In this document: piece by piece, positions 1-64,000 of the stretch | Layout of the letters: each line of letters starts with the position of its first letter | Position numbering within the stretch: position 1 is the stretch's first letter | NCBI GenBank assembly: GCA_038883655.1 | Contig: JAVZLQ010000001.1 | Span: 160,001 to 224,000 of the forward strand | Origin: Candidatus Bathyarchaeia archaeon | GTDB lineage: Archaea; Thermoproteota; Bathyarchaeia; Bathyarchaeales; Bathycorpusculaceae | DNA length: 64,000 nucleotides | Direction: 5' to 3' | Position numbers and translations under genes: made by a program | The notes under the pieces: model-generated | Told to the model about the DNA's origin: nothing | The model's input: the letters and a program-made list of their open reading frames with translations, nothing else | Database searches by the model: none

Positions 1-2
1 GG

Positions 3-149
<147 letters not shown>

Positions 150-189
150 CTATTGTTTAAATAAAAGATTTCCGCATCAAAATTCGGCT

Positions 190-1242
190 TTATCCAAACC
201 ATCTTTCTAAAGTTGTTTTCCCTCTAAGCTTCGTTATCCCGCTTTGCATTTTCTCCAAGGCTTTTCTAACGCGGTCTTCAGAGAAATCCCTCTCGCCACA
301 TATGAAGCGAATCACGCCCTCAACGTCTGGCTCTCTCCACTCAATCTCATAATTGTCCGTAACTTTGGGGTTTAGGAAAATTTCCTTAATACGCTTTGGC
401 TCCACGGGAAACTCGGCATTTTTAATGTACGGCAATGCGTTCTCGAGGCTTCCATGCTCCTTAATAAGTTTAAGCGCCGTTTTCGGTCCAAGCCCCTTCA
501 CACCTTCTGGGTTAAAGTCTGTTCCAATTAAAATTCCGATGTCAACTAGCTGTTCATATGTTATTCCGCACTCTTTTAAGACGCTTTCAAGTTCAACTAT
601 TTCTGGCACAACTTCAATGAACACATTTTTGCCTGGAAGTTTGCGTCTCCCAGAAATTGTAACGTTTCTCACAAGTCTAGGCGCGCCAAAAAGCAAGCTG
701 TCATAGTCTTGGCTTGCGCAGTAGTCTGCGTCTCCACGTTTGACGATGTGGGCTGCTTGGGCTTCCCCTTCGCTTGGAGCTTGAATCCACGGAATGCCCA
801 TTAAATCCAAAAGCCTTTTGCTATCTTCGGCCATGTAATCTTTTAGGCTTGATGTTGCCTGCGCATACATCCGTGCCTCTTCAATCTTGCCCTCCTTCAA
901 GGCTTGCTCATACTTTATCAGCGCTTCCTCCTTTGCCTTAACGCGCCTCTTTATCTCCATTTCCTTCAATGCTGGCGGCGTCCCATCAAAGACGTATATG
1001 GGTTTTATTCCCATCTCCACCAAATTGCTTGTTCTGTAAAGCAAGCCGCTCAAATGGCTTGTGATTCTGCCGCTATTGTCTTTCAATGGTGTGCCGTCTG
1101 GCTGACGTATAATTGCCAAAAACTGGTATAAGGCGTTGTAAGCGTCTATTGCTATGGATTTTCCACTCAAATCCTCAAGCCTAACAACAGTTTTCGGAAC
1201 AATTTCACGGAGGTTTACACCCAAAAACCCTAACCCCACCAT
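190..1242 (-). CDS. fen: Flap endonuclease 1
   Basis: AIDAYNALYQFL, YVFDG, APSEGEAQAA and SQDYDSLLFG motifs; C-terminal PIP-like TLERWF. True start is probably the TTG of LGVNL. Confidence 0.97.
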   Translation of the reverse strand: MVGLGFLGVNLREIVPKTVVRLEDLSGKSIAIDAYNALYQFLAIIRQPDGTPLKDNSGRITSHLSGLLYRTSNLVEMGIKPIYVFDGTPPALKEMEIKRRVKAKEEALIKYEQALKEGKIEEARMYAQATSSLKDYMAEDSKRLLDLMGIPWIQAPSEGEAQAAHIVKRGDADYCASQDYDSLLFGAPRLVRNVTISGRRKLPGKNVFIEVVPEIVELESVLKECGITYEQLVDIGILIGTDFNPEGVKGLGPKTALKLIKEHGSLENALPYIKNAEFPVEPKRIKEIFLNPKVTDNYEIEWREPDVEGVIRFICGERDFSEDRVRKALEKMQSGITKLRGKTTLERWFG

Positions 1243-1358
1243 ATATAGGGATTAAAACTGCGATAATAAACTTGCGAAAACAACGTTTTCCAAGATCCGA
1301 AGCATATAAGTTATAAGGAAGCTTGATAATTAGAGAAACCACCATTGAGGAATAAGTA

Positions 1359-1547
1359 ATGACCGAAAAAGCAACAACAATAACGCTGGTTACATGTACA
1401 AGCTGCGGAAAAACCATTCCGCCCGGAGCTGAAGCCACAAAATTTCTTTGTCCGAACTGCGGAGAAATCACAATTAGACGTTGTGGAAAATGCAGAAAAT
1501 TTGGTCGTCCATATAAGTGTCCCAAATGTGGTTTTACAGGACCATAA
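1359..1547 (+). CDS. Small double zinc-ribbon protein (DUF1610/HVO_2753-like)
   Basis: Four CxxC pairs and C-terminal CPKCGFTGP; usual position upstream of EF-1beta. Confidence 0.9.
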
Positions 1548-1569
1548 TATGATTGATGGAGGTGCAAGC

Positions 1570-1845
1570 GTGGGAAGCGTAATAGTCTCATACAAAATCT
1601 TTCCAACAGACATAACCGTAAACTTTGAAGATTTGAAGAAGAAGATTGAAGCATGCCTTCCAGAATTCGCATCCATTTATGGTTATGGCGAAGAGCCAGT
1701 AGCCTTCGGATTAAACGCCCTAATAGCACACATAAAGTTTCCAGAAGACAAGACTGGCGTGCTCGACGAGCTTGAAAAGAAGTTTGAAGGAATAAGTGAA
1801 ATAAGCCAAGTTCAAACGGTTATGGTGCGTAGAATAAGTAGATAA
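1570..1845 (+). CDS. ef1b: Translation elongation factor 1-beta
   Basis: YKIFP and EEPVAFGLNAL motifs; start moved to in-frame GTG at 1570 after a GGAGGTG RBS. Confidence 0.93.
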   Translation: MGSVIVSYKIFPTDITVNFEDLKKKIEACLPEFASIYGYGEEPVAFGLNALIAHIKFPEDKTGVLDELEKKFEGISEISQVQTVMVRRISR

Positions 1846-1921
1846 CTTTAACTTAGAGTCTAAAACATTTATATAGGATTGAGCCTCTGTTTCGAAACGT
1901 GCTATACACACGTTTAAGGAA

Positions 1922-4102
1922 GTGTTCTGGTTGAGTGAAGTGCAATTACGCGTTGGAGACGCAAAACAAAGGGACGTGGGCAGAGGAATCGCCAGGATAG
2001 ACCAGAGGGCGATGCAGAAGCTTGGCATATCTGCTGGCGACGTAATTGAAATCGTGGGAAAACGGACAACATCTGCCATAGCTTGGCCAGCCTACAGTGA
2101 AGACCAAAACCGTGACATAATACGCATAGACGGCTTTACACGCAAAAACGCTGGAGTAGCCATAAACGAGTATGTTATTGTTAGACCCGCCAAAGTTAAG
2201 GAAGGAATAAGTGTAACTCTTGCTCCCGTTGACATGCGTTTAAACGTAGATGAGGACTTCACGAATTTTGTTAAGAACCGCCTAATGGAAAGAACCCTCG
2301 TCGAGGGCGACACGACACTTGTTATGATGCTTGGGCACGCCATACCATTCACGGTAACGAAAACTCGTCCACACGGTATAATCAAAGTCACTCCAGAAAC
2401 GAGGCTTACGATTTTGAATGAGCCAGCACCAGAAGGAAAGGGCTTGCCGAGAACAACATATGAGGACATAGGCGGACTCCACGAGGAAATCCAAAGAGTT
2501 AGGGAAATGGTTGAACTTCCACTGAGGCATCCAGAACTTTTCCAGAGGCTAGGCATAGAACCGCCAAAAGGCGTATTGCTTCACGGTCCGCCTGGTTGTG
2601 GTAAGACGCTTTTGGCTAGGGCTGTTGCAAACGAGTCTGAAGCAAACTTCTTCTCAATAAACGGTCCAGAAATCATGAGCAAGTTCTACGGCGAATCAGA
2701 AGCTAGGCTTAGGGAAATTTTCCAGCAAGCCCAGCAGAACGCGCCAAGCATAATATTCATAGATGAACTGGACGCCATAGCACCAAAACGCGAAGAAGTA
2801 ACAGGCGAAGTTGAAAGACGCGTGGTCGCGCAATTACTCGCCTTAATGGACGGCTTATCAGGAAGAGGAAACGTCATAGTAATAGGCGCAACAAACCGGC
2901 CAGGCGCACTTGATCCTGCGCTTCGCAGACCTGGCAGGTTTGACCGTGAAATTGAGATTGGTGTTCCAGACAAGCAAGGAAGATACGAGATCCTTCAGAT
3001 TCACACGCGTGGTATGCCTTTGGCGGAGGATGTTGACCTTAAAAAGTTGGCTGAGATGACTCATGGTTATACTGGAGCTGACCTTGCGGCTTTATGTCGA
3101 GAAACAGCCATGAAAGCGCTAAGGAGATATTTGCCACAAATAAACTTGGAGGAGGAGCGCATACCGCCAAGTGTCTTAGAGAAAATGGAAGTGAAAATGG
3201 AAGATTTCATAAATGCCTACAAAGAAGTTACGCCAACAGCCATGCGCGAAGTCTACATTGAAGTGCCGACAGTTCACTGGGAAGACATAGGAGGATTAGA
3301 GGATGTTAAACAAGAGCTTAAGGAGGCTGTTGAATGGCCACTGAAGAACCCAGACATATTCAAGCGTCTCGGAATAAAGCCTCCAAAGGGAATCCTGCTT
3401 TATGGTCCGCCTGGTTGTGGTAAGACGCTTTTGGCTAGGGCTGTTGCCACCGAAAGCGAGGCTAACTTCATAACAATCAAGGGCCCGGAGGTTTTTTCCA
3501 AATGGGTTGGAGAATCCGAGAAGGCGATACGGGAGGTTTTCAGGAAAGCGCGAATGGCTGCGCCTGCGGTAATATTCTTTGACGAGATTGACTCGCTTGT
3601 TCCACGTAGAGGCTTGGGTTTTGCGGATAGCGGCGTAACGGAGCGCGTCATAAGCCAACTTCTAACGGAGATGGACGGGATAGTCACTTTGGAGGACATA
3701 GTTGTGATAGCCGCCACGAACAGACCAGACATTGTTGACCCCGCCGTTCTCCGCCCTGGGAGGTTTGATAGGCTCATATATGTGCCGGAGCCAGACGAGA
3801 AAAGCCGCCTCCAGATATTCAAGATTTACACGAAGAACATGCCTTTAGCCAAAGACGTTGACCTAAACCAGCTTGTTGCGATGACGAAGAACTATTCTGG
3901 AGCTGACATTGAAGCCCTGTGCAGAGAAGCAGCCATGCACGCACTGCGAAGAGACGTAAACGCAAAAGAAGTTTCCATGGCTGACTTCCAAGAAGCGCTG
4001 AAGAAGATTGGGCCTTCAATAACGCCTGACATGGAGAAATGGTATAAGAGCTTTATGCAGCAAGTTCGCGTTGTACAAAAGCCAGCGACACCTGTTGCCT
4101 AG
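1922..4102 (+). CDS. cdc48: CDC48/VCP-family AAA+ ATPase
   Basis: N-domain plus two AAA modules (GPPGCGKT twice, DELD/DEID, RPGRFDR twice). Confidence 0.97.
2585..3447 (+). repeat. Exact 44-bp direct repeat (2585-2628 and 3404-3447) over both cdc48 Walker A motifs
   Basis: ggtccgcctggttgtggtaagacgcttttggctagggctgttgc occurs at both positions. Confidence 0.9.
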
Positions 4103-4116
4103 GAGAAACATGAGCC

Positions 4117-4344
4117 TTGCCCGTTAAGACTTGGAAGACGCATCCAGCAGATTTTGTTTTATTGGAGATTCTGCGGAAAAAGGGCGCCATGACCGACGAG
4201 GAACTTTTTGAATTATTAAATGAGGAGTTTAAGGATTTGGGGTTTAAGGACTTCAATAGGCTTTTGATGCGTTTGGAAATAGGCGGGAAAGTGCGAGTTA
4301 CTTCGATGACGCGTGGGAAAAGGCGGGTTGAGCTCTTAACATAA
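4117..4344 (+). CDS. Small winged-helix protein
   Basis: Helix-helix-helix-wing pattern (LLEILRKKGAMTDEEL...LMRLEIGGKVRV); operon-like spacing after cdc48. Confidence 0.7.
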   Translation: MPVKTWKTHPADFVLLEILRKKGAMTDEELFELLNEEFKDLGFKDFNRLLMRLEIGGKVRVTSMTRGKRRVELLT

Positions 4345-4365
4345 AAGCCTAAACAAAACTTTCAA

Positions 4366-5598
4366 GTGCTTTTGATGAGTTTACCCGCAGAAGTAATAGT
4401 TGTCGGCGGCGGACCATGCGGGTCCTTTACGGCGCTTAACCTGGCAAAAAACGGAGTGCACGTAAAAGTCTTTGAAGAGCACGGCGAAATAGGCTTTCCA
4501 ACGCACTGCAGCGGTCATATTAGCCTTAAAGGCTTAAACGATTTGAGTTTGCTCCCACTTCCAGCAAAGATTGTGGAAAATACTTTTTATAGAGCAAAAT
4601 TTTACTCGCCAAGCGGCGTGGAATTCGCTGTTCACCTTCAGAAGCCGTTGACGTGTGTTGTTAACCGCGCCCTTTTCGATAAGCACATTGCTGAACTTGC
4701 AAATTCTCACAATGTAGAATATCGCTTGAACGTACGCGTCGAGTCCTTAATTGTTGAAGGTGGCTATGTTAAGGGCGTAAGATTTAGCCAAAATGGAAAA
4801 AGTGAAAGTGAATACGCGAAAATTGTGGTTGACGCTGAAGGTGTATCAGCGAGAATTTTAAGGCAAGCTAGGTTAAAGTGCGCCGATGCGTCGATGATGG
4901 TTAACGGGGTAAACGCCGAAATTGAAGGCTTGCGTGATGTTGAAACAGACAGCGTCCAAGTTTTTCTTGGAAAAGCTTACGCACCTGACTTTTATGCCTG
5001 GATTATTCCAAAAAAGGATGGAACAGCAAAAGTTGGGTTAGCCGCTAAACAGGGAAACCCGAAGGAGCTTCTGCAGCGATTTATGTTAAAGCATCCTGTT
5101 GCCTCAAAAATGCTTAAGTCGGCAAAGGTGTTGTGTACAGCTTTTCATCCAATACCGCTTGGAGGTTTCATCCCAAAAGCATTTTCCAATGGCTTTTTGG
5201 CTATAGGCGATGCAGCTTCACAAGTAAAACCCACAACTGGCGGCGGCATAATCCTCGGAATGAACTGCGCGAAAATCGCAGCTGAAACAGCATTTGAGGC
5301 GTTGCTTGCGGGTGATTTCTCAGCCAAATTCCTGAGCGCCTACCAGAAGCGTTTCAGGAGAAACTTTGGTTTCGACGTGAGTTTTATGCTTAGGATTAGG
5401 CGAATGCTCGACGCAATTCCCGACGAGAAGCTGGACTCTTTAATTAAAACTTGTGTTAGACTTGGCTTAGATGAGGATTTGCGCGTTTTCAGCGACTTGG
5501 ATTTTCAAGGAAAAGCCCTAATGAAGCTCATGCCAAAACCAAAAATTTTGCAGGCACTTTTCGCTTTTTTCGCGCTTTATCTTTCTGCGAAGCTTTAA
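4366..5598 (+). CDS. Geranylgeranyl reductase-family FAD oxidoreductase
   Basis: GGGPCG, YAWIIP and GDAASQVKPTTGGGI motifs. Confidence 0.88.
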   Translation: MLLMSLPAEVIVVGGGPCGSFTALNLAKNGVHVKVFEEHGEIGFPTHCSGHISLKGLNDLSLLPLPAKIVENTFYRAKFYSPSGVEFAVHLQKPLTCVVNRALFDKHIAELANSHNVEYRLNVRVESLIVEGGYVKGVRFSQNGKSESEYAKIVVDAEGVSARILRQARLKCADASMMVNGVNAEIEGLRDVETDSVQVFLGKAYAPDFYAWIIPKKDGTAKVGLAAKQGNPKELLQRFMLKHPVASKMLKSAKVLCTAFHPIPLGGFIPKAFSNGFLAIGDAASQVKPTTGGGIILGMNCAKIAAETAFEALLAGDFSAKFLSAYQKRFRRNFGFDVSFMLRIRRMLDAIPDEKLDSLIKTCVRLGLDEDLRVFSDLDFQGKALMKLMPKPKILQALFAFFALYLSAKL

Positions 5599-5640
5599 AA
5601 TGTTTGAATGACAAAACTGACAGAAACGGCGGTAAACGCT

Positions 5641-6003
5641 ATGTCTGAGTTTCGCTACAAGCAAGTCATAGTTTTTCGTTCCGACCTAAAACTGAGCAAG
5701 GGCAAGGTTGCAGCTCAAGCTGGACATGCGGCGGTTTCAGCGGCTGAGGAGGCCCGTAAAAGGAGATATGCATGGTGGAAGGCTTGGATAAACGAGGGAC
5801 AGTGCAAAATAGCTGTTAAAGTGAAAAGCGAAAAGGAGCTTCTGGATTTGGAAAAAAAGGTGAAAGAACTTGCCTTACCGTGCGCCCTAATAGTTGATAG
5901 GGGATTAACGGAAGTTCCGCCTGGAACAATAACTTGTCTGGGAATTGGACCCGCACCAGTCGAAGAAATGGACAAAATAACTGGTCTGCTTCCGCTTCTT
6001 TAG
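5641..6003 (+). CDS. pth2: Peptidyl-tRNA hydrolase Pth2
   Basis: KQVIV, GKVAAQAGHA, DRGLTEVPPGTIT and DKITG motifs; start set at MSEFRY. Confidence 0.95.
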   Translation: MSEFRYKQVIVFRSDLKLSKGKVAAQAGHAAVSAAEEARKRRYAWWKAWINEGQCKIAVKVKSEKELLDLEKKVKELALPCALIVDRGLTEVPPGTITCLGIGPAPVEEMDKITGLLPLL

Positions 6004-6015
6004 AGGGTTTAATGC

Positions 6016-7398
6016 TTGTTTGTTCCAAGGGTTGAGAAGCTTATTGGGATGGAAGTTTATGCTACCCGCTCAAATGGGATAGGCGGAGTTCTCAAACATT
6101 TTCCAGAAGACTTTGTTGTTGAAGAAGTGCTCATTGACGGCTCAAAGGCTGAGGTGGCGCAACCTAAAACCGGTGAAACCAAAACTTTTAACTTTTCAGA
6201 CACAAAAACACGCCGTCTGCTTTGCATTTTGGTTAAGCGAAACTGGGACACGTTTTTGGCTGTTAAAGCCATTGCTGGACAGTTAGGCATAAGTCCGAAG
6301 CAAATTCAGATTGCGGGGATAAAGGACGCGAAAGCCCTAACAGCTCAATACATAACGGTGAAAGGTGTAGATGCTGAAAGTCTAGCTAAACTTAAGGTTA
6401 ACGACATAGAAATCCGCCATATTGGATATTTTAGAGGTGAAATCTCACCGCACTTTCTTCTTGGAAACGATTTCCACATTGTTGTTAGAACTGTAAGGCA
6501 CTCGAAAAGCATGGTGAAAGCGCGGATAGAAAAGGTGATAGAAGAAATTGGGGCGTTAGGCGGTGTTCCAAACTTTTTTGGTCACCAACGCTTCGGCACA
6601 GTCCGTCCAATAACGCATTTTGTCGGCAAAGCCTTAATTCAAGGAAATTTTAGGAAAGCCACAATGCTTTTTCTTGCAAAACCAAGCAGATACGAGCATC
6701 CAGAATCAAGGCAGGCAAGAGAAACTTTAATGGCTACGCAGGACTTCAAAAAAGCCCTAAAAATTTTCCCGAAAAACCTACGTTTTGAACGTTTAATGCT
6801 TGAGCATTTAACCAAAAAGCCAGAAGACTATGTGGGAGCGTTTAGACGGCTGCCAAACAAGCTTTTAAAGCTTTTCATACAAGCATATCAAGCCTATCTC
6901 TTCAACAAATTTTTAAGCGCAAGAATAAGCCGCGGTCTTCTGCTTAACGTGGCGAATGTCGGCGACTATGTGGTTAGTGTTGAGCGAAACGGGCTTCCAA
7001 TGCTAAAAATGCACAAGACTGTGGACAATAAAGCACTTGCCGATGTGAACGCGTCTCTGAAAAGTGGGCGGTTGCGCTTGGCACTTCCACTAATAGGCTT
7101 TAAACAGAAACCTTCAAGGGGGGTTCAAGGCGAAATAGAAAAAGAAATTTTGGAAGAGGAAGGCGTCTCCCAAGAAAATTTTAAAGTTGAATCTATTCCA
7201 GAGATCAGTTCAAAAGGCGAACTTCGAACCATGATAACGCCATTAAGAAACTTTGCACTAGATGAAATATTGAAGGATTCAGCCAACCCATCGAAGAAAG
7301 CTGTTAAACTCCATTTTATGCTGCTTCGCGGCTCCTACGCTACAGTCCTATTACGGGAAATCATGAAAGTACGAAATCCAGTAAAAGCTGGATTTTAA
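6016..7398 (+). CDS. truD: tRNA pseudouridine(13) synthase
   Basis: PEDFVVEE, AGIKDAKA, PNFFGHQRFG and GSYATVLLRE motifs. Confidence 0.95.
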   Translation: MFVPRVEKLIGMEVYATRSNGIGGVLKHFPEDFVVEEVLIDGSKAEVAQPKTGETKTFNFSDTKTRRLLCILVKRNWDTFLAVKAIAGQLGISPKQIQIAGIKDAKALTAQYITVKGVDAESLAKLKVNDIEIRHIGYFRGEISPHFLLGNDFHIVVRTVRHSKSMVKARIEKVIEEIGALGGVPNFFGHQRFGTVRPITHFVGKALIQGNFRKATMLFLAKPSRYEHPESRQARETLMATQDFKKALKIFPKNLRFERLMLEHLTKKPEDYVGAFRRLPNKLLKLFIQAYQAYLFNKFLSARISRGLLLNVANVGDYVVSVERNGLPMLKMHKTVDNKALADVNASLKSGRLRLALPLIGFKQKPSRGVQGEIEKEILEEEGVSQENFKVESIPEISSKGELRTMITPLRNFALDEILKDSANPSKKAVKLHFMLLRGSYATVLLREIMKVRNPVKAGF

Positions 7399-7412
7399 AG
7401 CGTTCAAAGCAT

Positions 7413-8588
7413 TTAGTTCGCTAATTCCTTTTCCGCATTTTCCAATAGCAAATGCTTCTTCTCCGTTGGCACTATAACGTTTGCGGCATACTGATGCCCA
7501 TCGGCAACACCGAAACCCTCTGAAGCCTTCTCCAATAAATTCACCGCCCCCGGGAGACCGCCGCTGTCGATTAGTGACTGCATAGTTTTCGGTACACGCA
7601 TAGATGCCTTGACAAAAGTTTCTTTTAGCCTTCCCCAGTTTGGAATTTCCCTAGGCACGTTTACGAATCCCAAAATGTATTTTTCTGGTTTTATTAGGCT
7701 CTTTTGGTAAGCCAGAAAAGAGCAGAATTGCCCGATCACTTTTGTTCCCATTCCACGGTACATGTCTCCAGCATCAAACCATTGTATGTGCGCTGTTTCC
7801 CTCAACCTTTCACGGTAAAGCCTAGCCAAAACTTGGCGATTAACTTCCTTACGCCTAGCCTCCAAAACTTCAACCTTGCTTTCCACCTCATTGCTTAAGC
7901 CTTCAAGGCAAGCCCTTATTCCGATTTCTGGTCCTCCCTCATAATAGCCCACAGCGCCCAAAATTTGAAGCTTAGAGAACAGCGTGTCCAAGCGTGTTTT
8001 CAGCCTCTGCGCCTCAAAATTTTTGCCTTTCTGCTGAACCACTCCGCTTTTCAAAGCTTCTTCCAAAACCATTTTATTTATTGCTAAGAAACCATCTGGA
8101 ATTTCGCAGCTGCCAACCAAAGCCAAATAGCTTAAGTCAAAATTCTCTTCATTCAGAGCTTTCGCAAACAAGTAACAACATGTGGCTCCAGAAAAGTCTG
8201 TTTCACCTCTAAACCCGTAATTTTCAAGGTTTAAATCCAAAACTTTCGAGTCTGATGAAGGCTTTGGATCATGGTGGTCAAGTATTATCGTAAAATTCTT
8301 GCCCTTGTTGAATTCTGAAATCAAATCCGCATGTGAGGAGCCAATGTCAACATAAAAAATCGTGCTGCCGCTTTTTGAATGCAAGTTAGCTATAACTTCG
8401 GTGTAAACCTTCTCTAAGCAGAACAACTTGGCTTTTACACCTTCCCTTTCCAGCGCCCTTAAGATTATGGCTGCTGCACATAATCCATCAGCATCATCAT
8501 GATGAACTATTAGGGCTTCTTTAGGCTTAGCCGCCCTAAACTCCTTAATAGCCATTTCCAACTTCGACTTAAAATCTTCTAAACTCAA
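7413..8588 (-). CDS. DHH-family phosphoesterase (RecJ-like)
   Basis: HHDDADG, VDIG and LDHH motifs; C-terminal DGHQYAA in place of GGGH. Confidence 0.8.
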   Translation of the reverse strand: MSLEDFKSKLEMAIKEFRAAKPKEALIVHHDDADGLCAAAIILRALEREGVKAKLFCLEKVYTEVIANLHSKSGSTIFYVDIGSSHADLISEFNKGKNFTIILDHHDPKPSSDSKVLDLNLENYGFRGETDFSGATCCYLFAKALNEENFDLSYLALVGSCEIPDGFLAINKMVLEEALKSGVVQQKGKNFEAQRLKTRLDTLFSKLQILGAVGYYEGGPEIGIRACLEGLSNEVESKVEVLEARRKEVNRQVLARLYRERLRETAHIQWFDAGDMYRGMGTKVIGQFCSFLAYQKSLIKPEKYILGFVNVPREIPNWGRLKETFVKASMRVPKTMQSLIDSGGLPGAVNLLEKASEGFGVADGHQYAANVIVPTEKKHLLLENAEKELAN

Positions 8589-8601
8589 ACTTTTACACCT
8601 C

Positions 8602-9144
8602 TTAACCTATAGTCTTCAACAGGTCCGAGCGGGTTATTATCCCAACAATTTCTTTGCCGCGCACAACCAAAACTCCTGGGTGTCTCTCAAGCAGTGGGCG
8701 TATTGAGTCTATTGGTGTTTCTTCCGAAACCGTGGGTAGCGGCGGACCCATTATCTCCTTCACTTTGGCTTCTGCAATGTCAGCGTCAAGATTCCTTATT
8801 ATGTCTTCTTCTGTTATTGTTCCAATAACCCTTCCCTTGTCTAAGACTGGCATCTGCGATATTGCATTGTGCACCATGATTTCGCTTACTTTAAAGATGC
8901 TGTTGTTTGGCTTCGCGAAAATCACACCCGTCGTCATCAAATCCTTGCATTTCAACTTTTTTCCGCCAGCTAAAACTTCCAAAATCCTATTTATTGTTGA
9001 AAGCCGCGGGTCAACTTTTCCCTGCTCTATCTTTGCTATGTGTGCTTGTGAGACTCCAACAAGTTCGGCTAATTTTTTCTGAGTTAGCCCCGCTTCGGTT
9101 CTTAACCTTTTTAGGTGGTTTCCAGTTATCGCCAAAATAACCAC
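8602..9144 (-). CDS. XRE-type HTH plus CBS-pair transcriptional regulator
   Basis: LTQKKLAELVGVSQAHIAKIEQG followed by two CBS repeats. Confidence 0.92.
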   Translation of the reverse strand: MVILAITGNHLKRLRTEAGLTQKKLAELVGVSQAHIAKIEQGKVDPRLSTINRILEVLAGGKKLKCKDLMTTGVIFAKPNNSIFKVSEIMVHNAISQMPVLDKGRVIGTITEEDIIRNLDADIAEAKVKEIMGPPLPTVSEETPIDSIRPLLERHPGVLVVRGKEIVGIITRSDLLKTIG

Positions 9145-9222
9145 CAGTTATTACTCTATATAAACTGATACAGTAAAATATATATTTGTTATCGCGCATA
9201 CACCATAAACTTCGCGGATGGA

Positions 9223-10440
9223 ATGTTTAAAATGCGAAACATAATTGTTGAAGACTTAAAGCAAACTCCGCTGGAAAAGCAGCGCATAGAAATAGTTGAA
9301 AGAAAAGGTTTGGGACACCCAGATTATATATGCGACGCTGTTATGGACCAAATTTCAATCTGCCTAAGCAAAGAATATCTGGAAAAGGCGGGCACAATAC
9401 TGCACCATAACGTTGACAAGTCCTTGCTTGTGGCTGGCGAAGCAGAACCAAAATTTGGAGGAGGCGCAGTTAAGCAGCCAATGCTCTTTGTTTTTGGCGA
9501 TAGGGCAACATCAGAGGTTAACGGCACAAAAATTGACGTTGCAAGTATAGCTGTAAACGTTGCAAAGCAGTGGTTTAAGCAGAACATGCGCTTCATAGAC
9601 CCAGAAAGGCATGTGAAATATCAGGTTGAGTTGAAACCTGGCTCAGCTGGGCTTGTTGACATTTTTAAGCGTAAGGGCAAAGTTTTAGGCGCCAATGACA
9701 CTTCTGCCGCTGTTGGTTATGCGCCTATGACAAGAACTGAAAAGATTGTTTTGAAAACTGAAAGGTTTCTGAATTCTAAAGAATTTAAGGAGCGTTTTCC
9801 AGAGTCTGGGGAAGACATAAAGGTTATGGGCTTTAGAGCCAACAACAGCCTAAACTTGACAATTTCAATGGCTTTTGTCGACCGCTATGTGTACAGCGAG
9901 GATGACTACTTTGAAAAGAAAGCGAAAATCCTAGAAGAAATTGAACGTTATGTGGAAGCGAACACGGACTTCGACAAAATCAACGTTCAACTAAACACTT
10001 TGGACATGCGTGGGAGGGGCATAGGAGGCGTATACTTGACAGTCCTAGGTACAAGTGCCGACAGCGGAGACTCTGGACAAGTTGGGAGGGGCAACCGCGT
10101 AAACGGCCTAATATCGTTAAATAGGCCCTTCTGCTCTGAGGCTGCAGCTGGCAAGAACCCAGTTAGCCACGTTGGAAAAATCTATAACGTTTTAACCTAC
10201 AAGATAGCCCAGCATGTGTACGAGGAAGTTCCAGAAGTTGAGGAGGTTTACATTTGGCTTTTGAGCAAAATAGGCAGTCCAATCGACCAGCCAGCTGTCG
10301 CTGCAGCCCAAGTTATAATGAAGGGTGGCAACTCGCTTGACAAGGTTAGGCATGAGATAAGCAATGTGCTGAATTATGAGCTTGAAAACATAGACAAGTT
10401 TTGCATGGAACTTGCTCAAGGAAAAATACAAACATACTAA
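9223..10440 (+). CDS. mat: Archaeal S-adenosylmethionine synthetase
   Basis: ERKGLGHPD, ANDTS, GEDIKVMG, GRGNR and AGKNPVSHVGKIYN motifs. Confidence 0.96.
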   Translation: MFKMRNIIVEDLKQTPLEKQRIEIVERKGLGHPDYICDAVMDQISICLSKEYLEKAGTILHHNVDKSLLVAGEAEPKFGGGAVKQPMLFVFGDRATSEVNGTKIDVASIAVNVAKQWFKQNMRFIDPERHVKYQVELKPGSAGLVDIFKRKGKVLGANDTSAAVGYAPMTRTEKIVLKTERFLNSKEFKERFPESGEDIKVMGFRANNSLNLTISMAFVDRYVYSEDDYFEKKAKILEEIERYVEANTDFDKINVQLNTLDMRGRGIGGVYLTVLGTSADSGDSGQVGRGNRVNGLISLNRPFCSEAAAGKNPVSHVGKIYNVLTYKIAQHVYEEVPEVEEVYIWLLSKIGSPIDQPAVAAAQVIMKGGNSLDKVRHEISNVLNYELENIDKFCMELAQGKIQTY

Positions 10441-10504
10441 CAATTAATTTATGCTTCACGCAGCCTATTTTTAGCGCATTGCACAGTTAAATGAGGATTT
10501 ACGT

Positions 10505-11614
10505 ATGCAGAAAAGCACATTTAAGATTCTAGCTGTTGTTGCAAGCATATTCTTCTTCACAAACTACTTGACTGGAATGTTCCTTCCAGTATATTATGTA
10601 GAATTGGGCCTAAACATAGGCGAAATAGTTTCACTCCTGTTAATAACGTTCTTAATAGTTGGCCTCCTCCCAACACTTCTACTCAAACTCACCAAAAACT
10701 TTGAAAGAATAATTTGCCTCGGAATAGTTTTCACTATGCTATTTTACGCGGCACTAATCTACGTTAAAAACCCAGTACTGCTCGGAATAGCCTACGGCCT
10801 AAGCATAGCAATGTTCTGGCCGAGCTTCAACCTCTTACAGTTTAGGTTAAGCACTTCAAGTATCAGGGCGAGAACCGTAAGCCTATTCTCCTCAATAATA
10901 CCATCAATCGCCAGCATAATCGGCCCAGCAGCCGGAGGCTTCATCATAGAAAGCTTCAAGTTTCAATTCCTTTTCGCCTTGTCCATAATATTGTATCTTG
11001 CCGCCTTATCCTTCTCCACGCGTATAACGTTTAGAACCGAAACTTGTGGTTTATCAATTCCGAGGGGGAGAAAATTCCTAATCTTCTTTGCAACATTTAT
11101 TCTTTTTGGCATGACTGAGGCTTACTGGCTTGCATACCCGCTTTTCGTTAACAAAATTTCAGAGACAATTTCTATGATGGGGTTGGTTCTTTCCGCTGCA
11201 AGCATTATTATGTCTGTTATAACGTTTCTTGTTAACTGGCTTTCAGACATCAAAATGCGACGTGTCGAATTCACAGTTATAGGCGTATTATTAAATGCTT
11301 TATGGTTTTTCCTGATAGGCTACGCTTCAACGCCACACGAGATAGTTCTATTATCCATCCTGTCTGGCTTGGCAGGCGCCTTCACACTTTCATGGTTTGC
11401 ACACTACGGAGATTCCTTCAGCAAAGAACACTACGCAAGCACACTTGTTCTTATGGAAGTAGGCCTAATGATTGGAAGGATGATAAACCTCTTACCCACG
11501 TTCATTTTACTTCCAGAAGAAAACTTTTCTGGCTACTTTAGGCTTTTGGGGGCGTTCTCGTTGATGCTGATCCCAACGCTTTTAATAAGCAAAACAAGGC
11601 TGATTAATCGTTAA
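10505..11614 (+). CDS. MFS-like transporter
   Basis: About 12 hydrophobic segments in two halves; IGPAAGG motif. Confidence 0.75.
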   Translation: MQKSTFKILAVVASIFFFTNYLTGMFLPVYYVELGLNIGEIVSLLLITFLIVGLLPTLLLKLTKNFERIICLGIVFTMLFYAALIYVKNPVLLGIAYGLSIAMFWPSFNLLQFRLSTSSIRARTVSLFSSIIPSIASIIGPAAGGFIIESFKFQFLFALSIILYLAALSFSTRITFRTETCGLSIPRGRKFLIFFATFILFGMTEAYWLAYPLFVNKISETISMMGLVLSAASIIMSVITFLVNWLSDIKMRRVEFTVIGVLLNALWFFLIGYASTPHEIVLLSILSGLAGAFTLSWFAHYGDSFSKEHYASTLVLMEVGLMIGRMINLLPTFILLPEENFSGYFRLLGAFSLMLIPTLLISKTRLINR

Positions 11615-11655
11615 AACTTAAAAGCGCTTGGTGGCTGAACTGTAAGACAGCGTGG

Positions 11656-11922
11656 TTGCGTATGACGGAAGCATCGGAAAAATTGCCAATATCCGAATTC
11701 TACAAGGTTGTTGATTACGTCACAATTTTTAAGAGTGAAAAATGGTGGGAAGCCATAGTTGTCTTTGAATCCTATGGGCGGCGCTCAATAGGCTTATACC
11801 TTTGGCAAAAAAGGAACGACGCGTGGAAGCGAAAACACAAGTTTAACATAAGGAACCTCGACGAATGGAATAAACTTAAAAGTGCAATAGAACAGTTAAC
11901 GCCAAAACTTGCTTTAAAGTAG
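11656..11922 (+). CDS. Hypothetical protein, possibly PC4-like fold
   Basis: Aromatic and basic beta-strands then EWNKLKSAIEQL helix. Confidence 0.6.
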   Translation: MRMTEASEKLPISEFYKVVDYVTIFKSEKWWEAIVVFESYGRRSIGLYLWQKRNDAWKRKHKFNIRNLDEWNKLKSAIEQLTPKLALK

Positions 11923-12029
11923 CTTTTTGCCTTTAAACTCTGTATTTTTAATTCGTATTCAAAAACAGAATCTAAAATTGAATAATTTTATTAATTAACC
12001 CGCATAACAAAAAACAGAAGGCGAGCATC

Positions 12030-12425
12030 ATGGAATCCGAAGAAGCACAAGGTGAAGGAATACTCTCAGAAGATGAAGTTCAAGAGGAAGAAAGCGCCGA
12101 ACAGGATGAACTGGTGGCAGAAGCAGAAGCGCTTGAAGAAAGAGAGCAAGAAAGAGAAGCGCAAAAAACCAAAGCAAACAATCAAACTGAAGATAGAAGC
12201 AGTTTCGTCCACGGGCTTTCCGTTGGGCTAGGCGTTGGTTGCATTGCCACATTCATTATAGTTTGGGTTTCATTATTCTTTACGCCGCAGCTGCCTCAAG
12301 CGATCACTTATGAAAATCTGCTCTCGGTATTCATTTATCCGCTCATTTACTTGTTGGCTGTTGGTCTAGTAGCCCTAACAGCGGGCATAGTGAGAGAATA
12401 CTATTCAACAAGAGGCAAAATCTAA
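12030..12425 (+). CDS. Membrane protein with acidic N-terminal tail
   Basis: E-rich N-terminus and two C-terminal TM segments. Confidence 0.7.
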   Translation: MESEEAQGEGILSEDEVQEEESAEQDELVAEAEALEEREQEREAQKTKANNQTEDRSSFVHGLSVGLGVGCIATFIIVWVSLFFTPQLPQAITYENLLSVFIYPLIYLLAVGLVALTAGIVREYYSTRGKI

Positions 12426-12495
12426 AAAGGGCGTAGAATAAGCAATCTTTTCCGAAACTAATTTCTTTTAGCGATGAATGTTGAACGTTTAAGGG

Positions 12496-13179
12496 TTAGC
12501 TTAATTCTTTTGCGTGGAATTCTCCAGCGGTTATCTCGTCATACCATTCTTTATTTTTAGGCATGGCAAGAATTTCCAAAATTTGAAACCTTTGCTCCTT
12601 CTTCTTGCTGAACATGCATGGGGAATAGGTTGACTTCGCCACTATAGCTGTGTCTGCACCTTTGTCTGTCCCTGCAATCGAAATTACATTTTCAAACGGT
12701 GGTATCGCTCCACAGTCAGTTGCAAGCAATATTGCTTCAACAGCCGTTTTAAAACCGTAACCACCAACTGCTAGCAGCGTTTCATAAACCGCCCAGCTTG
12801 CCGGGACAAAGCCATATCTGGCTAAACCATAATCCACATTGTCACCAAGCGGTGAGGGCATGTTGTCAATAATCGTAACCTTCAATTTCTCCAATAGTTT
12901 TCTGGTTTTCACATTAATGTATGGATGCTTTTTAACCCTACGATCTGTTTCGCTAAAGGTTTGCCAGAAGGGAGGCCCAGAGACGCATACAACAGAAACT
13001 TTAGCATTCCTTAACGCCCTACCAACTTTTAATGCCGTTTGACCAGTAATGGATGCAACAACAACGAATTTCACATCACCATCCTTAACACGACCTCGTA
13101 CAACCTCAACAACTTTATCAGTATTTTTAACACCAGGCAAATCAAAATAGACTATACTTTTTGTAACATGATCAGTCAT
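12496..13179 (-). CDS. Pyruvate-kinase C-terminal-like protein (MTH1675/DUF1867-like)
   Basis: YFDLPGVKNT, VVASITGQTA, GFKTAVE and AGTDKGADTA motifs; start set at MTDHV. Confidence 0.8.
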   Translation of the reverse strand: MTDHVTKSIVYFDLPGVKNTDKVVEVVRGRVKDGDVKFVVVASITGQTALKVGRALRNAKVSVVCVSGPPFWQTFSETDRRVKKHPYINVKTRKLLEKLKVTIIDNMPSPLGDNVDYGLARYGFVPASWAVYETLLAVGGYGFKTAVEAILLATDCGAIPPFENVISIAGTDKGADTAIVAKSTYSPCMFSKKKEQRFQILEILAMPKNKEWYDEITAGEFHAKELS

Positions 13180-13254
13180 ATTACCACAATGATAATTTAA
13201 GGCACAAAAGTGTGATTTAAAATTATCCAACTAGCGGATTGTATAGACTCTAAT

Positions 13255-13797
13255 TTAAAGCCTAACACTTACTTCAAGGCCGCCCGCATCTGCTGGCACA
13301 TGTCTACTTGCATATTTTCTTGAACGTCTCACATAATCAAGATAGTCCGGCGCATGTTCCACGTTATCTGCAATCACAACGCTTCCTTTGTGGAGTTTGC
13401 CCTCGACTAGCCGTAGATAATCTAGATATTGCTGTTTCTCAGCATCTATGAAAACAAGATCAAACTTGCCCATTAACTTCGGAATTATTTTAAGAGCGTC
13501 GCCCACTAAAACTTTAACCTTCGGCGGTATTTCCGCCCTTTTTATGTTGTTCCTCGCAATTTCTGCTGCATGAGAGTCGATCTCTATGGTAATTAAAAGG
13601 GCATCACTTCCCAACTCTTTTCCCATAAGAATCGTAGAATAACCAACAAAGGTTCCTATTTCTAAAACACGTTTAGGCTTAAACTTGCGAATAGTTTCAA
13701 CTAAAATTCGACCTCTAACAGGCCCAACGATTGGCAGAAACTCGCCCTGTTTAATTTTGCTTTCAATCTCGCTCAAAACCTTCTCCGCTTTGCTCAT
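13255..13797 (-). CDS. SAM-dependent O-methyltransferase
   Basis: VLEIGTFVGYS, FDLVFIDAEK and VIADN motifs. Confidence 0.9.
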   Translation of the reverse strand: MSKAEKVLSEIESKIKQGEFLPIVGPVRGRILVETIRKFKPKRVLEIGTFVGYSTILMGKELGSDALLITIEIDSHAAEIARNNIKRAEIPPKVKVLVGDALKIIPKLMGKFDLVFIDAEKQQYLDYLRLVEGKLHKGSVVIADNVEHAPDYLDYVRRSRKYASRHVPADAGGLEVSVRL

Positions 13798-13957
13798 TTA
13801 TTCTTCTCCAACTTTCAAGCGTTCAACGGCTTTGGTCGTGCGATAAAAACTTTTCGAAAACATCTAAACATTAAAGCGCAGAATATAATTTTATTGTCAT
13901 CATTAGTGGCTTAAAACTATAATAGTTTTATATTTTATATATTAAATGGAATTGTGA

Positions 13958-14593
13958 ATGTTAATGTCATCCAAGCTAAAGAAGTTCCTGGAAAGTGTTG
14001 TTGAAGAAAGAGCGCCAGGGCCATCTCCAACCTTCTCTGTTTTTCATTTGTTGCATGCAATAGAGCTTATTGCTGAGAAAAAGTTGGGCAGAGGTAAGCT
14101 TGCTGAAAGTCTAAACGTGGGCGAGGGTGCTGCACGCACAATTGTTGATAGGCTAAGAGATGCTGGACTTATTAAGACTTCAAGGTCTGGGTGTGTGCTC
14201 ACCGATGAGGGTGTTAAATTTTGGAATAGTTACAGGTCAATTTTTGTGAAGAAGGCTGAAATTGGAAAGAACGAGTTGACACTTTCAGATTACAATTTTG
14301 CAATTTTAGTGAGAAATCGCGGAGACAAAATAAAGTATGGAATTGAGCAGCGGGACGCGGCGATAAGAACTGGGGCGAAAGGAGCTACGACCATGATTTT
14401 TGTTGGCGGTCGGTTGAAAGTGCCATCAATTAGTGAAAATGCTAAAAGTGACTTTCCAGAGGCAGCGTCCCAAATATTTAGGCTTTTTAAGCCAGAAGAA
14501 AACGACGTCATAATAATAGCAAGCGCCGAAGATGCGAAAAGTGCTAATTATGGCGCGCTTGCAGCAGCATGGACCCTGCTTGAGGACTGCTAG
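13958..14593 (+). CDS. wHTH plus DUF4443-like putative regulator
   Basis: GRGKLAESLNVGEGAART HTH; GIEQRDAAIRTGAKGA motif. Confidence 0.75.
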   Translation: MLMSSKLKKFLESVVEERAPGPSPTFSVFHLLHAIELIAEKKLGRGKLAESLNVGEGAARTIVDRLRDAGLIKTSRSGCVLTDEGVKFWNSYRSIFVKKAEIGKNELTLSDYNFAILVRNRGDKIKYGIEQRDAAIRTGAKGATTMIFVGGRLKVPSISENAKSDFPEAASQIFRLFKPEENDVIIIASAEDAKSANYGALAAAWTLLEDC

Positions 14594-14662
14594 CCAAACC
14601 CTATTGCCTTAAAACTTATCAAGACTGTAAAACATTAAAGTAGGCGGGGGGACACCCATAAA

Positions 14663-16033
14663 ATGGCGGAAATCAATAAGCTTGAAGACTTCATTTTTGA
14701 AAAGATGTCTGCAACGCATATACCAGGCTTAAGTATAGCCGCAGTCAAAGAAAATGAGACTGTATATAGCAGAGGCTTTTGTTTTAGGGATTTGGAGTAT
14801 GGACTTAGAGCTACACCAGAAACGTTGTATGGCGTAGGCTCTGTAACAAAATCTTTCACGGCGCTATCCATTATGCAACTTGCAGAAAGCGGTAAACTGA
14901 GCTTAGACGACTATGTAGACAAGTATATTCCGCTAGAACTTAAGCCGATGGGCGCTCCAGTGAAGGTATGGCATTTGCTCTGCCACGCTTCTGGTATACC
15001 CGCGCTTGCGTATGCTGAGGCTCTTATCCGCTACTTGACTGGAGCTGGCGATAAGTGGATTCCAATAGCAAGTCATGAAGACATAATCACGTTCATGAGG
15101 GAAGCCAACGAGTGGGCTTTAACCAAGCCCGGCGAAAGGTGGTTTTACCTGAACGAGGGCTACGTGATTTTGGGCTATATTATCGAGAAACTTTCTGGAA
15201 TGAACTACGAAGATTACGTTAGAGAAAAAATTCTGAAACCATTGCACATGAACCGAAGCTTCTTCAAGAAGACCGATGTTGAGGTAGACCCAAACGTTGC
15301 CGTGCCATATATAATCACGAGAGACGGCGAATGCAAAAAGTCTGTGCATCCCTACGGCGTTTATGCTGACGGCGGTCTAATAAGCAACGTTCTGGACTTA
15401 GCAAACTACATAAGGATGTATCTAAACCGTGGAAGCTACAAGGGCACAACATTAATCTCGCGTGAAGGCATCGAAGAAATGGAGAAGCCTCGCGTGCCCT
15501 TGCCGCTTCAGGTTTTCGGCGGAGAATCCTATGGTTATGGTTTGATGATTAACCCAAATTTCTTCGGCAAAAAACTTGTTGGTCATGGCGGCTCCGTTCT
15601 GGTTTACACGGCATATATTGGGTACATACCCGAGAAAAATGTTGGAATAGCTGTGCTTGCAAACGGAAGCGGCTATCCGCTTTCGCAAATTGGACTTTAC
15701 GGGCTGGCGCTTATGATTGGCGAAAATCCAGAAAACCTACCATTCATGAAATATGAGCGGACGTACGACTTGTTGACAGGGTTATACGAAACCTACAAGG
15801 AAACCATGAAGGCGCAAGTCATTAGCAAAGGCGGAATCCTACAGCTTGAAATTAAGGACAAGTACACGGATATGATTATACCGTTAATTCCAGAAGATAT
15901 AGAGGGTCAAGTAAAAAGGTTTTATGCCATCCAATCTGGTGGTAAGCTTCCAGTTGAGTTTATGGTTGAAGGAGAAAAAGTGGAACTGGTTTATGAAAGG
16001 TATAGGCTAAAGAAGGTTGGCGATTTAAAGTAG
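14663..16033 (+). CDS. Serine hydrolase of beta-lactamase/PBP fold (Pab87-like peptidase)
   Basis: SVTK (SxxK), YLN (YxN) and HGG motifs plus C-terminal domain. Confidence 0.88.
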   Translation: MAEINKLEDFIFEKMSATHIPGLSIAAVKENETVYSRGFCFRDLEYGLRATPETLYGVGSVTKSFTALSIMQLAESGKLSLDDYVDKYIPLELKPMGAPVKVWHLLCHASGIPALAYAEALIRYLTGAGDKWIPIASHEDIITFMREANEWALTKPGERWFYLNEGYVILGYIIEKLSGMNYEDYVREKILKPLHMNRSFFKKTDVEVDPNVAVPYIITRDGECKKSVHPYGVYADGGLISNVLDLANYIRMYLNRGSYKGTTLISREGIEEMEKPRVPLPLQVFGGESYGYGLMINPNFFGKKLVGHGGSVLVYTAYIGYIPEKNVGIAVLANGSGYPLSQIGLYGLALMIGENPENLPFMKYERTYDLLTGLYETYKETMKAQVISKGGILQLEIKDKYTDMIIPLIPEDIEGQVKRFYAIQSGGKLPVEFMVEGEKVELVYERYRLKKVGDLK

Positions 16034-16645
16034 CGCCGAAATGATAAACCATATCCCGAAGCCAGTTAAGATGGCAAAACAAAAACCGAAAACGGCATCG
16101 CAAACCATCTTTGTCCAAAAGCGCCTCGACTTGAAAACCGTAAGCGAAACAAAAACGTTCCAAATCAAATCGCAAGACCAGTGAACCACGGCGAACAATA
16201 AAAAGCCTATATGTCCAAAAGAGGCTGCATTCATAACCAGAAAAGCCCCGATGGTAGCCCACCACAAAAGGAAATACGGGTTTCCAGCAGTAGCCAAAAT
16301 TCCAGAAACAATCGAGCCATACTTGAGGAATGGAGATTCGCTTCCAACTTCCCTTCTGGTCTTGAGCATTTTAAACCCTAAATAAACCATTAAAATTCCG
16401 CCAACAAAACCTATGGCTTTCTGAACAAAAAGCGAGGCTAAAATCCAATTGAAACCAAGATAAATTAGAAACATTAATGGAAACTCTACAATGCCATGAC
16501 CAACAGATATTAGGACTCCGGCGTTTTTATCTCTGCTTGACTTGGCAATGGTAACCGCGAACAATGGTCCAGGCGACATAACCCCCGATAAAGATACTAG
16601 GATTACCGAGAGCAAAAAGAGGTGGAAATCCGTTATTAACTCCAT
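16025..16645 (-). CDS. LysE-family translocator
   Basis: MSPGP and NPYFLLWW motifs; about 6 TM. Confidence 0.88.
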   Translation of the reverse strand: MELITDFHLFLLSVILVSLSGVMSPGPLFAVTIAKSSRDKNAGVLISVGHGIVEFPLMFLIYLGFNWILASLFVQKAIGFVGGILMVYLGFKMLKTRREVGSESPFLKYGSIVSGILATAGNPYFLLWWATIGAFLVMNAASFGHIGFLLFAVVHWSCDLIWNVFVSLTVFKSRRFWTKMVCDAVFGFCFAILTGFGIWFIISALL

Positions 16646-16655
16646 CGTCTAGCCT

Positions 16656-17825
16656 TTATCGTTTTAGAGAGAGGATTTTTTCCTCCGCTGCCGCCAATCC
16701 AACTCCAAGCTTAATGTCGTGTCCCAAATTTTTCAATGTTGTCTCTATGGCTGCTATTGTGGAAAGAATGTCGTTTTGGCTTACATTCCCCATATGTCCA
16801 ACTCTGAAGCCCTTCCCCTTTAGCGGTCCAAGGGTGGATGCCACTGTTATCCCGCGATTTTTCATTTCGGTTCTAAACGCCGCATCCTCTACTCTTTCTG
16901 GGTAGTACACTGCCGTAACGGTGTTAGCTGCGTACTCCTCATCTGCAACCAGCTTTAGCTTTAATGCTTTCATTGCTGTTCTGAAGGCTTCGGCGAAAAC
17001 ATGGTGCCTTCTAAACCTATTCTCTAGTCCCTCGTTTAAGATTATTTCAAGCGCTTCTGATAGGGCGTAAATCATGTTAACTGGTGGTGTGGCAAAGTAT
17101 ATTGAAGGGTCTCGCATTGTTGGAAGCCAATTTTTAAGGTTGCCATACCAAAAGTTGACTGGGGTCTTTCTCTTTTCGAGAAATTCTATAACTCTTTTGC
17201 TTGCCGAAAGAAAGGCTAATCCAGGTGGGACACCTATGCACTTTTGCGAGCCAGAAGCGCAAATGTCTATGTTCCACTCGTCAACGCGAACTTCCATGCC
17301 GCCTAAAGAGCAAACTGTATCAACAATGTAGAAGGCGTCGCTCTCTTCCGCCACTATTTCGCCTATCTCCCTTATCGGGTTTGCAACTCCAGTTGAAGTC
17401 TCAACATGCGTAACAGTTACCGCCTTAAAATCGTCTTCCCTCAAAGCCTCTTTAACCATTCTTGGATTCGCGGGTTTGCCCCATGAAAACTCCAAGACTT
17501 TAGGCGTTGCACCGTGAGCCATCGACGCTTTAACAAAGTATTCCCCGAAAAATCCAGTTACTATGTTCAAAACCTTATCGTTTGGCTCCAAAACGTTCGC
17601 AACAGCCATTTCTAAAGCTAACGTTCCAGAACCAGCAACCGCGAAAACATCACCTTCAGTCATGAAAACTTTCTTTAACCGTTCAAGCGCTTCTTTGAAA
17701 ACTTCGATAAACTCAGAATCAGTATGCGAGACTGTTGGCTTACTTAGGGCGCGAAGAACCCGCGGGTCAACATTTGTTGGTCCAGGAATCATAATCAGCT
17801 TTCTTTCACTCATATTTCTACACAC
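16656..17825 (-). CDS. Class V PLP aminotransferase (alanine-glyoxylate/serine-pyruvate type)
   Basis: MIPGPT, HVETSTGV, DTVCS, GSQKC and FRVGHMG motifs. Confidence 0.92.
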   Translation of the reverse strand: MCRNMSERKLIMIPGPTNVDPRVLRALSKPTVSHTDSEFIEVFKEALERLKKVFMTEGDVFAVAGSGTLALEMAVANVLEPNDKVLNIVTGFFGEYFVKASMAHGATPKVLEFSWGKPANPRMVKEALREDDFKAVTVTHVETSTGVANPIREIGEIVAEESDAFYIVDTVCSLGGMEVRVDEWNIDICASGSQKCIGVPPGLAFLSASKRVIEFLEKRKTPVNFWYGNLKNWLPTMRDPSIYFATPPVNMIYALSEALEIILNEGLENRFRRHHVFAEAFRTAMKALKLKLVADEEYAANTVTAVYYPERVEDAAFRTEMKNRGITVASTLGPLKGKGFRVGHMGNVSQNDILSTIAAIETTLKNLGHDIKLGVGLAAAEEKILSLKR

Positions 17826-17939
17826 CCTTTTAATTCACTTCTCTGGTTTTTGTTCTTTATCTTTTCGATCTTAGGTGGATTTTCGAACCAATAGGGCTAT
17901 ATTTATAGATGCCTTTAACAATATTATAGGAGGCGTATT

Positions 17940-18209
17940 TTGTCTAAAGGTTCTAAAGCGCGAGATAAGGGTTTTCTGCGGAAGCTAAAGGACTTTTTGG
18001 TTGGAGCCACCGTTTACAACGTAATTAAGGATTTAGAAGAAAAGAGGTTACTTGTCGAGTATGGATTGATGCTTTCTGTTTTCGGGGACATGCTTGGATT
18101 TCCAACATGCTCTTATTATCGTTTAAGGTTGCTTCCACTTTGGTTACCGAGAATTGAGTTGTGGAAGCATTATTTACTCAAGGAGAAAGATGTAACAGAA
18201 AAATTGTAA
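17940..18209 (+). CDS. Small CstA/ArsA-associated protein, paralog 1
   Basis: GGAGG RBS; shares GDMLGxP..YYxLRLLP..P.I..WK..LL...DVT with the next ORF. Confidence 0.8.
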   Translation: MSKGSKARDKGFLRKLKDFLVGATVYNVIKDLEEKRLLVEYGLMLSVFGDMLGFPTCSYYRLRLLPLWLPRIELWKHYLLKEKDVTEKL

Positions 18210-18264
18210 GGTATAATAACATTTTTATCTTTAATTAAACTTTCAAATAACAAAGTGAAGAATA

Positions 18265-18564
18265 ATGACCAGAAAAGAAGCTAATGAAAAGAAAAACGAA
18301 GCGAAAAAGGAGAGCGAAGCAAAGAAAGCAGTTAAGGGACTGGTTTACGGGATGGCTATGCACGGTATGGTGAGCTACGCTCTGAAAACGCGCATGTATT
18401 TAGAAAACCTTTTTATGCTGATCACGATGGGCGACATGCTCGGCGTCCCTGTCCTTCCACCATATTATTGCCTGCGACTCCTGCCATACTGTGTTCCTCA
18501 CATAAAGACATGGAAAAGAACGTTACTTAGAGATCGAGATGTGACCGACTCAATTTTTGCTTAA
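18265..18564 (+). CDS. Small CstA/ArsA-associated protein, paralog 2
   Basis: LENLFMLITMGDMLGVPVLPPYYCLRLLP; paralog of the previous ORF. Confidence 0.85.
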   Translation: MTRKEANEKKNEAKKESEAKKAVKGLVYGMAMHGMVSYALKTRMYLENLFMLITMGDMLGVPVLPPYYCLRLLPYCVPHIKTWKRTLLRDRDVTDSIFA

Positions 18565-18576
18565 GAGGGTTAACGT

Positions 18577-19569
18577 ATGTCTGTAACATTGTCAGTTGAG
18601 CAATACTTGAAAGCACATCCGAACGTTAAGTATATTCTCTTTGGAGGAAAGGGTGGGTTAGGTAAAACAACATTATCTGCTGCAACTGCTTTTTGGCTTG
18701 CAAAGTATGGAAAAAAAGTTGTTGTTTTTTCAACGGATCCGCAAGCAAGCCTAAGCGACATTTTCGAGAGGAACATTTTCGGTAAAGGCGAAGTCGAGAT
18801 TGCCCCTAACCTCTTCGCATTGGAGATTGATGCGGATAAGCGGATAGCTGATTATCAGCAGGAAATCCGTAACAAAATTATAGAAATGTATGGTGAAGTA
18901 CCTAAAGAGGTTGATGATTACATTCAGTCTTCCGCCGCTGAACCCGCGATGGCTGAGTCAGCAACATTTGATGCTATGGTTGAGCTGATGACAAGTGGCG
19001 TTTACGACTACTATATTTTTGATATGATGCCTCATGGGCATGCAATCCGTTTTCTTGGAATGTCAGAAATACTTGATACATGGGTTAACAAAATAGTTGA
19101 GACGAGGAAGAAGGCTGCTGAGTACGGTGATGTGGCTTCTGTTTTAAGCGGAAAAGGTGGATTAGCCCAAGAGGATAAAATTTTGGAGGAACTTGAGTTC
19201 ATAAAGTCGCGGCTGGGTTTTGTCAGCAATATGATGAGGGATGAGGAACATACAGCCTTCTTTTATGTGCTCATTCCAGAACTTATGCCCATCCTTGATA
19301 CGAGAAAAGCGCTTGAAATGTTTAGGGCTTTCAGCATACCCTTAAGCGGTATTATAATAAACCAAGTTTATCCTACAGAGCTGTTGAAGCAGAAGAATCT
19401 TCCCGCGCTGTTAAAGAATAAGATATTGATGCAGCAGAGGCATATGAAGGACATTGAAACGGAGTTTGGTCCGCTGATACGTGGGGTTGTCCCGATGTTT
19501 GATCGAGAACCTAAGGGGCTCAAAATGATTGCAGAAGTAGCAAAAGCCTTGTACGGAGAGGAGCGCTAG
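18577..19569 (+). CDS. Get3/ArsA-family ATPase, copy 1
   Basis: GGKGGLGKTT, STDP and DMMPHGH motifs; single ATPase domain; no Cys. Confidence 0.92.
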   Translation: MSVTLSVEQYLKAHPNVKYILFGGKGGLGKTTLSAATAFWLAKYGKKVVVFSTDPQASLSDIFERNIFGKGEVEIAPNLFALEIDADKRIADYQQEIRNKIIEMYGEVPKEVDDYIQSSAAEPAMAESATFDAMVELMTSGVYDYYIFDMMPHGHAIRFLGMSEILDTWVNKIVETRKKAAEYGDVASVLSGKGGLAQEDKILEELEFIKSRLGFVSNMMRDEEHTAFFYVLIPELMPILDTRKALEMFRAFSIPLSGIIINQVYPTELLKQKNLPALLKNKILMQQRHMKDIETEFGPLIRGVVPMFDREPKGLKMIAEVAKALYGEER

Positions 19570-19571
19570 TT

Positions 19572-20576
19572 ATGAGTGCAAGTTTGAGTTTTAGAGAGTA
19601 TCTGGCTTCAAAGCCGCAATTGAAGTATATGTTTTTTGGTGGGAAAGGTGGGGTGGGTAAGACAATAGCTGCGGCTGGCACCGCCTACTACTTGGCGGAA
19701 AAGTTGGGTAAGAAGACTCTGATTTCATCCACAAACCCTGTTCACAGTTTATCCAGTGCTTTTGGACAAGACATTTGGGGCAAGGGAATACAAAAAATTG
19801 ATGGTACAAAGAATCTTTACGCAGTTGAAATTGACATATCTGACACCATAAAGCGATATAAGGAGGAAATCCGCGATAGAATACTCACGTTCCTCAAGTA
19901 TGCGGATATACCGCTGGATCCTGAACCATTTGTGGATATTGCAACTACAAACCCCGCATTTGAAGAATCTGCTATGTTTGATGACATGATAAATCTAATA
20001 CTTAAGGGCGAATTTGACGCTTATGTCTTTGACACAGCTCCTGTTGCACATACATATCGTCTCCTTGGAATGTCCAAGGTTTACGACTTGTGGCTCCACA
20101 AGATGGTTAAAAGCAGAGAGGAAGCCCTATCTCTTCGTGTGAAATTGTCTTTCCGAAAGGAAAAGATAATTGAAGAGATTAAGAAGGACCCGATGCTTGC
20201 CAGTTTGATGAGTATAAGAGAAAAAACCGAGCAAGGCCGTAAACTTTTGACGGATAAGGATAAAACTGCCTTCTTCTTTGTTACATTGCCACTTTCTCTC
20301 CCAATCTCGGTGATTGAGCGTTTTATAGGCTGGGTTAAAGCATTCGACATTCCAACGGGCGGGGTTATCGTAAACGAGGTTTTGCCCAAAGAGGAGTTCG
20401 ACTTGAAAAACGCAACGCCATATATTGCCAACAAGATTCAAGAGCAAGACAACTATCTTAAAATGATTCATAACAAGTTTCCGGGGATGGTTCGCGCGTA
20501 TATACCCCTATACGAAACCGAAGTAACAGGGTTAGACATGATTGCCCGTGTCGCAGAAGCCTTAAGCAAAAAATAA
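19572..20576 (+). CDS. Get3/ArsA-family ATPase, copy 2 (degenerate switch motifs)
   Basis: GGKGGVGKT, STNP (D to N) and DTAPVAH motifs; no Cys. Confidence 0.92.
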   Translation: MSASLSFREYLASKPQLKYMFFGGKGGVGKTIAAAGTAYYLAEKLGKKTLISSTNPVHSLSSAFGQDIWGKGIQKIDGTKNLYAVEIDISDTIKRYKEEIRDRILTFLKYADIPLDPEPFVDIATTNPAFEESAMFDDMINLILKGEFDAYVFDTAPVAHTYRLLGMSKVYDLWLHKMVKSREEALSLRVKLSFRKEKIIEEIKKDPMLASLMSIREKTEQGRKLLTDKDKTAFFFVTLPLSLPISVIERFIGWVKAFDIPTGGVIVNEVLPKEEFDLKNATPYIANKIQEQDNYLKMIHNKFPGMVRAYIPLYETEVTGLDMIARVAEALSKK

Positions 20577-20592
20577 AAGGGGAGAAAAAGGC

Positions 20593-22278
20593 TTAAGCAG
20601 TTTTTCCCTCTGTTTTTGCTGCTCTCAGTCTCTTGAAGGCTTTAGCTCCCTCGTAGCACATGAAAAGCCCAAGTATTAATAAGAAAACGTTAACTAACGC
20701 TGCAATTAAGCTACCAAATTTTGTTGGGTCTATGATATACCCGCTTATGCCAGTATATGTAAGGTATGCCAGTGCTGATAATGTGGTTGCCAACATGAAA
20801 AGCATCGGTATCAACGTATAGATTGTGGGACGTTTTTCTTTTGTAAGCCACAGCGATATTATCATTAAAGCTAGTCCAGCCATGAGCTGATTAGCACCGC
20901 CGAATGTTCCCCAGATGTACTGGAAAGCTGCACCTACATGCGGACTTGTTATTATGTAAACAATTATGCAAACTAAAATGGCGCTAAGATATTTGTTTTT
21001 CAAAGCACCTCCGGCCCTTAGTCCACTTAAATCGGATAGCACCAACCGAGTAATCCTCAGACCTATATGCATAATTGTTATTGCTAGCACGATCAGCATG
21101 ACCGATGCTAGTCCCTGACCCGCTGCTGTTGGTATCCCTAAGAATCCTAAAATTGTGGTTGCGCCAGTAACAAAAGAACCTGCGGGGTCGCCTACGTTAT
21201 TTGTGGTTGCAGGGTTTAAAATCGCAACGGTTGTCAGAGCTACTAACGCCAGTATTCCTTCAGCTAACATAGCGCCGCCGCCTATGAAATGGGCATCCGG
21301 TTCGGTGTCAAGCTGTTTAGATGTAACCGAAGAACCTATTAGACTGTGCCACCCCGAGATTGCTCCACAAGCAACCGTTATAAACATCATCGGCCATAGC
21401 GGGCCGCTCTTTGTTATACCTGGGTCATAGAACGCCGTTGCTAGTGAATATTGGTAGTTGGGTGCACCGATAAAGGCGCCTATTATGATTCCTATTACTC
21501 CAGCGTACACTAGGTAGAACGAGAGATAGTTGATGGGTTGTATAAAAACCCATATTGGTAATACAGCGCCAAGAAAACAGAAGAACAGCGTTATAAACAT
21601 CCAGAAGTCGAGCGCATTTGGAAATGGACCTGATGAAGGGAGAGGCGCGGTGTATGGCAAAGCTATTCCAGCCCAGATTCCTAGAAATATGATGATCACA
21701 GCGATTACGGTTGTATAAACAATGTTAACTTTAAATTTGTATGTTAGGAAACCGGCTATTACACCAATTACTGTTACAATTAACACGGGTATCGGGCTTA
21801 CGGGAAACCTTAGGAATAGGCGTGCTACCTGGTTGGTGAATGATGACAGTATTAAGATGACATACCATAAGATGTACCATAACAAAATTGTTCGAGCCCT
21901 CGGAGAGATCAACTCGTAAGTTATCGGTCCGAAAGATGATCCCTCAGATCTGGCTGAAACCATTAGGCTTCCATAATCATGAATCCAGCCGATGAATATT
22001 GTCCCGAAGATAATCCACAAAAGTGCTGGAAGCCATCCCCATTGAAGTGCTATAATTGGCCCGAGAACTGGTCCTAGGGCTGCTATACTTTTCCACTGGA
22101 ACCCGAATAGGACGTATTTGTTTGTTGGGAAGAATTCAACGCCATCCATGTATGTGTGCGCTGGCGTTTCCCTTTTAGGGTCTGACATTATAACGTTTCT
22201 GTCGAACCACTTTATGTAGCCCCAGTAGGCGATTGCATAAAGAATTATTCCCACCAGAATAACGATTATTGAAAGCAA
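20593..22278 (-). CDS. cstA: Carbon starvation protein A (CstA)-family transporter
   Basis: TPAHTYMDGVEFFPT, GPVLGP, WGWLPALLW, ITVACGAISGWHSL and FGGANQL motifs; many TM. Confidence 0.93.
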   Translation of the reverse strand: MLSIIVILVGIILYAIAYWGYIKWFDRNVIMSDPKRETPAHTYMDGVEFFPTNKYVLFGFQWKSIAALGPVLGPIIALQWGWLPALLWIIFGTIFIGWIHDYGSLMVSARSEGSSFGPITYELISPRARTILLWYILWYVILILSSFTNQVARLFLRFPVSPIPVLIVTVIGVIAGFLTYKFKVNIVYTTVIAVIIIFLGIWAGIALPYTAPLPSSGPFPNALDFWMFITLFFCFLGAVLPIWVFIQPINYLSFYLVYAGVIGIIIGAFIGAPNYQYSLATAFYDPGITKSGPLWPMMFITVACGAISGWHSLIGSSVTSKQLDTEPDAHFIGGGAMLAEGILALVALTTVAILNPATTNNVGDPAGSFVTGATTILGFLGIPTAAGQGLASVMLIVLAITIMHIGLRITRLVLSDLSGLRAGGALKNKYLSAILVCIIVYIITSPHVGAAFQYIWGTFGGANQLMAGLALMIISLWLTKEKRPTIYTLIPMLFMLATTLSALAYLTYTGISGYIIDPTKFGSLIAALVNVFLLILGLFMCYEGAKAFKRLRAAKTEGKTA

Positions 22279-22368
22279 TGTTATCCCTCAGAAAATTGTA
22301 TGTAATGGCTATCTTAATATAAGACTTGCGATAAAACTACATTTTAAAATCTAAAGTTCAATCGGTCC

Positions 22369-23046
22369 GTGGGATCGGATGTGTACGAGTTTACAGCAAT
22401 ATTTCTCGTAGCATTAATCTTCATAATAGTATACTTCATTGGGATGCGCCAGAACAGGAAAATTGCGGTGAGATACGCGAAAGCCGTTAAGGCGTATATG
22501 TCTTCTCGCAGCGATTTTGTAGGTTTTCGTCCCTATAGCCGGGGTGGATTCCGAGCACTTTGTAAAATGAAGGAGGATTCACCATTCTCGCAAGTTGAAA
22601 TGGCAATAAGCCTCGTTGACCGCGAAAACCTGATGCACTATCCACTTTCTCTGCTGACAAAGGACAGCGACCGGTTTGCATGTTGGGGTTTTCTAAAAAC
22701 TCCATTATCACTTAATATGGAGATTTTGCCAGTAAAAGAGGAGAAAATCTGCCGAAAAATAGCATCTGAAAAAGGCCTTGAAACAGTAAACTTAAAGGGT
22801 GAATTTAATGAGTCTTTCGCAGTTCTAGCTTCAAATCACGAGTTTGCGCATAAATTTCTATCAGACCGACAATTACAAAGATGCATTCTGGAAATGAAAG
22901 CTTCTCTTAAACGCTTATCCCTAAATGAGAAAGAATCAAGAATATACCTTTTAGGCGACCTAAAAGAAGAGTCCTCAATAGAATCCTTTATAGACATTAT
23001 AATGTTTTGCGGAGAGCATTGCAGAAAAATAAGCTACATTAGTTGA
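22369..23046 (+). CDS. Single-TM membrane protein resembling CCDC47/DUF1682
   Basis: TM followed by YFIGMRQNRKIA, FVG and LVDRENL..DSD blocks; by-eye similarity only. Confidence 0.65.
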   Translation: MGSDVYEFTAIFLVALIFIIVYFIGMRQNRKIAVRYAKAVKAYMSSRSDFVGFRPYSRGGFRALCKMKEDSPFSQVEMAISLVDRENLMHYPLSLLTKDSDRFACWGFLKTPLSLNMEILPVKEEKICRKIASEKGLETVNLKGEFNESFAVLASNHEFAHKFLSDRQLQRCILEMKASLKRLSLNEKESRIYLLGDLKEESSIESFIDIIMFCGEHCRKISYIS

Positions 23047-23555
23047 ATGAACTTTTTTTGCATTTCTATTATTGCTTTGCTATCTTTGGCTTTTGCGTAG
23101 CTTTCAAGTCTTTCCTTGTTTATTTCGATGAATGTGTATCCCCACTTGAAAATTGACAAAAGTCTATACGCTTCTTCTTTGAAGCTCGCAATGTAAAGTG
23201 CAGCCGCTAGAGCTTCAACTGTGCTAAGCTTTGTTGGGCTTCCGAAGTTTACTGGGTTTCCAGCAACTAGATATGGCAAGCAGCGTGATGTCCCCCTAAC
23301 ACTCTTTATTAGGGGTTTCTCTGCATGTTCCCAGCTAAAGTCTAACGCGGCTAATCCAAACTTTTCTATGCGCTTCTTGTCGGCTGGAGAAAAGGCGATT
23401 TCTGAAAAAGGATTCAAGACCACAGCACTTTTTGGCAGAAACCTAATTTTATGCACTATTTCAACTAACCCGTGACGTTTAAGCTTCAGCGCGGTGCATT
23501 TTTTGGGGTCGCACTGTCTGGCGTGATAAACAACTATCCTAACTTGTTTTTGCAA
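23034..23555 (-). CDS. tsr3: 16S rRNA aminocarboxypropyltransferase
   Basis: QCDPKKCTALKL, LPYLVAGNPVNFG, KLSTVEALAAAL and FKWG motifs. Confidence 0.95.
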   Translation of the reverse strand: MQKQVRIVVYHARQCDPKKCTALKLKRHGLVEIVHKIRFLPKSAVVLNPFSEIAFSPADKKRIEKFGLAALDFSWEHAEKPLIKSVRGTSRCLPYLVAGNPVNFGSPTKLSTVEALAAALYIASFKEEAYRLLSIFKWGYTFIEINKERLESYAKAKDSKAIIEMQKKFIQLM

Positions 23556-25074
23556 TTGTTCTGTGCACCTTCAAATGGCACATCGGGTCATTCAAAATCA
23601 TCGGAATCTTCTCAATAAGGTCTGTTGCAACCATGTGAAAACCCTTTTCCTCAAAAACAAAGTCTCCAGCAGCGCCATTAACAAATGCTCCAGCCACAGC
23701 AGCCTCAAATGGGTCCACACCATGAGCCAAGAAAGCGCCAACAATTCCAGAAAGCACATCGCCAGTTCCGCCGACAGTCATACCAGCATTACCAGTAAAG
23801 TTAAGTTTGAAGCGCTTTTCATTAGAAATTATATCGATTGGACCTTTTAGCAGTATTACCGCGCCCAGTTCAACTGCTGTTTTTTGCACTTCCGTCACTT
23901 TTTCGTTCAAGTTTTCCGGCAACTTTTTACCAGTTAATATGGCATATTCTCCAGCATGGGGCGTTAAAACCAAAGGCACATTAACTTTTCTCTTAAATTC
24001 TGCGAAAGCCTTCAATCCATCAGCATCCAAAAGCAGCGGCTTCTTCGCGGCTTCAACCGCATCCACCAAAGCCTTTACCGCTCCTCTTGTTTCTGGGTGC
24101 AAGCCCAAACCAGGACCCAAAACAACGGCGTTTACAGTCTCCAAGTAAGCCTTTAAGGCGGGTATGTTCCCAGCGTTTAGATGTCGTCCCTCAAGCTTTA
24201 TTGTTATGAGGTCTGGAGACATGGCTGAAATTGCATAAGCTGTTTTTTCTGGAGCCGCAATATAAGCCAAATCAACACCAGTTCGCAGTGCAGCTAAAGC
24301 CACAAGTGCTGGGGCACCCGAAAAAGTTTCGCTTCCGCCAACGACTAGTAAGCGTCCAAAATCTCCCTTATGTGATTCTGCTGGGCGCGGTTTTGTGGCA
24401 AGTAAAACGTCACCTGGACCAGCAAAATTTTCAAACTCTCTTGGTATTCCAATGTCCTTTACAATTAGTTCGCCAACATAGTCCTTCGCGTTTTCAAGTC
24501 CCGCTTTTGTCTTATGGAATGTTATCGTCAAATTTGCCTTCACGGCGTCGCCTAAAACTTCGCCAGTGTCAGCGTCCACCCCGGTTGGTATGTCTACGGC
24601 CACTCGAAAGGCGTTTGTGGCGTTGATTTTTTGGACGAGTTGCATGATTGGTGGTCTAAGCTTGCCCTTTGTTCCAGTTCCAAGCAGTGCGTCTATGATT
24701 ATGTCTGCGTTTACTTCTGGAATCTGTGCGCTATCGTAAACTTCGTGAATTGTAATGCTTTGCTTTAGAGGCTGTATTGCCAGCCAGTTTTTTAGGGCGG
24801 CGCTATCTGAAACTTCTTCAGCTTTGCCTGCGAGGATAACTGTTACTTTGAAACCCATTGCTGATAAGTGTCTTGTAGCCACAAAACCATCGCCTCCATT
24901 TCCGCCCAAACCGCAGAAAACGGCAATTTTCTTTTCTGTGTTGAATCTTGAGGCTATTTCTTGGGCTACATTTCTTCCAGCGTTTTCCATAAGTTGGAGC
25001 CTTGAAACGCCGAAGTATTCCGCGTTTGTCTCCAAAGCGCGCATTTCACGGCTTGTTATGTAATTTTTCTCCAT
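23539..25074 (-). CDS. nnr: Bifunctional NAD(P)HX epimerase/dehydratase
   Basis: LMENAG, GNGGDG and DIPTG (YjeF-N); SHKGDFG, TPHAGE and GGTGDVL (YjeF-C). Confidence 0.95.
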   Translation of the reverse strand: MEKNYITSREMRALETNAEYFGVSRLQLMENAGRNVAQEIASRFNTEKKIAVFCGLGGNGGDGFVATRHLSAMGFKVTVILAGKAEEVSDSAALKNWLAIQPLKQSITIHEVYDSAQIPEVNADIIIDALLGTGTKGKLRPPIMQLVQKINATNAFRVAVDIPTGVDADTGEVLGDAVKANLTITFHKTKAGLENAKDYVGELIVKDIGIPREFENFAGPGDVLLATKPRPAESHKGDFGRLLVVGGSETFSGAPALVALAALRTGVDLAYIAAPEKTAYAISAMSPDLITIKLEGRHLNAGNIPALKAYLETVNAVVLGPGLGLHPETRGAVKALVDAVEAAKKPLLLDADGLKAFAEFKRKVNVPLVLTPHAGEYAILTGKKLPENLNEKVTEVQKTAVELGAVILLKGPIDIISNEKRFKLNFTGNAGMTVGGTGDVLSGIVGAFLAHGVDPFEAAVAGAFVNGAAGDFVFEEKGFHMVATDLIEKIPMILNDPMCHLKVHRTIAKTS

Positions 25075-25204
25075 TTTCTTGAACCTAATAGCTAATGCCC
25101 TAGTAAAGAAGATAAGTCCTTCGCATTTTCTGCGGCTTTCCCTTCCGGATTTTCAGTAAAATATTTTAATGTATAGCACGAACATTAGCGTGAGGAGACT
25201 AAAT

Positions 25205-25444
25205 ATGCCTACAGCCTTTGTGTTGATAAATACCGAGATAGGTTCAGAGGCGGATGTGTTAAAAGACTTAAAGAAGGTTGAGGGTGTTGAAGAGGCATTT
25301 GCTGTCTACGGAGTTTACGATATAATCGCGCGTGTTAGGGCAGATAGCATGGATAAGCTTAAGGAAATTGTGACTTGGCGCATCAGGAGACTTGACAAGG
25401 TTAGGTCAACGCTAACAATGATTGTTGTAGAGGAATCTAAATAG
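25205..25444 (+). CDS. Stand-alone Lrp/AsnC ligand-binding (RAM) domain protein
   Basis: AFVLIN, VYGVYDIIA and STLTMIV motifs; no HTH. Confidence 0.88.
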   Translation: MPTAFVLINTEIGSEADVLKDLKKVEGVEEAFAVYGVYDIIARVRADSMDKLKEIVTWRIRRLDKVRSTLTMIVVEESK

Positions 25445-25512
25445 CGCAATTCTTCCTCCTTTTTATTCAAAACACATTTCCATCCTTTGCCTAACGAATG
25501 GGCTGTTTTAGC

Positions 25513-26853
25513 ATGGTATCCGCGGTAATGCACATAGGCTTAGACGACACGGACTCAACTAGAAAGGGATGCACAACATACATTGCCGCAGTTCTAGTGG
25601 AAGAACTGCAAAAAATAGGCGCTGATTTCATTGATTATCCAAACCTTGTACGGTTAAACCCAAATGTTCCGTGGAAAACCCGTGGAAACGGCGCCTTATG
25701 CTTGAGAATAAGATACAGCGAAAATGTTGAGGAGAGGATTAAAGAGACCGTTATAGGCGCCGTTGAAGAGCTCGCAGACATGCATTTTAGGGGCACAGAC
25801 CCTGGCATAGTATTTCTCAAGACCGCAAAGGTCCCAGCGATGGTTAAGGCTTTTGCGAAGAGCACCATAACTGGAATTGTAACCTTAAAAGAAGCTTTGA
25901 AGCTCATAAAGCGTTTTGGCGCTGAAGCTCTTGGATATAACAGTGGAAGAGGCATAATTGGCAGTTTAGCCGCTGTCGGCGAGACGCTTGAGGGAGACCA
26001 CACCTACGAGATTTTGGCTTACAGAGTGCCCGAAAATTACGGTTTAAAAAGGATGGTGGATGAGGAATCAATTTTTGAAATGGATAAGGCAACGGCACCC
26101 TACACTTTTAACAATGTTGATTTGGAAAAGCGTAGGATAATTATTACTCCCAGGGGTCCAGACCCGATACTTTTTGGGATTCGCGGAGAAACTCCAGAAA
26201 TTGTTAAGAAAGCCTTTAGAATGGTTAAGCCTCTTGAGCCTGTTGAGCGCTGGGTAATTTTCAGAACAAATCAAGGAACAGATGCGCATCTAAAGCGCGT
26301 TAAGAGTGTATGCGAAGTTAAGCCCTACAACCCAGTGATTGTCCGAGGACTTGTTTCTGTAAACCCAAGGATTGTTCCAAGGCGGCACGTGATTTTTCCA
26401 ATAAAAGATGAAACTGCACAGGTGGATTGTGCGGCTTACGAGCCAACTGGAACCTTGCGCAAAATTGCACGAAAATTGATTGTGGGAGACTTTGTTGAGG
26501 TTTATGGTGGTGTCCGCCCACCCTCACGTAATCACCCATTAACCATAAACCTTGAGAAGATCCGCATACTCAAACTTGCGCCAAAAACCGTATTTCATAA
26601 TCCGCTGTGTCCAAAGTGTGGTAAAAGGCTGAAGTCTGTGGGCGAAAATAAGGGTTTCAAATGCGAAGCTTGCGGTTCGCGTTATGTCAAACTTAAGAAA
26701 GTCGAAGTTAAAGTCAAACGCAATTTGAAGAAGGGCTTGTATATAACGTCTACAAGGTCGCAGAGGCATTTAACAAAACCAGCCGTTCGGTACGGCATGG
26801 AAAAGCCTAAGGGCGCATGTGTGAGGCTTATTGATGGTTGGCATTTTCCGTAG
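25513..26853 (+). CDS. tiaS: tRNA(Ile2) agmatinylcytidine synthase
   Basis: IGLDDTDS, RLNPNVPWKTRGNGA and TNQGTD motifs, OB fold, zinc ribbon, RHLTKP. Confidence 0.95.
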   Translation: MVSAVMHIGLDDTDSTRKGCTTYIAAVLVEELQKIGADFIDYPNLVRLNPNVPWKTRGNGALCLRIRYSENVEERIKETVIGAVEELADMHFRGTDPGIVFLKTAKVPAMVKAFAKSTITGIVTLKEALKLIKRFGAEALGYNSGRGIIGSLAAVGETLEGDHTYEILAYRVPENYGLKRMVDEESIFEMDKATAPYTFNNVDLEKRRIIITPRGPDPILFGIRGETPEIVKKAFRMVKPLEPVERWVIFRTNQGTDAHLKRVKSVCEVKPYNPVIVRGLVSVNPRIVPRRHVIFPIKDETAQVDCAAYEPTGTLRKIARKLIVGDFVEVYGGVRPPSRNHPLTINLEKIRILKLAPKTVFHNPLCPKCGKRLKSVGENKGFKCEACGSRYVKLKKVEVKVKRNLKKGLYITSTRSQRHLTKPAVRYGMEKPKGACVRLIDGWHFP

Positions 26854-26856
26854 TGG

Positions 26857-27132
26857 CTAGTCTTCGCGAACCTTGAAGATTTCGCAGAGCAATCGATAAA
26901 GTTCATCTCCTCCCTCAACTTTTGAGAATAGGTCTTTTTCTGCTTTCAATATTCTGCCAACTGCCTGGTACGTTTGTCTCCATTCAAGTTCCTTCCACAT
27001 CAAGCGATAGTTTTTAAGTTCAATCCATGCCCTGAAAATCAGAACAGCGAACATGCCAAGAGTTAACATCAAGTTTAACATGTACAGCATTTCTAATCCG
27101 TCCGTATTTTCACCTCCGTTGGCGATTCGCAT
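26857..27132 (-). CDS. Small single-TM hypothetical protein
   Basis: One hydrophobic segment; fills the gap between tiaS and the FUN14 gene; start uncertain. Confidence 0.6.
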   Translation of the reverse strand: MRIANGGENTDGLEMLYMLNLMLTLGMFAVLIFRAWIELKNYRLMWKELEWRQTYQAVGRILKAEKDLFSKVEGGDELYRLLCEIFKVRED

Positions 27133-27179
27133 TTCTATTTTGCAAAATGGTTAAATCAAACTTGCGATGACATAGCAAC

Positions 27180-27497
27180 GTGGTTCAGATGAGCGAGTTG
27201 ATTTCGCCCCTTATTTATCAACTTGGCATAGGCGGGGTAGGTGGCTTCATAGTCGGGTTCGCCTTAAAAAAATTAAGCAAACTAATAATAATGCTGATAG
27301 GACTTTTTATAATCGCCCTAATCTACCTCAGCACACAAGGAATAATCAATATAAATTATGATGCGCTTTGGAGAGCTGTGTCCAACTTCTTTGGGCTGGC
27401 TGGTGAGGCTTTCTCTTGGCTTGTGCATGTTTTATCGCTTATGCCTTTTGTTGGAAGCTTCATTGTTGGTTTCTTGCTTGGTTTTAAGCTTGGCTAA
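27180..27497 (+). CDS. FUN14-family membrane protein
   Basis: QLGIGGVGGFIVGFALKK, GIININY and GFLLGFKLG motifs. Confidence 0.88.
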   Translation: MVQMSELISPLIYQLGIGGVGGFIVGFALKKLSKLIIMLIGLFIIALIYLSTQGIININYDALWRAVSNFFGLAGEAFSWLVHVLSLMPFVGSFIVGFLLGFKLG

Positions 27498-27563
27498 TAT
27501 AAAGCGAAATAGTTTAAATGCTTGTGCATCCTTAATCCTTTGAAAATATGCTAATCGCTTTGT

Positions 27564-30380
27564 TTGGAGTGTTTAGCTTTGAAGTTCACTGCGGAAGAAT
27601 ACAGCGTTCCATTCTTTAAGGAGCTTGGTTATATTAGAAAATTGTGTCCAAAATGCGGCAAGTACTTTTGGACGCAGAATCCAAGCCAAGAAACATGCGG
27701 CGAGGCAAGTTCTGAGGAATGTGCCTTCTACACCTTCATAAATAACTCGCCAACAAAGAAAAGCTACACTTTGCGTGAAATGCGTGAAGCCTTCCTATCT
27801 TTCTTCGAAAAACGCGGGCACACAAGGATAAAACCGTACCCAGTTGTTGCACGTTGGAGAGACGACATATACCTTACACATGCAAGCATAATAGACTTTC
27901 AACCATACGTGACCAATGGGATTGCGCCACCACCAGCAAACCCTCTTGTGATTTCACAGCCTTGCATAAGGCTTGTCGACATAACAAATACTGGACCGAC
28001 ATTTGGTAGGCACCTAACAATTTTCGAGATGGGCGGGGCGCATGCTTTCAACTATCCAGACAAGGAGGTTTATTGGAAAGACCAGACTGTACGTTACCAT
28101 CATGAGTGGGCTACAAGCGAGTTGGGCGTAAAATCCGAGGAAATAGTTTACAAAGAAGAGGTTTGGTCTGGAGGTGGAAACGCTGGTCCATGCTTAGAGG
28201 CGGTGATTAGAGGGTTAGAGGTTGCCACACTAGTTTTCATGCAATACAAAGTCGTAAACGGCGAATTCATCAAACTTCCAATAAGAACAGTTGACCCAGG
28301 ATACGGCATAGACCGTTACACATGGCTTTCTCAAGGCGCACCAAGCGGTTTTCACGCTGTCTATGGCGATTTGCTCGACAAAATATTCAGTTTTGCTGGA
28401 ATAGCAGATGTTAACGAGAATTTGTTGTGTGCAGTTGCCAAGTTTTCTGGTTTGGTCAGTTTGGATAAGACTGCTAGTAGGTTGGAGTTTAGAAGGCGCG
28501 AAGCGGACCTTATTGGAGTGGACGTTGACGAACTGGACAAGTTTCTAGTTCCAATTGAAAATGCTTTTGCAGTTGCAGACCACACGAAATGCCTATGCTT
28601 CATGCTTGCTGAGGGCGTTGTTCCATCCAACATTCAAGAGGGTTATTTGGCGCGGCTAGTTTTCCGAAGAATCTACAGGCTTTTGAGGATGTTGGGCATA
28701 CCAGAGAAACTGTACGATATTGTTGACATGCAAATTAACTATTGGTCTAGGGACTTTCCGCATTTGAAGGAGATGCGCAACGAAATCATGGAGATAATAT
28801 CTGTAGAAGAGGAGAAGTATGGAGAAACGATAAAGCGCGGCGAGGGCATGGTTAAAAGAATATCAAGCGAATTAAAGGCTAAAAACCAGAATGAAATTCC
28901 AATTGAAACCCTAATAGAGCTTTATGATTCACATGGGCTTCCGCCAGAAATAGTCCAGTTGACCGCCGAGAACGAAGGCTTAAAGGTGAACATTCCAGAA
29001 AACTTTTACACCTTAATCGCACAAAAGCACCTACAAGCATCTAAAGCCGTTGAAGAGAAAAAACCACAAGAATGGCTTGAAGCAGAAGTTGCCCAACTCC
29101 CAGAAACAGAACCGCTTTACTATGTTGACCAGTACATGCGTGAATTTGAGGCGAAGGTTCTCAAAGTAATAGACGGCGAATACGTTGTTCTTGACAGAAC
29201 ATGCTTTTATCCAGAAGGGGGCGGTCAACCCGCGGACGGCGGCTACCTAGAATCCAATGGAGAAAAAGCCGAAGTTGTCGACGTCCAAAAAGTTGGCAAG
29301 GTAATTGTTCACAAAATAGCTGGCGCAACTATTCCAAAGGAAGGCACAGTTATCAAAGGCGTTATCAACTGGGAAAAACGCTATGCGCTGATGAAGGCAC
29401 ACACGGCAACGCACCTAATCAACGGCGCTGCGAGGCGCGTTCTGGGACAACACGTCTGGCAGTTTGGAACACAAAAAGGTATAGAAAGCTCTAGACTCGA
29501 CATTTCACATTATCGCAGACTAACACTTGAAGAAGTGCACAAAATAGAGGCTTTAGCAAACCAAGCAATTCTACAAAACATGCGGGTAGAAACAAAGTGG
29601 ATGCCGCGCAACGAAGCCGAAAGCCAATACGGCTTTAGGCTTTACCAAGGTGGAGCGGTTCCAGGTAAAGAGATTCGTGTTGTGGCAACTGGTGACTGGG
29701 ACGTTGAAGCATGTGCTGGAACTCATCTAAAAAGCACGGGCGAAATTGGCTTCATAAAAATAATCCACTCCGAAAGGGTTCAAGACGGCGTTGAAAGGCT
29801 TGTTTATGCTGTTGGCGCCCAAGCCCTAAAGGTAGTTCAGGAAAAGGAGAAGCTGTTGTGGAAGGTGGCTGAAATCCTTAATGCGCCGTTGGAGAAGTTG
29901 GATAAGACTGCTGAAAGGCTTGTAAGAGAGCTTAAAGAGGCAAACGCAGAGAGAAGAAGGCTGATCAAGGAGTTAGCGAAAAAGGAGAGCGCTGTATTAA
30001 GCGAAAAGCCAGAGGAAAAGGCTGAAACCATAGGCGGCGTGAAGGTAATTCTGCGCGATTTCAGTGAGTCCACAGACGTTGATCGTATGGTTCAAACTGC
30101 AAGCGAAATAATTAGAAAAGACGCAAGCGTAACCGCAATCTTTTACGGGGCAGACGGAAAAAGCGCAAGAATCATGGTTATGGTTGGGAAAGAGGCGCTT
30201 GAAAAGGGCATAAACGCCCACGAAATAGTGCGGGAAGCATCGGCAATTATAGGCGGAGGGGGAGGGGGCAAACCGAACTTCGCTCAAGGCGGAGGAATAA
30301 AAATCGACAAGCTTCAAGAAGCTATTGAAAAAGCAAAGGAAATTTTGAAGAAGCAACTAAAACATCACAAAGCGAATTAA
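27564..30380 (+). CDS. alaS: Alanine--tRNA ligase
   Basis: PYPVVARWRDD, QPCIR, editing HTATH/ACAGTH and GGGGG..FAQGGG motifs. Confidence 0.97.
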   Translation: MECLALKFTAEEYSVPFFKELGYIRKLCPKCGKYFWTQNPSQETCGEASSEECAFYTFINNSPTKKSYTLREMREAFLSFFEKRGHTRIKPYPVVARWRDDIYLTHASIIDFQPYVTNGIAPPPANPLVISQPCIRLVDITNTGPTFGRHLTIFEMGGAHAFNYPDKEVYWKDQTVRYHHEWATSELGVKSEEIVYKEEVWSGGGNAGPCLEAVIRGLEVATLVFMQYKVVNGEFIKLPIRTVDPGYGIDRYTWLSQGAPSGFHAVYGDLLDKIFSFAGIADVNENLLCAVAKFSGLVSLDKTASRLEFRRREADLIGVDVDELDKFLVPIENAFAVADHTKCLCFMLAEGVVPSNIQEGYLARLVFRRIYRLLRMLGIPEKLYDIVDMQINYWSRDFPHLKEMRNEIMEIISVEEEKYGETIKRGEGMVKRISSELKAKNQNEIPIETLIELYDSHGLPPEIVQLTAENEGLKVNIPENFYTLIAQKHLQASKAVEEKKPQEWLEAEVAQLPETEPLYYVDQYMREFEAKVLKVIDGEYVVLDRTCFYPEGGGQPADGGYLESNGEKAEVVDVQKVGKVIVHKIAGATIPKEGTVIKGVINWEKRYALMKAHTATHLINGAARRVLGQHVWQFGTQKGIESSRLDISHYRRLTLEEVHKIEALANQAILQNMRVETKWMPRNEAESQYGFRLYQGGAVPGKEIRVVATGDWDVEACAGTHLKSTGEIGFIKIIHSERVQDGVERLVYAVGAQALKVVQEKEKLLWKVAEILNAPLEKLDKTAERLVRELKEANAERRRLIKELAKKESAVLSEKPEEKAETIGGVKVILRDFSESTDVDRMVQTASEIIRKDASVTAIFYGADGKSARIMVMVGKEALEKGINAHEIVREASAIIGGGGGGKPNFAQGGGIKIDKLQEAIEKAKEILKKQLKHHKAN

Positions 30381-30456
30381 ACCAGCTTTTTCGTGGCAAG
30401 TTTAAAATACTTTCATACACATAAACCAAAGGCAAAATGTATCGGAGAAAAGGTAT

Positions 30457-30810
30457 ATGCCAATCAATTTAGATGCTCTTGCAATCAACATAATAATAAA
30501 CATAATCGTCATTTCGCCAGTCCTGTGGCTTGCTGGAATAGCCCTCGTTGGAAGACGAAAGGCAAAATTCACAGATGCCATATGGATAACGGTTCTCGGA
30601 ACAATTGTTGCCACGTTTTTCGGCGCCTTCTTTGTGGGCATAATTGCATCAATAATCCAGCTCATATTGTGGCTTGCGCTCGTAAAGCACTTCTTTGACT
30701 GCGGTTGGCTTATGGCGCTAGCAATAAGCATTTTGGCAGTAGCAATATTTGTGGTTATAGTGACTTTGCTGAAACTTATAGGAATAGTTGTTTGGTCGAT
30801 TTGGTTCTAA
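30457..30810 (+). CDS. Small multi-TM membrane protein
   Basis: About 4 hydrophobic segments. Confidence 0.7.
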   Translation: MPINLDALAINIIINIIVISPVLWLAGIALVGRRKAKFTDAIWITVLGTIVATFFGAFFVGIIASIIQLILWLALVKHFFDCGWLMALAISILAVAIFVVIVTLLKLIGIVVWSIWF

Positions 30811-30878
30811 TAGCTGCACGAAATTTTTATAACCACTGCACAAAAATAATCAAGAACCACGGTTGCGAGGAGATGCAA

Positions 30879-31070
30879 ATGGTTAACCTAAACAAGATTG
30901 ACTCTCTCATAATTGAAACCTTAAAGAATGCTGACAAAGATCTGACGCTTGCTGAAATTGCTGAAAAAACTGGAATACCTGAAAAAAAGGTTTTCACTTC
31001 TCTACGCAAACTCTTTGAAAATGAGATAGTTGACTGCGAAAATCGCCGCTACAGACTTGCAAAAAAGTAA
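30879..31070 (+). CDS. Stand-alone winged-helix HTH protein
   Basis: LNKIDSLIIETL..LTLAEIAEKTGI..LRKL; start reset after a GAGGAG RBS. Confidence 0.7.
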   Translation: MVNLNKIDSLIIETLKNADKDLTLAEIAEKTGIPEKKVFTSLRKLFENEIVDCENRRYRLAKK

Positions 31071-31182
31071 AGGATTAAAGCAAGTTAGGCGTTATACTCT
31101 TTGGTGTTTGATGTGAGGGACAGCGTTCTCCACGACTAAGGGCAAAACATTTAATACTCCTCAAACCAATTCAGAAAACTTT

Positions 31183-34086
31183 ATGGAATTTTTAAATAAA
31201 ACCGAAGAAAAATGGCAAAAGCGCTGGGATGAAGCCAAAATTTTCGAGGCAAACCCAGACCCAGCTAAGCCAAAATACTTCATAACTGTGGCTTACCCAT
31301 ACCCAAACTCACCTCAACACATTGGACACGCAAGAACCTACACATTGGCTGACGTACACGCGAGATACATGCGAATGCGCGGCTACAACGTGTTATTGCC
31401 AATGGCTTTCCACTACACTGGCACGCCAGTCCTAGCAATGGCGAAACGCCTAGCAGAAAACGATGAAGAACTAATCAAAGACTTCGTTGAAGTCTACAAA
31501 ATCCCAAAGGAAAAACTAACGGAGTTAACTGACCCATTAAACATGGCGCACTATTTTCACGAAGAAATCAAGGAAGGAATGAAAAGAATAGGGTTTTCCA
31601 TAGACTGGAGGCGTGAGTTCACAACAATAGACCCGCAATATAACCGTTTCATAGAGTGGCAATTCGAAAAACTACGTGAAAAAGGTTACATAACCCGCGG
31701 AAGCCACCCAGTCGGCTGGTGCCCAAGATGCGGCAACCCAGTCGGTCAACATGACACCGTCGGCGACGTGGAGCCAGAAATAGGCGAGTTCACACTAATA
31801 AAATTCAAACAAGGCGAGACCATCTTTCCAACGGCGACGCTTCGCCCAGAAACAGTTTTCGGCGTAACAAACATTTGGGTAAATCCAAAAGCCAAATACG
31901 TAAAAGCCATTGTTGACGGCGAAGAATGGGTTGTAAGCCAAGAAGCTGCAGAAAAACTCACCTATCTAAACCACAAAGTCAAAGTCCTCGAAACATTTGA
32001 AGGAAAAAGTCTAATCGGCGCTTATGTCGAAAACCCAGCAACAAAAAACAAAATCATAATACTTCCAGCAGAATTCGTTGACCCAAAAAACGCCACGGGC
32101 GTCGTTATGTCGGTTCCGGGGCACGCTCCATATGACCTAGTTGCACTTGAAAACATCAAAAAAGCTCCTGAAATACTAAAGGAATATGGCATAAAACAAG
32201 AAGAAGTCAAAGCCATAAAGCCAATCTCGCTCATTGAAGTGCCCGACTACTCGGAAATTCCAGCAGCGGACGTCGTAAAAAAGATGGGCATCCAAAACCA
32301 GACAGACCCGAAACTTGAGGACGCCACAAAAGAGGTTTACCGCCATGAGTTTCACAATGGAAGAATGAAAAGCAACACTGGCAAATATTATGGCTTAACG
32401 GTGGCTGAAGCAAAAGACAAGGTTAAACAAGACTTGGTGGCAGAGGGCAAAGCAACAACAATGTACGAGCTCCTAAACAGACCAGTAAAATGCCGATGTG
32501 GAACAGAATGCATCGTAAAAATATTCGAAGACCAGTGGTTTATAGACTACGGAAACCCACAATGGAAAGTTTTAGCCCACAAAAACCTCGAAAAAATGGA
32601 AATCCTACCAGAAGAAAAACGCAAAGAATACGAAAACGTCATAGACTGGCTACATGAAAAGGCATGCGCCAGAAAGTCGGGCATGGGCACAAGGCTTCCA
32701 TGGGACAAGAACTGGATAATCGAGTCCCTATCAGACTCAACAATCTACATGGCATACTATACCATAGCAAGACACATAAAAGAAGAAAAGATAGACGCAT
32801 CCCAGCTAACAGATGAGGTCTTCGACTACGTCTTTCTCGGAAAAGGAAGCGCTAAAGAAATAGCAGAAAAAATAGGGCTAAAGCAAGAAACATTAGAAAA
32901 AATGCGAAACGAGTTCTTATACTTTTACCCACTCGACAGCCGCCACTCAGCACACGAGCTAATCCCAAACCACCTAACATTCATGATCTTCAACCACACG
33001 GCAATATTCCCAGAAAACCTTTGGCCACGCCAAATAGTGACAAACGGCCATGTGTTAATGCAAGGCGCAAAAATGAGCAAATCCTTCGGAAACATAATAC
33101 CACTACGCGAAGGACTAGAAAAATACGGGGCAGACCCAATAAGACTAAGCGTTTTAGGCACGGCAGAACTGCTACAAGACGCTGACTTCAGCCCATCAGT
33201 TGCAAGAGCCATGCGCGAAAGACTAGAACGTATACACAAGTTTGTCACAAACTTCATCAAAGAAAAGCGTGAACAAAGAAAAACAAGCTATTCTACGATT
33301 GACAAGTGGATGCTTAGCCGAATGCAATGGCACATTAAAAGGACAACAGAAGCCATGGAAAAACTAGCCGTGCGAAAAGCCATACAAATCATCTTATATG
33401 AGCTAGACCAGGATGTTCAATGGTACCAAAGGCGTAAAACAGCTGCGGAAAATGGTGCAGCATCCCACGTTATCGGTGAAATTCTAAAAGCCCAAATAAG
33501 AATGCTTGCGCCAGTAGCCCCACACATTTGCGAGGAGCTATGGGAAATGCTTGGCGGAAAAGGCTTCGTTTCAATGGCTAGCTGGCCGACACCAGATGAG
33601 TCTAAAATAGACATTGAAGCAGAAGAAAAAGAAAACCTAATCATGAGCGTCCTAGAAGACACGTGCAACATTGTAAGAGCCACGGGCATGACACCAACGA
33701 AGGTATACTATTACACCGCTGCTCCGTGGAAATGGCAAATATACCAAAAAACTCTGAAAAAATCGGTCGGCGCAAAAATTTCACAAAAAGACTTGATGAA
33801 AGAGCTGATGGCGGACACCCAACTAAAAGCAAAAGCAGAAAGAGTTGCAAAATTCCTCAACCAAATACTGGACGACGTCAACCGCATGCCAGAAGAAAGA
33901 AAACAAAGGCTAATGCAAATCAAAGAAATAGACGAACACCAAACACTAAAAAGTGCTGAAAAATTCTTCAGAAAAGAACTAAAAGCCGAAATATACATAT
34001 ACAATGAAGAAGACCCAGAATGCTACGACCCCAAAAAGCGGGCACAACAAGCAAAACCATTCAGACCAGCAATCTACATAGAATAA
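31183..34086 (+). CDS. leuS: Leucine--tRNA ligase (archaeal type)
   Basis: YPYPN, HIGH, ATLRPET and KMSKS motifs. Confidence 0.97.
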   Translation: MEFLNKTEEKWQKRWDEAKIFEANPDPAKPKYFITVAYPYPNSPQHIGHARTYTLADVHARYMRMRGYNVLLPMAFHYTGTPVLAMAKRLAENDEELIKDFVEVYKIPKEKLTELTDPLNMAHYFHEEIKEGMKRIGFSIDWRREFTTIDPQYNRFIEWQFEKLREKGYITRGSHPVGWCPRCGNPVGQHDTVGDVEPEIGEFTLIKFKQGETIFPTATLRPETVFGVTNIWVNPKAKYVKAIVDGEEWVVSQEAAEKLTYLNHKVKVLETFEGKSLIGAYVENPATKNKIIILPAEFVDPKNATGVVMSVPGHAPYDLVALENIKKAPEILKEYGIKQEEVKAIKPISLIEVPDYSEIPAADVVKKMGIQNQTDPKLEDATKEVYRHEFHNGRMKSNTGKYYGLTVAEAKDKVKQDLVAEGKATTMYELLNRPVKCRCGTECIVKIFEDQWFIDYGNPQWKVLAHKNLEKMEILPEEKRKEYENVIDWLHEKACARKSGMGTRLPWDKNWIIESLSDSTIYMAYYTIARHIKEEKIDASQLTDEVFDYVFLGKGSAKEIAEKIGLKQETLEKMRNEFLYFYPLDSRHSAHELIPNHLTFMIFNHTAIFPENLWPRQIVTNGHVLMQGAKMSKSFGNIIPLREGLEKYGADPIRLSVLGTAELLQDADFSPSVARAMRERLERIHKFVTNFIKEKREQRKTSYSTIDKWMLSRMQWHIKRTTEAMEKLAVRKAIQIILYELDQDVQWYQRRKTAAENGAASHVIGEILKAQIRMLAPVAPHICEELWEMLGGKGFVSMASWPTPDESKIDIEAEEKENLIMSVLEDTCNIVRATGMTPTKVYYYTAAPWKWQIYQKTLKKSVGAKISQKDLMKELMADTQLKAKAERVAKFLNQILDDVNRMPEERKQRLMQIKEIDEHQTLKSAEKFFRKELKAEIYIYNEEDPECYDPKKRAQQAKPFRPAIYIE

Positions 34087-34129
34087 AATAATATATCACC
34101 GCCAACCTTTTTTATTCAACCCAGAAAGA

Positions 34130-34222
34130 GGGCCCGTGGCGCAGCATGGATAGAAAAGCCAACCCAAAAAGCGCGTCGGCCTTCTAAGCCGGAGATCCCG
34201 GGTTCAAATCCCGGCGGGCCCG
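34130..34222 (+). tRNA. tRNA-Arg(TCT) with 18-nt D-loop intron (about 34152-34169)
   Basis: Acceptor GGGCCCG/CGGGCCC, D-stem GCGC/GCGC, anticodon arm TCGGC-CT TCT AA-GCCGG, T arm CCGGG TTCAAAT CCCGG; 18 extra nt in the D-loop. Confidence 0.92.
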
Positions 34223-34319
34223 TTTTGTATTCGTTTTTGAGCGGAAATTTTAAATTAGTAGTGCAATAATAATTGGTAAGCGCCTTAATGTTTAACTGGT
34301 CAGTGTATAAGGGATTGTT

Positions 34320-35075
34320 ATGAATACGCATGTGGATGAGTTAAAGTTTCGTTTGATGACTATTGAGATGCTTAGGACAGCCAAGTATAAGCGGAACATA
34401 ACCTATCGCGAGTTAGCCTCAAAAACTGGTTTACCCGTAACTGTTTTGAGCCGCTATGCGAAAGGTCATGTTTTGCCTAATACGGCTCGGGCTAGGCAGC
34501 TTTGGAAAGTTTTAACGAAGCTTGTTGGTTTAGAGAGCGAGCTTCGTAATAGGATAAAATTTGACGAAGAAGGATATTTCGACAATACGGACATTATTGG
34601 CGATTTTACAATTCTTCAGCAAGCGGCTAATCATGCACTTGCAAATTTCGCTGGGAAACGCGTAACAAAGGTTTTAACTGCTGCTGTCGACGGAATTCCG
34701 CTTGCCACGATGGTTGCAAATGCTTTGGGCGTGAACCTCGTAATCGCCAAGAGAGGCAAGGAAGTAGGCGTAAAAGCCTTTCTCGAGGAGACTTATGCGC
34801 TTAGGGATTCAGGCGTAACCATGACGCTTTACATCCCAAAGGACAGCATAAAAAAGAGAGACAGCGTCCTAATAGTTGATGATATGATTAAGACCGGGGA
34901 AACCCAAGCGGCGCTGGTTAATTTGGTTAGGAAGGCAAAGGCTGAGATTTCAGGGGTTTTCCTGCTCATCGCGGTTGGAGAGGAGTGGAAGAAGAAGCTG
35001 AAGCTTTCTGGAGAATGTCCAGTCGAAGTTATAACCTACATTAAGGCTCCTCAGGGCTTAGGCACTCAGCCCTAA
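34320..35075 (+). CDS. HTH plus phosphoribosyltransferase-domain protein (PurR/APRT-like)
   Basis: TYRELASKTGL..LSRY HTH; VLIVDDMIKTGET PRPP loop. Confidence 0.85.
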   Translation: MNTHVDELKFRLMTIEMLRTAKYKRNITYRELASKTGLPVTVLSRYAKGHVLPNTARARQLWKVLTKLVGLESELRNRIKFDEEGYFDNTDIIGDFTILQQAANHALANFAGKRVTKVLTAAVDGIPLATMVANALGVNLVIAKRGKEVGVKAFLEETYALRDSGVTMTLYIPKDSIKKRDSVLIVDDMIKTGETQAALVNLVRKAKAEISGVFLLIAVGEEWKKKLKLSGECPVEVITYIKAPQGLGTQP

Positions 35076-35745
35076 ATTGGCAGACGGCGCATTTCTTTTT
35101 TCTGCAATAGTCTTTGCCAAGCCTAAGCAGTGCCGTTTCAAAATTTACAAAAGATTTCCCAGCGACGCTGTTCTCGAACCAAAAATTCTTCAGAGTTTCC
35201 GACACATTTTTGGTTTTTTCATCAATTATTCCAAGCTTTCTAGCTGCAAGAACAACAAGTGCTGTTGGTTCTGGTTCTGCTTTTTCCCATATTCCACGTA
35301 GTTCCCTTAAAAAGATGCTTACCGTAACGTTGCCTATCCCCTTCCCGAGGCTTTTCAGCTTGTTTGCTAAATCTTCCGTGTTTTTTGCCTCGTTGTAGAG
35401 GCGAGTTAAACTTCCATCATAATTTTCCACGAGGTTTTTCATTGTTTCTAGGAGCTTGTCTGCAGTTTTAAAGTCATACCGCGTATAGCTTCCTTCGTCC
35501 AAAATCTGGACAAGTCCATCCCAGCCTTTTTCTAGGATTTTTCTTGGCGTTAAGACGCCGTACTTCTCGAAGCACTTGTAGGTTTTTATTGCTGCTCTCT
35601 CTGTTATCGGCGCGCCAAACAAGATTGCCGCGAGAAACCATTTGAAAATTTCATTTTCCCCTCCCTCTGCAAGGTTTATTCCCAGAATTTCAGAATATTT
35701 TTTTCCGAATTTCTCCACCAAAAGTTTTAGGCTTTGACTTTTCAT
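35041..35745 (-). CDS. HhH-GPD superfamily protein
   Basis: FKWFLAAILFG, YTRYD and KGIGNVTVSIFLRE motifs; C-terminal Cys cluster. Confidence 0.72.
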   Translation of the reverse strand: MKSQSLKLLVEKFGKKYSEILGINLAEGGENEIFKWFLAAILFGAPITERAAIKTYKCFEKYGVLTPRKILEKGWDGLVQILDEGSYTRYDFKTADKLLETMKNLVENYDGSLTRLYNEAKNTEDLANKLKSLGKGIGNVTVSIFLRELRGIWEKAEPEPTALVVLAARKLGIIDEKTKNVSETLKNFWFENSVAGKSFVNFETALLRLGKDYCRKKKCAVCQFRAECLSPEEP

Positions 35746-35810
35746 GGCTTTCGCCTTCCAACACTTTTTATACGTTTTGGAGCATAAACGGTTTACTGGA
35801 GTTAGGGCTT

Positions 35811-36830
35811 ATGCTGGAGCGAACAATAGAGTGGTGTGACGGAAAAGTTCTCACAATAGATCAGACGAGACTTCCAAATGAAACTGTTATTCTTGAGATT
35901 AAAAATTGCGTTGAGATGGCTGAAGCCATAAAAAATATGAAGATTAGGGGTGCACCTCTTCTAGGCGCGGCCGCCGCTTTTGCCCTTGCTTTAACAGCCC
36001 ATCATTCAAAAGCAAAGAGTAAAGACGCGCTTCTCAAGGAGTTGGAAGAAGCTGCCAGCGTTATTAGGGCGACGAGACCTACGGCTGTAAACCTTTTCTG
36101 GGCTTTGGATAGAGTTCTCGCGAAGGCGAAGAATTTTTCTGGTGACGTTAAGGCTCTTGCTTCTTTTGTTATTGAGGAAGCCCAGAAAATAGCTGACGAG
36201 GATGTTGAGGCAAATCGTTTGATTGGCAAGCATGGCGCGAAGCTTATCGCTGATGGCGACTCTATTTTGACGCATTGTAATGCTGGCGCCTTAGCAACCG
36301 TCGGTTATGGCACAGCTTTAGGCGTTATACGCGCGGCGTGGGAGCAGGGCAAGTGCATCAAGGTTTTTGCAACTGAAACTCGTCCAAAACTTCAGGGTGC
36401 AAGGTTAACAACTTACGAGCTTAAGCGTGATGGTATTCCAGTGACGCTGATTACTGATGGTATGGTTGGCTACGTGCTGCATAAGCGTCTTGTAAACAAG
36501 GTTGTTGTTGGCGCTGACAGAATTGTCCGTGATGCCGTGATAAACAAGATTGGAACCTTTACAATTGCGGTTGTGGCAAAGGCGCATGGAATTCCCTTCT
36601 ACGTCGCGGCTCCAAAGTCGACATTCGACCTGAAGCACACGTCGGCTGAAATCGTCATAGAAGAGCGAAATTCAAGCGAAGTCACACATTTTTGTTCGCA
36701 GCGAATAGCCGCGGATGGCATAGACGTTTTGAACCCAGCCTTTGACATAACGCCAATGGATTATATTACTGCAATAATTTGTGAAAGCGGCATTCTATAT
36801 AAGGAAGACCTTGATAAACTAAAAGGCTGA
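35811..36830 (+). CDS. mtnA: Methylthioribose-1-phosphate isomerase
   Basis: IRGAP, TRPTAVNLFWA, THCNAGALAT, ETRP.LQGARLT and NPAFDITP motifs. Confidence 0.9.
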   Translation: MLERTIEWCDGKVLTIDQTRLPNETVILEIKNCVEMAEAIKNMKIRGAPLLGAAAAFALALTAHHSKAKSKDALLKELEEAASVIRATRPTAVNLFWALDRVLAKAKNFSGDVKALASFVIEEAQKIADEDVEANRLIGKHGAKLIADGDSILTHCNAGALATVGYGTALGVIRAAWEQGKCIKVFATETRPKLQGARLTTYELKRDGIPVTLITDGMVGYVLHKRLVNKVVVGADRIVRDAVINKIGTFTIAVVAKAHGIPFYVAAPKSTFDLKHTSAEIVIEERNSSEVTHFCSQRIAADGIDVLNPAFDITPMDYITAIICESGILYKEDLDKLKG

Positions 36831-36848
36831 ACGTGGCTTGGTATAGAG

Positions 36849-37406
36849 ATGGATGTGGAAAAGGAAAAAGCTGCTGTTAAGGCTGAATTCAGAGTCAGGG
36901 GTTTGCTATTGGAGAAAGGCGTCAAAATTTCGGAGAAGCAAAGCGTTGATGAGCTTTCCTCAAAAGGCTATGGCATGGCTGAAGATAATTCGCTTATCCT
37001 AGCCTTTTACGAGGCACTTTATCTTCTGGAGAAGGGATTACTCGAAGTTGAGAATGAAAGTGGCAAGACTGTTGACTTTAAGGGACTCTTACAACTTTAT
37101 GAGCGGGTTGACGAAAATGCGTGGGCGAAATATTTGGTGTACCGCGACTTGAGAAGTAGGGGTTACGTTGTTCGTGAAGGTTTTGGTTTGGGTGTTGATT
37201 TTCGTGTTTATGAAAGAGGCGAGTATGGTAAGGATACTGCCAAATACCTAATTTTGAACATTCAGGAGGGCAAGCCAATTTCGGTTGAGGATTTAACCCG
37301 CATTATGAGGCAGTGTCAAAGCCTCAAGAAGGAGCTTATTTTGGCTGTTATGAACCGTAGGGGAGAAACTGTTTACTATTCCCTTTCACAATTAAACCTA
37401 CCATAA
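36849..37406 (+). CDS. endA: tRNA splicing endonuclease subunit, probably structural (beta)
   Basis: YEALYL and VYRDLRSRGYVVREG..DFRVY motifs; no His at the catalytic position (TAKYLI). Confidence 0.85.
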   Translation: MDVEKEKAAVKAEFRVRGLLLEKGVKISEKQSVDELSSKGYGMAEDNSLILAFYEALYLLEKGLLEVENESGKTVDFKGLLQLYERVDENAWAKYLVYRDLRSRGYVVREGFGLGVDFRVYERGEYGKDTAKYLILNIQEGKPISVEDLTRIMRQCQSLKKELILAVMNRRGETVYYSLSQLNLP

Positions 37407-37422
37407 ACTTGGATGTGGTTGG

Positions 37423-38712
37423 ATGTCATCTTTCCAAACTGTTCGTGGAATGCGCGACTTTATGCCAGAAGAAGCAAAAATTATGCGTTACATCGAAAGC
37501 AAAGCGCGAAAAATAGCTGAACTTTATGGTTATAAGGAAATCATAACGCCAGTTGTGGAGTCTTACGAACTTCTAGCGGCTAAGGCTGGCGAGGAAGTTC
37601 GCTTGCGAATGTATGCCTTTAAAGACCTTGGCGGGCGTATGGTCGCTTTAAGACCAGAATTCACACCTTCTGTTGCTAGACTCGTGGCGACAACGCTTCG
37701 AAATGAACCTCGTCCCTTTAGGCTTTTCTGTGTTGGAAGTCTATACCGCTATGATGAGCCACAAATGGGCAGATACAGGGAATTTTGGCAGTCAAACTTT
37801 GAGCTAATGGGTTCAAACAGACCAGAGGCAGACGCGGAAATAATGATGTTGACTGACGATTTTATGCGCAGTGTTGGGCTTAAGAATTATGTCTTTAAGG
37901 TTGGGCATGTTGGCGTTTTGAGGGGAATACTTAGCCAAGAAAACGTTGAAGAGAAAAACGTGAATGAAATTATGCAGTTGATGGACAAGAAACTGTACTC
38001 AGAGGCAGTCAAACGCCTTGAAGAAATTGGCGTTACGCGAAAATGTGTGGAAATTGTTCAGAGGCTTGTTAAACTTAAGGGGAGTGATACCTTTGAAATA
38101 GTTGGGAAGATGCAAGAATGTGTTAAAGGTTATGATAAAGCCTTGGATGCCGTAGAAAACCTGAAGGATATTTTGAAGCTAATAGCGGAAAGCGAAAGCA
38201 AAATCGTCATAACCGTGGACGCTGGGTTCGCAAGGGGACTTGAATACTATACTGGCGCAATTTTTGAGGTTAACGTTCCAGAACTCGACATAGCTTTGGC
38301 TGGCGGCGGCAGATATGATAGGCTTATAGAATTGTTTGGCGGCGAACCCACGCCTGCTGTTGGAATAGCTCATGGGTTAGACCGCATAATGTTGGCTATG
38401 CAGAAGCAAAACGTGAAAATGGAGAGTGCCGAAGCGAAAAAAGTTGTTGTCATCTCAACGAGGGAAGAGCTGAAAACTGAAGCCTTAAAAATTGCAAACA
38501 AACTTCGCGGCACCGGCATGCCTGTTGAGGTCGAGGTTATGGGACGAAAAGTAAGTAAGGCTCTTGAGGATGCAGATAGGCGTAAAATGGATTACGCCAT
38601 AATCGTCGGTGAAAGGGAGCTAAAAGATGGTGCTGTTGTTTTGCGAGACTTGGTGAAAAGGGAGCAGAACAACGTGAAAATCGAAGAACTGGTAGATAAA
38701 ATAAAGAGTTAA
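37423..38712 (+). CDS. hisS: Histidine--tRNA ligase
   Basis: RGMRDF, LRPEFT, RYDEPQ.GRYREF, RGLEYYTG and GGGRYD motifs. Confidence 0.97.
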   Translation: MSSFQTVRGMRDFMPEEAKIMRYIESKARKIAELYGYKEIITPVVESYELLAAKAGEEVRLRMYAFKDLGGRMVALRPEFTPSVARLVATTLRNEPRPFRLFCVGSLYRYDEPQMGRYREFWQSNFELMGSNRPEADAEIMMLTDDFMRSVGLKNYVFKVGHVGVLRGILSQENVEEKNVNEIMQLMDKKLYSEAVKRLEEIGVTRKCVEIVQRLVKLKGSDTFEIVGKMQECVKGYDKALDAVENLKDILKLIAESESKIVITVDAGFARGLEYYTGAIFEVNVPELDIALAGGGRYDRLIELFGGEPTPAVGIAHGLDRIMLAMQKQNVKMESAEAKKVVVISTREELKTEALKIANKLRGTGMPVEVEVMGRKVSKALEDADRRKMDYAIIVGERELKDGAVVLRDLVKREQNNVKIEELVDKIKS

Positions 38713-38715
38713 TTT

Positions 38716-39195
38716 TCATTCTTCCAGAGGCTTTCTTTCCCTTCTCAAAAAATCCCCGATATCCAGAACATTTTTCACGGCAACACCTTTCTTGGCGGCG
38801 TCCAAATTTTGAAGAATTATTCCAAAACCTAAACATTCGCCATACTCGTTCAAAACCAAAGTGTAGTCGCCCTTCCTTCTGGAACCTTCAACTTTTATTA
38901 TTCCGCGTTTGAATACGTCTCTGCCGCAGATAAAAAGCCACGCAGAACGTTTATTCACAAAGACCTTGTTTGCCCCCTCTTTTTCTGCAATAACCTTTAA
39001 CAAATTAAAGCTTGGAAGGAAAACATCATTTTTAACCCTTCCAAGATAAGCACCAGCATAGAAAAAGTCAGCCGCAGCTACGCCCTTAAGCCTATCATTC
39101 AAGAGAAAATAACGATTATCCCTCTTGACAATATTTTCCTCGTCAAACTCAACCTTTACGCCAAAACGCGCCACAAACGCGCCTATAAACCTCAT
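38716..39195 (-). CDS. NIP7-like PUA-domain ribosome biogenesis protein
   Basis: LFICGRDVF, GECLGFG and LDIGDFLRRE motifs; adjacent to a NOP2-like methyltransferase. Confidence 0.8.
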   Translation of the reverse strand: MRFIGAFVARFGVKVEFDEENIVKRDNRYFLLNDRLKGVAAADFFYAGAYLGRVKNDVFLPSFNLLKVIAEKEGANKVFVNKRSAWLFICGRDVFKRGIIKVEGSRRKGDYTLVLNEYGECLGFGIILQNLDAAKKGVAVKNVLDIGDFLRRERKPLEE

Positions 39196-39201
39196 AGGCT
39201 T

Positions 39202-40080
39202 TCACGCTCTCTTAAGCTTACAAACAAAGAAACCTTGAGTTTCTCCAGGCCATATCCTTCTGCAATTTTCTATTTGGCTATCAAGCTTTTTGCCAAAAAT
39301 GTTTGTTGGAGATTTTTCGCCATAACAATTGATTTTTTCAGTCTCAAGCCCAAGCGTTTTCACTGCCCAGTCAACGTTTAGTTCATTCTCTTCCGGCTCC
39401 AGCGAACACGTGGAATAGACTATTTCGCCATCTTCAGCCAAAACTTTAACCGCTTCAGCTAACATTTCCCTTTGAAGCCGCGCGTTTCTCTGCACATCGT
39501 TGAGTGTTCTGCGCCTAAACCATTCTACGTCTGTTACAAAGTTTCCAGAACACGGCACATCCAAAAGAACCCTATCAAACTTCATCTTGAGCCTTGAAGA
39601 CTTCCGCGCATCCAAACAGTACACTATCGTGTTTTTCACGTTGCATCTTTCAAGCTGATTTGCGAGGGCGGCAAGTCTCCGCTTCTTAACATCTAAAGCA
39701 ACTATCACACCAGTGTTACCCATCAAATCCGCCAATTGAACAGTTTTTCCTCCAGGCGCAGCACATGCGTCTAGAACAGTTTTATTTCGTAAATTCGCAA
39801 ATAGCGTAACTGGGATTTGGGCTGCTGCCTCCTGAATTGAATACATGCCTAGAAGGTATTCTGTTGTTGCCCCAACTGAAAATTTCGCTTTCTTAACCCA
39901 ATAGCCATTTTCAAGAAACGAAATCTTTTCAAGCTCTATGCCCAACGCTTCCAGCCTTTCTACAATATCCCATCCTCCAGTGTTAATTGTGTTTATTCTT
40001 ATTGCTTGCCTTAGCTTTACATTGCGGTATTTCCAGCCAAGTTCCTCATAGCGTTTTATGAAAAATTCTTTTTGCGACAT
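39202..40080 (-). CDS. RsmB/NOP2-family RNA m5C methyltransferase
   Basis: DACAAPGGKT, LLDVPCSG and YSTCSL.PEENE motifs. Confidence 0.93.
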   Translation of the reverse strand: MSQKEFFIKRYEELGWKYRNVKLRQAIRINTINTGGWDIVERLEALGIELEKISFLENGYWVKKAKFSVGATTEYLLGMYSIQEAAAQIPVTLFANLRNKTVLDACAAPGGKTVQLADLMGNTGVIVALDVKKRRLAALANQLERCNVKNTIVYCLDARKSSRLKMKFDRVLLDVPCSGNFVTDVEWFRRRTLNDVQRNARLQREMLAEAVKVLAEDGEIVYSTCSLEPEENELNVDWAVKTLGLETEKINCYGEKSPTNIFGKKLDSQIENCRRIWPGETQGFFVCKLKRA

Positions 40081-40167
40081 CGATGCTTAAGTGGATGGCT
40101 TCGCTCATAAACTTTAGTTCTGGCAAATTTTAAATGACCAAGTCGAAGCATCTAATAACGTGGTTTC

Positions 40168-40617
40168 ATGAAGGAAAAATATGCCTTCGTCATAATGGTT
40201 AAGGAGAAGTGGTGGCGCGAGTTTCTTCGCCTTCGCAGCAAAGGCAGAGAAATCCAATCCTATGTTCGAAGGGGTTCAGCTCCGCCAAAAAGTGCTTCGC
40301 TGATATTCTTTTACGTTACAAAGCCCATTTGTGAGATTGCTGGATACGCAGAATTTGTTGAACGCAAGGTCGGCAAGGCAGAAGATCTATGGAAGGAGCA
40401 CGGCGGCGAATCTGTTTTGGAATCTGCTGAACAGTACTTTCAATTCGTAAAGGACAAGAATCCCGTCTCATTCATAAGATTCAAAAATCTCAAGGAAGCT
40501 GCTAACCCAATCCCGCTGAAAAACGCACTAATGTTTCTGGGCGTTAAAAGGCTTGGGAGACGCGGCTTTTACATTGACAAAGAAACGGCTGAAAAATTTG
40601 TCGCAATAATGGAGTAG
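40168..40617 (+). CDS. PUA/ASCH-like (DUF365-like) protein
   Basis: IFFYVTKP..EIAGYAEF and ELW-like pattern. Confidence 0.6.
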   Translation: MKEKYAFVIMVKEKWWREFLRLRSKGREIQSYVRRGSAPPKSASLIFFYVTKPICEIAGYAEFVERKVGKAEDLWKEHGGESVLESAEQYFQFVKDKNPVSFIRFKNLKEAANPIPLKNALMFLGVKRLGRRGFYIDKETAEKFVAIME

Positions 40618-40791
40618 TACGTACTGCAACTTGTTATGTTAAGGCTCTAAACTGCAACAAAAAGTTAATAGGCGACTTTTTCACTTTCCATGTAGCCTAA
40701 CTTAAGTGAACATAAATGTTGTTTAAAACAAAAAACGAAGACATAGACCTCGACAGAACCCGGTTAGTTAGCCGAGAGAAGGTTTAGGATT

Positions 40792-43011
40792 ATGGGACGT
40801 TATCGACAGATTGAAGAAATAGTAAAACTGATGAACAACCCAGAAGTGATAAGAAACACGAGCATCATTGCTCACGTTGACCACGGAAAGACAACTCTCT
40901 CAGATAGTCTACTTGCTGCGGCTGGCATCATAAGCGAACAGACCGCTGGTCAAAAACTTTTCCTAGACTCTTGGGAACTAGAGCAGAAGAGGCAGATGAC
41001 TGTTTTTGCTTCAAACATAAGCATGGTCCACAACTACAAGGGAAAAGAATACCTCATCAACCTAATAGACACGCCTGGACACATAGACTTCAGCGGAGCT
41101 GTAACACGTAGCCTACGTGCTGTCGACGGCGCCTTAGTAGTTGTTGACGCTGTTGAGGGACCGATGACGCAGACGGAAACTGTTTTGATGCAAGCGCTCC
41201 GCGAAAGGGTAAAACCAATACTCTTCATAAACAAGGTTGACAGGCTCATTAAGGAGATAAAGCTAACTCCAGAGGAGATACAACGCAAATTCGCAAAAAT
41301 AATCGTCAGAATCAACAGCCTAATAGAAAAGTATGCGCCGCCAGAACACAAGAAGGACTGGCAGGTGAAAGTTGAAGATGGACGTGTGGCCTTCGGCTCA
41401 GCGCTTCACAAATGGGGATTCAATCTTCCCCACATGAAAGCCAAAGGCATAACATTCCAAGAAATAATTAACGCTTATTCTGGCGAACCAGAGGAAATCG
41501 CGAAGAAAGTTGAAGTTTTAAGCAAAAAGGCGCCCCTATACGAGCCAATACTGGACATGTTCTGCGAGCACCTTCCAAACCCGCTGGAAGCCCAACCATA
41601 CAGACAGACGCAGATTTGGCCCGGAGACATTAACAGTCCAGTAGGCAAGGCAATGGCGAAGGTTGACCCTAACGGTCCGCTTCTGATGTGTATAACAACG
41701 ATTGAAGTTGACCCGCATAGTGGTGTTGTCGCCATCGGTAGGGTTTTCAGCGGTACCGTGGAGAAGGGAAAAGTTGTTAGGCTTATAAACAGCCGCCAAA
41801 AGGGAATAATCCAGCAAGTCTACATGAGTATGGCTGCAGACCGTGTAATTGTGGACAAGATTCCAGCGGGAAACATCGCTGCACTTTCTGGTCTACCATC
41901 AATTCACGTTGGCGAAACGGTTGCTGAAGAAGGCGTTGAAACACAACCATTTGAAGGGCTGAAATACGTTTCAGATCCAGTTGTAACTGTTGCTGTTGAG
42001 CCGGCAGACATTAAGGATTTGCCGCTCTTTGACAAGGTTATACACAAACTAACCCTAGAAGACCCAAATCTGCACTTTACCATAAACAAGGAAAGCGGCG
42101 AATACCTTCTTAGCGGAATGGGTGAACTACACTTGGAAGTTACGGCTTACAGAATGCAGGAAGCGGGCTTAAAAGTGAAGATAAGCAAGCCGATAGTCAT
42201 TTACCGCGAAACGATAAGCCGCGACTACAAAGGACCGCCAATAATGGGCAAAAGCCCAAACAAGCACAACAGACTTTGGGTTACAATCGAAAAGCTTTCA
42301 GAAGACGTGATTGAAGCAATAAGGACTGGAAAGATTTCTGAGATGCAAACGCGGGATGAACGCCAAAAGATTTTGACGAAAGAGTTTGGCTGGTCGACGG
42401 ATGACGCACGCAATGTCATAGCCATAGAAGGAACAAACGTGCTCGTGAACAGGATCAAAGGAAGACAATACGTTGAGGAAGTCATAGACCACGTTAAATC
42501 AGGCTTCCGCGAGGCAGTCCACACATGTGTACTAGCCAAGGAACCAGCATACGGCTTAAAAGTAAACTTGGAAGACATAATGATTCACGAAGACCCGGTA
42601 CACAGAGGCCCAGCACAGATACTTCCGATGACTTGGCGTCCAATATGGTGTGCCTTCCTCCTAAGCGACCCTAAACTTCTTGAACCGCTGCTAAACTTTG
42701 AATGCAAGGTTCCAAACGAGTTTGTAAGCTCTGTAATAGCCATAGTGCAGAAGCGTCGCGGAAGAATCGTTGACATGGTGAACGAAGAAGACATGGTTAT
42801 AGTTAAGGCTGAAATGCCAGTTGCAGAATCATTCGGTTTGGCTGACGAACTACGCTCCTCAACTCAGGGCAGAGCCTTCTGGGCAACGCAGTTTAGCCGT
42901 TGGGCACCAGTTCCAGAATCAATGCAGGCGGAAATAATCAGACAAATTCGCGAAAGAAGAGGCTTAAGTCCAACACCACCAAAAGCAGAGGAATTCTACG
43001 AAGAAGCATAA
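40792..43011 (+). CDS. fusA: Elongation factor 2 (divergent, possibly the aEF-2 paralog)
   Basis: AHVDHGKTT, DTPGH, NKVD, GMGELHLE and HEDPVHRGPAQ motifs; switch I reads RQMTV. Confidence 0.92.
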   Translation: MGRYRQIEEIVKLMNNPEVIRNTSIIAHVDHGKTTLSDSLLAAAGIISEQTAGQKLFLDSWELEQKRQMTVFASNISMVHNYKGKEYLINLIDTPGHIDFSGAVTRSLRAVDGALVVVDAVEGPMTQTETVLMQALRERVKPILFINKVDRLIKEIKLTPEEIQRKFAKIIVRINSLIEKYAPPEHKKDWQVKVEDGRVAFGSALHKWGFNLPHMKAKGITFQEIINAYSGEPEEIAKKVEVLSKKAPLYEPILDMFCEHLPNPLEAQPYRQTQIWPGDINSPVGKAMAKVDPNGPLLMCITTIEVDPHSGVVAIGRVFSGTVEKGKVVRLINSRQKGIIQQVYMSMAADRVIVDKIPAGNIAALSGLPSIHVGETVAEEGVETQPFEGLKYVSDPVVTVAVEPADIKDLPLFDKVIHKLTLEDPNLHFTINKESGEYLLSGMGELHLEVTAYRMQEAGLKVKISKPIVIYRETISRDYKGPPIMGKSPNKHNRLWVTIEKLSEDVIEAIRTGKISEMQTRDERQKILTKEFGWSTDDARNVIAIEGTNVLVNRIKGRQYVEEVIDHVKSGFREAVHTCVLAKEPAYGLKVNLEDIMIHEDPVHRGPAQILPMTWRPIWCAFLLSDPKLLEPLLNFECKVPNEFVSSVIAIVQKRRGRIVDMVNEEDMVIVKAEMPVAESFGLADELRSSTQGRAFWATQFSRWAPVPESMQAEIIRQIRERRGLSPTPPKAEEFYEEA

Positions 43012-43054
43012 ACAATAAACCTTTACATGCTCAATTACATGTTGGTGCACAGAT

Positions 43055-43333
43055 TTGCCGAATCCAGTAGACATTGTTAGGCTTATCATTCCGCTTGTGG
43101 TTGGAATAGTCCTAGGCTATTTTTTACGCAACAAGAAAGCTCTAAACCTAAACAAAGTCGTTTCTGGAACAATCCTTATGCTAATATTCTCGCTAGGCTT
43201 CACCATAGGCTCAAACAACGATTTGTTGGCTATGATGCCAAACGTTGGATTAAGCGCCGCGGTGCTTTTATTCACAACATTATTTTTCAGCATAATTTTC
43301 GCTAAAGCGGCAAGAAAGCTGATGAAAATATGA
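43055..43333 (+). CDS. LysO/DUF340-family small membrane subunit
   Basis: 3 TM; LIFSLGFTIGSN motif; ATGA overlap with the next gene. Confidence 0.75.
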   Translation: MPNPVDIVRLIIPLVVGIVLGYFLRNKKALNLNKVVSGTILMLIFSLGFTIGSNNDLLAMMPNVGLSAAVLLFTTLFFSIIFAKAARKLMKI

Positions 43334-43941
43334 TAAAATACATTTTATTTGCTTTAGCTCTCGGCATAGCCACCGGCTACATAAGCAACAACCTTGAAAT
43401 GACGATAATCACCGTCATGTTCTCTGAACACCTATTCAACCTATCCCTAATCGCGTTGCTTTTCTTTATGGGTTTGCTCTTTGGCGCAGACAAAGAAGCG
43501 GTGGCTAACTTAAAGAAGACGGGAACAAAAGTCCTTGTATTCCCATTTGCAATAGCCCTAGGAAGCATACTGGGCGGGCTCCTAGGCGGACTAATCCTAA
43601 AACTGGACTTAGTAGCTTCTATGGGTGTTTGTGCTGGCTACGGTTGGTACACTTTGGCGGGACCGCTTGCCGGACAGCTTTTCGGCGTTGAATGGGCTGC
43701 CCTAGGCTTCACGGTGAACTTCTTAAGGGAAATAGCCACAATAACAACGATTTCGCTTACGAGTAAAATTGACAAGTACGCACCAGTAGCCATGGGTGGC
43801 GCAACAGCAATGGACACAACTCTCCCAGTAATAGTACGCTACTGCGGACAAGACACGCTGATAACCGCATTTTCAAGCGGTTTCATCCTAACACTAATAG
43901 CGCCATTCACGATAACAGTAATAGCAACACTAGCACATTAA
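43330..43941 (+). CDS. LysO-family lysine exporter
   Basis: GYGWYTLAG, NFLRE and GGATAMDTTLP motifs. Confidence 0.88.
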   Translation: MIKYILFALALGIATGYISNNLEMTIITVMFSEHLFNLSLIALLFFMGLLFGADKEAVANLKKTGTKVLVFPFAIALGSILGGLLGGLILKLDLVASMGVCAGYGWYTLAGPLAGQLFGVEWAALGFTVNFLREIATITTISLTSKIDKYAPVAMGGATAMDTTLPVIVRYCGQDTLITAFSSGFILTLIAPFTITVIATLAH

Positions 43942-44359
43942 ACCCGCCATATGATGGTTAGGTTATACCTTGTAGTAAAATCTGCGACGTGTACCGTCAG
44001 GTAATTCACCAAGGGAGCAGTTGAAGCAAGACCATTAAGTGCAGAACTAGCCGCTAAAAGGCTACATATAACTTTTAAAGATTATTGCTTATGTTTGTAA
44101 TTTTGTGCTGAAAATTCTTATTTTTCTCTACTTTTTTCGTTAACTTCAGGTGAGAGAACACCATGACTCAAAGTCATAGCAAGTCACTTCATAAGGACCA
44201 GCAGAAATGTCAAAAGCAAGATTTTCCAATAAAAAGGTTATCAATTGCTCATGCATCATCATCTAAACAACCATTCATAAGACAATACCCTTATTTTTAA
44301 AAGTTAACATGATTTGAGCTTTTCTCCATTTGACAGTTTAATCCTTATGTGAGATTTAG

Positions 44360-44444
44360 TGCGGGGGGTGGGATTTGAACCCACGAACCCCTACGGGACA
44401 AGGTCCTAAGCCTTGCGCCTTTGACCAGGCTTGGCGACCCCCGC
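44360..44444 (-). tRNA. tRNA-Leu(TAG)
   Basis: GCGGGGG/CCCCCGC acceptor, CAAGG-CT TAG GA-CCTTG anticodon arm, long variable arm, GTGGG TTCAAAT CCCAC T arm. Confidence 0.96.
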
Positions 44445-44511
44445 CCTTTTCAAGTGCTATCTTTTGCATATTAAGAATAATAAAATTATTTGTTTTCGTC
44501 TTTGTGTGTCG

Positions 44512-44526
44512 CGAAATCTTTTAAAA
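44512..44526 (+). promoter_or_regulatory. Putative BRE/TATA promoter of tRNA-Thr
   Basis: CGAAA followed by TTTTAAAA about 25 nt upstream of the tRNA 5' end. Confidence 0.45.
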
Positions 44527-44550
44527 AATATGATGTGTATACTTGTTTGG

Positions 44551-44646
44551 GCCTCGGTAGCTCAGCCTGGTGGAGCATCGCCTTGGTAAGGCGGTGGTCG
44601 CGGGTTCAAATCCCGCCCGAGAACCGCCGTGTGCGGTCGGGAAGCT
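44551..44646 (+). tRNA. tRNA-Thr(GGT) with 22-nt BHB intron at 70/71 (44622-44643); integration target
   Basis: GCCTCGG pairs with CCGAG|GC only after intron removal; anticodon arm TCGCC-TT GGT AA-GGCGG; discriminator T. Confidence 0.9.
44578..44627 (+). repeat. attL (3' half of tRNA-Thr plus intron start)
   Basis: Identical to 49420-49469; similarity continues to about 44657/49499. Confidence 0.95.
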
Positions 44647-44826
44647 TTGGTTTGAACCCGCCTTGCCGCCGTTAGTGTTGTTTAGGGCGTTTTGGATGTT
44701 TAGGTTTGAGAGGTGGGCGATTGCTTGTTTTAGGGCGTTTTCTGTGAATTGTGAGATGTTTATGCCTAATTCTTTAGCTTTTTTGACTGTTTCGGCGTCT
44801 ATTGAAAGGGTTAGTTTTGTTTTCAC
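44578..44826 (-). CDS. Integrase N-terminal fragment int(N), with RHH-like domain
   Basis: GTG start after GGTGA; KTKLTLSID..AKELGINISQFTENAL; reads through att in frame with int(C). In the integrated state the ORF runs on to a stop at 44521. Confidence 0.85.
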
Positions 44827-44870
44827 GTTCTCACCTACACGTATATTCACGTATGACAAATATTTACCAT

Positions 44871-45017
44871 TCACTCTTTTTTTTCTGTTTCGATGAGTTT
44901 GGCGATGGCGTATTCTATGGCGTGACTTCTATTAGCAAAGCGTAGTTTCTGCACTTGGTCATCTATCCATTTAACGAAGTCTTCTCTTATGGTTACGTAA
45001 ACTCTTATTTTTGGCAT
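44871..45017 (-). CDS. CopG/ribbon-helix-helix protein (48 aa, not in ORF track)
   Basis: Hand translation: MPKIRVYVTIREDFVKWIDDQVQKLRFANRSHAIEYAIAKLIETEKKE. Confidence 0.85.
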   Translation of the reverse strand: MPKIRVYVTIREDFVKWIDDQVQKLRFANRSHAIEYAIAKLIETEKKE

Positions 45018-45139
45018 TTCAACCATTCTTTTTTACCTTCCCATATGAGTAGTTTATCCACAACTATACTCAAATATACACAAATCTTATAGATTTTCCG
45101 TTCAAAAATAGGATTTGCCTTTAAGGTGAGTGTGAGAAA

Positions 45140-45358
45140 ATGGAAAAGACGGAAATCAGCTTCTTTGGAAAGAGAAAGTGGCATATTCCCAGAAAATATA
45201 TTGTGGTTTCAAAGCGTCTTTGCAGCAGAGAGTTTAAGAAGTTGAGGCAATGGTTAGACGATAAAGACAGAATAGAGATAGGCACGGATTCAGAAGGGCG
45301 AATTTGGATTTTAAACGAAACCAAAGTTGGAGAGCATTTAAAAAGACAAAATAATTAA
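45140..45358 (+). CDS. Element hypothetical protein (72 aa)
   Basis: GGTGA upstream; basic protein; no recognised family. Confidence 0.55.
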   Translation: MEKTEISFFGKRKWHIPRKYIVVSKRLCSREFKKLRQWLDDKDRIEIGTDSEGRIWILNETKVGEHLKRQNN

Positions 45359-45368
45359 GCGCTATTGC

Positions 45369-45749
45369 CTATTTGCCTTCCAGCTTCCCCTTTTTCTTGT
45401 CAAGAGAACTCTTATTAATTGGAATTTCCGAAGGACTGAAATTTAACAGTCTTGATAATGGCAGGTCTGCAATATCAAATTCTTGAACAAAAGTTTTAAG
45501 ATGTCGTGCAAGTTGCAGAACATCTGCTTCTGGACTGTAATAATAGGGTTGAAATTTATGTCTCAAAATTAATCCTTTATTGATGAGTTTGTTTATACTT
45601 CTGGTTAAAAGTCTGTTGAAGGTATCCTCAGAATAAAACTCTTTAAATTTCGGATAAACAGCATTAAAGATTTCTTTTCGAGATTGCCATTCAGAGCATT
45701 TTTTCAAATATTCTCGTATTGCGTTTTCTATGTTGTCCATTATGGACAT
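45369..45749 (-). CDS. Winged-helix-like protein
   Basis: IREYL..SRKEIFNAV..LTRSINKLINKGLI pattern. Confidence 0.6.
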   Translation of the reverse strand: MSIMDNIENAIREYLKKCSEWQSRKEIFNAVYPKFKEFYSEDTFNRLLTRSINKLINKGLILRHKFQPYYYSPEADVLQLARHLKTFVQEFDIADLPLSRLLNFSPSEIPINKSSLDKKKGKLEGK

Positions 45750-45796
45750 ATCTGACTGAATGACAATTTAAGACTTACTGACAAAGGTGTGTAAAC

Positions 45797-45949
45797 ATGG
45801 AAAAAGTTAGAATAAGCGTAAGAATTGATGGAGAAGACTTCAAAAGAATCCAGGAAACCATAAAGAAGGCGTATCCGACTTTACGGTCTATTTCAGACGT
45901 GGTTCGCCAAGCTCTGAAAGAGTTTTTAATAAAATATGAAAGTGTGTGA
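45797..45949 (+). CDS. Ribbon-helix-helix protein (50 aa, not in ORF track)
   Basis: Hand translation: MEKVRISVRIDGEDFKRIQETIKKAYPTLRSISDVVRQALKEFLIKYESV. Confidence 0.82.
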   Translation: MEKVRISVRIDGEDFKRIQETIKKAYPTLRSISDVVRQALKEFLIKYESV

Positions 45950-46136
45950 GTGTATGTGTGTGTATTATAGAATGTCTGTCTTGTCTTTCTTCTTTTCTTC
46001 TTTCTTCTTTACCCCTAATATACATATACATACACACATACACACTAAACACACACCTTCACTAAGAAAGCAAGTTAAGCGGCGGCGAAGCTCTGCTTCT
46101 TTTCCCATAATACACACACTCACACATACACACACC
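45942..46136. repeat. TG/CA-rich imperfect inverted repeat around a pyrimidine tract; candidate origin
   Basis: gtgtgtgtattat (45956-45968) is the reverse complement of ataatacacacac (46107-46119); TTCT tract and further CA runs lie between. Confidence 0.7.
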
Positions 46137-46143
46137 CTTAAAG

Positions 46144-46398
46144 GTGATGTTCATGGTTAGACGAGACGGAGCAGAAATAAGAAAAGAAAGAATTCAAGAA
46201 GTAATTAGACGAGTTGTCGCCCTTCTCTACAACCATGATGAAGTTGAACTAGAATCCACAGTCGCCATGCTTCAATACGAAACAGGATTAAGACCAGACA
46301 AAATAATGGAATACCTATCAATTGGAGACCAGCTTAAACGGTTCGAGCTTGACATAGACAAAAATAAAATTAGAAAAATAAAAGCTGATGAAACATGA
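46144..46398 (+). CDS. Element small winged-helix-like protein
   Basis: GGTGA RBS; helices plus ETGLRPDKIMEYL and a terminal beta-hairpin. Confidence 0.65.
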   Translation: MMFMVRRDGAEIRKERIQEVIRRVVALLYNHDEVELESTVAMLQYETGLRPDKIMEYLSIGDQLKRFELDIDKNKIRKIKADET

Positions 46399-46520
46399 GT
46401 CTTTATGAGTTTGGTGTTTTGGTTCTTGTTCTCGTCGTGTTTTTCTAGTTGTTTTGGCATATCTGGTTAATGCCTTCTGGAGCTGGAAACTATGAGAACT
46501 AAAATTTTAATTCGCTATAA

Positions 46521-46748
46521 GTGGTGCAAAACCGCCATACTCTTTTACCCCTAATACTGTTTGTCATTGCAATATTAACAAGCATAGAACCGCACTTCTA
46601 TCCACTGTTCATATTCTTCTCAGTGGATTTTCTATTGATAGTTAGCGCCGCCTTCTACCTAATCGTTGAACATGGAATTAAAATCTTCAATAAATATGAA
46701 GATAAAGAGTTATATGGTTTATTGCAAAAAGCTGATAAATGGATTTAA
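46521..46748 (+). CDS. Small 2-TM membrane protein
   Basis: Two hydrophobic segments; start uncertain. Confidence 0.5.
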   Translation: MVQNRHTLLPLILFVIAILTSIEPHFYPLFIFFSVDFLLIVSAAFYLIVEHGIKIFNKYEDKELYGLLQKADKWI

Positions 46749-46763
46749 CCTTATATTAGAAGG

Positions 46764-47072
46764 ATGACAATGAACATAAATAAGAGGGTTATAATTTTTA
46801 GCATATTGCTAATTTACTTTTTGCCTACATTGATTGAGTGGATTCAAATTTTTAATGAAACTTCCAAGTATGGTTATCCCCAAAGCAATAGATATTTTGA
46901 AATATTCTTAATATTCTTCCTATCATCTTTCATTTGGATGCCAATTGCAATATTTTTTTATTTCCCTACGCCATTAATATGGAAAATCAGTTTAGCTTCG
47001 TATTATATTATCGCCTACGGAATTTTGGCATGCATAATCCTTTACAAATATAGAAAAATTAGAAAAAATTAG
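46764..47072 (+). CDS. Small 3-TM membrane protein
   Basis: Three hydrophobic segments and a basic C-terminus; AT-rich. Confidence 0.6.
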   Translation: MTMNINKRVIIFSILLIYFLPTLIEWIQIFNETSKYGYPQSNRYFEIFLIFFLSSFIWMPIAIFFYFPTPLIWKISLASYYIIAYGILACIILYKYRKIRKN

Positions 47073-47075
47073 TTT

Positions 47076-48119
47076 TTAAATTCTATCAAAAAACCATTTC
47101 CCTAAAATTATGCCAAATAAAATCGTTCCAATAACAATCGCATAATTTTTGGGGTCTTCATACCATTTTTCTATTGAAGGGATGCTTTCCCCTTTAATTT
47201 GTGCAATATATTGTTTAGTTAAATTGTAAAGATAGTATGGGTCATTATTCCATGCATCACGGTCATAATGCGGTTCAATTGCTGTGCGCTCTGGGAATTC
47301 ATTCCAAGTAGCAATTGTTACAATATCAATTTTATTTGCCTTTGCATATTTGATAGCATCTTTCCATTCATTTTCATAAATTGGCAATGATAAATCTTTA
47401 TTTATTGTGTAATTAGGATAGCGCACATAAAAATCATCATATCGCGGACATAAAGGATACATTCGACAATAAGGTATATCGTAAAACTTGTTATTTTTCC
47501 ATGACTGATATGGTTCATATCCTTCAAAATGCGAATAAACAAAATTACAGAATGAAAAATGTCCAGAAAATTTTACGGTAAAACGGTCATCATATTGAAA
47601 TTTTGAAAAATCTGTTAAATTTGGAGCATTCCAAAAGAGAATTAATGGTTTGTTATCCATTATGAAACATAGGGAATAGTAAGGCAAAATATAATTTTCG
47701 TAAACGTAATCATAGATAGATTTATAATCGTAAATTCCAGATTGGTTAAAATCTTCAACCATCAAACAAAATTTAATGTTTGAAACTTGATTTTTTGCGC
47801 ATTCATAAACCAATTTAGCATTATTATCTATGTGATTGCCTATTCCCCACCATGAAATTATGACAAAATCTATTTTAAGGTCATTCCACCATTCTAAATG
47901 CTGATTAATAACCGTTATATTTCCGCTATTGTAATAACCTAAAATTGGTTTATCTTGATGCGTTGGGTATGACCAATTATAATAGGCATCTGGAGAATCG
48001 GGGTCATACCAAACATAATAGTATATGCCTACTTTGATTTTAGGCGTTTCTGAATAGGCGCATGGAATGCAAAGTAGCAAAAAACATAAAAAAAGGGGAG
48101 TTGAAGGGGGGACATTCAT
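47076..48119 (-). CDS. Membrane-anchored GH99-like glycoside hydrolase
   Basis: Signal peptide; YYYVWY, GYYNS, ISWWG and TWNEFPERTAIEP motifs; C-terminal TM; start set at MNVPP. Confidence 0.8.
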   Translation of the reverse strand: MNVPPSTPLFLCFLLLCIPCAYSETPKIKVGIYYYVWYDPDSPDAYYNWSYPTHQDKPILGYYNSGNITVINQHLEWWNDLKIDFVIISWWGIGNHIDNNAKLVYECAKNQVSNIKFCLMVEDFNQSGIYDYKSIYDYVYENYILPYYSLCFIMDNKPLILFWNAPNLTDFSKFQYDDRFTVKFSGHFSFCNFVYSHFEGYEPYQSWKNNKFYDIPYCRMYPLCPRYDDFYVRYPNYTINKDLSLPIYENEWKDAIKYAKANKIDIVTIATWNEFPERTAIEPHYDRDAWNNDPYYLYNLTKQYIAQIKGESIPSIEKWYEDPKNYAIVIGTILFGIILGKWFFDRI

Positions 48120-48406
48120 GTTTTTATACCGCCCTACGTAGTATTCCAATAGCTATGCCTAATAGCGCAATGCTGAATATTACATATATCCATTGCGATA
48201 TCATTACAGATGCAGATGAAGTCATACGTTTTAGGAATATTCCAAGAACAACCGTGCAGTTTGACCCTTACCGCATTGCCGTCTGGAAGTTGGAAAGTGA
48301 CAAAAAAACCATAGATATTATAGATAGAGACATAAAAATCGCATTAGATTATGTTAAGTTGGATTCGCATGAAGTCATGCAAAAATACGCTTTAAAAATA
48401 CCGTAG
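48062..48406 (+). CDS. Hypothetical protein (start uncertain)
   Basis: Open frame in the gap between GH99 and int(C); no motif. Confidence 0.3.
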   Translation: MECKVAKNIKKGELKGGHSCFYTALRSIPIAMPNSAMLNITYIHCDIITDADEVIRFRNIPRTTVQFDPYRIAVWKLESDKKTIDIIDRDIKIALDYVKLDSHEVMQKYALKIP

Positions 48407-48585
48407 CGACTTAACATGGGCAGTCAAGCGCGGAATATCTAAACTCTATGATGTGGTAGTGCGTGTTGAGAGGAAACAAGCATTAGATAATTCTACAAAC
48501 ATGCTTTAAACATTGAAATTTTATGGAAAAGTTATCGCCTTTTCGAGGCGATTGAAGTTTGTGGAAATATAAAAAAGTAGGAAGT

Positions 48586-49419
48586 TTAAGTGATTTTAGA
48601 TTGTATTTCCGCTATGCCTTTGAACACTCTTTCCTTCAAATCGCTTATCAACGCGGGATTAAAGTAGTTCTGCATGAAAACGCTTATGCCTATCCGTCCA
48701 TGTATGAAATCGATTTCTGGCGGTTTAAGGTATTGAGTCATTAGGGTAGCGTGAGCTTCTCTTATGTCTCCAAATTTGCATTCTAATCCGCGTTTCTGTA
48801 GTCGTTGGAGAATTGCGTGTGCGCTTGGCAAGGGTTTACTACAACTTATCTTTTCAATTATTTCTTTTGGCATGAAGACAACAAAGCTCTTTTTTGTGCG
48901 TCTTATGAATTTGTTTTTAAACTTGTAGTTTTCCAAAGCACAATTTTCACAGTTGTAGTATTCGCTTAACTTTCCTTCTCTATGGAGCTGGATTATCAAG
49001 TTGTAGCTTTCCACTGCTTCAACTAACCGCATACCGCTATACGTAATGAAATCAAAGAATAACGCCAAATCTGGAAAATCCGCCTTAATTTGTTTAACCC
49101 ACTGGAAAATGCTTTCTGGGTCTATAACCTTTGTTAATCGTTGAATCAAAAGGTCATCTTTCGCCTTTCCACTCCATTTCAAACCGTAGCTTCTAACTAG
49201 TTGTTTGAACTTCTCGTAAACTCCCAAATACTTCGCTAACACACTTAACGCCTTCAACACGTGACCACGCTTGTCATCACTTAAAACCATCAAATCACTC
49301 AAGTTCTCACTAACCAAACAATGCGCATACTGTCTAGCATAACTGAACCTTTCCCTCGCCCTATTACGCTTATACAACTTCAACAAATACTCAAAGAAAC
49401 CATCCCAATCAATCAAAAG
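48586..49419 (-). CDS. Integrase C-terminal catalytic fragment int(C)
   Basis: SGMRLVEA (R), TKK, DIREAHAT, IDFIHGR and QNYF (Tyr); begins immediately at attR. Confidence 0.9.
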   Translation of the reverse strand, partial: LLIDWDGFFEYLLKLYKRNRARERFSYARQYAHCLVSENLSDLMVLSDDKRGHVLKALSVLAKYLGVYEKFKQLVRSYGLKWSGKAKDDLLIQRLTKVIDPESIFQWVKQIKADFPDLALFFDFITYSGMRLVEAVESYNLIIQLHREGKLSEYYNCENCALENYKFKNKFIRRTKKSFVVFMPKEIIEKISCSKPLPSAHAILQRLQKRGLECKFGDIREAHATLMTQYLKPPEIDFIHGRIGISVFMQNYFNPALISDLKERVFKGIAEIQSKIT

Positions 49420-49469
49420 TCGCCTTGGTAAGGCGGTGGTCGCGGGTTCAAATCCCGCCCGAGAACCGC
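49420..49469 (+). repeat. attR (duplicate 3' half of tRNA-Thr; intron-containing end extends to 49488)
   Basis: Exact 50-bp copy of 44578-44627. Confidence 0.95.
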
Positions 49470-49536
49470 TTTGGGCGGTCGGGAAGCTCTGATTTGAACT
49501 CGCGATCGCATTCGCTTCATTGTTTAGTGCTTGTTT
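49470..49536 (-). pseudogene. Remnant of int(N) from an older related element
   Basis: Translates KQALNNEANAIASSNQSFPTAQS, collinear with int(N) QNALNNTNGGKAGSNQSFPTAHG; upstream in-frame stop at 49537-49539. Confidence 0.7.
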
Positions 49537-49815
49537 TTAAGCCAATACTGATCTATCCCCCTAGGATTCTTTAGAAAATGGTGTATAGCCACAGCCTTAT
49601 TTTCCCTACCCCTCCCTCTAGGCATAAGACATCCAAAAAGTGTAGATCGTTAATTAGCCTTAGATCTGCACGTATAGTTAAAGATTCACGAGCAAATTGA
49701 AGGGCAGAAGTAAAAATGATAATTTTGAATTAGATGTCTATAAGGCGCATTTAGCCATAAATGTTTTCGAAAATCTTAAATGAAAATGATTTGATAACGT
49801 CTAAATGGTGTTATA

Positions 49816-50379
49816 ATGTCTAGAAAGGAATTTATTTATAAACTACCTCGTACATTCGAAGTTCTTGACGAAGAGGAACTTTCTCGAGATATACCCAAAC
49901 TGGATTTAGAGGAAGTTTATTTTGATGAAGTCAAAGAAGGGGATTTATCGATCATGAAAGTTCCTGTCACCTCCAAGATTGTTAAGTTATTTGCTATGAT
50001 TAGTGGAGATTATAATCCTCTTCATGTGGATGAGGAATTTGCAAGGACGCTTCCTCCAAAACTTTTTGGTGGAAAAAATATAGCGCATGGGATTCTTTTA
50101 AACTCTTTTTTAAGCGCGTTGATTACGCTTTCCTTTGGGAAAGGAGTAACGTTACTAGAATGGAAAGATCAGAAATTCAAAAGGCCTGTGAAGGTTGGAG
50201 ACACAATAACGGCAAAGCTTGAAGTTGTAAGGAAGTATACAGAAGTTGTAAAGGAAAAAGAGAGACTATTCCTCGAATTAAAAGGATCAATTTTGACCTC
50301 TTCGGAAGAGGGGGAGATAGAGGCAACAAGTTGCTTAATTCTTGTCACATTATTTAAGAAGTCAAGAAAATTAATGTAA
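49816..50379 (+). CDS. MaoC/PhaJ-like (R)-enoyl-CoA hydratase
   Basis: FAMISGDYNPLHVD, IAHG and FKRPVKVGDTI motifs. Confidence 0.88.
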   Translation: MSRKEFIYKLPRTFEVLDEEELSRDIPKLDLEEVYFDEVKEGDLSIMKVPVTSKIVKLFAMISGDYNPLHVDEEFARTLPPKLFGGKNIAHGILLNSFLSALITLSFGKGVTLLEWKDQKFKRPVKVGDTITAKLEVVRKYTEVVKEKERLFLELKGSILTSSEEGEIEATSCLILVTLFKKSRKLM

Positions 50380-50396
50380 CATGTCATAGCGGTTTA

Positions 50397-51188
50397 TCAT
50401 TGTTGCTCCTTGATAAATTGTAATGCTATGTTGTTGAATTCTTCTGGACGTTCCCAGATTACCGCGTGCCCTGAATTCTTTATTGCGACAAAACGCGATC
50501 CTTGTATTTTGTTATGAATTATTTTAGAGTACTTTGGAGGCTTTATTTTATCATTTTCTGCAGCAATAATTAATGTCGGCTTTTTGATTTTGTAAAGTTC
50601 AGGTGTTATATTTAACTGCATAAAACCCTTTAGCAATTCAATAAAAGCATCAATGTCAACTGCGGTGTCATAAATTGGGGCTGTGCCACTCACGAAATCC
50701 CACCTTTTTTCTATGAACTCGTCAGAGAAAATATCCGGATAAACCGCTTGGAAAAGATACTTTCCACTTCTGAGTCTAGCCGCAATTAGCCATCTCTCAA
50801 CTATGGCTTTGACCACTGGATCTACGTGGCTTACTGCACAAGACACAATTAAAGATTTCACCATCTCCGGATATCTCGTTGCAAAGATTAAGGCAACCTC
50901 TCCGCCGAAAGATATTCCAACAATGTGGGCGCTTTGTATCTTTAGTTTCTGCATTAGTGCCCTAAGATCTTCTACATGAAGCTCCATAGGATATTTCATT
51001 AATGGCTTTTCCGATTTCCCTTGCCCCCTAAAATCTAACAAGAGCGTTTGAAATTGTTTTGCAAAATAGGGCACTTGATTCATCCAGCTTGAAGTGTTTG
51101 CAAGTATTCCGTTAAGAAAAACTATTGTTTCGCCGGCACCATGCAGCTCATAATACATTTGAATATCGTTTATTTTAGCGTAGGGCAT
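50397..51188 (-). CDS. Alpha/beta hydrolase
   Basis: DFRGQGKS, GISFGG, ENDKI and SGH motifs; start set at MPYAK. Confidence 0.88.
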   Translation of the reverse strand: MPYAKINDIQMYYELHGAGETIVFLNGILANTSSWMNQVPYFAKQFQTLLLDFRGQGKSEKPLMKYPMELHVEDLRALMQKLKIQSAHIVGISFGGEVALIFATRYPEMVKSLIVSCAVSHVDPVVKAIVERWLIAARLRSGKYLFQAVYPDIFSDEFIEKRWDFVSGTAPIYDTAVDIDAFIELLKGFMQLNITPELYKIKKPTLIIAAENDKIKPPKYSKIIHNKIQGSRFVAIKNSGHAVIWERPEEFNNIALQFIKEQQ

Positions 51189-51216
51189 ACGGGCTACCTC
51201 CCCATTTCCATTTATG

Positions 51217-52755
51217 TTAACCATATTTTTCGATAAGCTTTTCCCGCAAAATTTTGCCAGCTGGAGTTTTTGGTATAGAATCCACATATTCTATAACTTT
51301 TGGAATTTTGTATTTTGCCATTTTGTCTTCACAATATTTGATAACTTCTTCTTTGCTCAGTTTTTCTCCAGCTTTCAACGCAATTAACGCTTTAGGAACT
51401 TCTCCCCATTTTTCATCCGGAATTCCGAAAACAACTGCTTCCTGTATTTTCGGATGGGAACTAAGTATTCTCTCGATTTCTTCCGGATAAATGCTCTCGC
51501 TTCCGCTCCTTATCACGTTTTTCTTTCTACCTACTATGTAAAAGAAACCTTCCTTGTCATATTCGACTATGTCGCCAGTATGAAGCCACCCATCTTCTAA
51601 CGCTCTTGATGTCTCTTCAGGGTTGTTCCAATAACCCCCAAAAAGCGATGGTGCTCTTATGAGAAGTTCGCCAGGAGTATTAGGAGCCACTTCTTCTCCT
51701 TTATCGTTTACTACTTTAACGTCGATCAGAAGGTTGGGTTTTCCTATGGAACCCATTTTATTTATTGCGTCTTTGGGGTCTAGTGCAAAAACCCCTGGTC
51801 CTGCTTCTGTAAGGCCGTATCCTTGCTTTACTAAGACACCCTTTTTCAAGAAGGCATCAACAATGTCCTTAGTCAGAGCAGCTCCTCCCGTCGTAAACCA
51901 ACGGACAGAGGTAAGGTCGGCTGTCTTAAACTTTGGCGATTCTATAAGCATCTTAAGTTGGGTGGGTACAAGAAACTGGAAAGTGACTCTCTCCTTTTCA
52001 ATCAGTTCTAGAAGCTTTTCTGGGTTCCATCTATACATGAGTATATTTGTGCCTTGCCAAAAAAGTAATGGCAATGTGTATGTGTATCCACCAATGTGAA
52101 ATAGTGGAACGCATGTGACAGTAACTTCGCCGGGCACTATTAAGTCCCTAATAGTTATCATAGCATTCCAAAATATCATTCTGTATGGTATAATTGCGCC
52201 TTTCGGTGTTCCAGTTGTTCCTCCAGTCTGCAAAATCATGAATGGGTCTTCTAAATTAACTGGTGTCGGTTTGTCTAATCTTTCCTCATAATCTACTAAA
52301 TTCTCAAAATCTATCGAATCTATTATGTGGCTCTTTCCTAAATGCACGAGCCAACTGCCTTTTATCTTTTTTAAATCTTCAACTTTTTCGGTAAATTCTT
52401 CTTCGTATATGAGAACTTTAGGCTTGATTAGTGTTATTTGCTCCTCTATCTCTCTAGATGTATATCTAGTGTTGACTGGTATGAAGATACCGCCTATTTT
52501 TGTTGTTGCAAATAGTGCATCCAGCATTTCTATGCGATTCCATGAGATCATCGCAACTCTATCGCCTTTTTTAAGTTTTAATTCGTTCTTAAAGAAAGCA
52601 GCAATTCCATCTACTCTTTCACTGAAAACCTTGTAAGTGAATCGTCTTTCACTTTTTTCATCTATCAAAGCAACGTGATTTGGGTTTATTTTTGCATGCT
52701 GAGCTATCCAGTTATTAACCCAGTAGCCTTGTGTTGCAACGTTTTCTACGTTCAT
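51217..52755 (-). CDS. Acyl-CoA synthetase (AMP-forming)
   Basis: TGGTTGTPKG, GYGLTE, LHTGD and PKTPAGK motifs. Confidence 0.92.
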   Translation of the reverse strand: MNVENVATQGYWVNNWIAQHAKINPNHVALIDEKSERRFTYKVFSERVDGIAAFFKNELKLKKGDRVAMISWNRIEMLDALFATTKIGGIFIPVNTRYTSREIEEQITLIKPKVLIYEEEFTEKVEDLKKIKGSWLVHLGKSHIIDSIDFENLVDYEERLDKPTPVNLEDPFMILQTGGTTGTPKGAIIPYRMIFWNAMITIRDLIVPGEVTVTCVPLFHIGGYTYTLPLLFWQGTNILMYRWNPEKLLELIEKERVTFQFLVPTQLKMLIESPKFKTADLTSVRWFTTGGAALTKDIVDAFLKKGVLVKQGYGLTEAGPGVFALDPKDAINKMGSIGKPNLLIDVKVVNDKGEEVAPNTPGELLIRAPSLFGGYWNNPEETSRALEDGWLHTGDIVEYDKEGFFYIVGRKKNVIRSGSESIYPEEIERILSSHPKIQEAVVFGIPDEKWGEVPKALIALKAGEKLSKEEVIKYCEDKMAKYKIPKVIEYVDSIPKTPAGKILREKLIEKYG

Positions 52756-52769
52756 ATCTCTTCCTTTAA

Positions 52770-53765
52770 TTATATCCATCTAAATAATGCGGCAGACATC
52801 ACGTATCCTACGCCAGAAGTGCAGAAGCACACAAGGTCATCTTTCTTAATTTTCCCTTGTTCCAGAGCGTCATGCAACGCGAATATCACGCATGCCGACC
52901 CGTTATATCCATATTTGTCCATTATCCAGTGAGTCTTTGTTAAGGGTAGGCCAAGTTCCTTCATAACATCCTTTATTGTATTTACGTTTACCTGCGTCAT
53001 CAATATCATATTTAAGTCTTCTACCTTATATCCCGCTTTCTTCACGGTGTCTCTAATAAGCTGAGGCCAATGCGCAAAGTTTATATCCGCTGGGTAGCGA
53101 TGACCACTTTCATGAAATCGTAAATAATGTTTTTTCTCTTCCACCATTTTGATGGTTATTGGGTTAGCTGTGCCCACGTAAATGCCGTAACAGTCCCAGT
53201 AACTTCCGTCAGCAATAATTTTTGAAGTTATATATCCAGGCTTATCCGAGGCGGTCAATATTACTGCTCCAGCACCATCGCTAAAAATCGGGGCTAGCCA
53301 CTTTTCGTTCCAGTCAAGCCACTTAGTCATTCCATAGGATCCTGTTACAAGTACATAATTTATGCTTGGGTCATTCATAATGTAGTTTGATGCTATAGAA
53401 AGAGCGATGGGCACGTCTGTACAAGCGGCATTAATATCGAAGCAACCTGCATTTTTGGCTCCAAGCTTGTGTTGAATAACGGCTGATGTTGGTGGACTTA
53501 CAAAGTCGGGAGTATCAGTAGCTAAGATAAGGAGATCTAAATCTTCTGGCTTTAAATTTGCATTTTTAAGTGCGTGTCGAGCTGCTTCTACAGCCATATC
53601 AGAAGTAGCCTCGTTAGGTTCTGAAATGTGTCTTAAAGTGATTCCTGTTCTTGGGCGAAGCCATCCATCAACATCAAATCCTATTCGTTTTCCTAATTCT
53701 TCGTTTGTTTCAACTTTTTTCGGTAGGTAAATTCCTGTGCTCAAAATTTTTGCGTATCTATTCAT
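52770..53765 (-). CDS. KAS III (FabH)-fold enzyme with atypical active site
   Basis: ATDTPD, FDINAAC and FSDGAGA motifs; TQVN and GYNGSA replace HQAN and GNTS. Confidence 0.85.
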   Translation of the reverse strand: MNRYAKILSTGIYLPKKVETNEELGKRIGFDVDGWLRPRTGITLRHISEPNEATSDMAVEAARHALKNANLKPEDLDLLILATDTPDFVSPPTSAVIQHKLGAKNAGCFDINAACTDVPIALSIASNYIMNDPSINYVLVTGSYGMTKWLDWNEKWLAPIFSDGAGAVILTASDKPGYITSKIIADGSYWDCYGIYVGTANPITIKMVEEKKHYLRFHESGHRYPADINFAHWPQLIRDTVKKAGYKVEDLNMILMTQVNVNTIKDVMKELGLPLTKTHWIMDKYGYNGSACVIFALHDALEQGKIKKDDLVCFCTSGVGYVMSAALFRWI

Positions 53766-53777
53766 ATCTCCAATCTC

Positions 53778-54542
53778 CTAAATTTTTATTTTATGTAGAA
53801 ATTCTTCCAATAAGCTATTGAATTTTTCTGGGGCTTCTCTATTCGGCAAGTGCCCAACGCCTGGTATTATTTGCAAGATTGATCCCTGTATGGATTTGCT
53901 TATTGTTTCGGCGGAGCTTACTGGAGTGACTATGTCAAGATCTCCTACTATTATAAGTGTTGGAACTTTGATTTTCGGCAAGAGTTCGGAGTAGTCAAGC
54001 ATGGACGTTGCCTCTGCTGATTGAATGTAGACGTCTTTTCTGGTTCCTGCAATCATCTTTGCTACTTCTTCTTTGAGTTGTTCTGGTGCATTCGCAGCGA
54101 GGGCGAATGTGGCTACTTCAGCGCCAATTATTTCCATGCTCATGCCTTCTAAGACTGCAGTTTGTGCTGGTGGAAATTTGTGTCTAGCAGCCACTAAGAT
54201 CATGCTTAAAAAGTAGTCTGGATATTTTTTGTACATTTCAAAAAGAACTAATGCGCCCATTGAAAGACCGCAAAAATGCGCCTTTTTTATCCCTAAATGG
54301 TCAAGTAGACTTTTGACATCCTCTGCAAAATCTTCAATTTCGATTTTCTTTTTTGGGGTACTTGACTTTCCATGCCCTCGCAAGTCCAAAGCAACAACCC
54401 TGAATTTTTCAGAAAAAAAGTTAACTTGGTGTCTCCAACTCTCAAGAGATTCTCCTAACCCGTGAATAAAAACAATGTTTTCAGATCCTGTTCCCTCGAA
54501 CACGTAGTTTATCTTTACGCCGTTTATTTCAACTTGAGGCAA
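53778..54542 (-). CDS. Alpha/beta hydrolase (enol-lactonase-like)
   Basis: FIHGLG, DLRGHG, GLSMGA, GDLD and GH motifs. Confidence 0.88.
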   Translation of the reverse strand: MPQVEINGVKINYVFEGTGSENIVFIHGLGESLESWRHQVNFFSEKFRVVALDLRGHGKSSTPKKKIEIEDFAEDVKSLLDHLGIKKAHFCGLSMGALVLFEMYKKYPDYFLSMILVAARHKFPPAQTAVLEGMSMEIIGAEVATFALAANAPEQLKEEVAKMIAGTRKDVYIQSAEATSMLDYSELLPKIKVPTLIIVGDLDIVTPVSSAETISKSIQGSILQIIPGVGHLPNREAPEKFNSLLEEFLHKIKI

Positions 54543-54635
54543 GCAAAGTTCTCCCCGACATATAATTCTAGATTAGTATTTTTGGCATTTGTAATTATTT
54601 AAATCTAATTGCATAGTTTGTCGGTTATTAACGTT

Positions 54636-55358
54636 CTAAATACTTACTCCCAAATGCTTTCTTATCAATTCTTTATCTTCCGCCACATCTTCCATATTAC
54701 CATGGTGAACTATTTTGCCCATTTCCAGAATGTAACATTCATCTCCAACTTCTCTTGCCAATTTGAAGCTCTGCTCCACTAAAATCATTGTGACTTGCTC
54801 TTTAAGTTTAACCAATGTTTCTGAAAACTTCTTTACAAGGATAGGGCTTAACCCCTCTGTTGGCTCATCAATTAAAAGGAGCTCGTTTTTATTAATTATT
54901 GCACGGGCAATCAGCAGCATTTTTTGTTGTCCACCGCTTAAATTATGAGCTTTATCTTTCAACATATTTTTTAGATTTGGAAATATGTCGAAAATGAATT
55001 GTAACCTTTCTTTATAGGAATCTTCTGGGCCTTTGAATGCTATTTGAAGGTTTTCTTCAACTGTTAGCTTACCAAAAATTTTTCTTTGAGAGGGAACATA
55101 AGCGATTCCCTTCCTTGCGATTTCGTACGTGGGTAATTTTGTTATTTCTTCTCCCTTGAAGATTACCTTTCCTGACTTGGTGGGAATAATATTCATTATG
55201 CTTTTAAGCAGAGTTGTTTTACCTGCACCATTTCTTCCAAGTATTACAGTTAACTTGCCTTTTTCAGCAGCGAATGATACTCCTTGAAGTATGTGAAATG
55301 GACCAATATAGGTGTGCATGTCTTCGACGTGCAGCAACCCCACTTTAGTCTCCTCCAA
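54636..55358 (-). CDS. livF: LIV-type ABC transporter ATPase
   Basis: GRNGAGKTT, LSGGQQ and DEPTEGL motifs. Confidence 0.9.
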   Translation of the reverse strand: MEETKVGLLHVEDMHTYIGPFHILQGVSFAAEKGKLTVILGRNGAGKTTLLKSIMNIIPTKSGKVIFKGEEITKLPTYEIARKGIAYVPSQRKIFGKLTVEENLQIAFKGPEDSYKERLQFIFDIFPNLKNMLKDKAHNLSGGQQKMLLIARAIINKNELLLIDEPTEGLSPILVKKFSETLVKLKEQVTMILVEQSFKLAREVGDECYILEMGKIVHHGNMEDVAEDKELIRKHLGVSI

Positions 55359-56106
55359 GGTAAACTTTTTGAACTAATTCATTTTCGGCAATTTCTTTTG
55401 GAGTACCATCCGCAATAACAGCCCCTTCATGCATAACCATAACCGAGTCACATATGCCCATAATAACATCAATCTTGTGTTCAACGAGAAGAATTGTAAT
55501 TTTTGAATTCTGCTTTATTTTTCGTATTGCATTCACAACGTCTGGCACTTCCTCCATCGATACGCCTGCAGTAGGTTCATCAAGCAACAGAAGTTCTGGA
55601 TCTGTTGCGATTGCCATGGCAATTTCAAGTTTTCTTTGATCGCTATGCGGCAAGAAATTTACTGGATAAAATGCTTTTTGTTTTAAACCAATGCTTTCTA
55701 GAATTTCAAGGGCTCTTCTGTGATATTCTTTAAAGCGATCTATGCTAGAATAGAAATTGTAGTTTTCTCTTCCTATCGATTGTACGGCTAATCTTACATT
55801 TTCTAAGACTGATAATCTTGCAAAGACATTTGTTATTTGAAATGATCTGCTAATTCCTTTTTTAGAAATTTTGTTTGGTGGCAATCCAGTAATATCTTCT
55901 CCTTTAAAGAATATCCTTCCACTAGTGGGTTTCAGGAGTCCACAGATTAAGTTAAATAGCGTCGTTTTTCCAGCTCCGTTGGGGCCTATTAAGCCTTTGC
56001 AAATTCCTTGTTCTATGGTAATGCTGACGTTGTTAACTGCTGCCAATCCGCCGAATTTTTTGGTTAAGTCCCTTGTTTCTAATATAGCGCTGCTTAAATT
56101 CGTCAT
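55345..56106 (-). CDS. livG: LIV-type ABC transporter ATPase
   Basis: FGGLAAV, GPNGAGKTT, RSFQ, DEPTAG and VEH motifs. Confidence 0.9.
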   Translation of the reverse strand: MTNLSSAILETRDLTKKFGGLAAVNNVSITIEQGICKGLIGPNGAGKTTLFNLICGLLKPTSGRIFFKGEDITGLPPNKISKKGISRSFQITNVFARLSVLENVRLAVQSIGRENYNFYSSIDRFKEYHRRALEILESIGLKQKAFYPVNFLPHSDQRKLEIAMAIATDPELLLLDEPTAGVSMEEVPDVVNAIRKIKQNSKITILLVEHKIDVIMGICDSVMVMHEGAVIADGTPKEIAENELVQKVYLGGD

Positions 56107-56107
56107 T

Positions 56108-57358
56108 CTATTTACCTCTTATAGAAGTTTTTATTAATGTCGCTATTTTTTTGATGTTTTTCTTTACAGACACTCTCTTTAGTTTCCACGTAATTACAAT
56201 GCCGTATGGGAAGAATAATATTACAACTATGTAGAATACGCCCAAAACCAGCATCCAATACTCTCCAATACCACGAATGCTTGTCAACTCATTTGCTAAA
56301 AGCGTGATTATCCCTGCGCCAAGCATGGGTCCGACCAATGTGCCTAAACCGCCGAGGATGTTGTAAAGCAGTATATTTATCATGATAGCAGAGCTTAGAA
56401 CACTGTATGGGCTGATGCTTAGGGCAAAGGGAGTGTAAAGTGCTCCAGCCAGGCTTGCAAACATGCTTGAAATGATTGAAGCAATTAACTTGTAAATTGG
56501 CACGTCATAACCCAACATTTTCGTTCTTTCCTCGTTTTCTCTAATAGCCACAAATATTTTACCCATTGGAGAGTCTATGATTCTCTTTGCAATGAGGTAA
56601 CATATTGCAATAGGAAGTAAAGCGATAAGGTAGTATGTGTTCGTGACCATTATCATCGTGTTTTTCTCCCTGATTGATCCCTCTAGAAGGATATTCAGTT
56701 TCGATGGAAAACTGTAGATTAATATCGCAAGAACTGCTGCTATGAAAGCGCAATATGCGATTTTGTTCTTGATAGCTTTATTCTTATTTGCCAAGTCACG
56801 TAATATGGTCAAAAATAGCATAATCACTATTGCGATAGAAATTACAAACATCGCGTAGATAATTAAATCGAATCTTAAAAATTCGGGTCTTGGAACAGAA
56901 AGTCCGGTTTCGCCCCCTGACAGTTCAACCCATTTGTTGAAAATTGCGAAAATCATCTCTGCAAAGGCCAGTGTAACTAATGCATAGTATATTCCGCTAA
57001 CTCTGAAGGTGAAGATGCCTAATGCCAGCCCAACTAGCGCGCCAAATAATATTGCTATCAAAACAGCTAAGAGAAAGGGAAAATTCATCCTTAAAAGTAA
57101 TGCGACCACATAAGCGCCGATGCCGAATGGTGCAGCATGGCCAAAACTTACCAAACTTGTGTAGCCCAAGGCTAAGTCGTAGCTCATAGCGAGTAACGCC
57201 CAAATGAGCATTTCTGTTAGCAGTGATAAGTAATACACGGAAGGCGTTGCTATCGGAAAAGTAAACAATAATGCGAAGCTTGCCAGCAGAAGTTTCTTTT
57301 TTGTCAAAACTTCAAAGCTGCGTTTGATGATTTTGATCATATTATTTTCCCACGCCAA
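56108..57358 (-). CDS. livM: LIV-type ABC transporter permease
   Basis: SFGHAA, GGETG, AIRENE and GGLGTLVGP motifs. Confidence 0.88.
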   Translation of the reverse strand: MAWENNMIKIIKRSFEVLTKKKLLLASFALLFTFPIATPSVYYLSLLTEMLIWALLAMSYDLALGYTSLVSFGHAAPFGIGAYVVALLLRMNFPFLLAVLIAILFGALVGLALGIFTFRVSGIYYALVTLAFAEMIFAIFNKWVELSGGETGLSVPRPEFLRFDLIIYAMFVISIAIVIMLFLTILRDLANKNKAIKNKIAYCAFIAAVLAILIYSFPSKLNILLEGSIREKNTMIMVTNTYYLIALLPIAICYLIAKRIIDSPMGKIFVAIRENEERTKMLGYDVPIYKLIASIISSMFASLAGALYTPFALSISPYSVLSSAIMINILLYNILGGLGTLVGPMLGAGIITLLANELTSIRGIGEYWMLVLGVFYIVVILFFPYGIVITWKLKRVSVKKNIKKIATLIKTSIRGK

Positions 57359-58178
57359 ATAGTCCTTCTGTTCTTATCAGTAGAACAATAGCCATCGCCA
57401 GAAAGTCAATAACAAAAGTTAGTTGAGGGAAGAAATATTCTGAGAGTCCATGAAGCATTCCAATTATGAGGCTCCCATAAAAAGAGCCCTTAAAGCTTCC
57501 TAATCCGCCAACCACCGTTACAACTAGGCTAGTGAACATCCATGTCGACCCCATCTGTGGCGTTGCTCCGAGCCAAGGTACTGCAGAAGCCCCGCCGAAA
57601 GCGGCTAGTAAGGCTCCGAATCCAAATGTTAACGTGAAAACTCTTTTTATGTTGATGCCTAAAGCTTCCACCATCTCCGCATCCTCTGTTCCTGCTTGGA
57701 CGATTATGCCCATTTTGGTTCGAGTTAAAAGTAGATATGTAAAGACAGCAATCATGAAACCGAGGAATGCGAGAAAAGTTCGATATGCTGAACCACTAAG
57801 GTATGGCAGATAGAAAATTTTTGGTGTGCGTCCCCAAATTATTAGCACAAGTTGAGAGAATAAGAGTAAATAGCCCAATGTAAGCATTATTTGAGCTATT
57901 GGATTGCCATGTACACGGCGAAGGGTTAAGCGTTCGACTATTACCCCTATCAAGAAGCCGAAAAAGGCTGCGCAGATTAATGCAACAGCAAAATTGTTAG
58001 TTAATTCGAAAAATGTTACGGCAATGTAGGCTCCTATCATGAAAAAGGCTCCATGGGCAAAGTTTAGGATTCCCATTAAACCAAATATTATGGAGAAGCC
58101 AGATGCTATGAGAAAGAGTAGCATTGAGTAAGCTAATCCATCTAGAATTGCAGCTGCGACCAGATTTGGATCAATCAT
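57342..58178 (-). CDS. livH: LIV-type ABC transporter permease
   Basis: GILNFAHGAF and VVGGLGS motifs. Confidence 0.9.
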   Translation of the reverse strand: MIDPNLVAAAILDGLAYSMLLFLIASGFSIIFGLMGILNFAHGAFFMIGAYIAVTFFELTNNFAVALICAAFFGFLIGVIVERLTLRRVHGNPIAQIMLTLGYLLLFSQLVLIIWGRTPKIFYLPYLSGSAYRTFLAFLGFMIAVFTYLLLTRTKMGIIVQAGTEDAEMVEALGINIKRVFTLTFGFGALLAAFGGASAVPWLGATPQMGSTWMFTSLVVTVVGGLGSFKGSFYGSLIIGMLHGLSEYFFPQLTFVIDFLAMAIVLLIRTEGLFGVGK

Positions 58179-58280
58179 GTGAAAATCTCCAGTTCATGTG
58201 GCTGAGCTAAAATTTTATATTAAAAAAGGTTTATAAAACTTGTTTTAATCATAGTTTGAAGCTTAGGGGAGTAAAAACTA

Positions 58281-60179
58281 TTGAACGCAAAAATTAAAAG
58301 CATTATAGCTTGTGCGATTTCACTTCTGGTGTTAAGTTTGTTGTTTTCATCGCGAGCGAAGTTTGCCTTTTCACAAGGCACAGGTCCAATTAAGATTGGT
58401 GTAATTACGGACCTTTCTGGTGCGCTTGCATATTATGGAGAGATGGAGGTGAACGGTCTTTACCTTGGAATAGAGTACGCTACTGGTGGAACTTTTAAGG
58501 TTTTAGGCAGAGACATACAAATAATTGTTGAAGACGATGTAGGGAATCCAACACAAGCTGCATCTAAGGCAACAAAGCTGATTTTGCAAGATGGCGTGGA
58601 CTTCCTTCAAGGGTGCGCTAGTAGTGCATGCGCAAGCGCGGTTCAAGCTGTAGCTGCGCAATATGGCGTAATATTCATGGTTGCTCCCGCTGCGGATGAG
58701 AAAATTACTGGCGAAGGATATAACCGGTATACTTTTAGAACTGCAAGCAGCACTTGGCATGACGCCTTTACGGGTGGAGCCTTTGCAGCTACATACATGG
58801 GAAAAACATTTGCCTTTTTGGCACCAGATTATTCATGGGGTTACAGCACTGTTAAATGTTGGAAGTATGTCATCGAGAAATATGGTGGGCAAGTTATACA
58901 CGTTGAGTATGCGCCTACAACCACGGTAAATTTTGCACCTTACCTTAACAGAATAATATCTGCGGATCCTGACTGCTTCATACCAGTTTGGTCAGGAACT
59001 GGAGCAATGTATATGTTTCAAGCGATGGCTGACCTTCATATTTATGACTATATGAATGTAACTTCCGGAATTGGTGATCTTTTCAGCCTCCAACTTTTGA
59101 ATGTAGCCATAAACTTTACTGGAATGACCAAGTACGCCTATTTGCTTCCAAATAACACCGTTAACGATTGGCTTGTGAACACATGGAGAGTCAGATATGA
59201 TGCAGGTACATTGCCAAGAAAAACGTCCATGACGCTTCCTGTACCCGATCTGTTCGTGGAAAGCGCATTTGCAGCTGGTCAAGCAATAGTTTACGCAATC
59301 CAGCAGGCTGGAACCATTAACACGGAGATTTTGATATCTACTCTTGAGGGCTTGAATTTTACTGGTCCAAAAGGAAATATGTATATTAGGCCAGAGGATC
59401 ACCAAGCCTTGCAAAGCATGTATATTGCTCAGGTTTTTAATGATACAACTTCTTGGATAACAAACTACTATCCTAATGGATTTATAAATTTGAGACTAGT
59501 AGCGGAAATTCCACCAGAATTTACGGCTCCGCCAATTAGAGGAGACATAACTCCTCCCACTATAACTAATGTTGCTAATACGCCTAGCATACCCACCCTC
59601 ATTGATGACGTCAATATCACCGCAACGATTACAGATGACCTTACTGGAGTCAAAAATGCAAGCGTATACTATTCTATAGATGGTGGTCTTAACTGGTCTC
59701 AAGTTCCAATGCAACACATTGGAGATTCAACATACAAGGCAACAATTCCAAAACAAGAGGACGGCACAGTTGTACAATACTATGTAAACGCTGCAGACAT
59801 AGCGCTAAACACCAACCAGTCAGCTATTTACGTGTACACGGTTGCAGACTTGCCCAAATATTACTTGACCATATCGGTTCAACCGGCAAATGGAGGAACC
59901 ACCAACCCGCCAGCTGGTACTGTAAGCTACACAGAAGGCGAGAACGCAGCCGTGACGGTTACAGCCGCAGAAGGGTTCGAGTTTGACTATTGGGAACTTG
60001 ACGGAGTTAAAATCAATATTACAGCAACAACGTATGTTGTGCCGATGTATGCAAACCATACGCTTATTGCGTATATGAAAGTTAAGCAGGGAATACCAAC
60101 AGAGTGGCTCATAGGCGGCGCAGTCGCTGGAATAGCAATAATCGTACTAGCCGTTGTATTTCTAAAGAAAAGAAAATAG
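58281..60179 (+). CDS. LIV-type substrate-binding protein with C-terminal stalk domains and TM anchor
   Basis: Signal peptide; IKIGV..LSG, DYSWG and GPKG..IRPEDHQ motifs; beta-rich extension; TM plus KKRK. Confidence 0.88.
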   Translation: MNAKIKSIIACAISLLVLSLLFSSRAKFAFSQGTGPIKIGVITDLSGALAYYGEMEVNGLYLGIEYATGGTFKVLGRDIQIIVEDDVGNPTQAASKATKLILQDGVDFLQGCASSACASAVQAVAAQYGVIFMVAPAADEKITGEGYNRYTFRTASSTWHDAFTGGAFAATYMGKTFAFLAPDYSWGYSTVKCWKYVIEKYGGQVIHVEYAPTTTVNFAPYLNRIISADPDCFIPVWSGTGAMYMFQAMADLHIYDYMNVTSGIGDLFSLQLLNVAINFTGMTKYAYLLPNNTVNDWLVNTWRVRYDAGTLPRKTSMTLPVPDLFVESAFAAGQAIVYAIQQAGTINTEILISTLEGLNFTGPKGNMYIRPEDHQALQSMYIAQVFNDTTSWITNYYPNGFINLRLVAEIPPEFTAPPIRGDITPPTITNVANTPSIPTLIDDVNITATITDDLTGVKNASVYYSIDGGLNWSQVPMQHIGDSTYKATIPKQEDGTVVQYYVNAADIALNTNQSAIYVYTVADLPKYYLTISVQPANGGTTNPPAGTVSYTEGENAAVTVTAAEGFEFDYWELDGVKINITATTYVVPMYANHTLIAYMKVKQGIPTEWLIGGAVAGIAIIVLAVVFLKKRK

Positions 60180-60243
60180 AGCTCGCGGAAAGCGCACAAA
60201 TCTTATTAATTTATAACTTAAAATAATACATTCGGGTTATAAC

Positions 60244-61785
60244 ATGAAAAAGGAAATTAGAAGCCTCATTTTAATGGTTACCATTGCAATTTTGGCCATC
60301 GCATACGTTGGATATGCTCAATATCAATGGCCAATGTTCCGCCAAAATGCTACCCGCACAGGGTACACTTCAAGTCCAGGACCAACAATGAATCAGACTC
60401 TGTGGACGTTCAATGCCACATATGATATTTGGGGTCCGTCTCCATCCGTAGTGGATGGTGTACTCTATATAAGCTTGGGTTTCGGGCCTTCCTTGATAGC
60501 CTTAAACGCAACAACGGGTGAACTAATTTGGAACTACACTGGGCTTACTTGGATCTCGTCTTCTCCAATGGTTGCTTATGGAATGGTTTATTTCGGCTCT
60601 TTTGATAAGAATGTTTACGCATTAAATGCAACTACGGGCGGTAAGGTATGGAACTACACAACTGGAGGCTTTATGGCAGCTTCTTCTCCTGCAGTAGCGG
60701 ACGGTGTGGTATACATTGGTGGCGGATATGGAAAAGGTGTTTTTGCTTTAAATGCCACAACGGGAGATGAATTGTGGAACTACACTACTGAAGGCGATGT
60801 TCATTCTTCTCCTGCAATCGTTAACGGAATATTGTACATAGGTTCTTATGATAACAATGTTTACGCATTAAATGCCACAACTGGAGAAAGAATATGGAAC
60901 TACACAACAGGCTCCGATGTATATTCGTCTCCCACAGTTGTTGATGGAATTGTCTACATAGGCTCAAATGACAACAACATTTACGCGTTAAACGCGACCA
61001 CAGGCGAGAAAATATGGAACTACACAACTGGATACTGGGTTGTTTCATCTCCAGCTGTTGCTGACGGAGTAGTTTACGTAGGTTCTTATGATTTCAATGT
61101 TTACGCATTAAATGCCACAACTGGAGAAAGAATATGGAACTACACAACCGGAGGCTCTATCTCTTCTTCACCCGCAATTTCAAGTAACGGCATAATCTAC
61201 ATCGGTTCAGGTGACAACAAAACCTACGCACTAAATGCACAAACAGGAGAACTCATATGGAGCTTTGAAACTGGCGGTGATGTCTGGTCCTCTCCTGCCA
61301 TTGCTGACGGAGTAGTCTATTTTGCTTCACGTTACGAAGGTAAAATTTACGCTGTTTGCGGCAGCCACCAAACATTTAACGTGGTCTGGGAAACACAAGA
61401 CTATTCGGTAACCATAATCAGCAATTCCTCATTGCTGGACTTCGCGTTCAGCCAGCCAGACAAGCAAATAAGCTTCAAAGTTGTAGGACCAAAAGCTATG
61501 AACAGTTTCTGCAACGTAACAATTCCGAAAAGCTTACTCGGTGGAGATTGGACAGTTCAAATAGACGATTCAGACGTCATCCCAATCATAAGTGAAAACG
61601 ATACTTACACATGCATTTACATAACATACACGCATGAAAGCACACATACCATAAAAATCATAGGATCATGGGTAGTTCCAGAATTCTCAACAGCCATCCT
61701 CATAATATCACTAATGATTACAACAATATTGACAGTGCTACTACGAAAAGGATGGTTTCCTAAGAAAAATCGCATACAAAAATAG
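60244..61785 (+). CDS. PQQ-like beta-propeller surface protein with PEF-CTERM-type anchor
   Basis: WPMFR; about seven 40-aa SSP..DG.VY.GS.D..VYALNATTG..IW repeats; VPEF plus TM plus basic tail. Confidence 0.9.
   Translation: MKKEIRSLILMVTIAILAIAYVGYAQYQWPMFRQNATRTGYTSSPGPTMNQTLWTFNATYDIWGPSPSVVDGVLYISLGFGPSLIALNATTGELIWNYTGLTWISSSPMVAYGMVYFGSFDKNVYALNATTGGKVWNYTTGGFMAASSPAVADGVVYIGGGYGKGVFALNATTGDELWNYTTEGDVHSSPAIVNGILYIGSYDNNVYALNATTGERIWNYTTGSDVYSSPTVVDGIVYIGSNDNNIYALNATTGEKIWNYTTGYWVVSSPAVADGVVYVGSYDFNVYALNATTGERIWNYTTGGSISSSPAISSNGIIYIGSGDNKTYALNAQTGELIWSFETGGDVWSSPAIADGVVYFASRYEGKIYAVCGSHQTFNVVWETQDYSVTIISNSSLLDFAFSQPDKQISFKVVGPKAMNSFCNVTIPKSLLGGDWTVQIDDSDVIPIISENDTYTCIYITYTHESTHTIKIIGSWVVPEFSTAILIISLMITTILTVLLRKGWFPKKNRIQK
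60841..61148 (+). repeat. Near-identical 68-bp intragenic repeat (60841-60908 and 61081-61148)
   Basis: 2 mismatches in 68 bp; spacing 240 bp, equal to two blades. Confidence 0.85.
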
Positions 61786-61861
61786 ACCTAACAAACCTCA
61801 CTTTTCTTTTTCACTTCAACATAAGAAACTGTAATATAAGATATTCTCAACTAGTTTAAGT

Positions 61862-63721
61862 ATGCAAGAAACCAGAAAGAACTTGGCACTCACACTTCTG
61901 CTTTCACTATTCATCTTTACATTTCCCATATTAGAAGTTGCAGATGCAGAAATCGAGGATCAAAGCAGTAATCCTGAAAATGTCGGCCCCTACACAGTTG
62001 GTTGGATTCAAGTGAACATTTCAAAAAATGGAGGAGAACAGCTTCCGATAATTGTATTCTATCCAGCAGTAATTGACGGCGAAGAAAGCGACCCTAATTC
62101 CACAGATGCACCGTACCCAGCAGTATTGTTTAGTCCAGGATATAGATCGCCCATAGAAAATTATCGCGCTTTGGGTTTGAAAATCGCAAGTTGGGGTTTC
62201 ATAACAGCGTTGGTGGGTTCTAACCTTGAAAGCTGGGACATTGATAGGGTTAACGATTTGGAGGGTGCTCTAAACTGGCTTGATGAACAAAACGATAATT
62301 CCTCCTTCAAGCTCCACCAATTAATAGATGAGTCAAAGTTTATAGTTTCTGGGCATTCGCTTGGAGCGGAAGCTGCTTTGATCCTTTCTATTTCTGAACA
62401 TAGGTTAAAAGCAGTAATTCCAATAGCACCGTTTATCTATCCACCGTGGACTTTCATGTACCCTTCATCTGCTAAGGATATTCATATTCCAATGCTCATA
62501 CTTGTGGGATCTGCTGATACAATAAGTCCACCCAGTACAATGGCGTATCCCATTTATGAAAATGGAAATGTTCCAAAGTTTTGCTTGACAATCATCGGAA
62601 GCGACCATTTCACCATCATTTTCACATGCACCAAATACATAATCTCATTCTTAAAATTCTATTTCCATAACGAACAAGAATATGCAAGATACCTATACGG
62701 TTTTGAAGCCCAACAAGAAGCCCTTAACGGAAAAATAGATCTAAAATATGATTTAAGAACAACCTTCGAGTATGAAATCATTTTTAAGGGAATTTCATGT
62801 GAGATACACGTTTATTCCGACTCAACTTTTCTAGATTTGACCTTCAACGAGAGTTTAATGGAGATGACCTTTAGAGTATTTGGTCCACCTCATACTGTTG
62901 GAACAGCTAACATCTCAATCCCAAAAGCGCCGCTTGAAGAATATACTATCAAAGCTTATTTCGACGGAGAATTGTACTCGTTCACTCTTACTAACAGCTC
63001 CACATTAGACTTTGTTTATTTATGTTACAACCACAGCCTGCATGAATTAAAGCTATGTTTTGTGGACTTAACTCCACCAACTCTACTCATATTTTCGCCA
63101 AAAGAAAATTCTGTGCTTCCATCTTCTACCGTCGTAGTAGCATGGATCAGCAAAGATGCAGCATCAGGACTTAATTATTTCGAGGTAAAAGTTGACGAAG
63201 GTCCATGGTTAAGGGTTGAAAACGCAATGGCTTACGAGTTTGAAAATTTAAATGATGGAAATCACACCGCGTATGTCAAAGCCTATGATTTTGCTGGAAA
63301 TGTCAAAGAGGCGCGCATAAACTTTAAAATAGACACAATACCGCCAGCAGTCTCTCTGCTTTCACCTGATGCATGTTCTACGCTAAACTCTTCGAATATA
63401 ACAATTACCTGGGTTGGCACAGATTACATCGCCGGAATTGAACGTTACGAAGTGAAATTAGATAATGATCCGTGGATAAACGTAGGAACAAACGAAACAT
63501 ATACTCTCTATAATTTGGCAAATGGAAAACATGAGTTATACATTAAAGCCATAGATAAAGCTGGAAACGTTTTTGAAATGCAAGTAAGTTTCAATGTTGA
63601 CGCAAATTATGGTACGGACTTTTTGCCTTTGACGATAATAAGCATAATTATTCTTTGTTTAGCTTTTCCCATTGCACTTTACATAGCAAAGAAAGTTAAA
63701 TTACACAGGAAAAATTTCTAA
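61862..63721 (+). CDS. Secreted, membrane-anchored cutinase/chlorophyllase-like hydrolase with Ig-like repeats
   Basis: Signal peptide; SPGY, ASWGF, GHSLG, GSADT and GSDHF motifs; two D.TPP...AYD.AGN-type repeats; C-terminal TM. Confidence 0.82.
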   Translation: MQETRKNLALTLLLSLFIFTFPILEVADAEIEDQSSNPENVGPYTVGWIQVNISKNGGEQLPIIVFYPAVIDGEESDPNSTDAPYPAVLFSPGYRSPIENYRALGLKIASWGFITALVGSNLESWDIDRVNDLEGALNWLDEQNDNSSFKLHQLIDESKFIVSGHSLGAEAALILSISEHRLKAVIPIAPFIYPPWTFMYPSSAKDIHIPMLILVGSADTISPPSTMAYPIYENGNVPKFCLTIIGSDHFTIIFTCTKYIISFLKFYFHNEQEYARYLYGFEAQQEALNGKIDLKYDLRTTFEYEIIFKGISCEIHVYSDSTFLDLTFNESLMEMTFRVFGPPHTVGTANISIPKAPLEEYTIKAYFDGELYSFTLTNSSTLDFVYLCYNHSLHELKLCFVDLTPPTLLIFSPKENSVLPSSTVVVAWISKDAASGLNYFEVKVDEGPWLRVENAMAYEFENLNDGNHTAYVKAYDFAGNVKEARINFKIDTIPPAVSLLSPDACSTLNSSNITITWVGTDYIAGIERYEVKLDNDPWINVGTNETYTLYNLANGKHELYIKAIDKAGNVFEMQVSFNVDANYGTDFLPLTIISIIILCLAFPIALYIAKKVKLHRKNF

Positions 63722-63796
63722 TCTACAAATTTTCTATAAAAAAGTTCCACAAAACCTTTATAAAATTAATCAACAATATAACCTCACGGTGTTCTT

Positions 63797-64000
63797 ATGA
63801 AAAAAATAAATAAAGTATCCAGCGTTACAATCGTTGTTTTGTGTCTAATGGCTCTATTACTATTTCAGAGATCAATAAGAGTGGTAGGTAGTGACGAAAC
63901 CTCTGACTGGACCATGTACCGCCATGACGTTAACAGAAGCGGACATACACAAATTGCTGGGCCAAAATATAGCTTCACAAAATGGACGCACCAAACTGGT
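63797..64000 (+). CDS. Second PQQ-like beta-propeller protein, truncated by the window edge
   Basis: Hand translation gives a signal peptide then DWTMYRHDVNRSG..GP...KW, like the N-terminus of 60244. Confidence 0.75.
   Translation, partial: MKKINKVSSVTIVVLCLMALLLFQRSIRVVGSDETSDWTMYRHDVNRSGHTQIAGPKYSFTKWTHQTG

What the first reader, a model, noticed from the sequence alone, without database searches (positions are those of the whole stretch)
17940..23046. Candidate undescribed system: 2 small proteins, 2 Get3/ArsA ATPases, CstA transporter and CCDC47-like protein
Seen: a four-gene + strand cluster (two small paralogs, two ATPase paralogs) converges on cstA with a 16-bp gap. cstA shares a 90-bp divergent intergenic region with a single-TM protein. 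No arsB, acr3, arsC, arsD or arsR is in the window. Known: Get3/TRC40 delivers TM helices, ArsA energises a secondary carrier, and CstA proteins are pyruvate/peptide carriers. Inference: either an ATPase-coupled or ATPase-regulated CstA transporter (ArsAB-like logic, not for arsenic), or a dedicated insertion/chaperone module for a large multipass protein, using archaeal relatives of two eukaryotic ER biogenesis factors.
Basis: partly seen in the sequence, partly recalled or inferred. Interest (0 to 1): 0.85.

Follow-up and report, generated by a model that had tools for sequence, protein, structure and literature searches.

The report
CstA carrier with Get3-like ATPase pair
This is a widely conserved but never tested gene cluster, first noted in 2010, that joins a CstA-type membrane carrier to two Get3/ArsA-like ATPases, two small helical proteins and a single-pass protein with the fold of the eukaryotic ER factor CCDC47.

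Summary

The linkage is not chance. In 79 loci from other genomes the order small protein, ATPase-1, ATPase-2 is kept. cstA lies within 5 kb in 22 of 22 archaeal and 13 of 15 bacterial loci that have 5 kb on both sides.

The system is not undescribed. Castillo and Saier (2010, PMC2963123) reported ArsA homologues clustered with CstA, CstX (~90 aa) and archaeal CstY (~210 aa), and proposed that the ATPase energises CstA. I found no experimental work.

- The ATPases form two ancient paralogous lineages. One has an invariant switch-I Asp and the other an invariant Asn.
- CstX is Pfam DUF7990 and is homologous to NCBIfam cory-CC-star.
- CstY has the CCDC47/TtfA fold and also occurs in Asgard and Chloroflexota loci.

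Best reading is an ATPase-coupled or ATPase-gated CstA carrier. A dedicated assembly module remains a live rival.

The parts
17898..17933 (+). Candidate archaeal promoter and ribosome-binding region: an A/T box (tatatttata, 17898-17907) about 32 bp upstream of the start codon, and aggagg (17928-17933) 6 bp upstream of the TTG start
   Evidence: Read directly from the sequence. Its function is inferred and was not tested.
17940..18209 (+). cstX-1: small helical protein (89 aa), the divergent paralog of cstX-2, DUF7990 family
   Evidence: ORF. It is 33% identical to cstX-2. It has a weak NF041419 hit, E 0.0035. A second small paralog is present in 31 of 42 archaeal and 24 of 37 bacterial loci.
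18265..18564 (+). cstX-2: small helical-hairpin protein (99 aa), DUF7990 / CstX family, always immediately upstream of ATPase-1
   Evidence: 460 homologs were found, with precomputed Pfam PF25952, which the Atlas names DUF7990. All 52 of 52 family members hit NF041419 below its cut-off. hhalign against actinobacterial CC-star proteins gives probability 95.4%. The AF2 model has helices at 3-59, 66-87 and 90-98, pLDDT 80.
18577..19569 (+). ATPase-1: Get3/ArsA-family deviant-Walker-A ATPase (330 aa) with a canonical switch-I Asp (STDPQASL); the presumed catalytic subunit
   Evidence: PF02374 at 235 bits and TIGR00345 at 228 bits. The best PDB sequence match is archaeal Get3 3ug6, E 4e-64. Asp is invariant in 71 of 71 orthologs, window included. 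The orthologs form one side of a branch with support 97.
19572..20576 (+). ATPase-2: paralogous Get3/ArsA-family subunit (334 aa) with an intact P-loop but switch-I Asn (STNPVHSL); presumed to bind nucleotide but to be hydrolysis-impaired
   Evidence: PF02374 at 214 bits. Asn is invariant in 66 of 66 orthologs, window included. The orthologs form one side of a branch with support 99, and the subclades mirror those of ATPase-1. The start is 2 bp after the ATPase-1 stop.
20593..22278 (-). cstA: CstA-family multipass carrier (561 aa), the only cstA in this genome
   Evidence: PF02554 at 405 bits, and NF011590 (pyruvate/proton symporter CstA) at 206 bits, far below its 1188-bit cut-off. It is the single copy in the genome. 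There are many hydrophobic segments. No chain in the PDB matches by sequence.
22279..22368 (.). 90-bp divergent intergenic region between cstA and cstY, with A/T-rich boxes
   Evidence: Sequence read. A promoter role is inferred only.
22369..23046 (+). cstY: single-pass membrane protein (225 aa). An N-terminal TM helix is followed by a basic stretch and a cytoplasmic alpha/beta domain with the CCDC47/TtfA fold.
   Evidence: The AF2 model has pLDDT 94.5 and pTM 0.88. Foldseek PDB top hits are 7tm3_4 (E 3.8e-9, TMq 0.71), 9i78_4 (named CCDC47), 6w6l_7, then TtfA 6t84. The Atlas structure search gives TM 0.83 to a eukaryotic CCDC47 cluster. The PF07946 score is 25.4 bits, below the 27.7 cut-off. 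A CstY profile finds the gene in 22 of 22 archaeal loci with 5 kb on both sides.

Best explanation
The locus encodes one membrane machine built around the CstA-family secondary carrier.

Proposed mechanism:
- Two Get3/ArsA-like ATPases form an asymmetric heterodimer on the cytoplasmic face. ATPase-1 keeps the switch-I Asp. ATPase-2 has Asn at that position, so it probably binds but barely hydrolyses ATP.
- The CstX hairpin proteins tether and couple the dimer to CstA.
- CstY, a single-pass protein with a CCDC47/TtfA-type cytoplasmic domain, is a further accessory subunit.
- ATP-driven closing and opening of the dimer drives or gates substrate movement through CstA. The substrate is probably a small carboxylate such as pyruvate, or peptides. 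This is the same logic by which ArsA turns the carrier ArsB into an ATP-driven pump.

Shown: gene content, conservation of the cluster, the two ATPase lineages with the Asp/Asn split, the folds and the homologies.

Inferred: every physical contact, the heterodimer, the direction and substrate of transport, and the coupling itself.
For: 1. Conserved linkage. In 79 loci found through CstX, the order CstX, ATPase-1, ATPase-2 is kept. Two ATPases are present in 34 of 35 archaeal and 31 of 31 bacterial loci with enough downstream DNA. cstA is within 5 kb in 22 of 22 archaeal and 13 of 15 bacterial loci with 5 kb on both sides.
2. The four genomes checked whose locus showed no cstA next to the cluster (for L077 the locus is only 1.1 kb) each carry a cstA elsewhere, 4 of 4.
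3. A third architecture in Actinomycetota keeps the same partners: cstA, a CC-star small protein, then one ATPase, in 12 of 12 loci fetched.
4. CstA is the constant element while the accessory set varies, as expected for subunits of a carrier.
5. The ATPase paralogs are two ancient lineages with mirrored subclades (support 97 and 99). Switch I is Asp in 71 of 71 and Asn in 66 of 66.
6. The same ATPase family has a precedent for energising a secondary carrier (ArsA with ArsB; established knowledge, also summarised in PMC2963123). That paper reports congruent CstA, ArsA and CstX trees.
7. No ArsB, Acr3 or ArsD is found in the genome, and neither ATPase contains any cysteine. The ATPases therefore do not serve arsenite.
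8. The closest bacterial structure to CstY, TtfA, is described as an accessory protein in a complex with the transporter MmpL3 (PMC6593404, abstract seen in the listing; fold match).
9. One database protein (P0126, a 213-aa fragment) joins a CstA C-terminus directly to a CstX. Two others (P0121, P0348) are CstX-CstX tandem fusions.
Against: 1. There is no experimental evidence of any kind, and no RNA data.
2. The ATPases are closer to archaeal Get3 (3ug6, E 4e-64 over the full length) than to E. coli ArsA (E 2e-31, N-terminal part only). They keep a Get3-length insert in the helical subdomain.
3. A published survey classes single-domain archaeal and bacterial homologues that lack CxxC but have the TRC40-insert as probable tail-anchor chaperones (PMC6593721, passages read).
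4. They are the only Get3/ArsA-family genes in this genome, so a general targeting role cannot be excluded.
5. CstY's best-studied relative, CCDC47, is a membrane-protein biogenesis factor.
6. CstX is only marginally hydrophobic (KD19 maximum 1.41; 25 of 52 family members reach 1.6). Its membrane location is therefore uncertain.
7. In 2 of 15 well-flanked bacterial loci cstA is not adjacent.
8. The loci are the best CstX hits, not a random sample. They were sorted into archaea or bacteria by record title, and some bins may be wrong.
Confidence: 0.5

Rival explanations
1. Dedicated biogenesis or assembly module. The Get3-like heterodimer captures the hydrophobic CstX hairpins, or CstA segments, in its groove and delivers them to the membrane. 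The CCDC47-like CstY then helps assemble the multipass CstA complex. This would be a prokaryotic GET/PAT-like pathway with one client.
For: - Both ATPases align over their full length with archaeal Get3 structures (E 4e-64 and 2e-52) and keep the helical-subdomain insert.
- Get3-like proteins without CxxC are predicted chaperones in PMC6593721.
- CstY has the CCDC47 fold.
- cstX-2 sits directly upstream of ATPase-1 in every locus.
- CstX with the two ATPases can occur without an adjacent cstA (L069, L082).
Against: - A whole ATPase pair devoted to a single carrier has no precedent I know of.
- The cluster is absent from most cstA-bearing organisms. In the control genomes, E. coli and B. subtilis carry cstA but gave no CstX-family match over the cut-off.
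- The CstX C-terminal tail is highly charged, which is unfavourable for tail-anchor translocation (sequence).
- The insert region is less Met-rich and less hydrophobic than in the archaeal Get3 alignments (by eye).
- The bacterial relative TtfA is an accessory protein of a transporter, not an insertase.
Confidence: 0.2
2. Regulatory switch rather than motor. The asymmetric ATPase dimer senses the nucleotide state, for example the ATP/ADP ratio under carbon limitation. Through CstX it opens or locks CstA, which continues to run on the proton gradient.
For: - One site of the dimer is degenerate (Asn in 66 of 66). Degenerate sites are typical of slow switch-like ATPases in this superfamily (recalled general knowledge).
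- CstA relatives work as proton symporters without any ATPase (NCBIfam name).
- The actinobacterial form manages with one ATPase gene.
Against: Sequence data cannot separate this from the best explanation. The only characterised carrier partnership in the family, ArsA with ArsB, is energising rather than regulatory (established knowledge).
Confidence: 0.2
3. CstX plus the ATPase pair is a self-contained module with a function of its own, for example general tail-anchor targeting. CstA and CstY would be frequent neighbours without a physical link.
For: - The order CstX, ATPase-1, ATPase-2 is invariant, while the position and strand of cstA vary.
- These are the only Get3-family genes in the genome.
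Against: - cstA is within 5 kb in 35 of 37 well-flanked loci across many phyla.
- All four genomes checked whose locus showed no adjacent cstA still carry one.
- The actinobacterial variant again pairs the small protein and the ATPase with cstA, 12 of 12.
- Castillo and Saier report CstX never occurring without CstA.
Confidence: 0.07

Closest known systems
ArsA-homologue / CstA / CstX / CstY gene clusters of Castillo and Saier 2010 (PMC2963123)
   Same: Same composition: ~330-aa single-domain ArsA homologues, a CstA carrier, a ~90-aa CstX (sometimes two paralogs), a ~210-aa single-TMS CstY in archaea, and no ars genes. Same proposed logic: the ATPase energises CstA and CstX acts as the linker.
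   Different: That paper noted adjacent ATPase pairs in only two organisms and did not describe two lineages with an Asp/Asn split. It called CstY archaeal only and gave it no fold or relatives. Here the pair is the rule, CstY is CCDC47/TtfA-like, and CstY also occurs in Chloroflexota. I could not see the paper's supplements.
ArsAB arsenite pump (E. coli ArsA with ArsB)
   Same: An ATPase of the same family is attached to a secondary carrier. A pseudo-symmetric dimer has two non-equivalent nucleotide sites (established knowledge).
   Different: - Two separate genes here, instead of one fused A1-A2 protein.
- No cysteines at all, so no metalloid site.
- The TIGR04291 scores of 112 and 103 bits are far below its 650-bit cut-off.
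- The carrier is CstA, not ArsB or Acr3, and both of those are missing from the genome.
Archaeal Get3 (M. jannaschii 3ug6, M. thermautotrophicus 3zq6) and the GET pathway
   Same: These are the best solved relatives, with full-length alignment. They share the P-loop, switch I, switch II and a helical-subdomain insert of similar length.
   Different: - The CxxC zinc motif of both archaeal structures is replaced by a longer Cys-free segment.
- The proteins are predicted to form a heterodimer, with one switch-I Asn.
- The genes are locked to cstA and cstX.
CCDC47 (PAT complex / multipass translocon) and mycobacterial TtfA (MmpL3 accessory factor)
   Same: CstY shares the single TM helix followed by a cytoplasmic alpha/beta domain (Foldseek E 3.8e-9 to 1.3e-4; Atlas TM 0.83). 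Like TtfA, it is encoded with or works beside a multipass transporter.
   Different: CstY lacks the luminal N-terminal domain and the long C-terminal coiled coil of CCDC47; the PDB chains are 290-371 residues long against 225 for CstY. The sequence signal is marginal (25.4 bits against a 27.7 cut-off). Asgard copies are not closer to the CCDC47 profile than the others: 1 weak hit among the 5 Asgard or Asgard-like copies scanned.
NCBIfam NF041419 cory-CC-star protein / Pfam DUF7990
   Same: CstX is homologous. All 52 of 52 members hit the model, and hhalign gives probability 95.4%. The actinobacterial proteins sit between cstA and an ArsA-like ATPase, 12 of 12.
   Different: Window CstX-2 scores 31 bits against an 80-bit cut-off, so it is not an equivalog. 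It has no C-terminal Cys-Cys. The actinobacterial clusters have a single ATPase with Asp and no CstY.
E. coli-type CstA/BtsT with YbdD/YjiX (PF04328)
   Same: A CstA-family carrier with a small protein encoded beside it. The actinobacterial CstX relatives share the terminal Cys-Cys.
   Different: No detectable homology. hhalign aligns only the two terminal cysteines (probability 0.6%), and 0 of 52 CstX members hit PF04328. These systems have no ATPase.

Membership tests
CstA-CstX-CstY-ArsA cluster (Castillo and Saier 2010) | Single-domain (~330 aa) ArsA homologue(s) encoded next to cstA | tested here: met
   ATPases of 330 and 334 aa lie 16 bp from cstA.
CstA-CstX-CstY-ArsA cluster (Castillo and Saier 2010) | ~90-aa CstX and ~210-aa single-TMS CstY in the cluster, with no ars genes | tested here: met
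   Small proteins of 89 and 99 aa and a 225-aa protein with one TM segment are present. ArsB, Acr3 and ArsD were not found in the genome.
ArsA (arsenical pump-driving ATPase) | Fused A1-A2 protein of ~580 aa scoring over the TIGR04291 cut-off | tested here: not met
   There are two separate ~330-aa proteins. TIGR04291 scores are 112 and 103 bits against a 650-bit cut-off.
ArsA (arsenical pump-driving ATPase) | Metalloid-binding cysteines and an ArsB or Acr3 partner | tested here: not met
   Neither ATPase contains a cysteine (sequences). No ArsB or Acr3 is in the genome. The role of the cysteines is recalled and is also stated in PMC2963123.
Get3/TRC40 | Deviant Walker A P-loop and switch-I catalytic Asp | tested here: inconclusive
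   The P-loop GKGG[LV]GKT is present in both proteins. The Asp is present in ATPase-1 (71 of 71) but is Asn in ATPase-2 (66 of 66). That the Asp-to-Asn change blocks hydrolysis in yeast Get3 is recalled, not tested.
Get3/TRC40 | CxxC zinc motif at the dimer interface | tested here: not met
   The aligned archaeal Get3 chains have the motif. ATPase-1 and ATPase-2 have a Cys-free, longer segment there.
Get3/TRC40 | Hydrophobic client groove with the TRC40-insert, and binding of tail-anchored clients | tested here: inconclusive
   An insert of Get3-like length is present, but by eye it is less Met-rich. Client binding cannot be tested with these tools.
CCDC47 (PF07946) | Pfam score over the gathering cut-off | tested here: not met
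   The window protein scores 25.4 bits against 27.7, over residues 10-58 only. 16 of 31 family members hit at E <= 0.01, best 2.2e-8.
CCDC47 (PF07946) | Single TM helix followed by the cytosolic globular domain (fold) | tested here: met
   Foldseek top three PDB hits are chains of CCDC47-containing entries, with TMq 0.57-0.71. Chain 9i78_4 is named CCDC47; the identity of the other two chains is recalled. The Atlas model gives TM 0.83 over 223 residues.
CCDC47 (PF07946) | Luminal N-terminal domain, C-terminal coiled coil, and partnership with Asterix, the ribosome and Sec61 | tested here: not met
   Only about 7 residues precede the TM helix, and the protein ends after one helix at 202-224. 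The partnerships are not testable here. The feature list itself is recalled.
NF041419 cory-CC-star | Score over the 80-bit cut-off and a C-terminal Cys-Cys | tested here: not met
   Scores are 31.4 and 17.3 bits. The window proteins end in ...SIFA and ...TEKL. Homology itself is supported.
CstA (PF02554) | Pfam score over the cut-off across the carrier domain | tested here: met
   405 bits against 27, in two stretches covering profile positions 2-370 and 409-560. It is not an equivalog of E. coli CstA: NF011590 scores 206 bits against a 1188-bit cut-off.

The most novel reading that the evidence does not exclude
CstY is a true prokaryotic homolog, and possibly the forerunner, of eukaryotic CCDC47. 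With the Get3-like heterodimer and the CstX hairpins it forms an ancient GET/PAT-like assembly machine whose client is a multipass carrier. On this reading two pillars of ER membrane-protein biogenesis were already working together in archaea, Asgard lineages included, and in Chloroflexota.
Probability: 0.12. Interest if true: 0.85.

Novelty: new member of a known kind. Interest (0 to 1): 0.5.

Why it matters
- The cluster is widespread. At least 589 matches to CstX were found in a collection of one genome per species, across many archaeal and bacterial phyla. It has nevertheless never been tested at the bench.
- If the ATPase pair drives CstA, this is a second, arsenic-independent case of a Get3/ArsA ATPase converting a secondary carrier into a primary pump. 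It would change how CstA-type nutrient uptake is viewed in low-energy anaerobes.
- The invariant Asp/Asn split gives a ready-made pair of mutants for testing asymmetric catalysis.
- CstY, TtfA and CCDC47 share a fold. This links a eukaryotic ER factor to prokaryotic transporter accessory proteins and makes the origin of CCDC47 experimentally approachable.

Tried and rejected
1. YbdD/YjiX link. I suspected that CstX and CC-star proteins were distant relatives of the small CstA-associated PF04328 proteins. This was rejected: 0 of 52 CstX members hit PF04328, and hhalign aligned only the terminal Cys-Cys (probability 0.6% and 0.2%).

2. Asgard CstY closer to CCDC47? Not supported. Only 1 of the 5 Asgard or Asgard-like copies scanned gave a weak PF07946 hit, E 0.0024.

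3. CstX fold search in the PDB found no match.

4. Complex prediction with ATPase-1 + ATPase-2 + 2 ATP + CstX-2 as partner returned the verdict 'no answer'. The median score was 0.58. Controls with the partner replaced scored 0.00 and 0.00, but the control with ATPase-2 replaced scored 0.57. This is not used as evidence either way.

5. Fusions. A 'longer' search found only two long forms and no full-length CstA-CstX or ATPase-CstX fusion. P0126 is a single fragment, and its N-terminus is cut.

6. The look-up of sequencing runs listed no RNA holder.

7. Literature.
- Searches for cory-CC-star and PF25952 found 0 papers each.
- CstX found only the 2010 paper as relevant.
- CstA+Get3 found nothing relevant.
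- 'carbon starvation protein' + 'anion-transporting ATPase' + operon found 0.
- CCDC47+TtfA found 0.
- CCDC47+archaea found 15 papers. The passages I read in two of them do not mention archaeal CCDC47 homologs.
- DUF7990 had 0 occurrences in the 15 papers listed of 39.
- Subscription journals and supplements were not searchable, so 'no experimental work' means none in this library.

Full report
**What is there.**
- Four lie on the plus strand with short spacers (55, 12 and 2 bp): two small proteins of 89 and 99 aa, then two ATPases of 330 and 334 aa.
- cstA (561 aa) converges on them with a 16-bp gap.
- cstA shares a 90-bp divergent spacer with a 225-aa protein that has one strongly hydrophobic N-terminal segment.
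- The small proteins are paralogs (33% identity, E 3e-16). So are the ATPases (37%, E 8e-69).
- Both ATPases match PF02374 and TIGR00345 well above their cut-offs, and the arsenical-pump model TIGR04291 far below its cut-off.
- An A/T box and an aggagg motif precede the first gene. A promoter role is inferred only.

**The genome.** It is 1.42 Mb in 19 contigs and 93% complete. The closest loci are titled Bathyarchaeia MAGs. These two genes are its only full-length Get3/ArsA-family members, and this is its only cstA. ArsB, Acr3 and ArsD were not found.

**Is the linkage real?**
The best 80 were returned as 79 distinct loci.
- I searched these with nine window proteins by tblastn and counted genes. 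I sorted loci into archaea (42) and bacteria (37) by record title.
- Two ATPases follow CstX in 34 of 35 archaeal and 31 of 31 bacterial loci with at least 2.3 kb downstream, always in the order CstX, ATPase-1, ATPase-2.
- cstA lies within 5 kb in 22 of 22 archaeal and 13 of 15 bacterial loci that have 5 kb on both sides.
- The four genomes I checked whose locus showed no adjacent cstA (one of those loci, L077, is only 1.1 kb long) each have a cstA elsewhere (4 of 4).
- Caveats: the loci are the best hits to CstX, not a random sample, and MAG labels may be wrong.

**It is already in print.** Castillo and Saier (Int J Microbiol 2010, PMC2963123) used SEED to find 26 cases of ArsA homologues clustered with cstA. 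I read passages around the search terms.
- 24 of the 26 cases had a ~90-aa 'CstX', and five archaea had a ~210-aa single-TMS 'CstY'.
- They reported congruent trees and no ars genes.
- They proposed that the ATPase energises CstA and that CstX is the coupler.
- They saw adjacent ATPase pairs in two organisms and noted that the SxD aspartate 'can be substituted only by N'.
- I found no later or experimental work in the library.

- Among ORFs of 300-400 aa (70 of 78 ATPase-1-type and 65 of 69 ATPase-2-type, plus the window copies), switch I reads S[TV]DPQASL with Asp in 71 of 71, and S[TL]NPVHSL with Asn in 66 of 66.
- In a quick maximum-likelihood tree of 57 + 57 paired sequences plus 12 actinobacterial ones, each paralog forms one side of a branch (SH-aLRT 97 and 99). 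The internal subclades mirror each other.
- The duplication is therefore old, and the two proteins have travelled together, as expected for an obligate heterodimer.
- The equivalent Asp-to-Asn change in yeast Get3 is, from memory, a hydrolysis-dead, ATP-trapping mutation. I therefore read ATPase-2 as a nucleotide-binding but poorly hydrolysing partner.
- Neither protein has any cysteine.
- Their best solved relatives are archaeal Get3 proteins (3ug6 at 4e-64, 3zq6 at 1e-60). E. coli ArsA follows at 2e-31, over the N-terminal part only.
- The alignments show that the archaeal Get3 CxxC is replaced by a longer Cys-free segment. The helical-subdomain insert is kept in length but looks less Met-rich.
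- A survey of Get3-like proteins classes CxxC-less single-domain homologues with the TRC40-insert as likely tail-anchor chaperones. It does not mention this gene context (PMC6593721, passages read).

**CstX.**
- The family has 460 close database hits carrying precomputed PF25952, which the Atlas names DUF7990. A full HMMER scan found 313 representative clusters.
- It is strikingly conserved, at 53-61% identity between the window protein and the bacterial copies.
- All 52 of 52 diverse members hit NCBIfam NF041419 (cory-CC-star) below its cut-off.
- In a sample of 301 Actinomycetota genomes, 17 had a match over the cut-off. In all 12 regions I fetched, the small Cys-Cys-ending protein lies between cstA and one ArsA-like ATPase that carries the switch-I Asp.
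- Profile comparison of CstX with these proteins gives probability 95.4%, E 1.9e-8.
- The AF2 model is a long helix (3-59), a Pro-rich loop and a second helix (66-87), with pLDDT 80. Hydrophobicity is marginal for a membrane span.
- One database fragment fuses a CstA C-terminus to CstX, and two proteins are CstX-CstX tandems.

**CstY.**
- With a 31-sequence alignment the AF2 model is confident: pLDDT 94.5, pTM 0.88. It has a TM helix running into a long helix, then a mixed alpha/beta domain and a C-terminal helix.
- The best Foldseek PDB hits are 7tm3_4 (E 3.8e-9, TMq 0.71), 9i78_4 (3.8e-8) and 6w6l_7 (1.9e-6). Next comes the mycobacterial MmpL3 accessory factor TtfA (6t84, 1.3e-4).
- Chain 9i78_4 is named CCDC47. 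That the other two chains are CCDC47 is my recollection.
- Independently, the ESM Atlas model of the same protein aligns to a eukaryotic CCDC47 cluster at TM 0.83 over 223 residues and to a Heimdallarchaeota-rich cluster at 0.84.
- The sequence signal is marginal. The window protein scores 25.4 bits against a 27.7 cut-off. 16 of 31 members hit PF07946 at E <= 0.01, and 8 of 31 hit DUF3137.
- CstY is not archaeal only. Chloroflexota loci carry a homolog between cstA and cstX on the other strand (hhalign probability 97.4%, E 1e-11).
- A profile built from both sets finds CstY in 44 of 91 loci. That is 22 of 22 archaeal and 9 of 15 bacterial loci with 5 kb on both sides. It finds none in the 12 actinobacterial regions. 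The counts include the training sequences.
- No paper in the library names CCDC47 and TtfA together.

**Mechanism.**
- The constant element across all three architectures is CstA. The three are: two ATPases + CstX + CstY; two ATPases + CstX; one ATPase + CC-star.
- The accessory set varies, which fits accessory subunits of a carrier better than a general targeting pathway.
- The family precedent is ArsA with ArsB, and the bacterial fold relative of CstY is a transporter accessory protein.
- I therefore favour an ATPase-coupled or ATPase-gated CstA carrier (0.5).
- The Get3-like character of the ATPases and the CCDC47 fold keep a dedicated assembly module alive (0.2). A pure nucleotide-sensing switch is equally possible (0.2).
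- Every physical contact is inferred. The one complex-prediction job gave no verdict and is reported only under Tried and rejected.

**Verdict.** The system is a new (Bathyarchaeia-like) member of a kind described by comparative genomics in 2010 and still untested. The Asp/Asn heterodimer rule, the DUF7990 / CC-star identity of CstX, and the CCDC47/TtfA fold and wider range of CstY are the useful additions.

Noticed in passing
window 44359-49416: Divergent tRNA-Leu and tRNA-Thr genes (44359-44625) border a low-GC stretch (GC 0.32-0.38 against about 0.43 elsewhere). The stretch contains an ORF matching the archaeal phage integrase family (48586-49416, PF16795, E 3.7e-9). This is probably an integrated element.
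   Followed up: partly
window 34170-34214: A borderline tRNA-like Rfam match (29.1 bits against a gathering score of 29, partial model 9-63) lies just downstream of the leucyl-tRNA-synthetase-like gene (31183-34086). ARAGORN did not call it.
   Followed up: no
L116-L127 (unnamed Actinomycetota genomes): A third architecture of the system: cstA, then an ~88-aa protein ending in Cys-Cys (NF041419 over its cut-off), then a single ArsA-like ATPase with the switch-I Asp. There is no second ATPase and no CstY, in 12 of 12 regions.
   Followed up: yes
P0126, P0121, P0348 (database proteins): P0126 is a 213-aa fragment in which the last CstA helices run straight into a CstX. P0121 and P0348 are tandem CstX-CstX fusions, in opposite order. 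Their frequency could not be checked because the listing of cluster members was off.
   Followed up: partly
window 23034-23046: The 3' end of cstY overlaps the 3' end of the convergent Tsr3-like ribosome-biogenesis gene (23034-23555, PF04034) by 13 bp. This neighbour recurs only in the closest Bathyarchaeia loci.
   Followed up: no
window 16025-17825: A class-V aminotransferase (PF00266 match) and a multi-TM ORF that I labelled LysE-like without a family search lie upstream on the minus strand. Both are syntenic with the cluster in close relatives only (about 6-9 loci) and so are probably not part of the system.
   Followed up: partly
window 50397-57358: A minus-strand run of genes for two alpha/beta hydrolases, an AMP-binding enzyme and a KAS-III-like protein lies beside branched-chain-type ABC transporter genes.
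   Followed up: no

Follow-up and report, generated by a model that had tools for sequence, protein, structure and literature searches.

A candidate intron three bases from the 3' end of an archaeal tRNA-Thr(GGU) gene, associated with a small SSV-type integrative element

The tRNA-Thr(GGU) gene of the window (the whole 64,000-nt stretch of bathyarchaeal DNA analysed here) is interrupted between G70 and G71 by a 22-nt insert that leaves only three bases of the tRNA downstream. We consider it rather likely that this insert is a relaxed HBh' intron at position 70/71, installed by a small SSV-type element integrated in the gene. From the sequence comparisons the insert is probably a real intron, and it appears likely to be spliced.

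Results

A 22-nt insert at the 3' end of tRNA-Thr(GGU)

44360..44444 (-): tRNA-Leu(UAG), adjoining tRNA-Thr(GGU); the same neighbour is found at the other insert-bearing loci
44518..44530 (+): likely archaeal promoter element read from the sequence, an A/T-rich box (CTTTTAAAAAAT) that precedes the tRNA start by about 22-33 nt
44551..44621 (+): 5' exon of tRNA-Thr(GGU), positions 1-70 (ARAGORN, Rfam); 87-99% identity to orthologues in 29 loci
44622..44643 (+): intron-like insert of 22 nt between G70 and G71; no counterpart in 28 of 29 orthologues; seven further loci have it, with variants
44644..44646 (+): 3' exon, G71 C72 U73; corresponds to the GCT after G70 in orthologues and is invariant in all insert variants

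The first-pass annotation, made from the sequence alone, had pointed out that the unspliced 3' strand mispairs with the 5' end of the gene, and this was borne out: GCCTCGG (44551-44557) and CCGAGAA (44617-44623) form five pairs, followed by the mismatches C2.A and G1.A. ARAGORN places tRNA-Thr(GGT) at 44551-44625 with a mispaired acceptor end, and the Rfam tRNA model gives a local match only (44553-44621, model positions 3-68, 52.2 bits); the intact orthologue L003, from the same genus, scores 66.5 bits over the full model. The expectation that standard tools would call the gene truncated holds for these two programs, which miss the true 3' end, but does not carry over to tRNAscan-SE 2.0, which, in the accessible part of its description, lengthens candidates by 60 nt so as not to miss introns close to the gene ends (PMC8450103).

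The position of the insert was fixed by comparison with 29 orthologous tRNA-Thr(GGU) loci from 60 relatives. In 28 of them CCCGCCCGAG is followed directly by GCT, often as GCTCCA; the remaining one, L023, carries a canonical 37/38 intron and was compared only as far as G70. Since G70 is followed by GCT in these 28 orthologues, the insert lies exactly at 70/71 and the next three bases are the true positions 71-73, a placement that, on this alignment, is more than chance. Excision of 44622-44643 joins CCGAG to GCT and restores a 7-bp acceptor stem plus U73, so that the product and the 3-nt 3' exon predicted by the first-pass annotation carry the junction of the orthologues. CCA is not encoded at this gene in the window, and T-rich sequence lies 3' of GCT. 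In another genome of the same genus (G003), the tRNA-Leu/tRNA-Thr pair is the sole synteny with the window.

A relaxed bulge-helix-bulge fold

44616..44619 (+): central helix H, 5' strand CCCG (C65-G68); pairs with CGGG 44638-44641
44623..44637 (+): inner helix h' and loop; ACCGC 44623-44627 with GCGGT 44633-44637, loop CGTGT

From 5' to 3' the insert consists of A, the inner stem ACCGC/GCGGT with its loop CGTGT, CGGG, and AA. All parts of the bulge-helix-bulge (BHB) motif proposed in the earlier reading (CCCG/CGGG, AGA, AAG and ACCGC/GCGGT) were located where it had placed them. The 5' bulge AGA (44620-44622) is closed by H and h', and the 3' bulge AAG (44642-44644) has no outer helix except for one possible G64-C72 pair, so by its pairing potential the insert can adopt the relaxed HBh' form of the motif. 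All four pairs of H are invariant in six of six aligned sequences; its formation costs the T stem its C65. Cutting after the second base of each bulge gives the same G70-G71 junction as in 28 of the 29 orthologues.

The motif is not the favoured fold of the precursor: at 37 °C and for protein-free RNA, the productive register reaches -28.8 kcal/mol versus -41.2 kcal/mol for the minimum free energy (MFE) fold. The hairpin combined with a cloverleaf whose acceptor stem has 5 bp, at -32.8 kcal/mol, is likewise more stable than the productive BHB. A register shifted by one base, which would yield the wrong product, comes to -29.3 kcal/mol and is the one selected by the MFE fold. MFE folds and shuffles do not single out the region, the folding z-scores of -0.59 and -0.26 being unremarkable.

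A small integrated element with a split integrase

44578..44695 (+): attL; tRNA 27-70, insert, GCT and flank, repeated at attR (pairwise comparison of both copies)
44647..44874 (-): Int(N), N-terminal part of a split integrase, RHH/CcdA-like (PF07362, 5e-8)
44647..49419 (no strand): element body; 4,842 bp from repeat to repeat
48586..49419 (-): Int(C), catalytic part of the integrase (PF16795, 3.7e-9; phrog_5127 integrase, 2.3e-12)
49420..49488 (+): attR; tRNA 27-70 (49420-49463), 22-nt insert with loop TTTGG (49464-49485) and GCT (49486-49488) (pairwise comparison)
49489..49540 (-): decayed Int(N)-like frame with about 20 codons left before stops set in; similar to the attL flank

The tRNA 3' part with its insert occurs twice in the window, 44578-44646 being directly repeated at 49420-49488 on the other border of an integrated element. 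This second copy, the split SSV-type integrase and the location of the insert within the attachment site of the element had been overlooked in the first-pass annotation. An open reading frame on the minus strand (44521-44874) runs antisense through the insert and the tRNA; at the other end, the minus-strand ORF with the PF16795 match covers 48586-49416. Int(C) matches phrog_5127 at profile positions 126-337 of 355 only, with the N-terminal 125 absent, and when the ends of Int(N) and Int(C) were joined in silico the frame stayed open for 394 codons at every crossover tried. By this organisation the element is of the SSV type, with a predicted attP inside an integrase gene that integration would split. 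As attP lies within the integrase frame, the insert belongs both to the attachment site and to the integrase reading frame. Judged from its codons, the remnant at 49489-49540 derives from an earlier element.

The other genes of the element encode RHH/CopG-like regulators, small membrane proteins and a 357-aa protein. The latter (47076-48149, -) has hydrophobic ends and a GH99 match of 21.6 bits, below the cut-off of 33. No capsid or other virion hallmark was found among the ORFs tested (Pfam, PHROGs), nor any recognisable replication gene. Since fusellovirus-like gene content is absent, the element is better called a small cryptic integrative element. As for a free form, the insert pattern had 0 matches in IMG/VR viral contigs, and no relatives of Int(C) were retrieved from IMG/VR or phage records with the queries used.

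Two further features of the element were observed. The stretch 45939-46140 is of low complexity, its ORF translations contain His/Thr- and Cys/Val-rich repeats, and reads seem to be cut there. A contig of sequencing run X2 (depth 29, the shorter side only 27 nt) joins 45024 to 49429, skipping 4,404 nt; its source may be a related element or a different organism.

Origin of the insert at other loci

Three further loci preserve both borders of related elements. In G062, attL carries the insert, and attR, on contig 19 beside Int(C), reads ...CCCGAG GCT and is insert-free. In G137, attL has the insert and attR the native end; both halves of the integrase are decayed while the insert is intact. In L159, a single 6,490-nt contig holds both borders, with an 18-nt insert at attL and the native end at attR; this element measures 5,362 bp and its joined integrase frame is open (377 aa). 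In the pairs with a native-end attR, the identity between attL and attR extends over 44 nt (tRNA 27-70). The presence of the insert at attL and its absence from attR in G062, G137 and L159 indicate that the native gene was insert-free and that the element supplied the insert. From these border comparisons, delivery by the element is very likely.

Int(N)-like sequence adjoins every insert-bearing locus. The insert at attR of the window is the loop-TTTGG version, which is also found in G061, G062 and G137. The simplest reading of the window is that its gene was invaded twice, the second element having entered a gene that already carried an insert.

The insert is rare among relatives. A scan of the family, complete for 332 genomes, found the pattern in 4, the genome of the window (G000) included; it was absent from 328 of the 331 other family genomes and from all three same-genus genomes. 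The survey of relatives for 70/71 introns, which the first-pass annotation had proposed, turned up further cases of the insert in the family and none in the three same-genus genomes. A metagenome scan gave three matches, all of them consisting of tRNA-Thr(GGU), insert and an Int(N)-like frame. The pattern scan over one genome per species returned at least 119 stretches, and among the matches listed two were in tRNA context (L077, L117); G137 was not among the matches listed, and these global counts are lower bounds.

A census of Int(N) comprised 30 loci, 27 of them with a tblastn match and 20 of those with an ARAGORN tRNA call. By eye, an interrupted 3' strand was seen at the window's own locus and L212 only, and the Thr(GGU) attL sites L213, L214 and L224 are uninterrupted. 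As most of the census is uninterrupted, attP-borne introns are not general in this integrase family. At six sites (L215, L217, L218, L224, L225 and L238) a hairpin lies directly 3' of an intact tRNA end, within the Int(N) frame, and the hairpin of related attL sites is partly conserved among elements targeting different tRNAs. In L159, a second tRNA-like T arm with an acceptor 3' strand lies within the integrase frame just 3' of the tRNA-Thr GCT and might be the relic of a former attachment-site specificity.

Variation and constraint in the insert

Five distinct variants were recovered: three of 22 nt, which have loop CGTGT, loop TTTGG or stem ACCGT/ACGGT, one of 28 nt and one of 18 nt. All five have A after G70 and CGGG-AA before GCT, and four of the five retain a covarying inner stem. 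The 28-nt variant (L160) has a different 8-bp inner stem that includes a U.G pair; in the 18-nt variant (L159) the inner stem is nearly absent. In an alignment of six sequences, pairing extends to 96% of cells and three pairs vary at both of their bases, a result matched by 7 of 500 shuffles; with only five distinct variants, these statistics are thin. Between attL and attR of the window, 3 of the 22 bases of the insert differ, all of them in the 5-nt loop, which would have a probability of 10/1540 = 0.0065 if differences were random.

Over the inner stem and loop, no two variants share the peptide encoded by the integrase frame. The bases CGGGAA|GCT are constant in all variants, including the copies in which the integrase is decayed; as they encode Ser-Phe-Pro of the integrase, part of this conservation could be at the protein level. 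Related insert-free elements also have a hairpin after the tRNA, so conservation of the hairpin may serve another purpose.

Splicing enzymes and other interrupted tRNA genes of the host

36849..37406 (+): EndA paralogue without the catalytic His (Thr instead), structural beta-like subunit (sequence comparison)

The EndA paralogue in the window is, by sequence, probably the structural beta subunit. A catalytic EndA alpha that keeps the catalytic His is encoded outside the window (G000 C1:274106-274723) and resembles crenarchaeal catalytic subunits (2cv8, 3p1z_B). Its Lys59 and Lys61 align to K44 and R46 of the A. pernix specificity loop, which confers a broad substrate range according to the portion of PMC3241643 consulted. 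These features fit a host alpha/beta pair that would be able to cut relaxed motifs.

Other non-canonical inserts are present in G000, in a D loop, at 29/30 and in T loops. The genes for tRNA-Lys(UUU) and tRNA-Lys(CUU) (G000 C5:13725-13830 and C2:167947-168080), both missed by ARAGORN, have T-loop inserts of about 30 nt at 58/59. The insert of tRNA-Lys(UUU) forms a full hBHBh' motif, and cutting it by the same rule changed the number of genes called by ARAGORN from 0 to 1. That of tRNA-Lys(CUU) also shows a full hBHBh' by eye, and this gene has a further insert. A second element with an integrase of the same family occupies G000 C5:8139-13830 (Int(C) at C5:8192-9013, 53% identical); it is flanked by a 5' fragment of tRNA-Lys(UUU) (positions 1 to about 38) and the full gene, which points to an att site in the 5' half. 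In the window, tRNA-Arg(UCU) (34130-34222, +) has a D-loop insert of about 17 nt (about 34154-34170) with no obvious BHB by eye; the Rfam match covers model positions 9-63 only and skips the D arm, and the gene goes uncalled by ARAGORN.

Searches of G000, G061 and G137 revealed no further Thr(GGU) gene; the first-pass annotation had named a missing spliced product or cleavage, combined with another intact tRNA-Thr(GGU) in the genome, as what would speak against an intron, and the search of G000 brought no such gene to light. The other Thr genes of G137 are UGU and CGU. In G000, tRNA-Thr(UGU), tRNA-Thr(CGU) and several other isoacceptors were not found by ARAGORN, Rfam or an anticodon-loop scan; many tRNA genes of this genome are probably hidden by inserts, and, with Thr(UGU) and Thr(CGU) undetected, the search for tRNAs in it is evidently imperfect. 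At 93% completeness and 6.5% contamination, the assembly could have left a second Thr(GGU) gene unassembled.

Two sequencing runs of one study, designated 'RNA? (probably DNA)' and available as contigs, had word shares of 0.14 and 0.08. Their contigs contain no join skipping 44622-44643, in data that are probably DNA and in a form that cannot reveal rare or small RNAs. A 101-nt contig (record 8, run X2, probably DNA) covers 44606-44706 unspliced with 7 differences.

Alternative explanations

The insert could instead be damage left by integration, that is, integrase and attP sequence behind a tRNA truncated at G70, with GCT residual or coincidental, the gene a pseudogene, and Thr ACC/ACU codons read by an unassembled gene or another tRNA. 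That the insert lies within the integrase ORF, that the BHB is not the MFE fold, that hairpins follow the tRNA ends in related attL sites, and that the assembly is incomplete with Thr(UGU) and Thr(CGU) likewise undetected would all suit such an origin. We nevertheless regard it as unlikely, given that CGGG-AA|GCT stands in exact register in five of five variants, even where the integrase has decayed, and that three genomes yielded no second Thr(GGU) gene. The inner stem covaries, moreover, and its U.G pair is possible only on the tRNA-sense RNA strand. Related tRNA-targeting elements normally restore a clean 3' end, so a lineage that wrecks an essential single-copy tRNA gene would be unusual. 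A different way to do without splicing of the insert is to see in the hairpin an attP element acting at the level of DNA or transcription, such as an integrase-binding site or a terminator, with the tRNA matured without EndA. Hairpins directly downstream of the tRNA are indeed common in attL sites of this integrase family, and T-rich sequence follows GCT; against this, helix H and both 3-nt bulges stand in the register that gives the correct product, and L159 keeps CGGGAAGCT without the hairpin, which makes this reading very improbable. To our knowledge, only EndA together with a ligase could take out 22 internal nucleotides and reseal the tRNA between G70 and G71.

If the insert is an intron, it might still be an old, vertically inherited 70/71 intron of the host that the element copied along with the gene. 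Both attL and attR of the window carry an insert, and attP sequences track host tRNA genes. The roughly 20 decayed Int(N)-like codons after attR, on the other hand, mark the scar of an earlier element, and attR is native and uninterrupted at the three other loci; with the pattern missing from the three same-genus genomes and nearly all of the family, and Int(N)-like sequence beside every insert-bearing locus, native inheritance is quite improbable. The interpretation of the first-pass annotation is thereby modified: an intron agrees with the orthologues, the five variants, the kind of EndA in the host and the failure of the searches to find another Thr(GGU) gene, but it is not a peculiarity of the host gene, having apparently arrived with an element.

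Proposed mechanism

The preferred reading, a relaxed intron installed by the element, takes the observed position of the insert, its delivery, its variants and the host enzyme set as its starting points. The attP in the integrase gene would comprise tRNA 27-70, the intron and GCT. Recombination within the 44-nt stretch 27-70 would swap the native 3' end of the gene for the intron-bearing end at attL, and the displaced native end would become attR. In the window, an element with the loop-CGTGT insert would have entered a gene that held the loop-TTTGG insert from an earlier, since decayed element.

In the precursor, C65-G68 would pair with CGGG of the intron to form helix H. A69, G70 and the first A of the intron would make up the 5' bulge, closed by the inner hairpin h', and A-A-G71 would remain as an open 3' bulge after H, with the remaining 4 bp of the T stem possibly stacking on H in place of the missing outer helix. 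An alpha2beta2 EndA is predicted to cleave both bulges 3' of their second base, G70 and G71 then being joined by a ligase; 3' trimming after U73 and CCA addition could then follow, in an order that we infer.

More generally, small elements like this one in Bathyarchaeia-like archaea may write a spliceable, integrase-borne intron into an essential tRNA gene, where the intron outlasts the element, and this may be a recurrent route of intron gain. We put this forward tentatively, and as doubtful rather than probable. In G137 and at the attR scar of the window, the insert has remained after the element decayed. If the proposal is true, the intron may serve the element, the host coming to depend on the element-supplied 3' end once the native end decays.

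Discussion

Archaeal tRNA genes have many non-canonical introns, and this locus offers one concrete way of acquiring them. A 2026 Asgard preprint tested mobile elements, gene-to-gene copying and reverse transcription and, in the portion available, reports no general route and still regards the arrival of the introns as an open question (10.64898/2026.10.13.758758). A 70/71 intron would push the known intron positions out to only three bases from the 3' end of the tRNA and would raise the question in what order splicing, RNase P cleavage, 3' trimming and CCA addition take place. One DNA stretch would also be doubly constrained, encoding a protein linker on one strand and holding a splicing motif on the other. 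Tools whose search stops at the apparent 3' end will wrongly annotate such genes as truncated. The case is relevant to archaeal tRNA processing and to mobile elements.

The comparisons that follow draw on excerpts of the cited papers. Non-canonical archaeal tRNA introns with relaxed BHB motifs (hBH or HBh', names given by Marck and Grosjean 2003) occur mainly in Thermoproteota (Yoshihisa 2014, PMC4090602). Like them, the insert of the window would have a 4-bp central helix and 3-nt bulges with one flanking helix missing, and it lies outside 37/38 in a host with a predicted alpha2beta2 EndA. It is unlike them in its position at 70/71, its 3-nt 3' exon and its location inside a coding frame on the opposite strand. 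The positions given in the excerpt of that review are 3/4, 20/21, 22/23, 25/26, 29/30, 30/31, 45/46, 53/54, 56/57, 59/60, 'etc.'; 70/71 is not among them. A full-text literature search returned no relevant paper on an archaeal tRNA intron at 70/71, a position that supplementary tables may list. The extreme case in the excerpt, the Thermoproteales intron at 3/4, is likewise an acceptor-stem intron whose BHB forms at the expense of the cloverleaf, but it interrupts the other strand of that stem, at the other end, and the excerpt describes no link to an element.

The element resembles the SSV1 type, in which a 44-bp attP lies inside the integrase gene and int is partitioned after integration (PMC3293823, excerpt). 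Shared features are the 44-nt identity, in the attL/attR pairs with a native-end attR, the integrase split into N- and C-terminal parts at the two ends, and PF16795. It differs in that the tRNA 3' end it supplies is interrupted, in its size of about 4.8-5.4 kb and in having no recognisable virion or replication gene.

The closest precedent, as far as the excerpt goes, is a model by Sugahara et al. 2012 (PMC3293823) in which the intron is carried by attP. Put forward for Caldiarchaeum subterraneum tRNA-Thr(GGU) on the basis of one Caldiarchaeum population, it is the only mechanistic model of intron gain in the literature searched. In both cases an intron-bearing attP and an intron-free attB yield an intron in the rebuilt gene, and the isoacceptor is the same. 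The Caldiarchaeum case involves an intron at 24/25, a pNOB8-like element with an intact recombinase, a 5'-fragment repeat and a single population; the window, unlike it, has a split SSV-type integrase with the putative intron in its ORF at 70/71, attL with and attR without the insert at three further loci, and one re-invaded locus. The present loci thus give a cleaner, replicated picture of the model, with attR set against attL at three loci, the donor in the integrase frame and one gene invaded twice. The idea of an attP-borne intron had already been proposed; here the integrase type and the end of the gene affected are different, the position of the putative intron is new, and the before-and-after evidence is replicated.

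What the first reader, a model, noticed from the sequence alone, without database searches (positions are those of the whole stretch)
44578..49499. The att region is at once tRNA, spliceable intron and integrase code: an element that may deliver a tRNA intron
Seen: both att copies carry the intron. Within the tRNA and intron they differ only in the 5-nt hairpin loop (CGTGT vs TTTGG), so every BHB pair is preserved. On the minus strand the same bases encode integrase residues (SFPTAHGGSR vs SFPTAQSGSR). No intron-less 3' end is in the window. Known: tRNA introns have been proposed to protect att sites from integration. Inference: this element family rebuilds the host tRNA only through splicing. 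It has either captured the host intron to bypass that barrier, or it is the vector that introduced the intron.
Basis: partly seen in the sequence, partly recalled or inferred. Interest (0 to 1): 0.85.

Follow-up and report, generated by a model that had tools for sequence, protein, structure and literature searches.

The report
Mobile element that delivers a tRNA intron
A small integrated genetic element in a hot-spring archaeon rebuilds the end of the host's threonine tRNA gene with a 22-base intron that lies inside the element's own integrase gene, a clear natural example of a mobile element putting an intron into a tRNA gene.

Summary
A 4.8-kb SSV-type integrated element (attL 44578-44661, attR 49420-49503) sits in the only tRNA-Thr(GGU) gene found in a Bathyarchaeia genome. 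Both att copies carry a 22-nt insert between tRNA positions 70 and 71. It folds as a bulge-helix-bulge (3-nt bulge, 4-bp helix, 3-nt bulge), and its predicted cut sites restore exactly the 3' end that 29 of 29 relatives encode without interruption. The same bases on the minus strand are codons 78-85 of the split integrase.

The element is the vector. The insert occurs in 4 of 332 family genomes and one metagenome contig, and every copy lies directly beside an integrase N-fragment. In G505 and G135 the other att copy is intron-less. In this genome the displaced intron-less 3' end lies 23.8 kb downstream, next to flank that is syntenic with a same-genus empty site.

All 138 pair cells in six copies are kept, with one compensatory pair, but the shuffle control is not significant.

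Splicing itself is inferred, not shown. The idea is not new: Sugahara et al. 2012 proposed an intron-bearing attP as an intron vector. This is a cleaner, multi-genome variant in which the intron is also integrase code.

The parts
44551..44621 (+). tRNA-Thr(GGU) exon 1, positions 1-70
   Evidence: ARAGORN. Rfam tRNA hit 44553-44621, model positions 3-68. 89-99% identical to orthologues that run straight on into GCT.
44622..44643 (+). 22-nt predicted BHB intron between tRNA positions 70 and 71. h' stem 44623-27/44633-37, loop 44628-32, H helix 3' strand 44638-41. On the minus strand the same bases are codons 78-85 of the integrase.
   Evidence: Sequence. Fold. Pair counts. Absent from 29 of 29 orthologues. 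ORF position.
44616..44619 (+). 5' strand (CCCG, tRNA positions 65-68) of the central 4-bp BHB helix. Bulge 1 is 44620-44622 and bulge 2 is 44642-44644.
   Evidence: Sequence. All 4 pairs invariant in 6 copies.
44644..44646 (+). Exon 2: G71, C72 and discriminator U73 (GCT)
   Evidence: Orthologues read CCCGAG|GCT.
44649..44661 (+). Trailer strand that pairs over 13 bp with the T-arm strand 44600-44612. It forms the outer helix of the BHB and also encodes integrase residues AGSNQ on the minus strand.
   Evidence: Minimum-free-energy fold. 13 pairs kept in 6 copies, 4 of them with one-sided wobble changes.
44578..44661 (.). attL (84-nt repeat). The 44-nt core 44578-44621 equals tRNA positions 28-70.
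   Evidence: Core defined by the attL/attR identity in G505.
44521..44874 (-). Int(N): integrase N-terminal fragment with a ribbon-helix-helix domain. It reads through attL into the tRNA. Residues 1-99 belong to the intact gene.
   Evidence: Translation. Pfam CcdA/RHH-like hit, 5e-08. In frame with Int(C).
44662..48585 (.). Element body: small RHH/Arc-like genes (44871-45026 minus strand, 45797-45949 plus strand), two small membrane ORFs, a 357-aa ORF with a weak GH99-like hit, and a GT/CA-rich stretch at 45932-46140. GC is 34.8% against 43.9% in the left flank.
48586..49416 (-). Int(C): the catalytic part of an SSV-type tyrosine integrase.
   Evidence: Pfam PF16795, 37.1 bits against a cut-off of 27. 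PHROG integrase, 2.3e-12. In the fold search the ten best hits are all tyrosine recombinases, with SSV1 integrase at target-normalised TM 0.67.
49420..49503 (.). attR. It holds a second intron copy at 49464-49485 (loop TTTGG), GCT at 49486-88 and the trailer helix strand at 49491-49503.
49504..49536 (-). Short remnant of an earlier, related Int(N): the frame stays open and reads (K)QALNNEANAIAS, like attL's QNALNNTNGGKAG. It shows that attR was itself the attL of an older element.

Best explanation
The element. E1 (about 4.8 kb, 44578-49503) is an SSV-type integrative element. Its attP lies inside its integrase gene, in the linker between an N-terminal ribbon-helix-helix domain and the catalytic domain.

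Integration. Recombination takes place within a 44-bp core that is identical to tRNA-Thr(GGU) positions 28-70. Integration splits the integrase gene. It also replaces everything 3' of the core in the host gene with the element's own arm. That arm holds a 22-nt insert, then G71-C72-U73, then a trailer that pairs over 13 bp with the T arm.

Splicing. The insert, the last exon bases and the trailer fold into a canonical bulge-helix-bulge. The host's splicing endonuclease (two EndA paralogues) is predicted to cut after G70 and before G71, and RtcB to join the ends. This would give the same mature tRNA that relatives encode without interruption. The host's original intron-less 3' end is pushed downstream to the other att site.

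History of this locus. In this genome the locus was hit twice. An older element or island delivered the TTTGG-loop intron. E1 then integrated into that rebuilt tRNA and brought its own CGTGT-loop copy.

What is shown: the anatomy, the distribution, the intron-less displaced ends and the conservation of pairing. What is inferred: cleavage and ligation in vivo, the place of crossover within the core, and the order of events.
For: (1) Anatomy. Repeats, split integrase and a single 376-aa frame when the two halves are read as attP. The integrase family is supported by Pfam PF16795 above its cut-off and by the fold search.

(2) BHB in exact register. H helix CCCG/CGGG, bulges AGA and AAG, h' stem ACCGC/GCGGT. 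Cutting two bases into each bulge gives ...CCCGAG+GCU, which is what 29 of 29 relatives' genes read. The cut position within the bulges is recalled from the literature, not taken from a call.

(3) Necessity. ARAGORN finds only one tRNA-Thr gene in the genome. The Rfam model stops at positions 3-68.

(4) Machinery. Two EndA homologues and RtcB are present.

(5) Conservation. In six copies from four genomes and one metagenome contig, 138 of 138 pair cells are standard pairs. There is one compensatory pair (C-G to U-A) and four one-sided wobble changes. The loop and the encoded peptide vary (TAHGG, TAQSG, TVFHG).

(6) Vector.
- The insert is in 4 of 332 family genomes, 3 of 401 class genomes and 1 metagenome contig. 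Each copy lies directly beside an Int(N).
- A sequence-blind scan for any non-G after CCCGAG found no other full tRNA with an insert at this position. It gave 8 places in 7 of 332 genomes, 3 of them fragments.
- G505 has attL with the intron and attR without it. G135 shows the same.
- In the own genome, an intron-less CGCCCGAGGCT lies 23.8 kb downstream, followed by flank 82% identical to the flank of the same-genus empty site.
- In G235 the intron persists beside a remnant of only about 0.9 kb.
Against: No RNA evidence exists for the spliced form. No listed run holder is on record as RNA, and no 22-nt skip appears among the joints shown.

The covariation support is thin. There are six closely related copies, and 92 of 500 shuffles reach the observed values. 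The changes in the trailer helix are also mostly synonymous in the integrase frame, so protein constraint could explain them.

No free element with an intact attP was found.

In G505 and G135 the two att copies lie on different contigs. In G135 both contigs run on for tens of kb, so the two copies cannot be the ends of one undisturbed element. The flank next to G505's attR is not syntenic with tRNA-Thr in G494 or G465.

ARAGORN can still fold the unspliced gene as a 75-nt tRNA.

The genome is a MAG with 6.5% estimated contamination.
Confidence: 0.78

Rival explanations
1. Capture. The intron arose in a host tRNA-Thr(GGU) lineage, and the element later copied it into its attP so as to match intron-bearing hosts. 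The element would then be a follower, not the source.
For: E1 itself integrated into a tRNA that already carried the intron (attR), so element and intron-bearing host do coexist. Host sampling is incomplete: the metagenome scan needed an exact motif. The ultimate origin of the 22 nt is unknown.
Against: No intron-bearing tRNA-Thr was found without an adjacent Int(N) in 332 family genomes or 401 class genomes. 29 of 29 orthologues are intron-less. Intron-less displaced 3' ends lie in the same genomes as the intron-bearing genes. The core homology ends exactly at the intron. Ordinary site-specific recombination therefore never moves host sequence 3' of the core into the element.
Confidence: 0.1
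2. Not an intron. The 22 nt plus the inverted repeat would be integrase linker code or a recombination or regulatory hairpin. The rebuilt tRNA gene would be damaged or used unspliced, and the BHB resemblance would be incidental.
For: Relatives of the integrase carry GC-rich hairpins in the same linker that are not in any functional tRNA. The trailer changes are largely synonymous. Splicing has not been observed. The MAG is 93% complete, so another tRNA-Thr gene could be unassembled.
Against: The 3-4-3 BHB is in the one register that restores G70|G71-C72-U73. The same arrangement is the only full tRNA-Thr(GGU) in G235 and G135. One compensatory pair occurs while the encoded peptide varies. The insert survives in G235 after the element has decayed to about 0.9 kb, which fits a requirement for tRNA function and not for the integrase.
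Confidence: 0.09
3. Assembly artefact: the two att copies are a mis-assembled duplication.
For: MAG assembly. Repeats often break or duplicate contigs.
Against: The copies differ at 6 of 84 positions and have different flanks. Separate contigs of a public run cover each junction. The same architecture is found in other genomes.
Confidence: 0.01

Closest known systems
Sugahara et al. 2012 model: intron gain at tRNA-Thr(GGU) of Caldiarchaeum subterraneum through an intron-bearing attP (PMC3293823; restated in Badel et al. 2021, PMC8371274)
   Same: The same tRNA species. The same logic: an attP that carries an intron recombines with an intron-less attB, so the rebuilt tRNA gains an intron and a tRNA fragment is displaced.
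   Different: In Caldiarchaeum the intron is at 24/25, in the 5' part of the tRNA. The 1.9-kb insert resembles a pNOB8-type element, with a putative recombinase gene that does not overlap the tRNA. The evidence came from one population. Here the intron is at 70/71 in the acceptor stem and lies inside the ORF of an SSV-type integrase. It recurs in four genomes of three genera plus one metagenome contig, in three sequence variants, and intron-less displaced ends are still visible.
SSV1 / SSV-type ('suicidal') integrases with attP inside the int gene
   Same: Tyrosine recombinase of Pfam PF16795. A 44-bp core matching the 3' part of a tRNA gene. [quoted passage not shown]
   Different: No PDB sequence match and only fold-level likeness to SSV1 integrase. 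It has an N-terminal RHH domain. Its attP arm carries a BHB intron. In three literature searches and word look-ups in four papers (listed under Tried and rejected) I found no report of an intron in an SSV-type att.
Non-canonical archaeal BHB tRNA introns (Marck and Grosjean 2003; Sugahara 2008; Fujishima 2010, intron transposition). Recalled, and seen cited in the passages.
   Same: A short intron at a non-canonical position, defined by a 3-4-3 bulge-helix-bulge, in a host with two EndA paralogues.
   Different: Here the carrier is identified: it is an integrase att arm. Intron transposition is only inferred from sequence similarity between introns in different tRNAs. Here the intron is also translated on the opposite strand.
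Randau and Soll 2008 hypothesis that tRNA introns protect genes from integration (seen in passages of PMC4090602 and PMC3293823)
   Same: It links tRNA introns with integrating elements.
   Different: Here the intron does not block integration. The 44-bp core upstream of it stays intact, and E1 integrated into an already intron-bearing copy.
Split and permuted tRNA precursors with long leader/trailer helices next to a BHB (recalled)
   Same: A long helix (here 13 bp, T arm with trailer) extends the BHB and competes with the mature fold.
   Different: It works in cis within one transcript. One strand of the helix is the tRNA's own T arm.

Membership tests
SSV-type tyrosine integrase element | Tyrosine-recombinase catalytic domain of the archaeal 'phage integrase' family | tested here: met
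   Pfam PF16795, 37.1 bits against a cut-off of 27. PHROG integrase, 2.3e-12. AlphaFold model with pLDDT 85.5. The ten best PDB fold hits are all tyrosine recombinases, with SSV1 integrase at target-normalised TM 0.67, but E-values are only 0.005-0.8.
SSV-type tyrosine integrase element | attP inside the int ORF; integration splits int into Int(N) and Int(C) at the two att copies | tested here: met
   Int(N) reads through attL and Int(C) starts at attR, in the same frame. Read as attP the two halves give one 376-aa ORF. Intact homologues with RHH, linker and catalytic domain exist (L038, L064).
SSV-type tyrosine integrase element | Catalytic R..K..R/H..R..Y residues | tested here: inconclusive
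   R130, K175, R219, R241 and Y251 are invariant in 14 homologues. They were not mapped onto a solved structure. Sequence searches of the PDB found nothing relevant.
SSV-type tyrosine integrase element | Excision and integration activity; free circular form | not testable with these tools
   No free form was found in viral contigs. The joints could not be interpreted.
Archaeal BHB tRNA intron | Two 3-nt bulges separated by a 4-bp helix and flanked by helices (hBHBh') | tested here: met
   Sequence and fold. 23 pairs fully kept in 6 copies. ViennaRNA's minimum-energy fold slides one A-U pair, so the strict 3-4-3 register is one of two folds with the same number of base pairs (nine in the H and h' helices).
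Archaeal BHB tRNA intron | Removal restores a canonical tRNA | tested here: met
   The predicted product ends ...CCCGAG-GCU, identical to 29 of 29 uninterrupted orthologues.
Archaeal BHB tRNA intron | Host has the splicing endonuclease and ligase | tested here: met
   Two PF01974 genes (ORFs) and RtcB.
Archaeal BHB tRNA intron | Actual cleavage and ligation | not testable with these tools
   No RNA holder was listed. Contigs cannot show it.
MGE-borne tRNA intron (Sugahara model) | The intron is in the element-derived arm, and the host's displaced end and empty sites are intron-less | tested here: met
   G505 attL with the intron and attR without. G135 likewise. A displaced end in the own genome with syntenic flank. 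Same-genus empty site. Caveat: in G505 and G135 the att copies lie on separate contigs.

The most novel reading that the evidence does not exclude
The 22-nt insert and its T-arm-pairing trailer are an evolved, portable BHB cassette that the element maintains under three simultaneous constraints: tRNA exon, splice motif and integrase linker. SSV-type att arms of this kind would then be a general route by which non-canonical introns are seeded in archaeal tRNA genes and stay behind after the element decays, as seen in G235. The recurrent GC-rich hairpins in the att linkers of related integrases could be the raw material from which such introns arise.
Probability: 0.2. Interest if true: 0.85.

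Novelty: new variant of a known kind. Interest (0 to 1): 0.65.

Why it matters
How archaeal tRNA genes gain introns at non-canonical positions is an old open question. Delivery by a mobile element was proposed from a single locus in 2012. A 2026 preprint on Asgard archaea (section 11 read) found no mobile-element association for 71 gain calls.

This locus gives a concrete and repeated case in which the donor, the recombination core, the displaced intron-less end and the post-decay state are all visible. The route could therefore be tested by in vitro integration with the reconstituted integrase, by EndA cleavage assays and by tRNA sequencing.

It also argues against the simple idea that introns shield tRNA genes from integration, because this element integrates into an intron-bearing copy.

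Finally, it is a compact example of one DNA stretch under three constraints on two strands.

Tried and rejected
Free or circular element. A motif scan of viral contigs found 0 matches. A protein scan of viral contigs found no relative.

Metagenome scan. The exact motif gave only one contig. Diverged introns would be missed.

Sequencing runs. No RNA holder was listed. The laid material was contigs only.
- The joints 44576>49441 (side 20) and 49359>44572 (side 38) do not have the coordinates expected of an empty site or a circle junction. They probably come from other tRNA-Thr variants, so I draw nothing from them.
- No 22-nt skip at 44621>44644 is among the 15 joints shown. Seven more joints were not shown.
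- Contigs of runs X2-X4 (a second study) cover 44598-44785 without gaps and carry attR-like trailer letters. This shows only that an intron-bearing att variant occurs there.

PDB sequence searches with the integrase and with a 14-sequence profile found nothing relevant.

One search was wasted for its purpose because trailing N letters are ignored. It was repeated as with a final H.

Synteny check of G505's attR flank. Its homologue in G494 lies next to tRNA-Gln, and G465 has no flank match. The flank therefore could not be shown to be the ancestral neighbour of tRNA-Thr.

Idea that the integrase mRNA (antisense) is itself spliced: rejected by reasoning. The reverse complement places each bulge 5' of the central helix strand, the mirror image of a BHB. 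Removing 22 nt would also break the frame.

Idea that the intron blocks further integration: rejected, because E1 integrated into an intron-bearing copy.

The frame-keeping inference (22 nt gained, 1 nt lost, net 7 codons) rests on one decayed intron-less remnant in G035 and is weak.

Not in print, as far as searched.
- Three searches were run.
- The word 'intron' was looked up in PMC8371274, PMC7253208, PMC6563490 and PMC10848311.
- None reports an intron inside an SSV-type att site or integrase ORF.
Supplementary tables of PMC6563490 (att sites) could bear on this.

Full report
**What is there.** The window is G000:C1:160001-224000 of a 1.42-Mb, 19-contig MAG. Related integrase loci come from records titled Bathyarchaeia, and sequencing runs that hold the stretch are labelled hot springs metagenome.

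An 84-nt direct repeat (44578-44661 and 49420-49503, 93% identical) brackets 4.8 kb. The left copy is the 3' part of a tRNA-Thr(GGU) gene.
- ARAGORN calls the gene as 44551-44625, uninterrupted, which leaves two mismatched pairs at the top of the acceptor stem.
- Rfam's tRNA model aligns only positions 3-68, ending at 44621.
- After 44621 (G70) come 22 nt (44622-44643) and then GCT.

On the minus strand an ORF with an N-terminal ribbon-helix-helix domain (44874 to 44521) reads through attL. A 276-aa ORF (49416 to 48586) starts at attR. It matches Pfam PF16795 'Archaeal phage integrase' above the curated cut-off and a PHROG integrase family.
- An AlphaFold model of the 276-aa ORF (pLDDT 85.5) has only tyrosine recombinases among its ten best PDB fold matches. 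SSV1 integrase reaches a target-normalised TM of 0.67, although E-values are weak.
- The two ORFs are in the same frame relative to att. Read as the excised attP form they give a single 376-aa ORF, in which the 22 nt are codons 78-85.
- The element's GC content is 34.8%, against 43.9% and 39.4% in the flanks.

This is a classical SSV-type partitioned integrase.

**Is the 22-nt insert an intron?** The bases CCCG (44616-19, tRNA positions 65-68) pair with CGGG (44638-41). They are flanked by two 3-nt bulges, AGA (44620-22) and AAG (44642-44). Inside lies a 5-bp stem, ACCGC/GCGGT, with a 5-nt loop. Outside lies the pair G64:C72, then a small internal loop, then a 13-bp helix between the T arm (44600-12) and the trailer (44649-61).

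This is the hBHBh' arrangement. With the usual cut two bases into each bulge (recalled from the literature), exon 1 ends at G70 and exon 2 starts at G71-C72-U73.

That product is exactly what relatives encode. In 29 of 29 loci from 29 related genomes the gene reads CCCGAG followed directly by GCT, often GCTCCA. One of these loci is cut by a contig end just after GCTT. Two of them carry an unrelated insert in the anticodon loop.

ViennaRNA predicts the outer helix and the inner hairpin, with z-scores of -3.0 to -5.0 for the 69-nt and 114-nt stretches. For the 37-nt core alone the z-score is only -0.9. The minimum-energy fold slides one A-U pair relative to the strict 3-4-3 register.

The genome has two EndA homologues. 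One has the usual histidine context and the other lacks it. This fits a heterotetrameric enzyme, which is an inference from recalled knowledge. RtcB is present. ARAGORN finds no other tRNA-Thr gene in the assembly.

**Conservation.** The same insert was found in six copies:
- attL and attR of this genome;
- the tRNA-Thr genes of G235 and G135 (one genus) and of G505 (another genus);
- metagenome contig L055.

There are three sequence variants, with loops CGTGT, TTTGG and GGAAA. In L055 the closing pair of the inner stem has changed on both sides, from C-G to U-A.

For the 23 pairs of the proposed structure, 138 of 138 cells are standard pairs. One pair is compensatory and four pairs in the outer helix show one-sided changes to or from G-U. 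Slid controls pair at 20-51%.

The copies are few and closely related. 92 of 500 shuffles reach the observed values, so this result is consistent with the structure but is not statistical proof. The encoded peptide varies over the loop (TAHGG, TAQSG, TVFHG), while the trailer changes are mostly synonymous.

**Who brought the intron?**

Distribution.
- The motif occurs in 3 of 401 sampled genomes of the class and in 4 of the 332 family genomes searched, in 3 of 70 genera.
- It occurs in one metagenome contig and in no viral contig.
- A scan that asks only for a non-G after the conserved CCCGAG found 8 places in 7 of 332 genomes. Five are the copies above. Three are tRNA fragments without a 5' half. 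By comparison, 125 of 332 genomes carry the T-arm/acceptor motif itself.
- Every intron-bearing tRNA lies directly beside an Int(N) reading frame of this family.

Other att copies and displaced ends.
- In G505 the other att copy, next to an Int(C) 73% identical to E1's, has the same 44-nt core but runs straight into GCT. Core identity thus ends exactly at the exon/intron junction. The crossover must lie upstream of the intron, and the intron travels in the element's arm.
- G135 shows the same pair of states. However, both of its contigs run on for tens of kb, so a later rearrangement must be assumed.
- In G235 only about 0.9 kb of element (Int(N) and one ORF) remains before host genes, yet the intron is kept.

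This genome.
- The integrase-like frame continues for about 11 codons beyond attR. attR was therefore the attL of an earlier related element, into which E1 integrated.
- The same-genus genome G003 has the syntenic tRNA-Leu and tRNA-Thr pair with no element and no intron.
- G003's downstream flank matches G000:C1:228448-229991 at 82% identity. That position is 23.8 kb downstream of the tRNA and is preceded there by an 11-nt intron-less remnant, CGCCCGAGGCT.
- The 14.3 kb to the right of attR encodes acyl-CoA, lipid and ABC-transport genes. It has no DNA counterpart in three same-genus genomes, only short matches of 218 nt or less. I read it as the cargo of the older island. This is an inference.

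**Family context.** Relatives of the integrase occur in 106 of 301 family genomes at E <= 1e-20.
- In the 34 loci inspected they sit next to 3' parts of many different tRNAs.
- Four relatives' loci (L067, L068, L079, L080) target tRNA-Thr(GGU) with intron-less att sites. Only a sub-lineage therefore carries the intron.
- A decayed intron-less remnant in G035 reads ...GSNTKPRAGFEP where E1 reads ...GSNQSFPTAHGGSRAGFEP. This fits a 22-nt gain offset by a 1-nt loss that keeps the frame. The inference is weak.

**Prior art.** Sugahara et al. 2012 (PMC3293823; abstract, Results part 1 of 2 and Discussion part 1 of 2 read) described heterogeneity at tRNA-Thr(GGU) of Caldiarchaeum. They proposed that an intron at 24/25 came from an attP that contained an intron recombining with an intron-less attB.

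Badel et al. [quoted passage not shown] Krupovic et al. 2019 (PMC6563490, passage read) note integrations into intron-containing tRNA genes. A 2026 preprint on Asgard tRNA introns found no mobile-element association (section 11 read).

The principle is therefore known as a proposal. New here are:
- the SSV-type setting, with the intron translated as integrase linker;
- the acceptor-stem position;
- the T-arm/trailer outer helix;
- recurrence in several hosts with sequence variants;
- visible displaced ends;
- proof that the intron does not prevent renewed integration.

**Limits.**
- Splicing has not been observed.
- No free attP form was found.
- The ultimate origin of the 22 nt is open.
- Several arguments rest on MAG contigs.

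Noticed in passing
L079 (G135:C8), L089 (G505:C19:255-280), L072, L077, L062/L037, L083, L038: Several relatives of the integrase carry a GC-rich hairpin in the linker just before the catalytic domain. In tRNA sense this lies just 5' of the tRNA-like att part. The hairpins share a GA(A/G)AACC...GGTTTC theme, and L083 shares CGAGAACCGC with E1's exon/intron junction. E1 lacks a hairpin there and has the intron hairpin on the other side of the core. Possible raw material for att-borne introns.
   Followed up: no
L038 (Aenigmatarchaeota record): An intact integrase ORF (RHH, linker, catalytic domain) whose linker holds a nearly whole tRNA-Met(CAU)-like sequence in the same sense as the integrase gene. 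It includes an insert of about 55 nt in the anticodon-stem region with a GGAAACC...GGTTTCC hairpin. Possibly another att site that contains an intron.
   Followed up: no
window 49600-63900 and on to G000:C1:228447: About 19 kb between attR and the displaced tRNA 3' end encodes a MaoC dehydratase, two alpha/beta hydrolases, an acyl-CoA synthetase, a KAS III-like enzyme and a Liv-type ABC transporter. It has no DNA counterpart in three same-genus genomes. Probably a metabolic island integrated at the same tRNA. Small wHTH and zinc-finger ORFs lie near its right end.
   Followed up: partly
window 36849-37406 (+): One of the genome's two tRNA-splicing endonuclease homologues (185 aa, apparently the non-catalytic paralogue) lies 7 kb upstream of the intron-bearing tRNA.
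   Followed up: partly
window 45932-46140: A GT/CA-rich low-complexity stretch inside the element gives sub-threshold hits to the mir-297 and mir-466 models on both strands. Public-run contigs break there. Function unknown; possibly an origin or a spacer region.
   Followed up: no
G000 whole genome: ARAGORN finds only tRNA-Thr(GGU). No UGU or CGU isoacceptor is found. About a third of the tRNA genes it does find carry introns, up to 90 nt long. Further tRNAs may be hidden by non-canonical introns or may be unassembled.
   Followed up: no
L028 (G002), L034 (G011), L096 (G494); loose ends at 44589 and 49430: Other strains and species carry tRNA-Thr(GGU) with a different intron at the canonical anticodon-loop position. 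This tRNA gene is therefore interrupted in at least two independent ways within the family.
   Followed up: no
L046 (G027:C17) and L088 (G505:C8), just 5' of tRNA-Thr: Directly upstream of the tRNA 5' end an open frame reads towards the tRNA with an RHH-like tail (...ITEQALNSILDYLETQ...) and a related sequence in G505. This could be a remnant of a different element class that uses the 5' side of the same tRNA.
   Followed up: no
G000:C5:8192-9013: A second integrase of the same family (53% identical to E1's Int(C)) lies elsewhere in the genome. Its att site was not examined.
   Followed up: no
L050/L079 (G135:C8:23421-24243): The closest relative of E1's Int(C) (66-72% identical) is broken: its two matched pieces hold 1 and 2 in-frame TGA stops, and the six-frame translation suggests a frameshift mid-gene. 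Directly after its intron-less att lies another, unrelated integrase-like gene. This tRNA end is a hot spot for tandem elements.
   Followed up: partly
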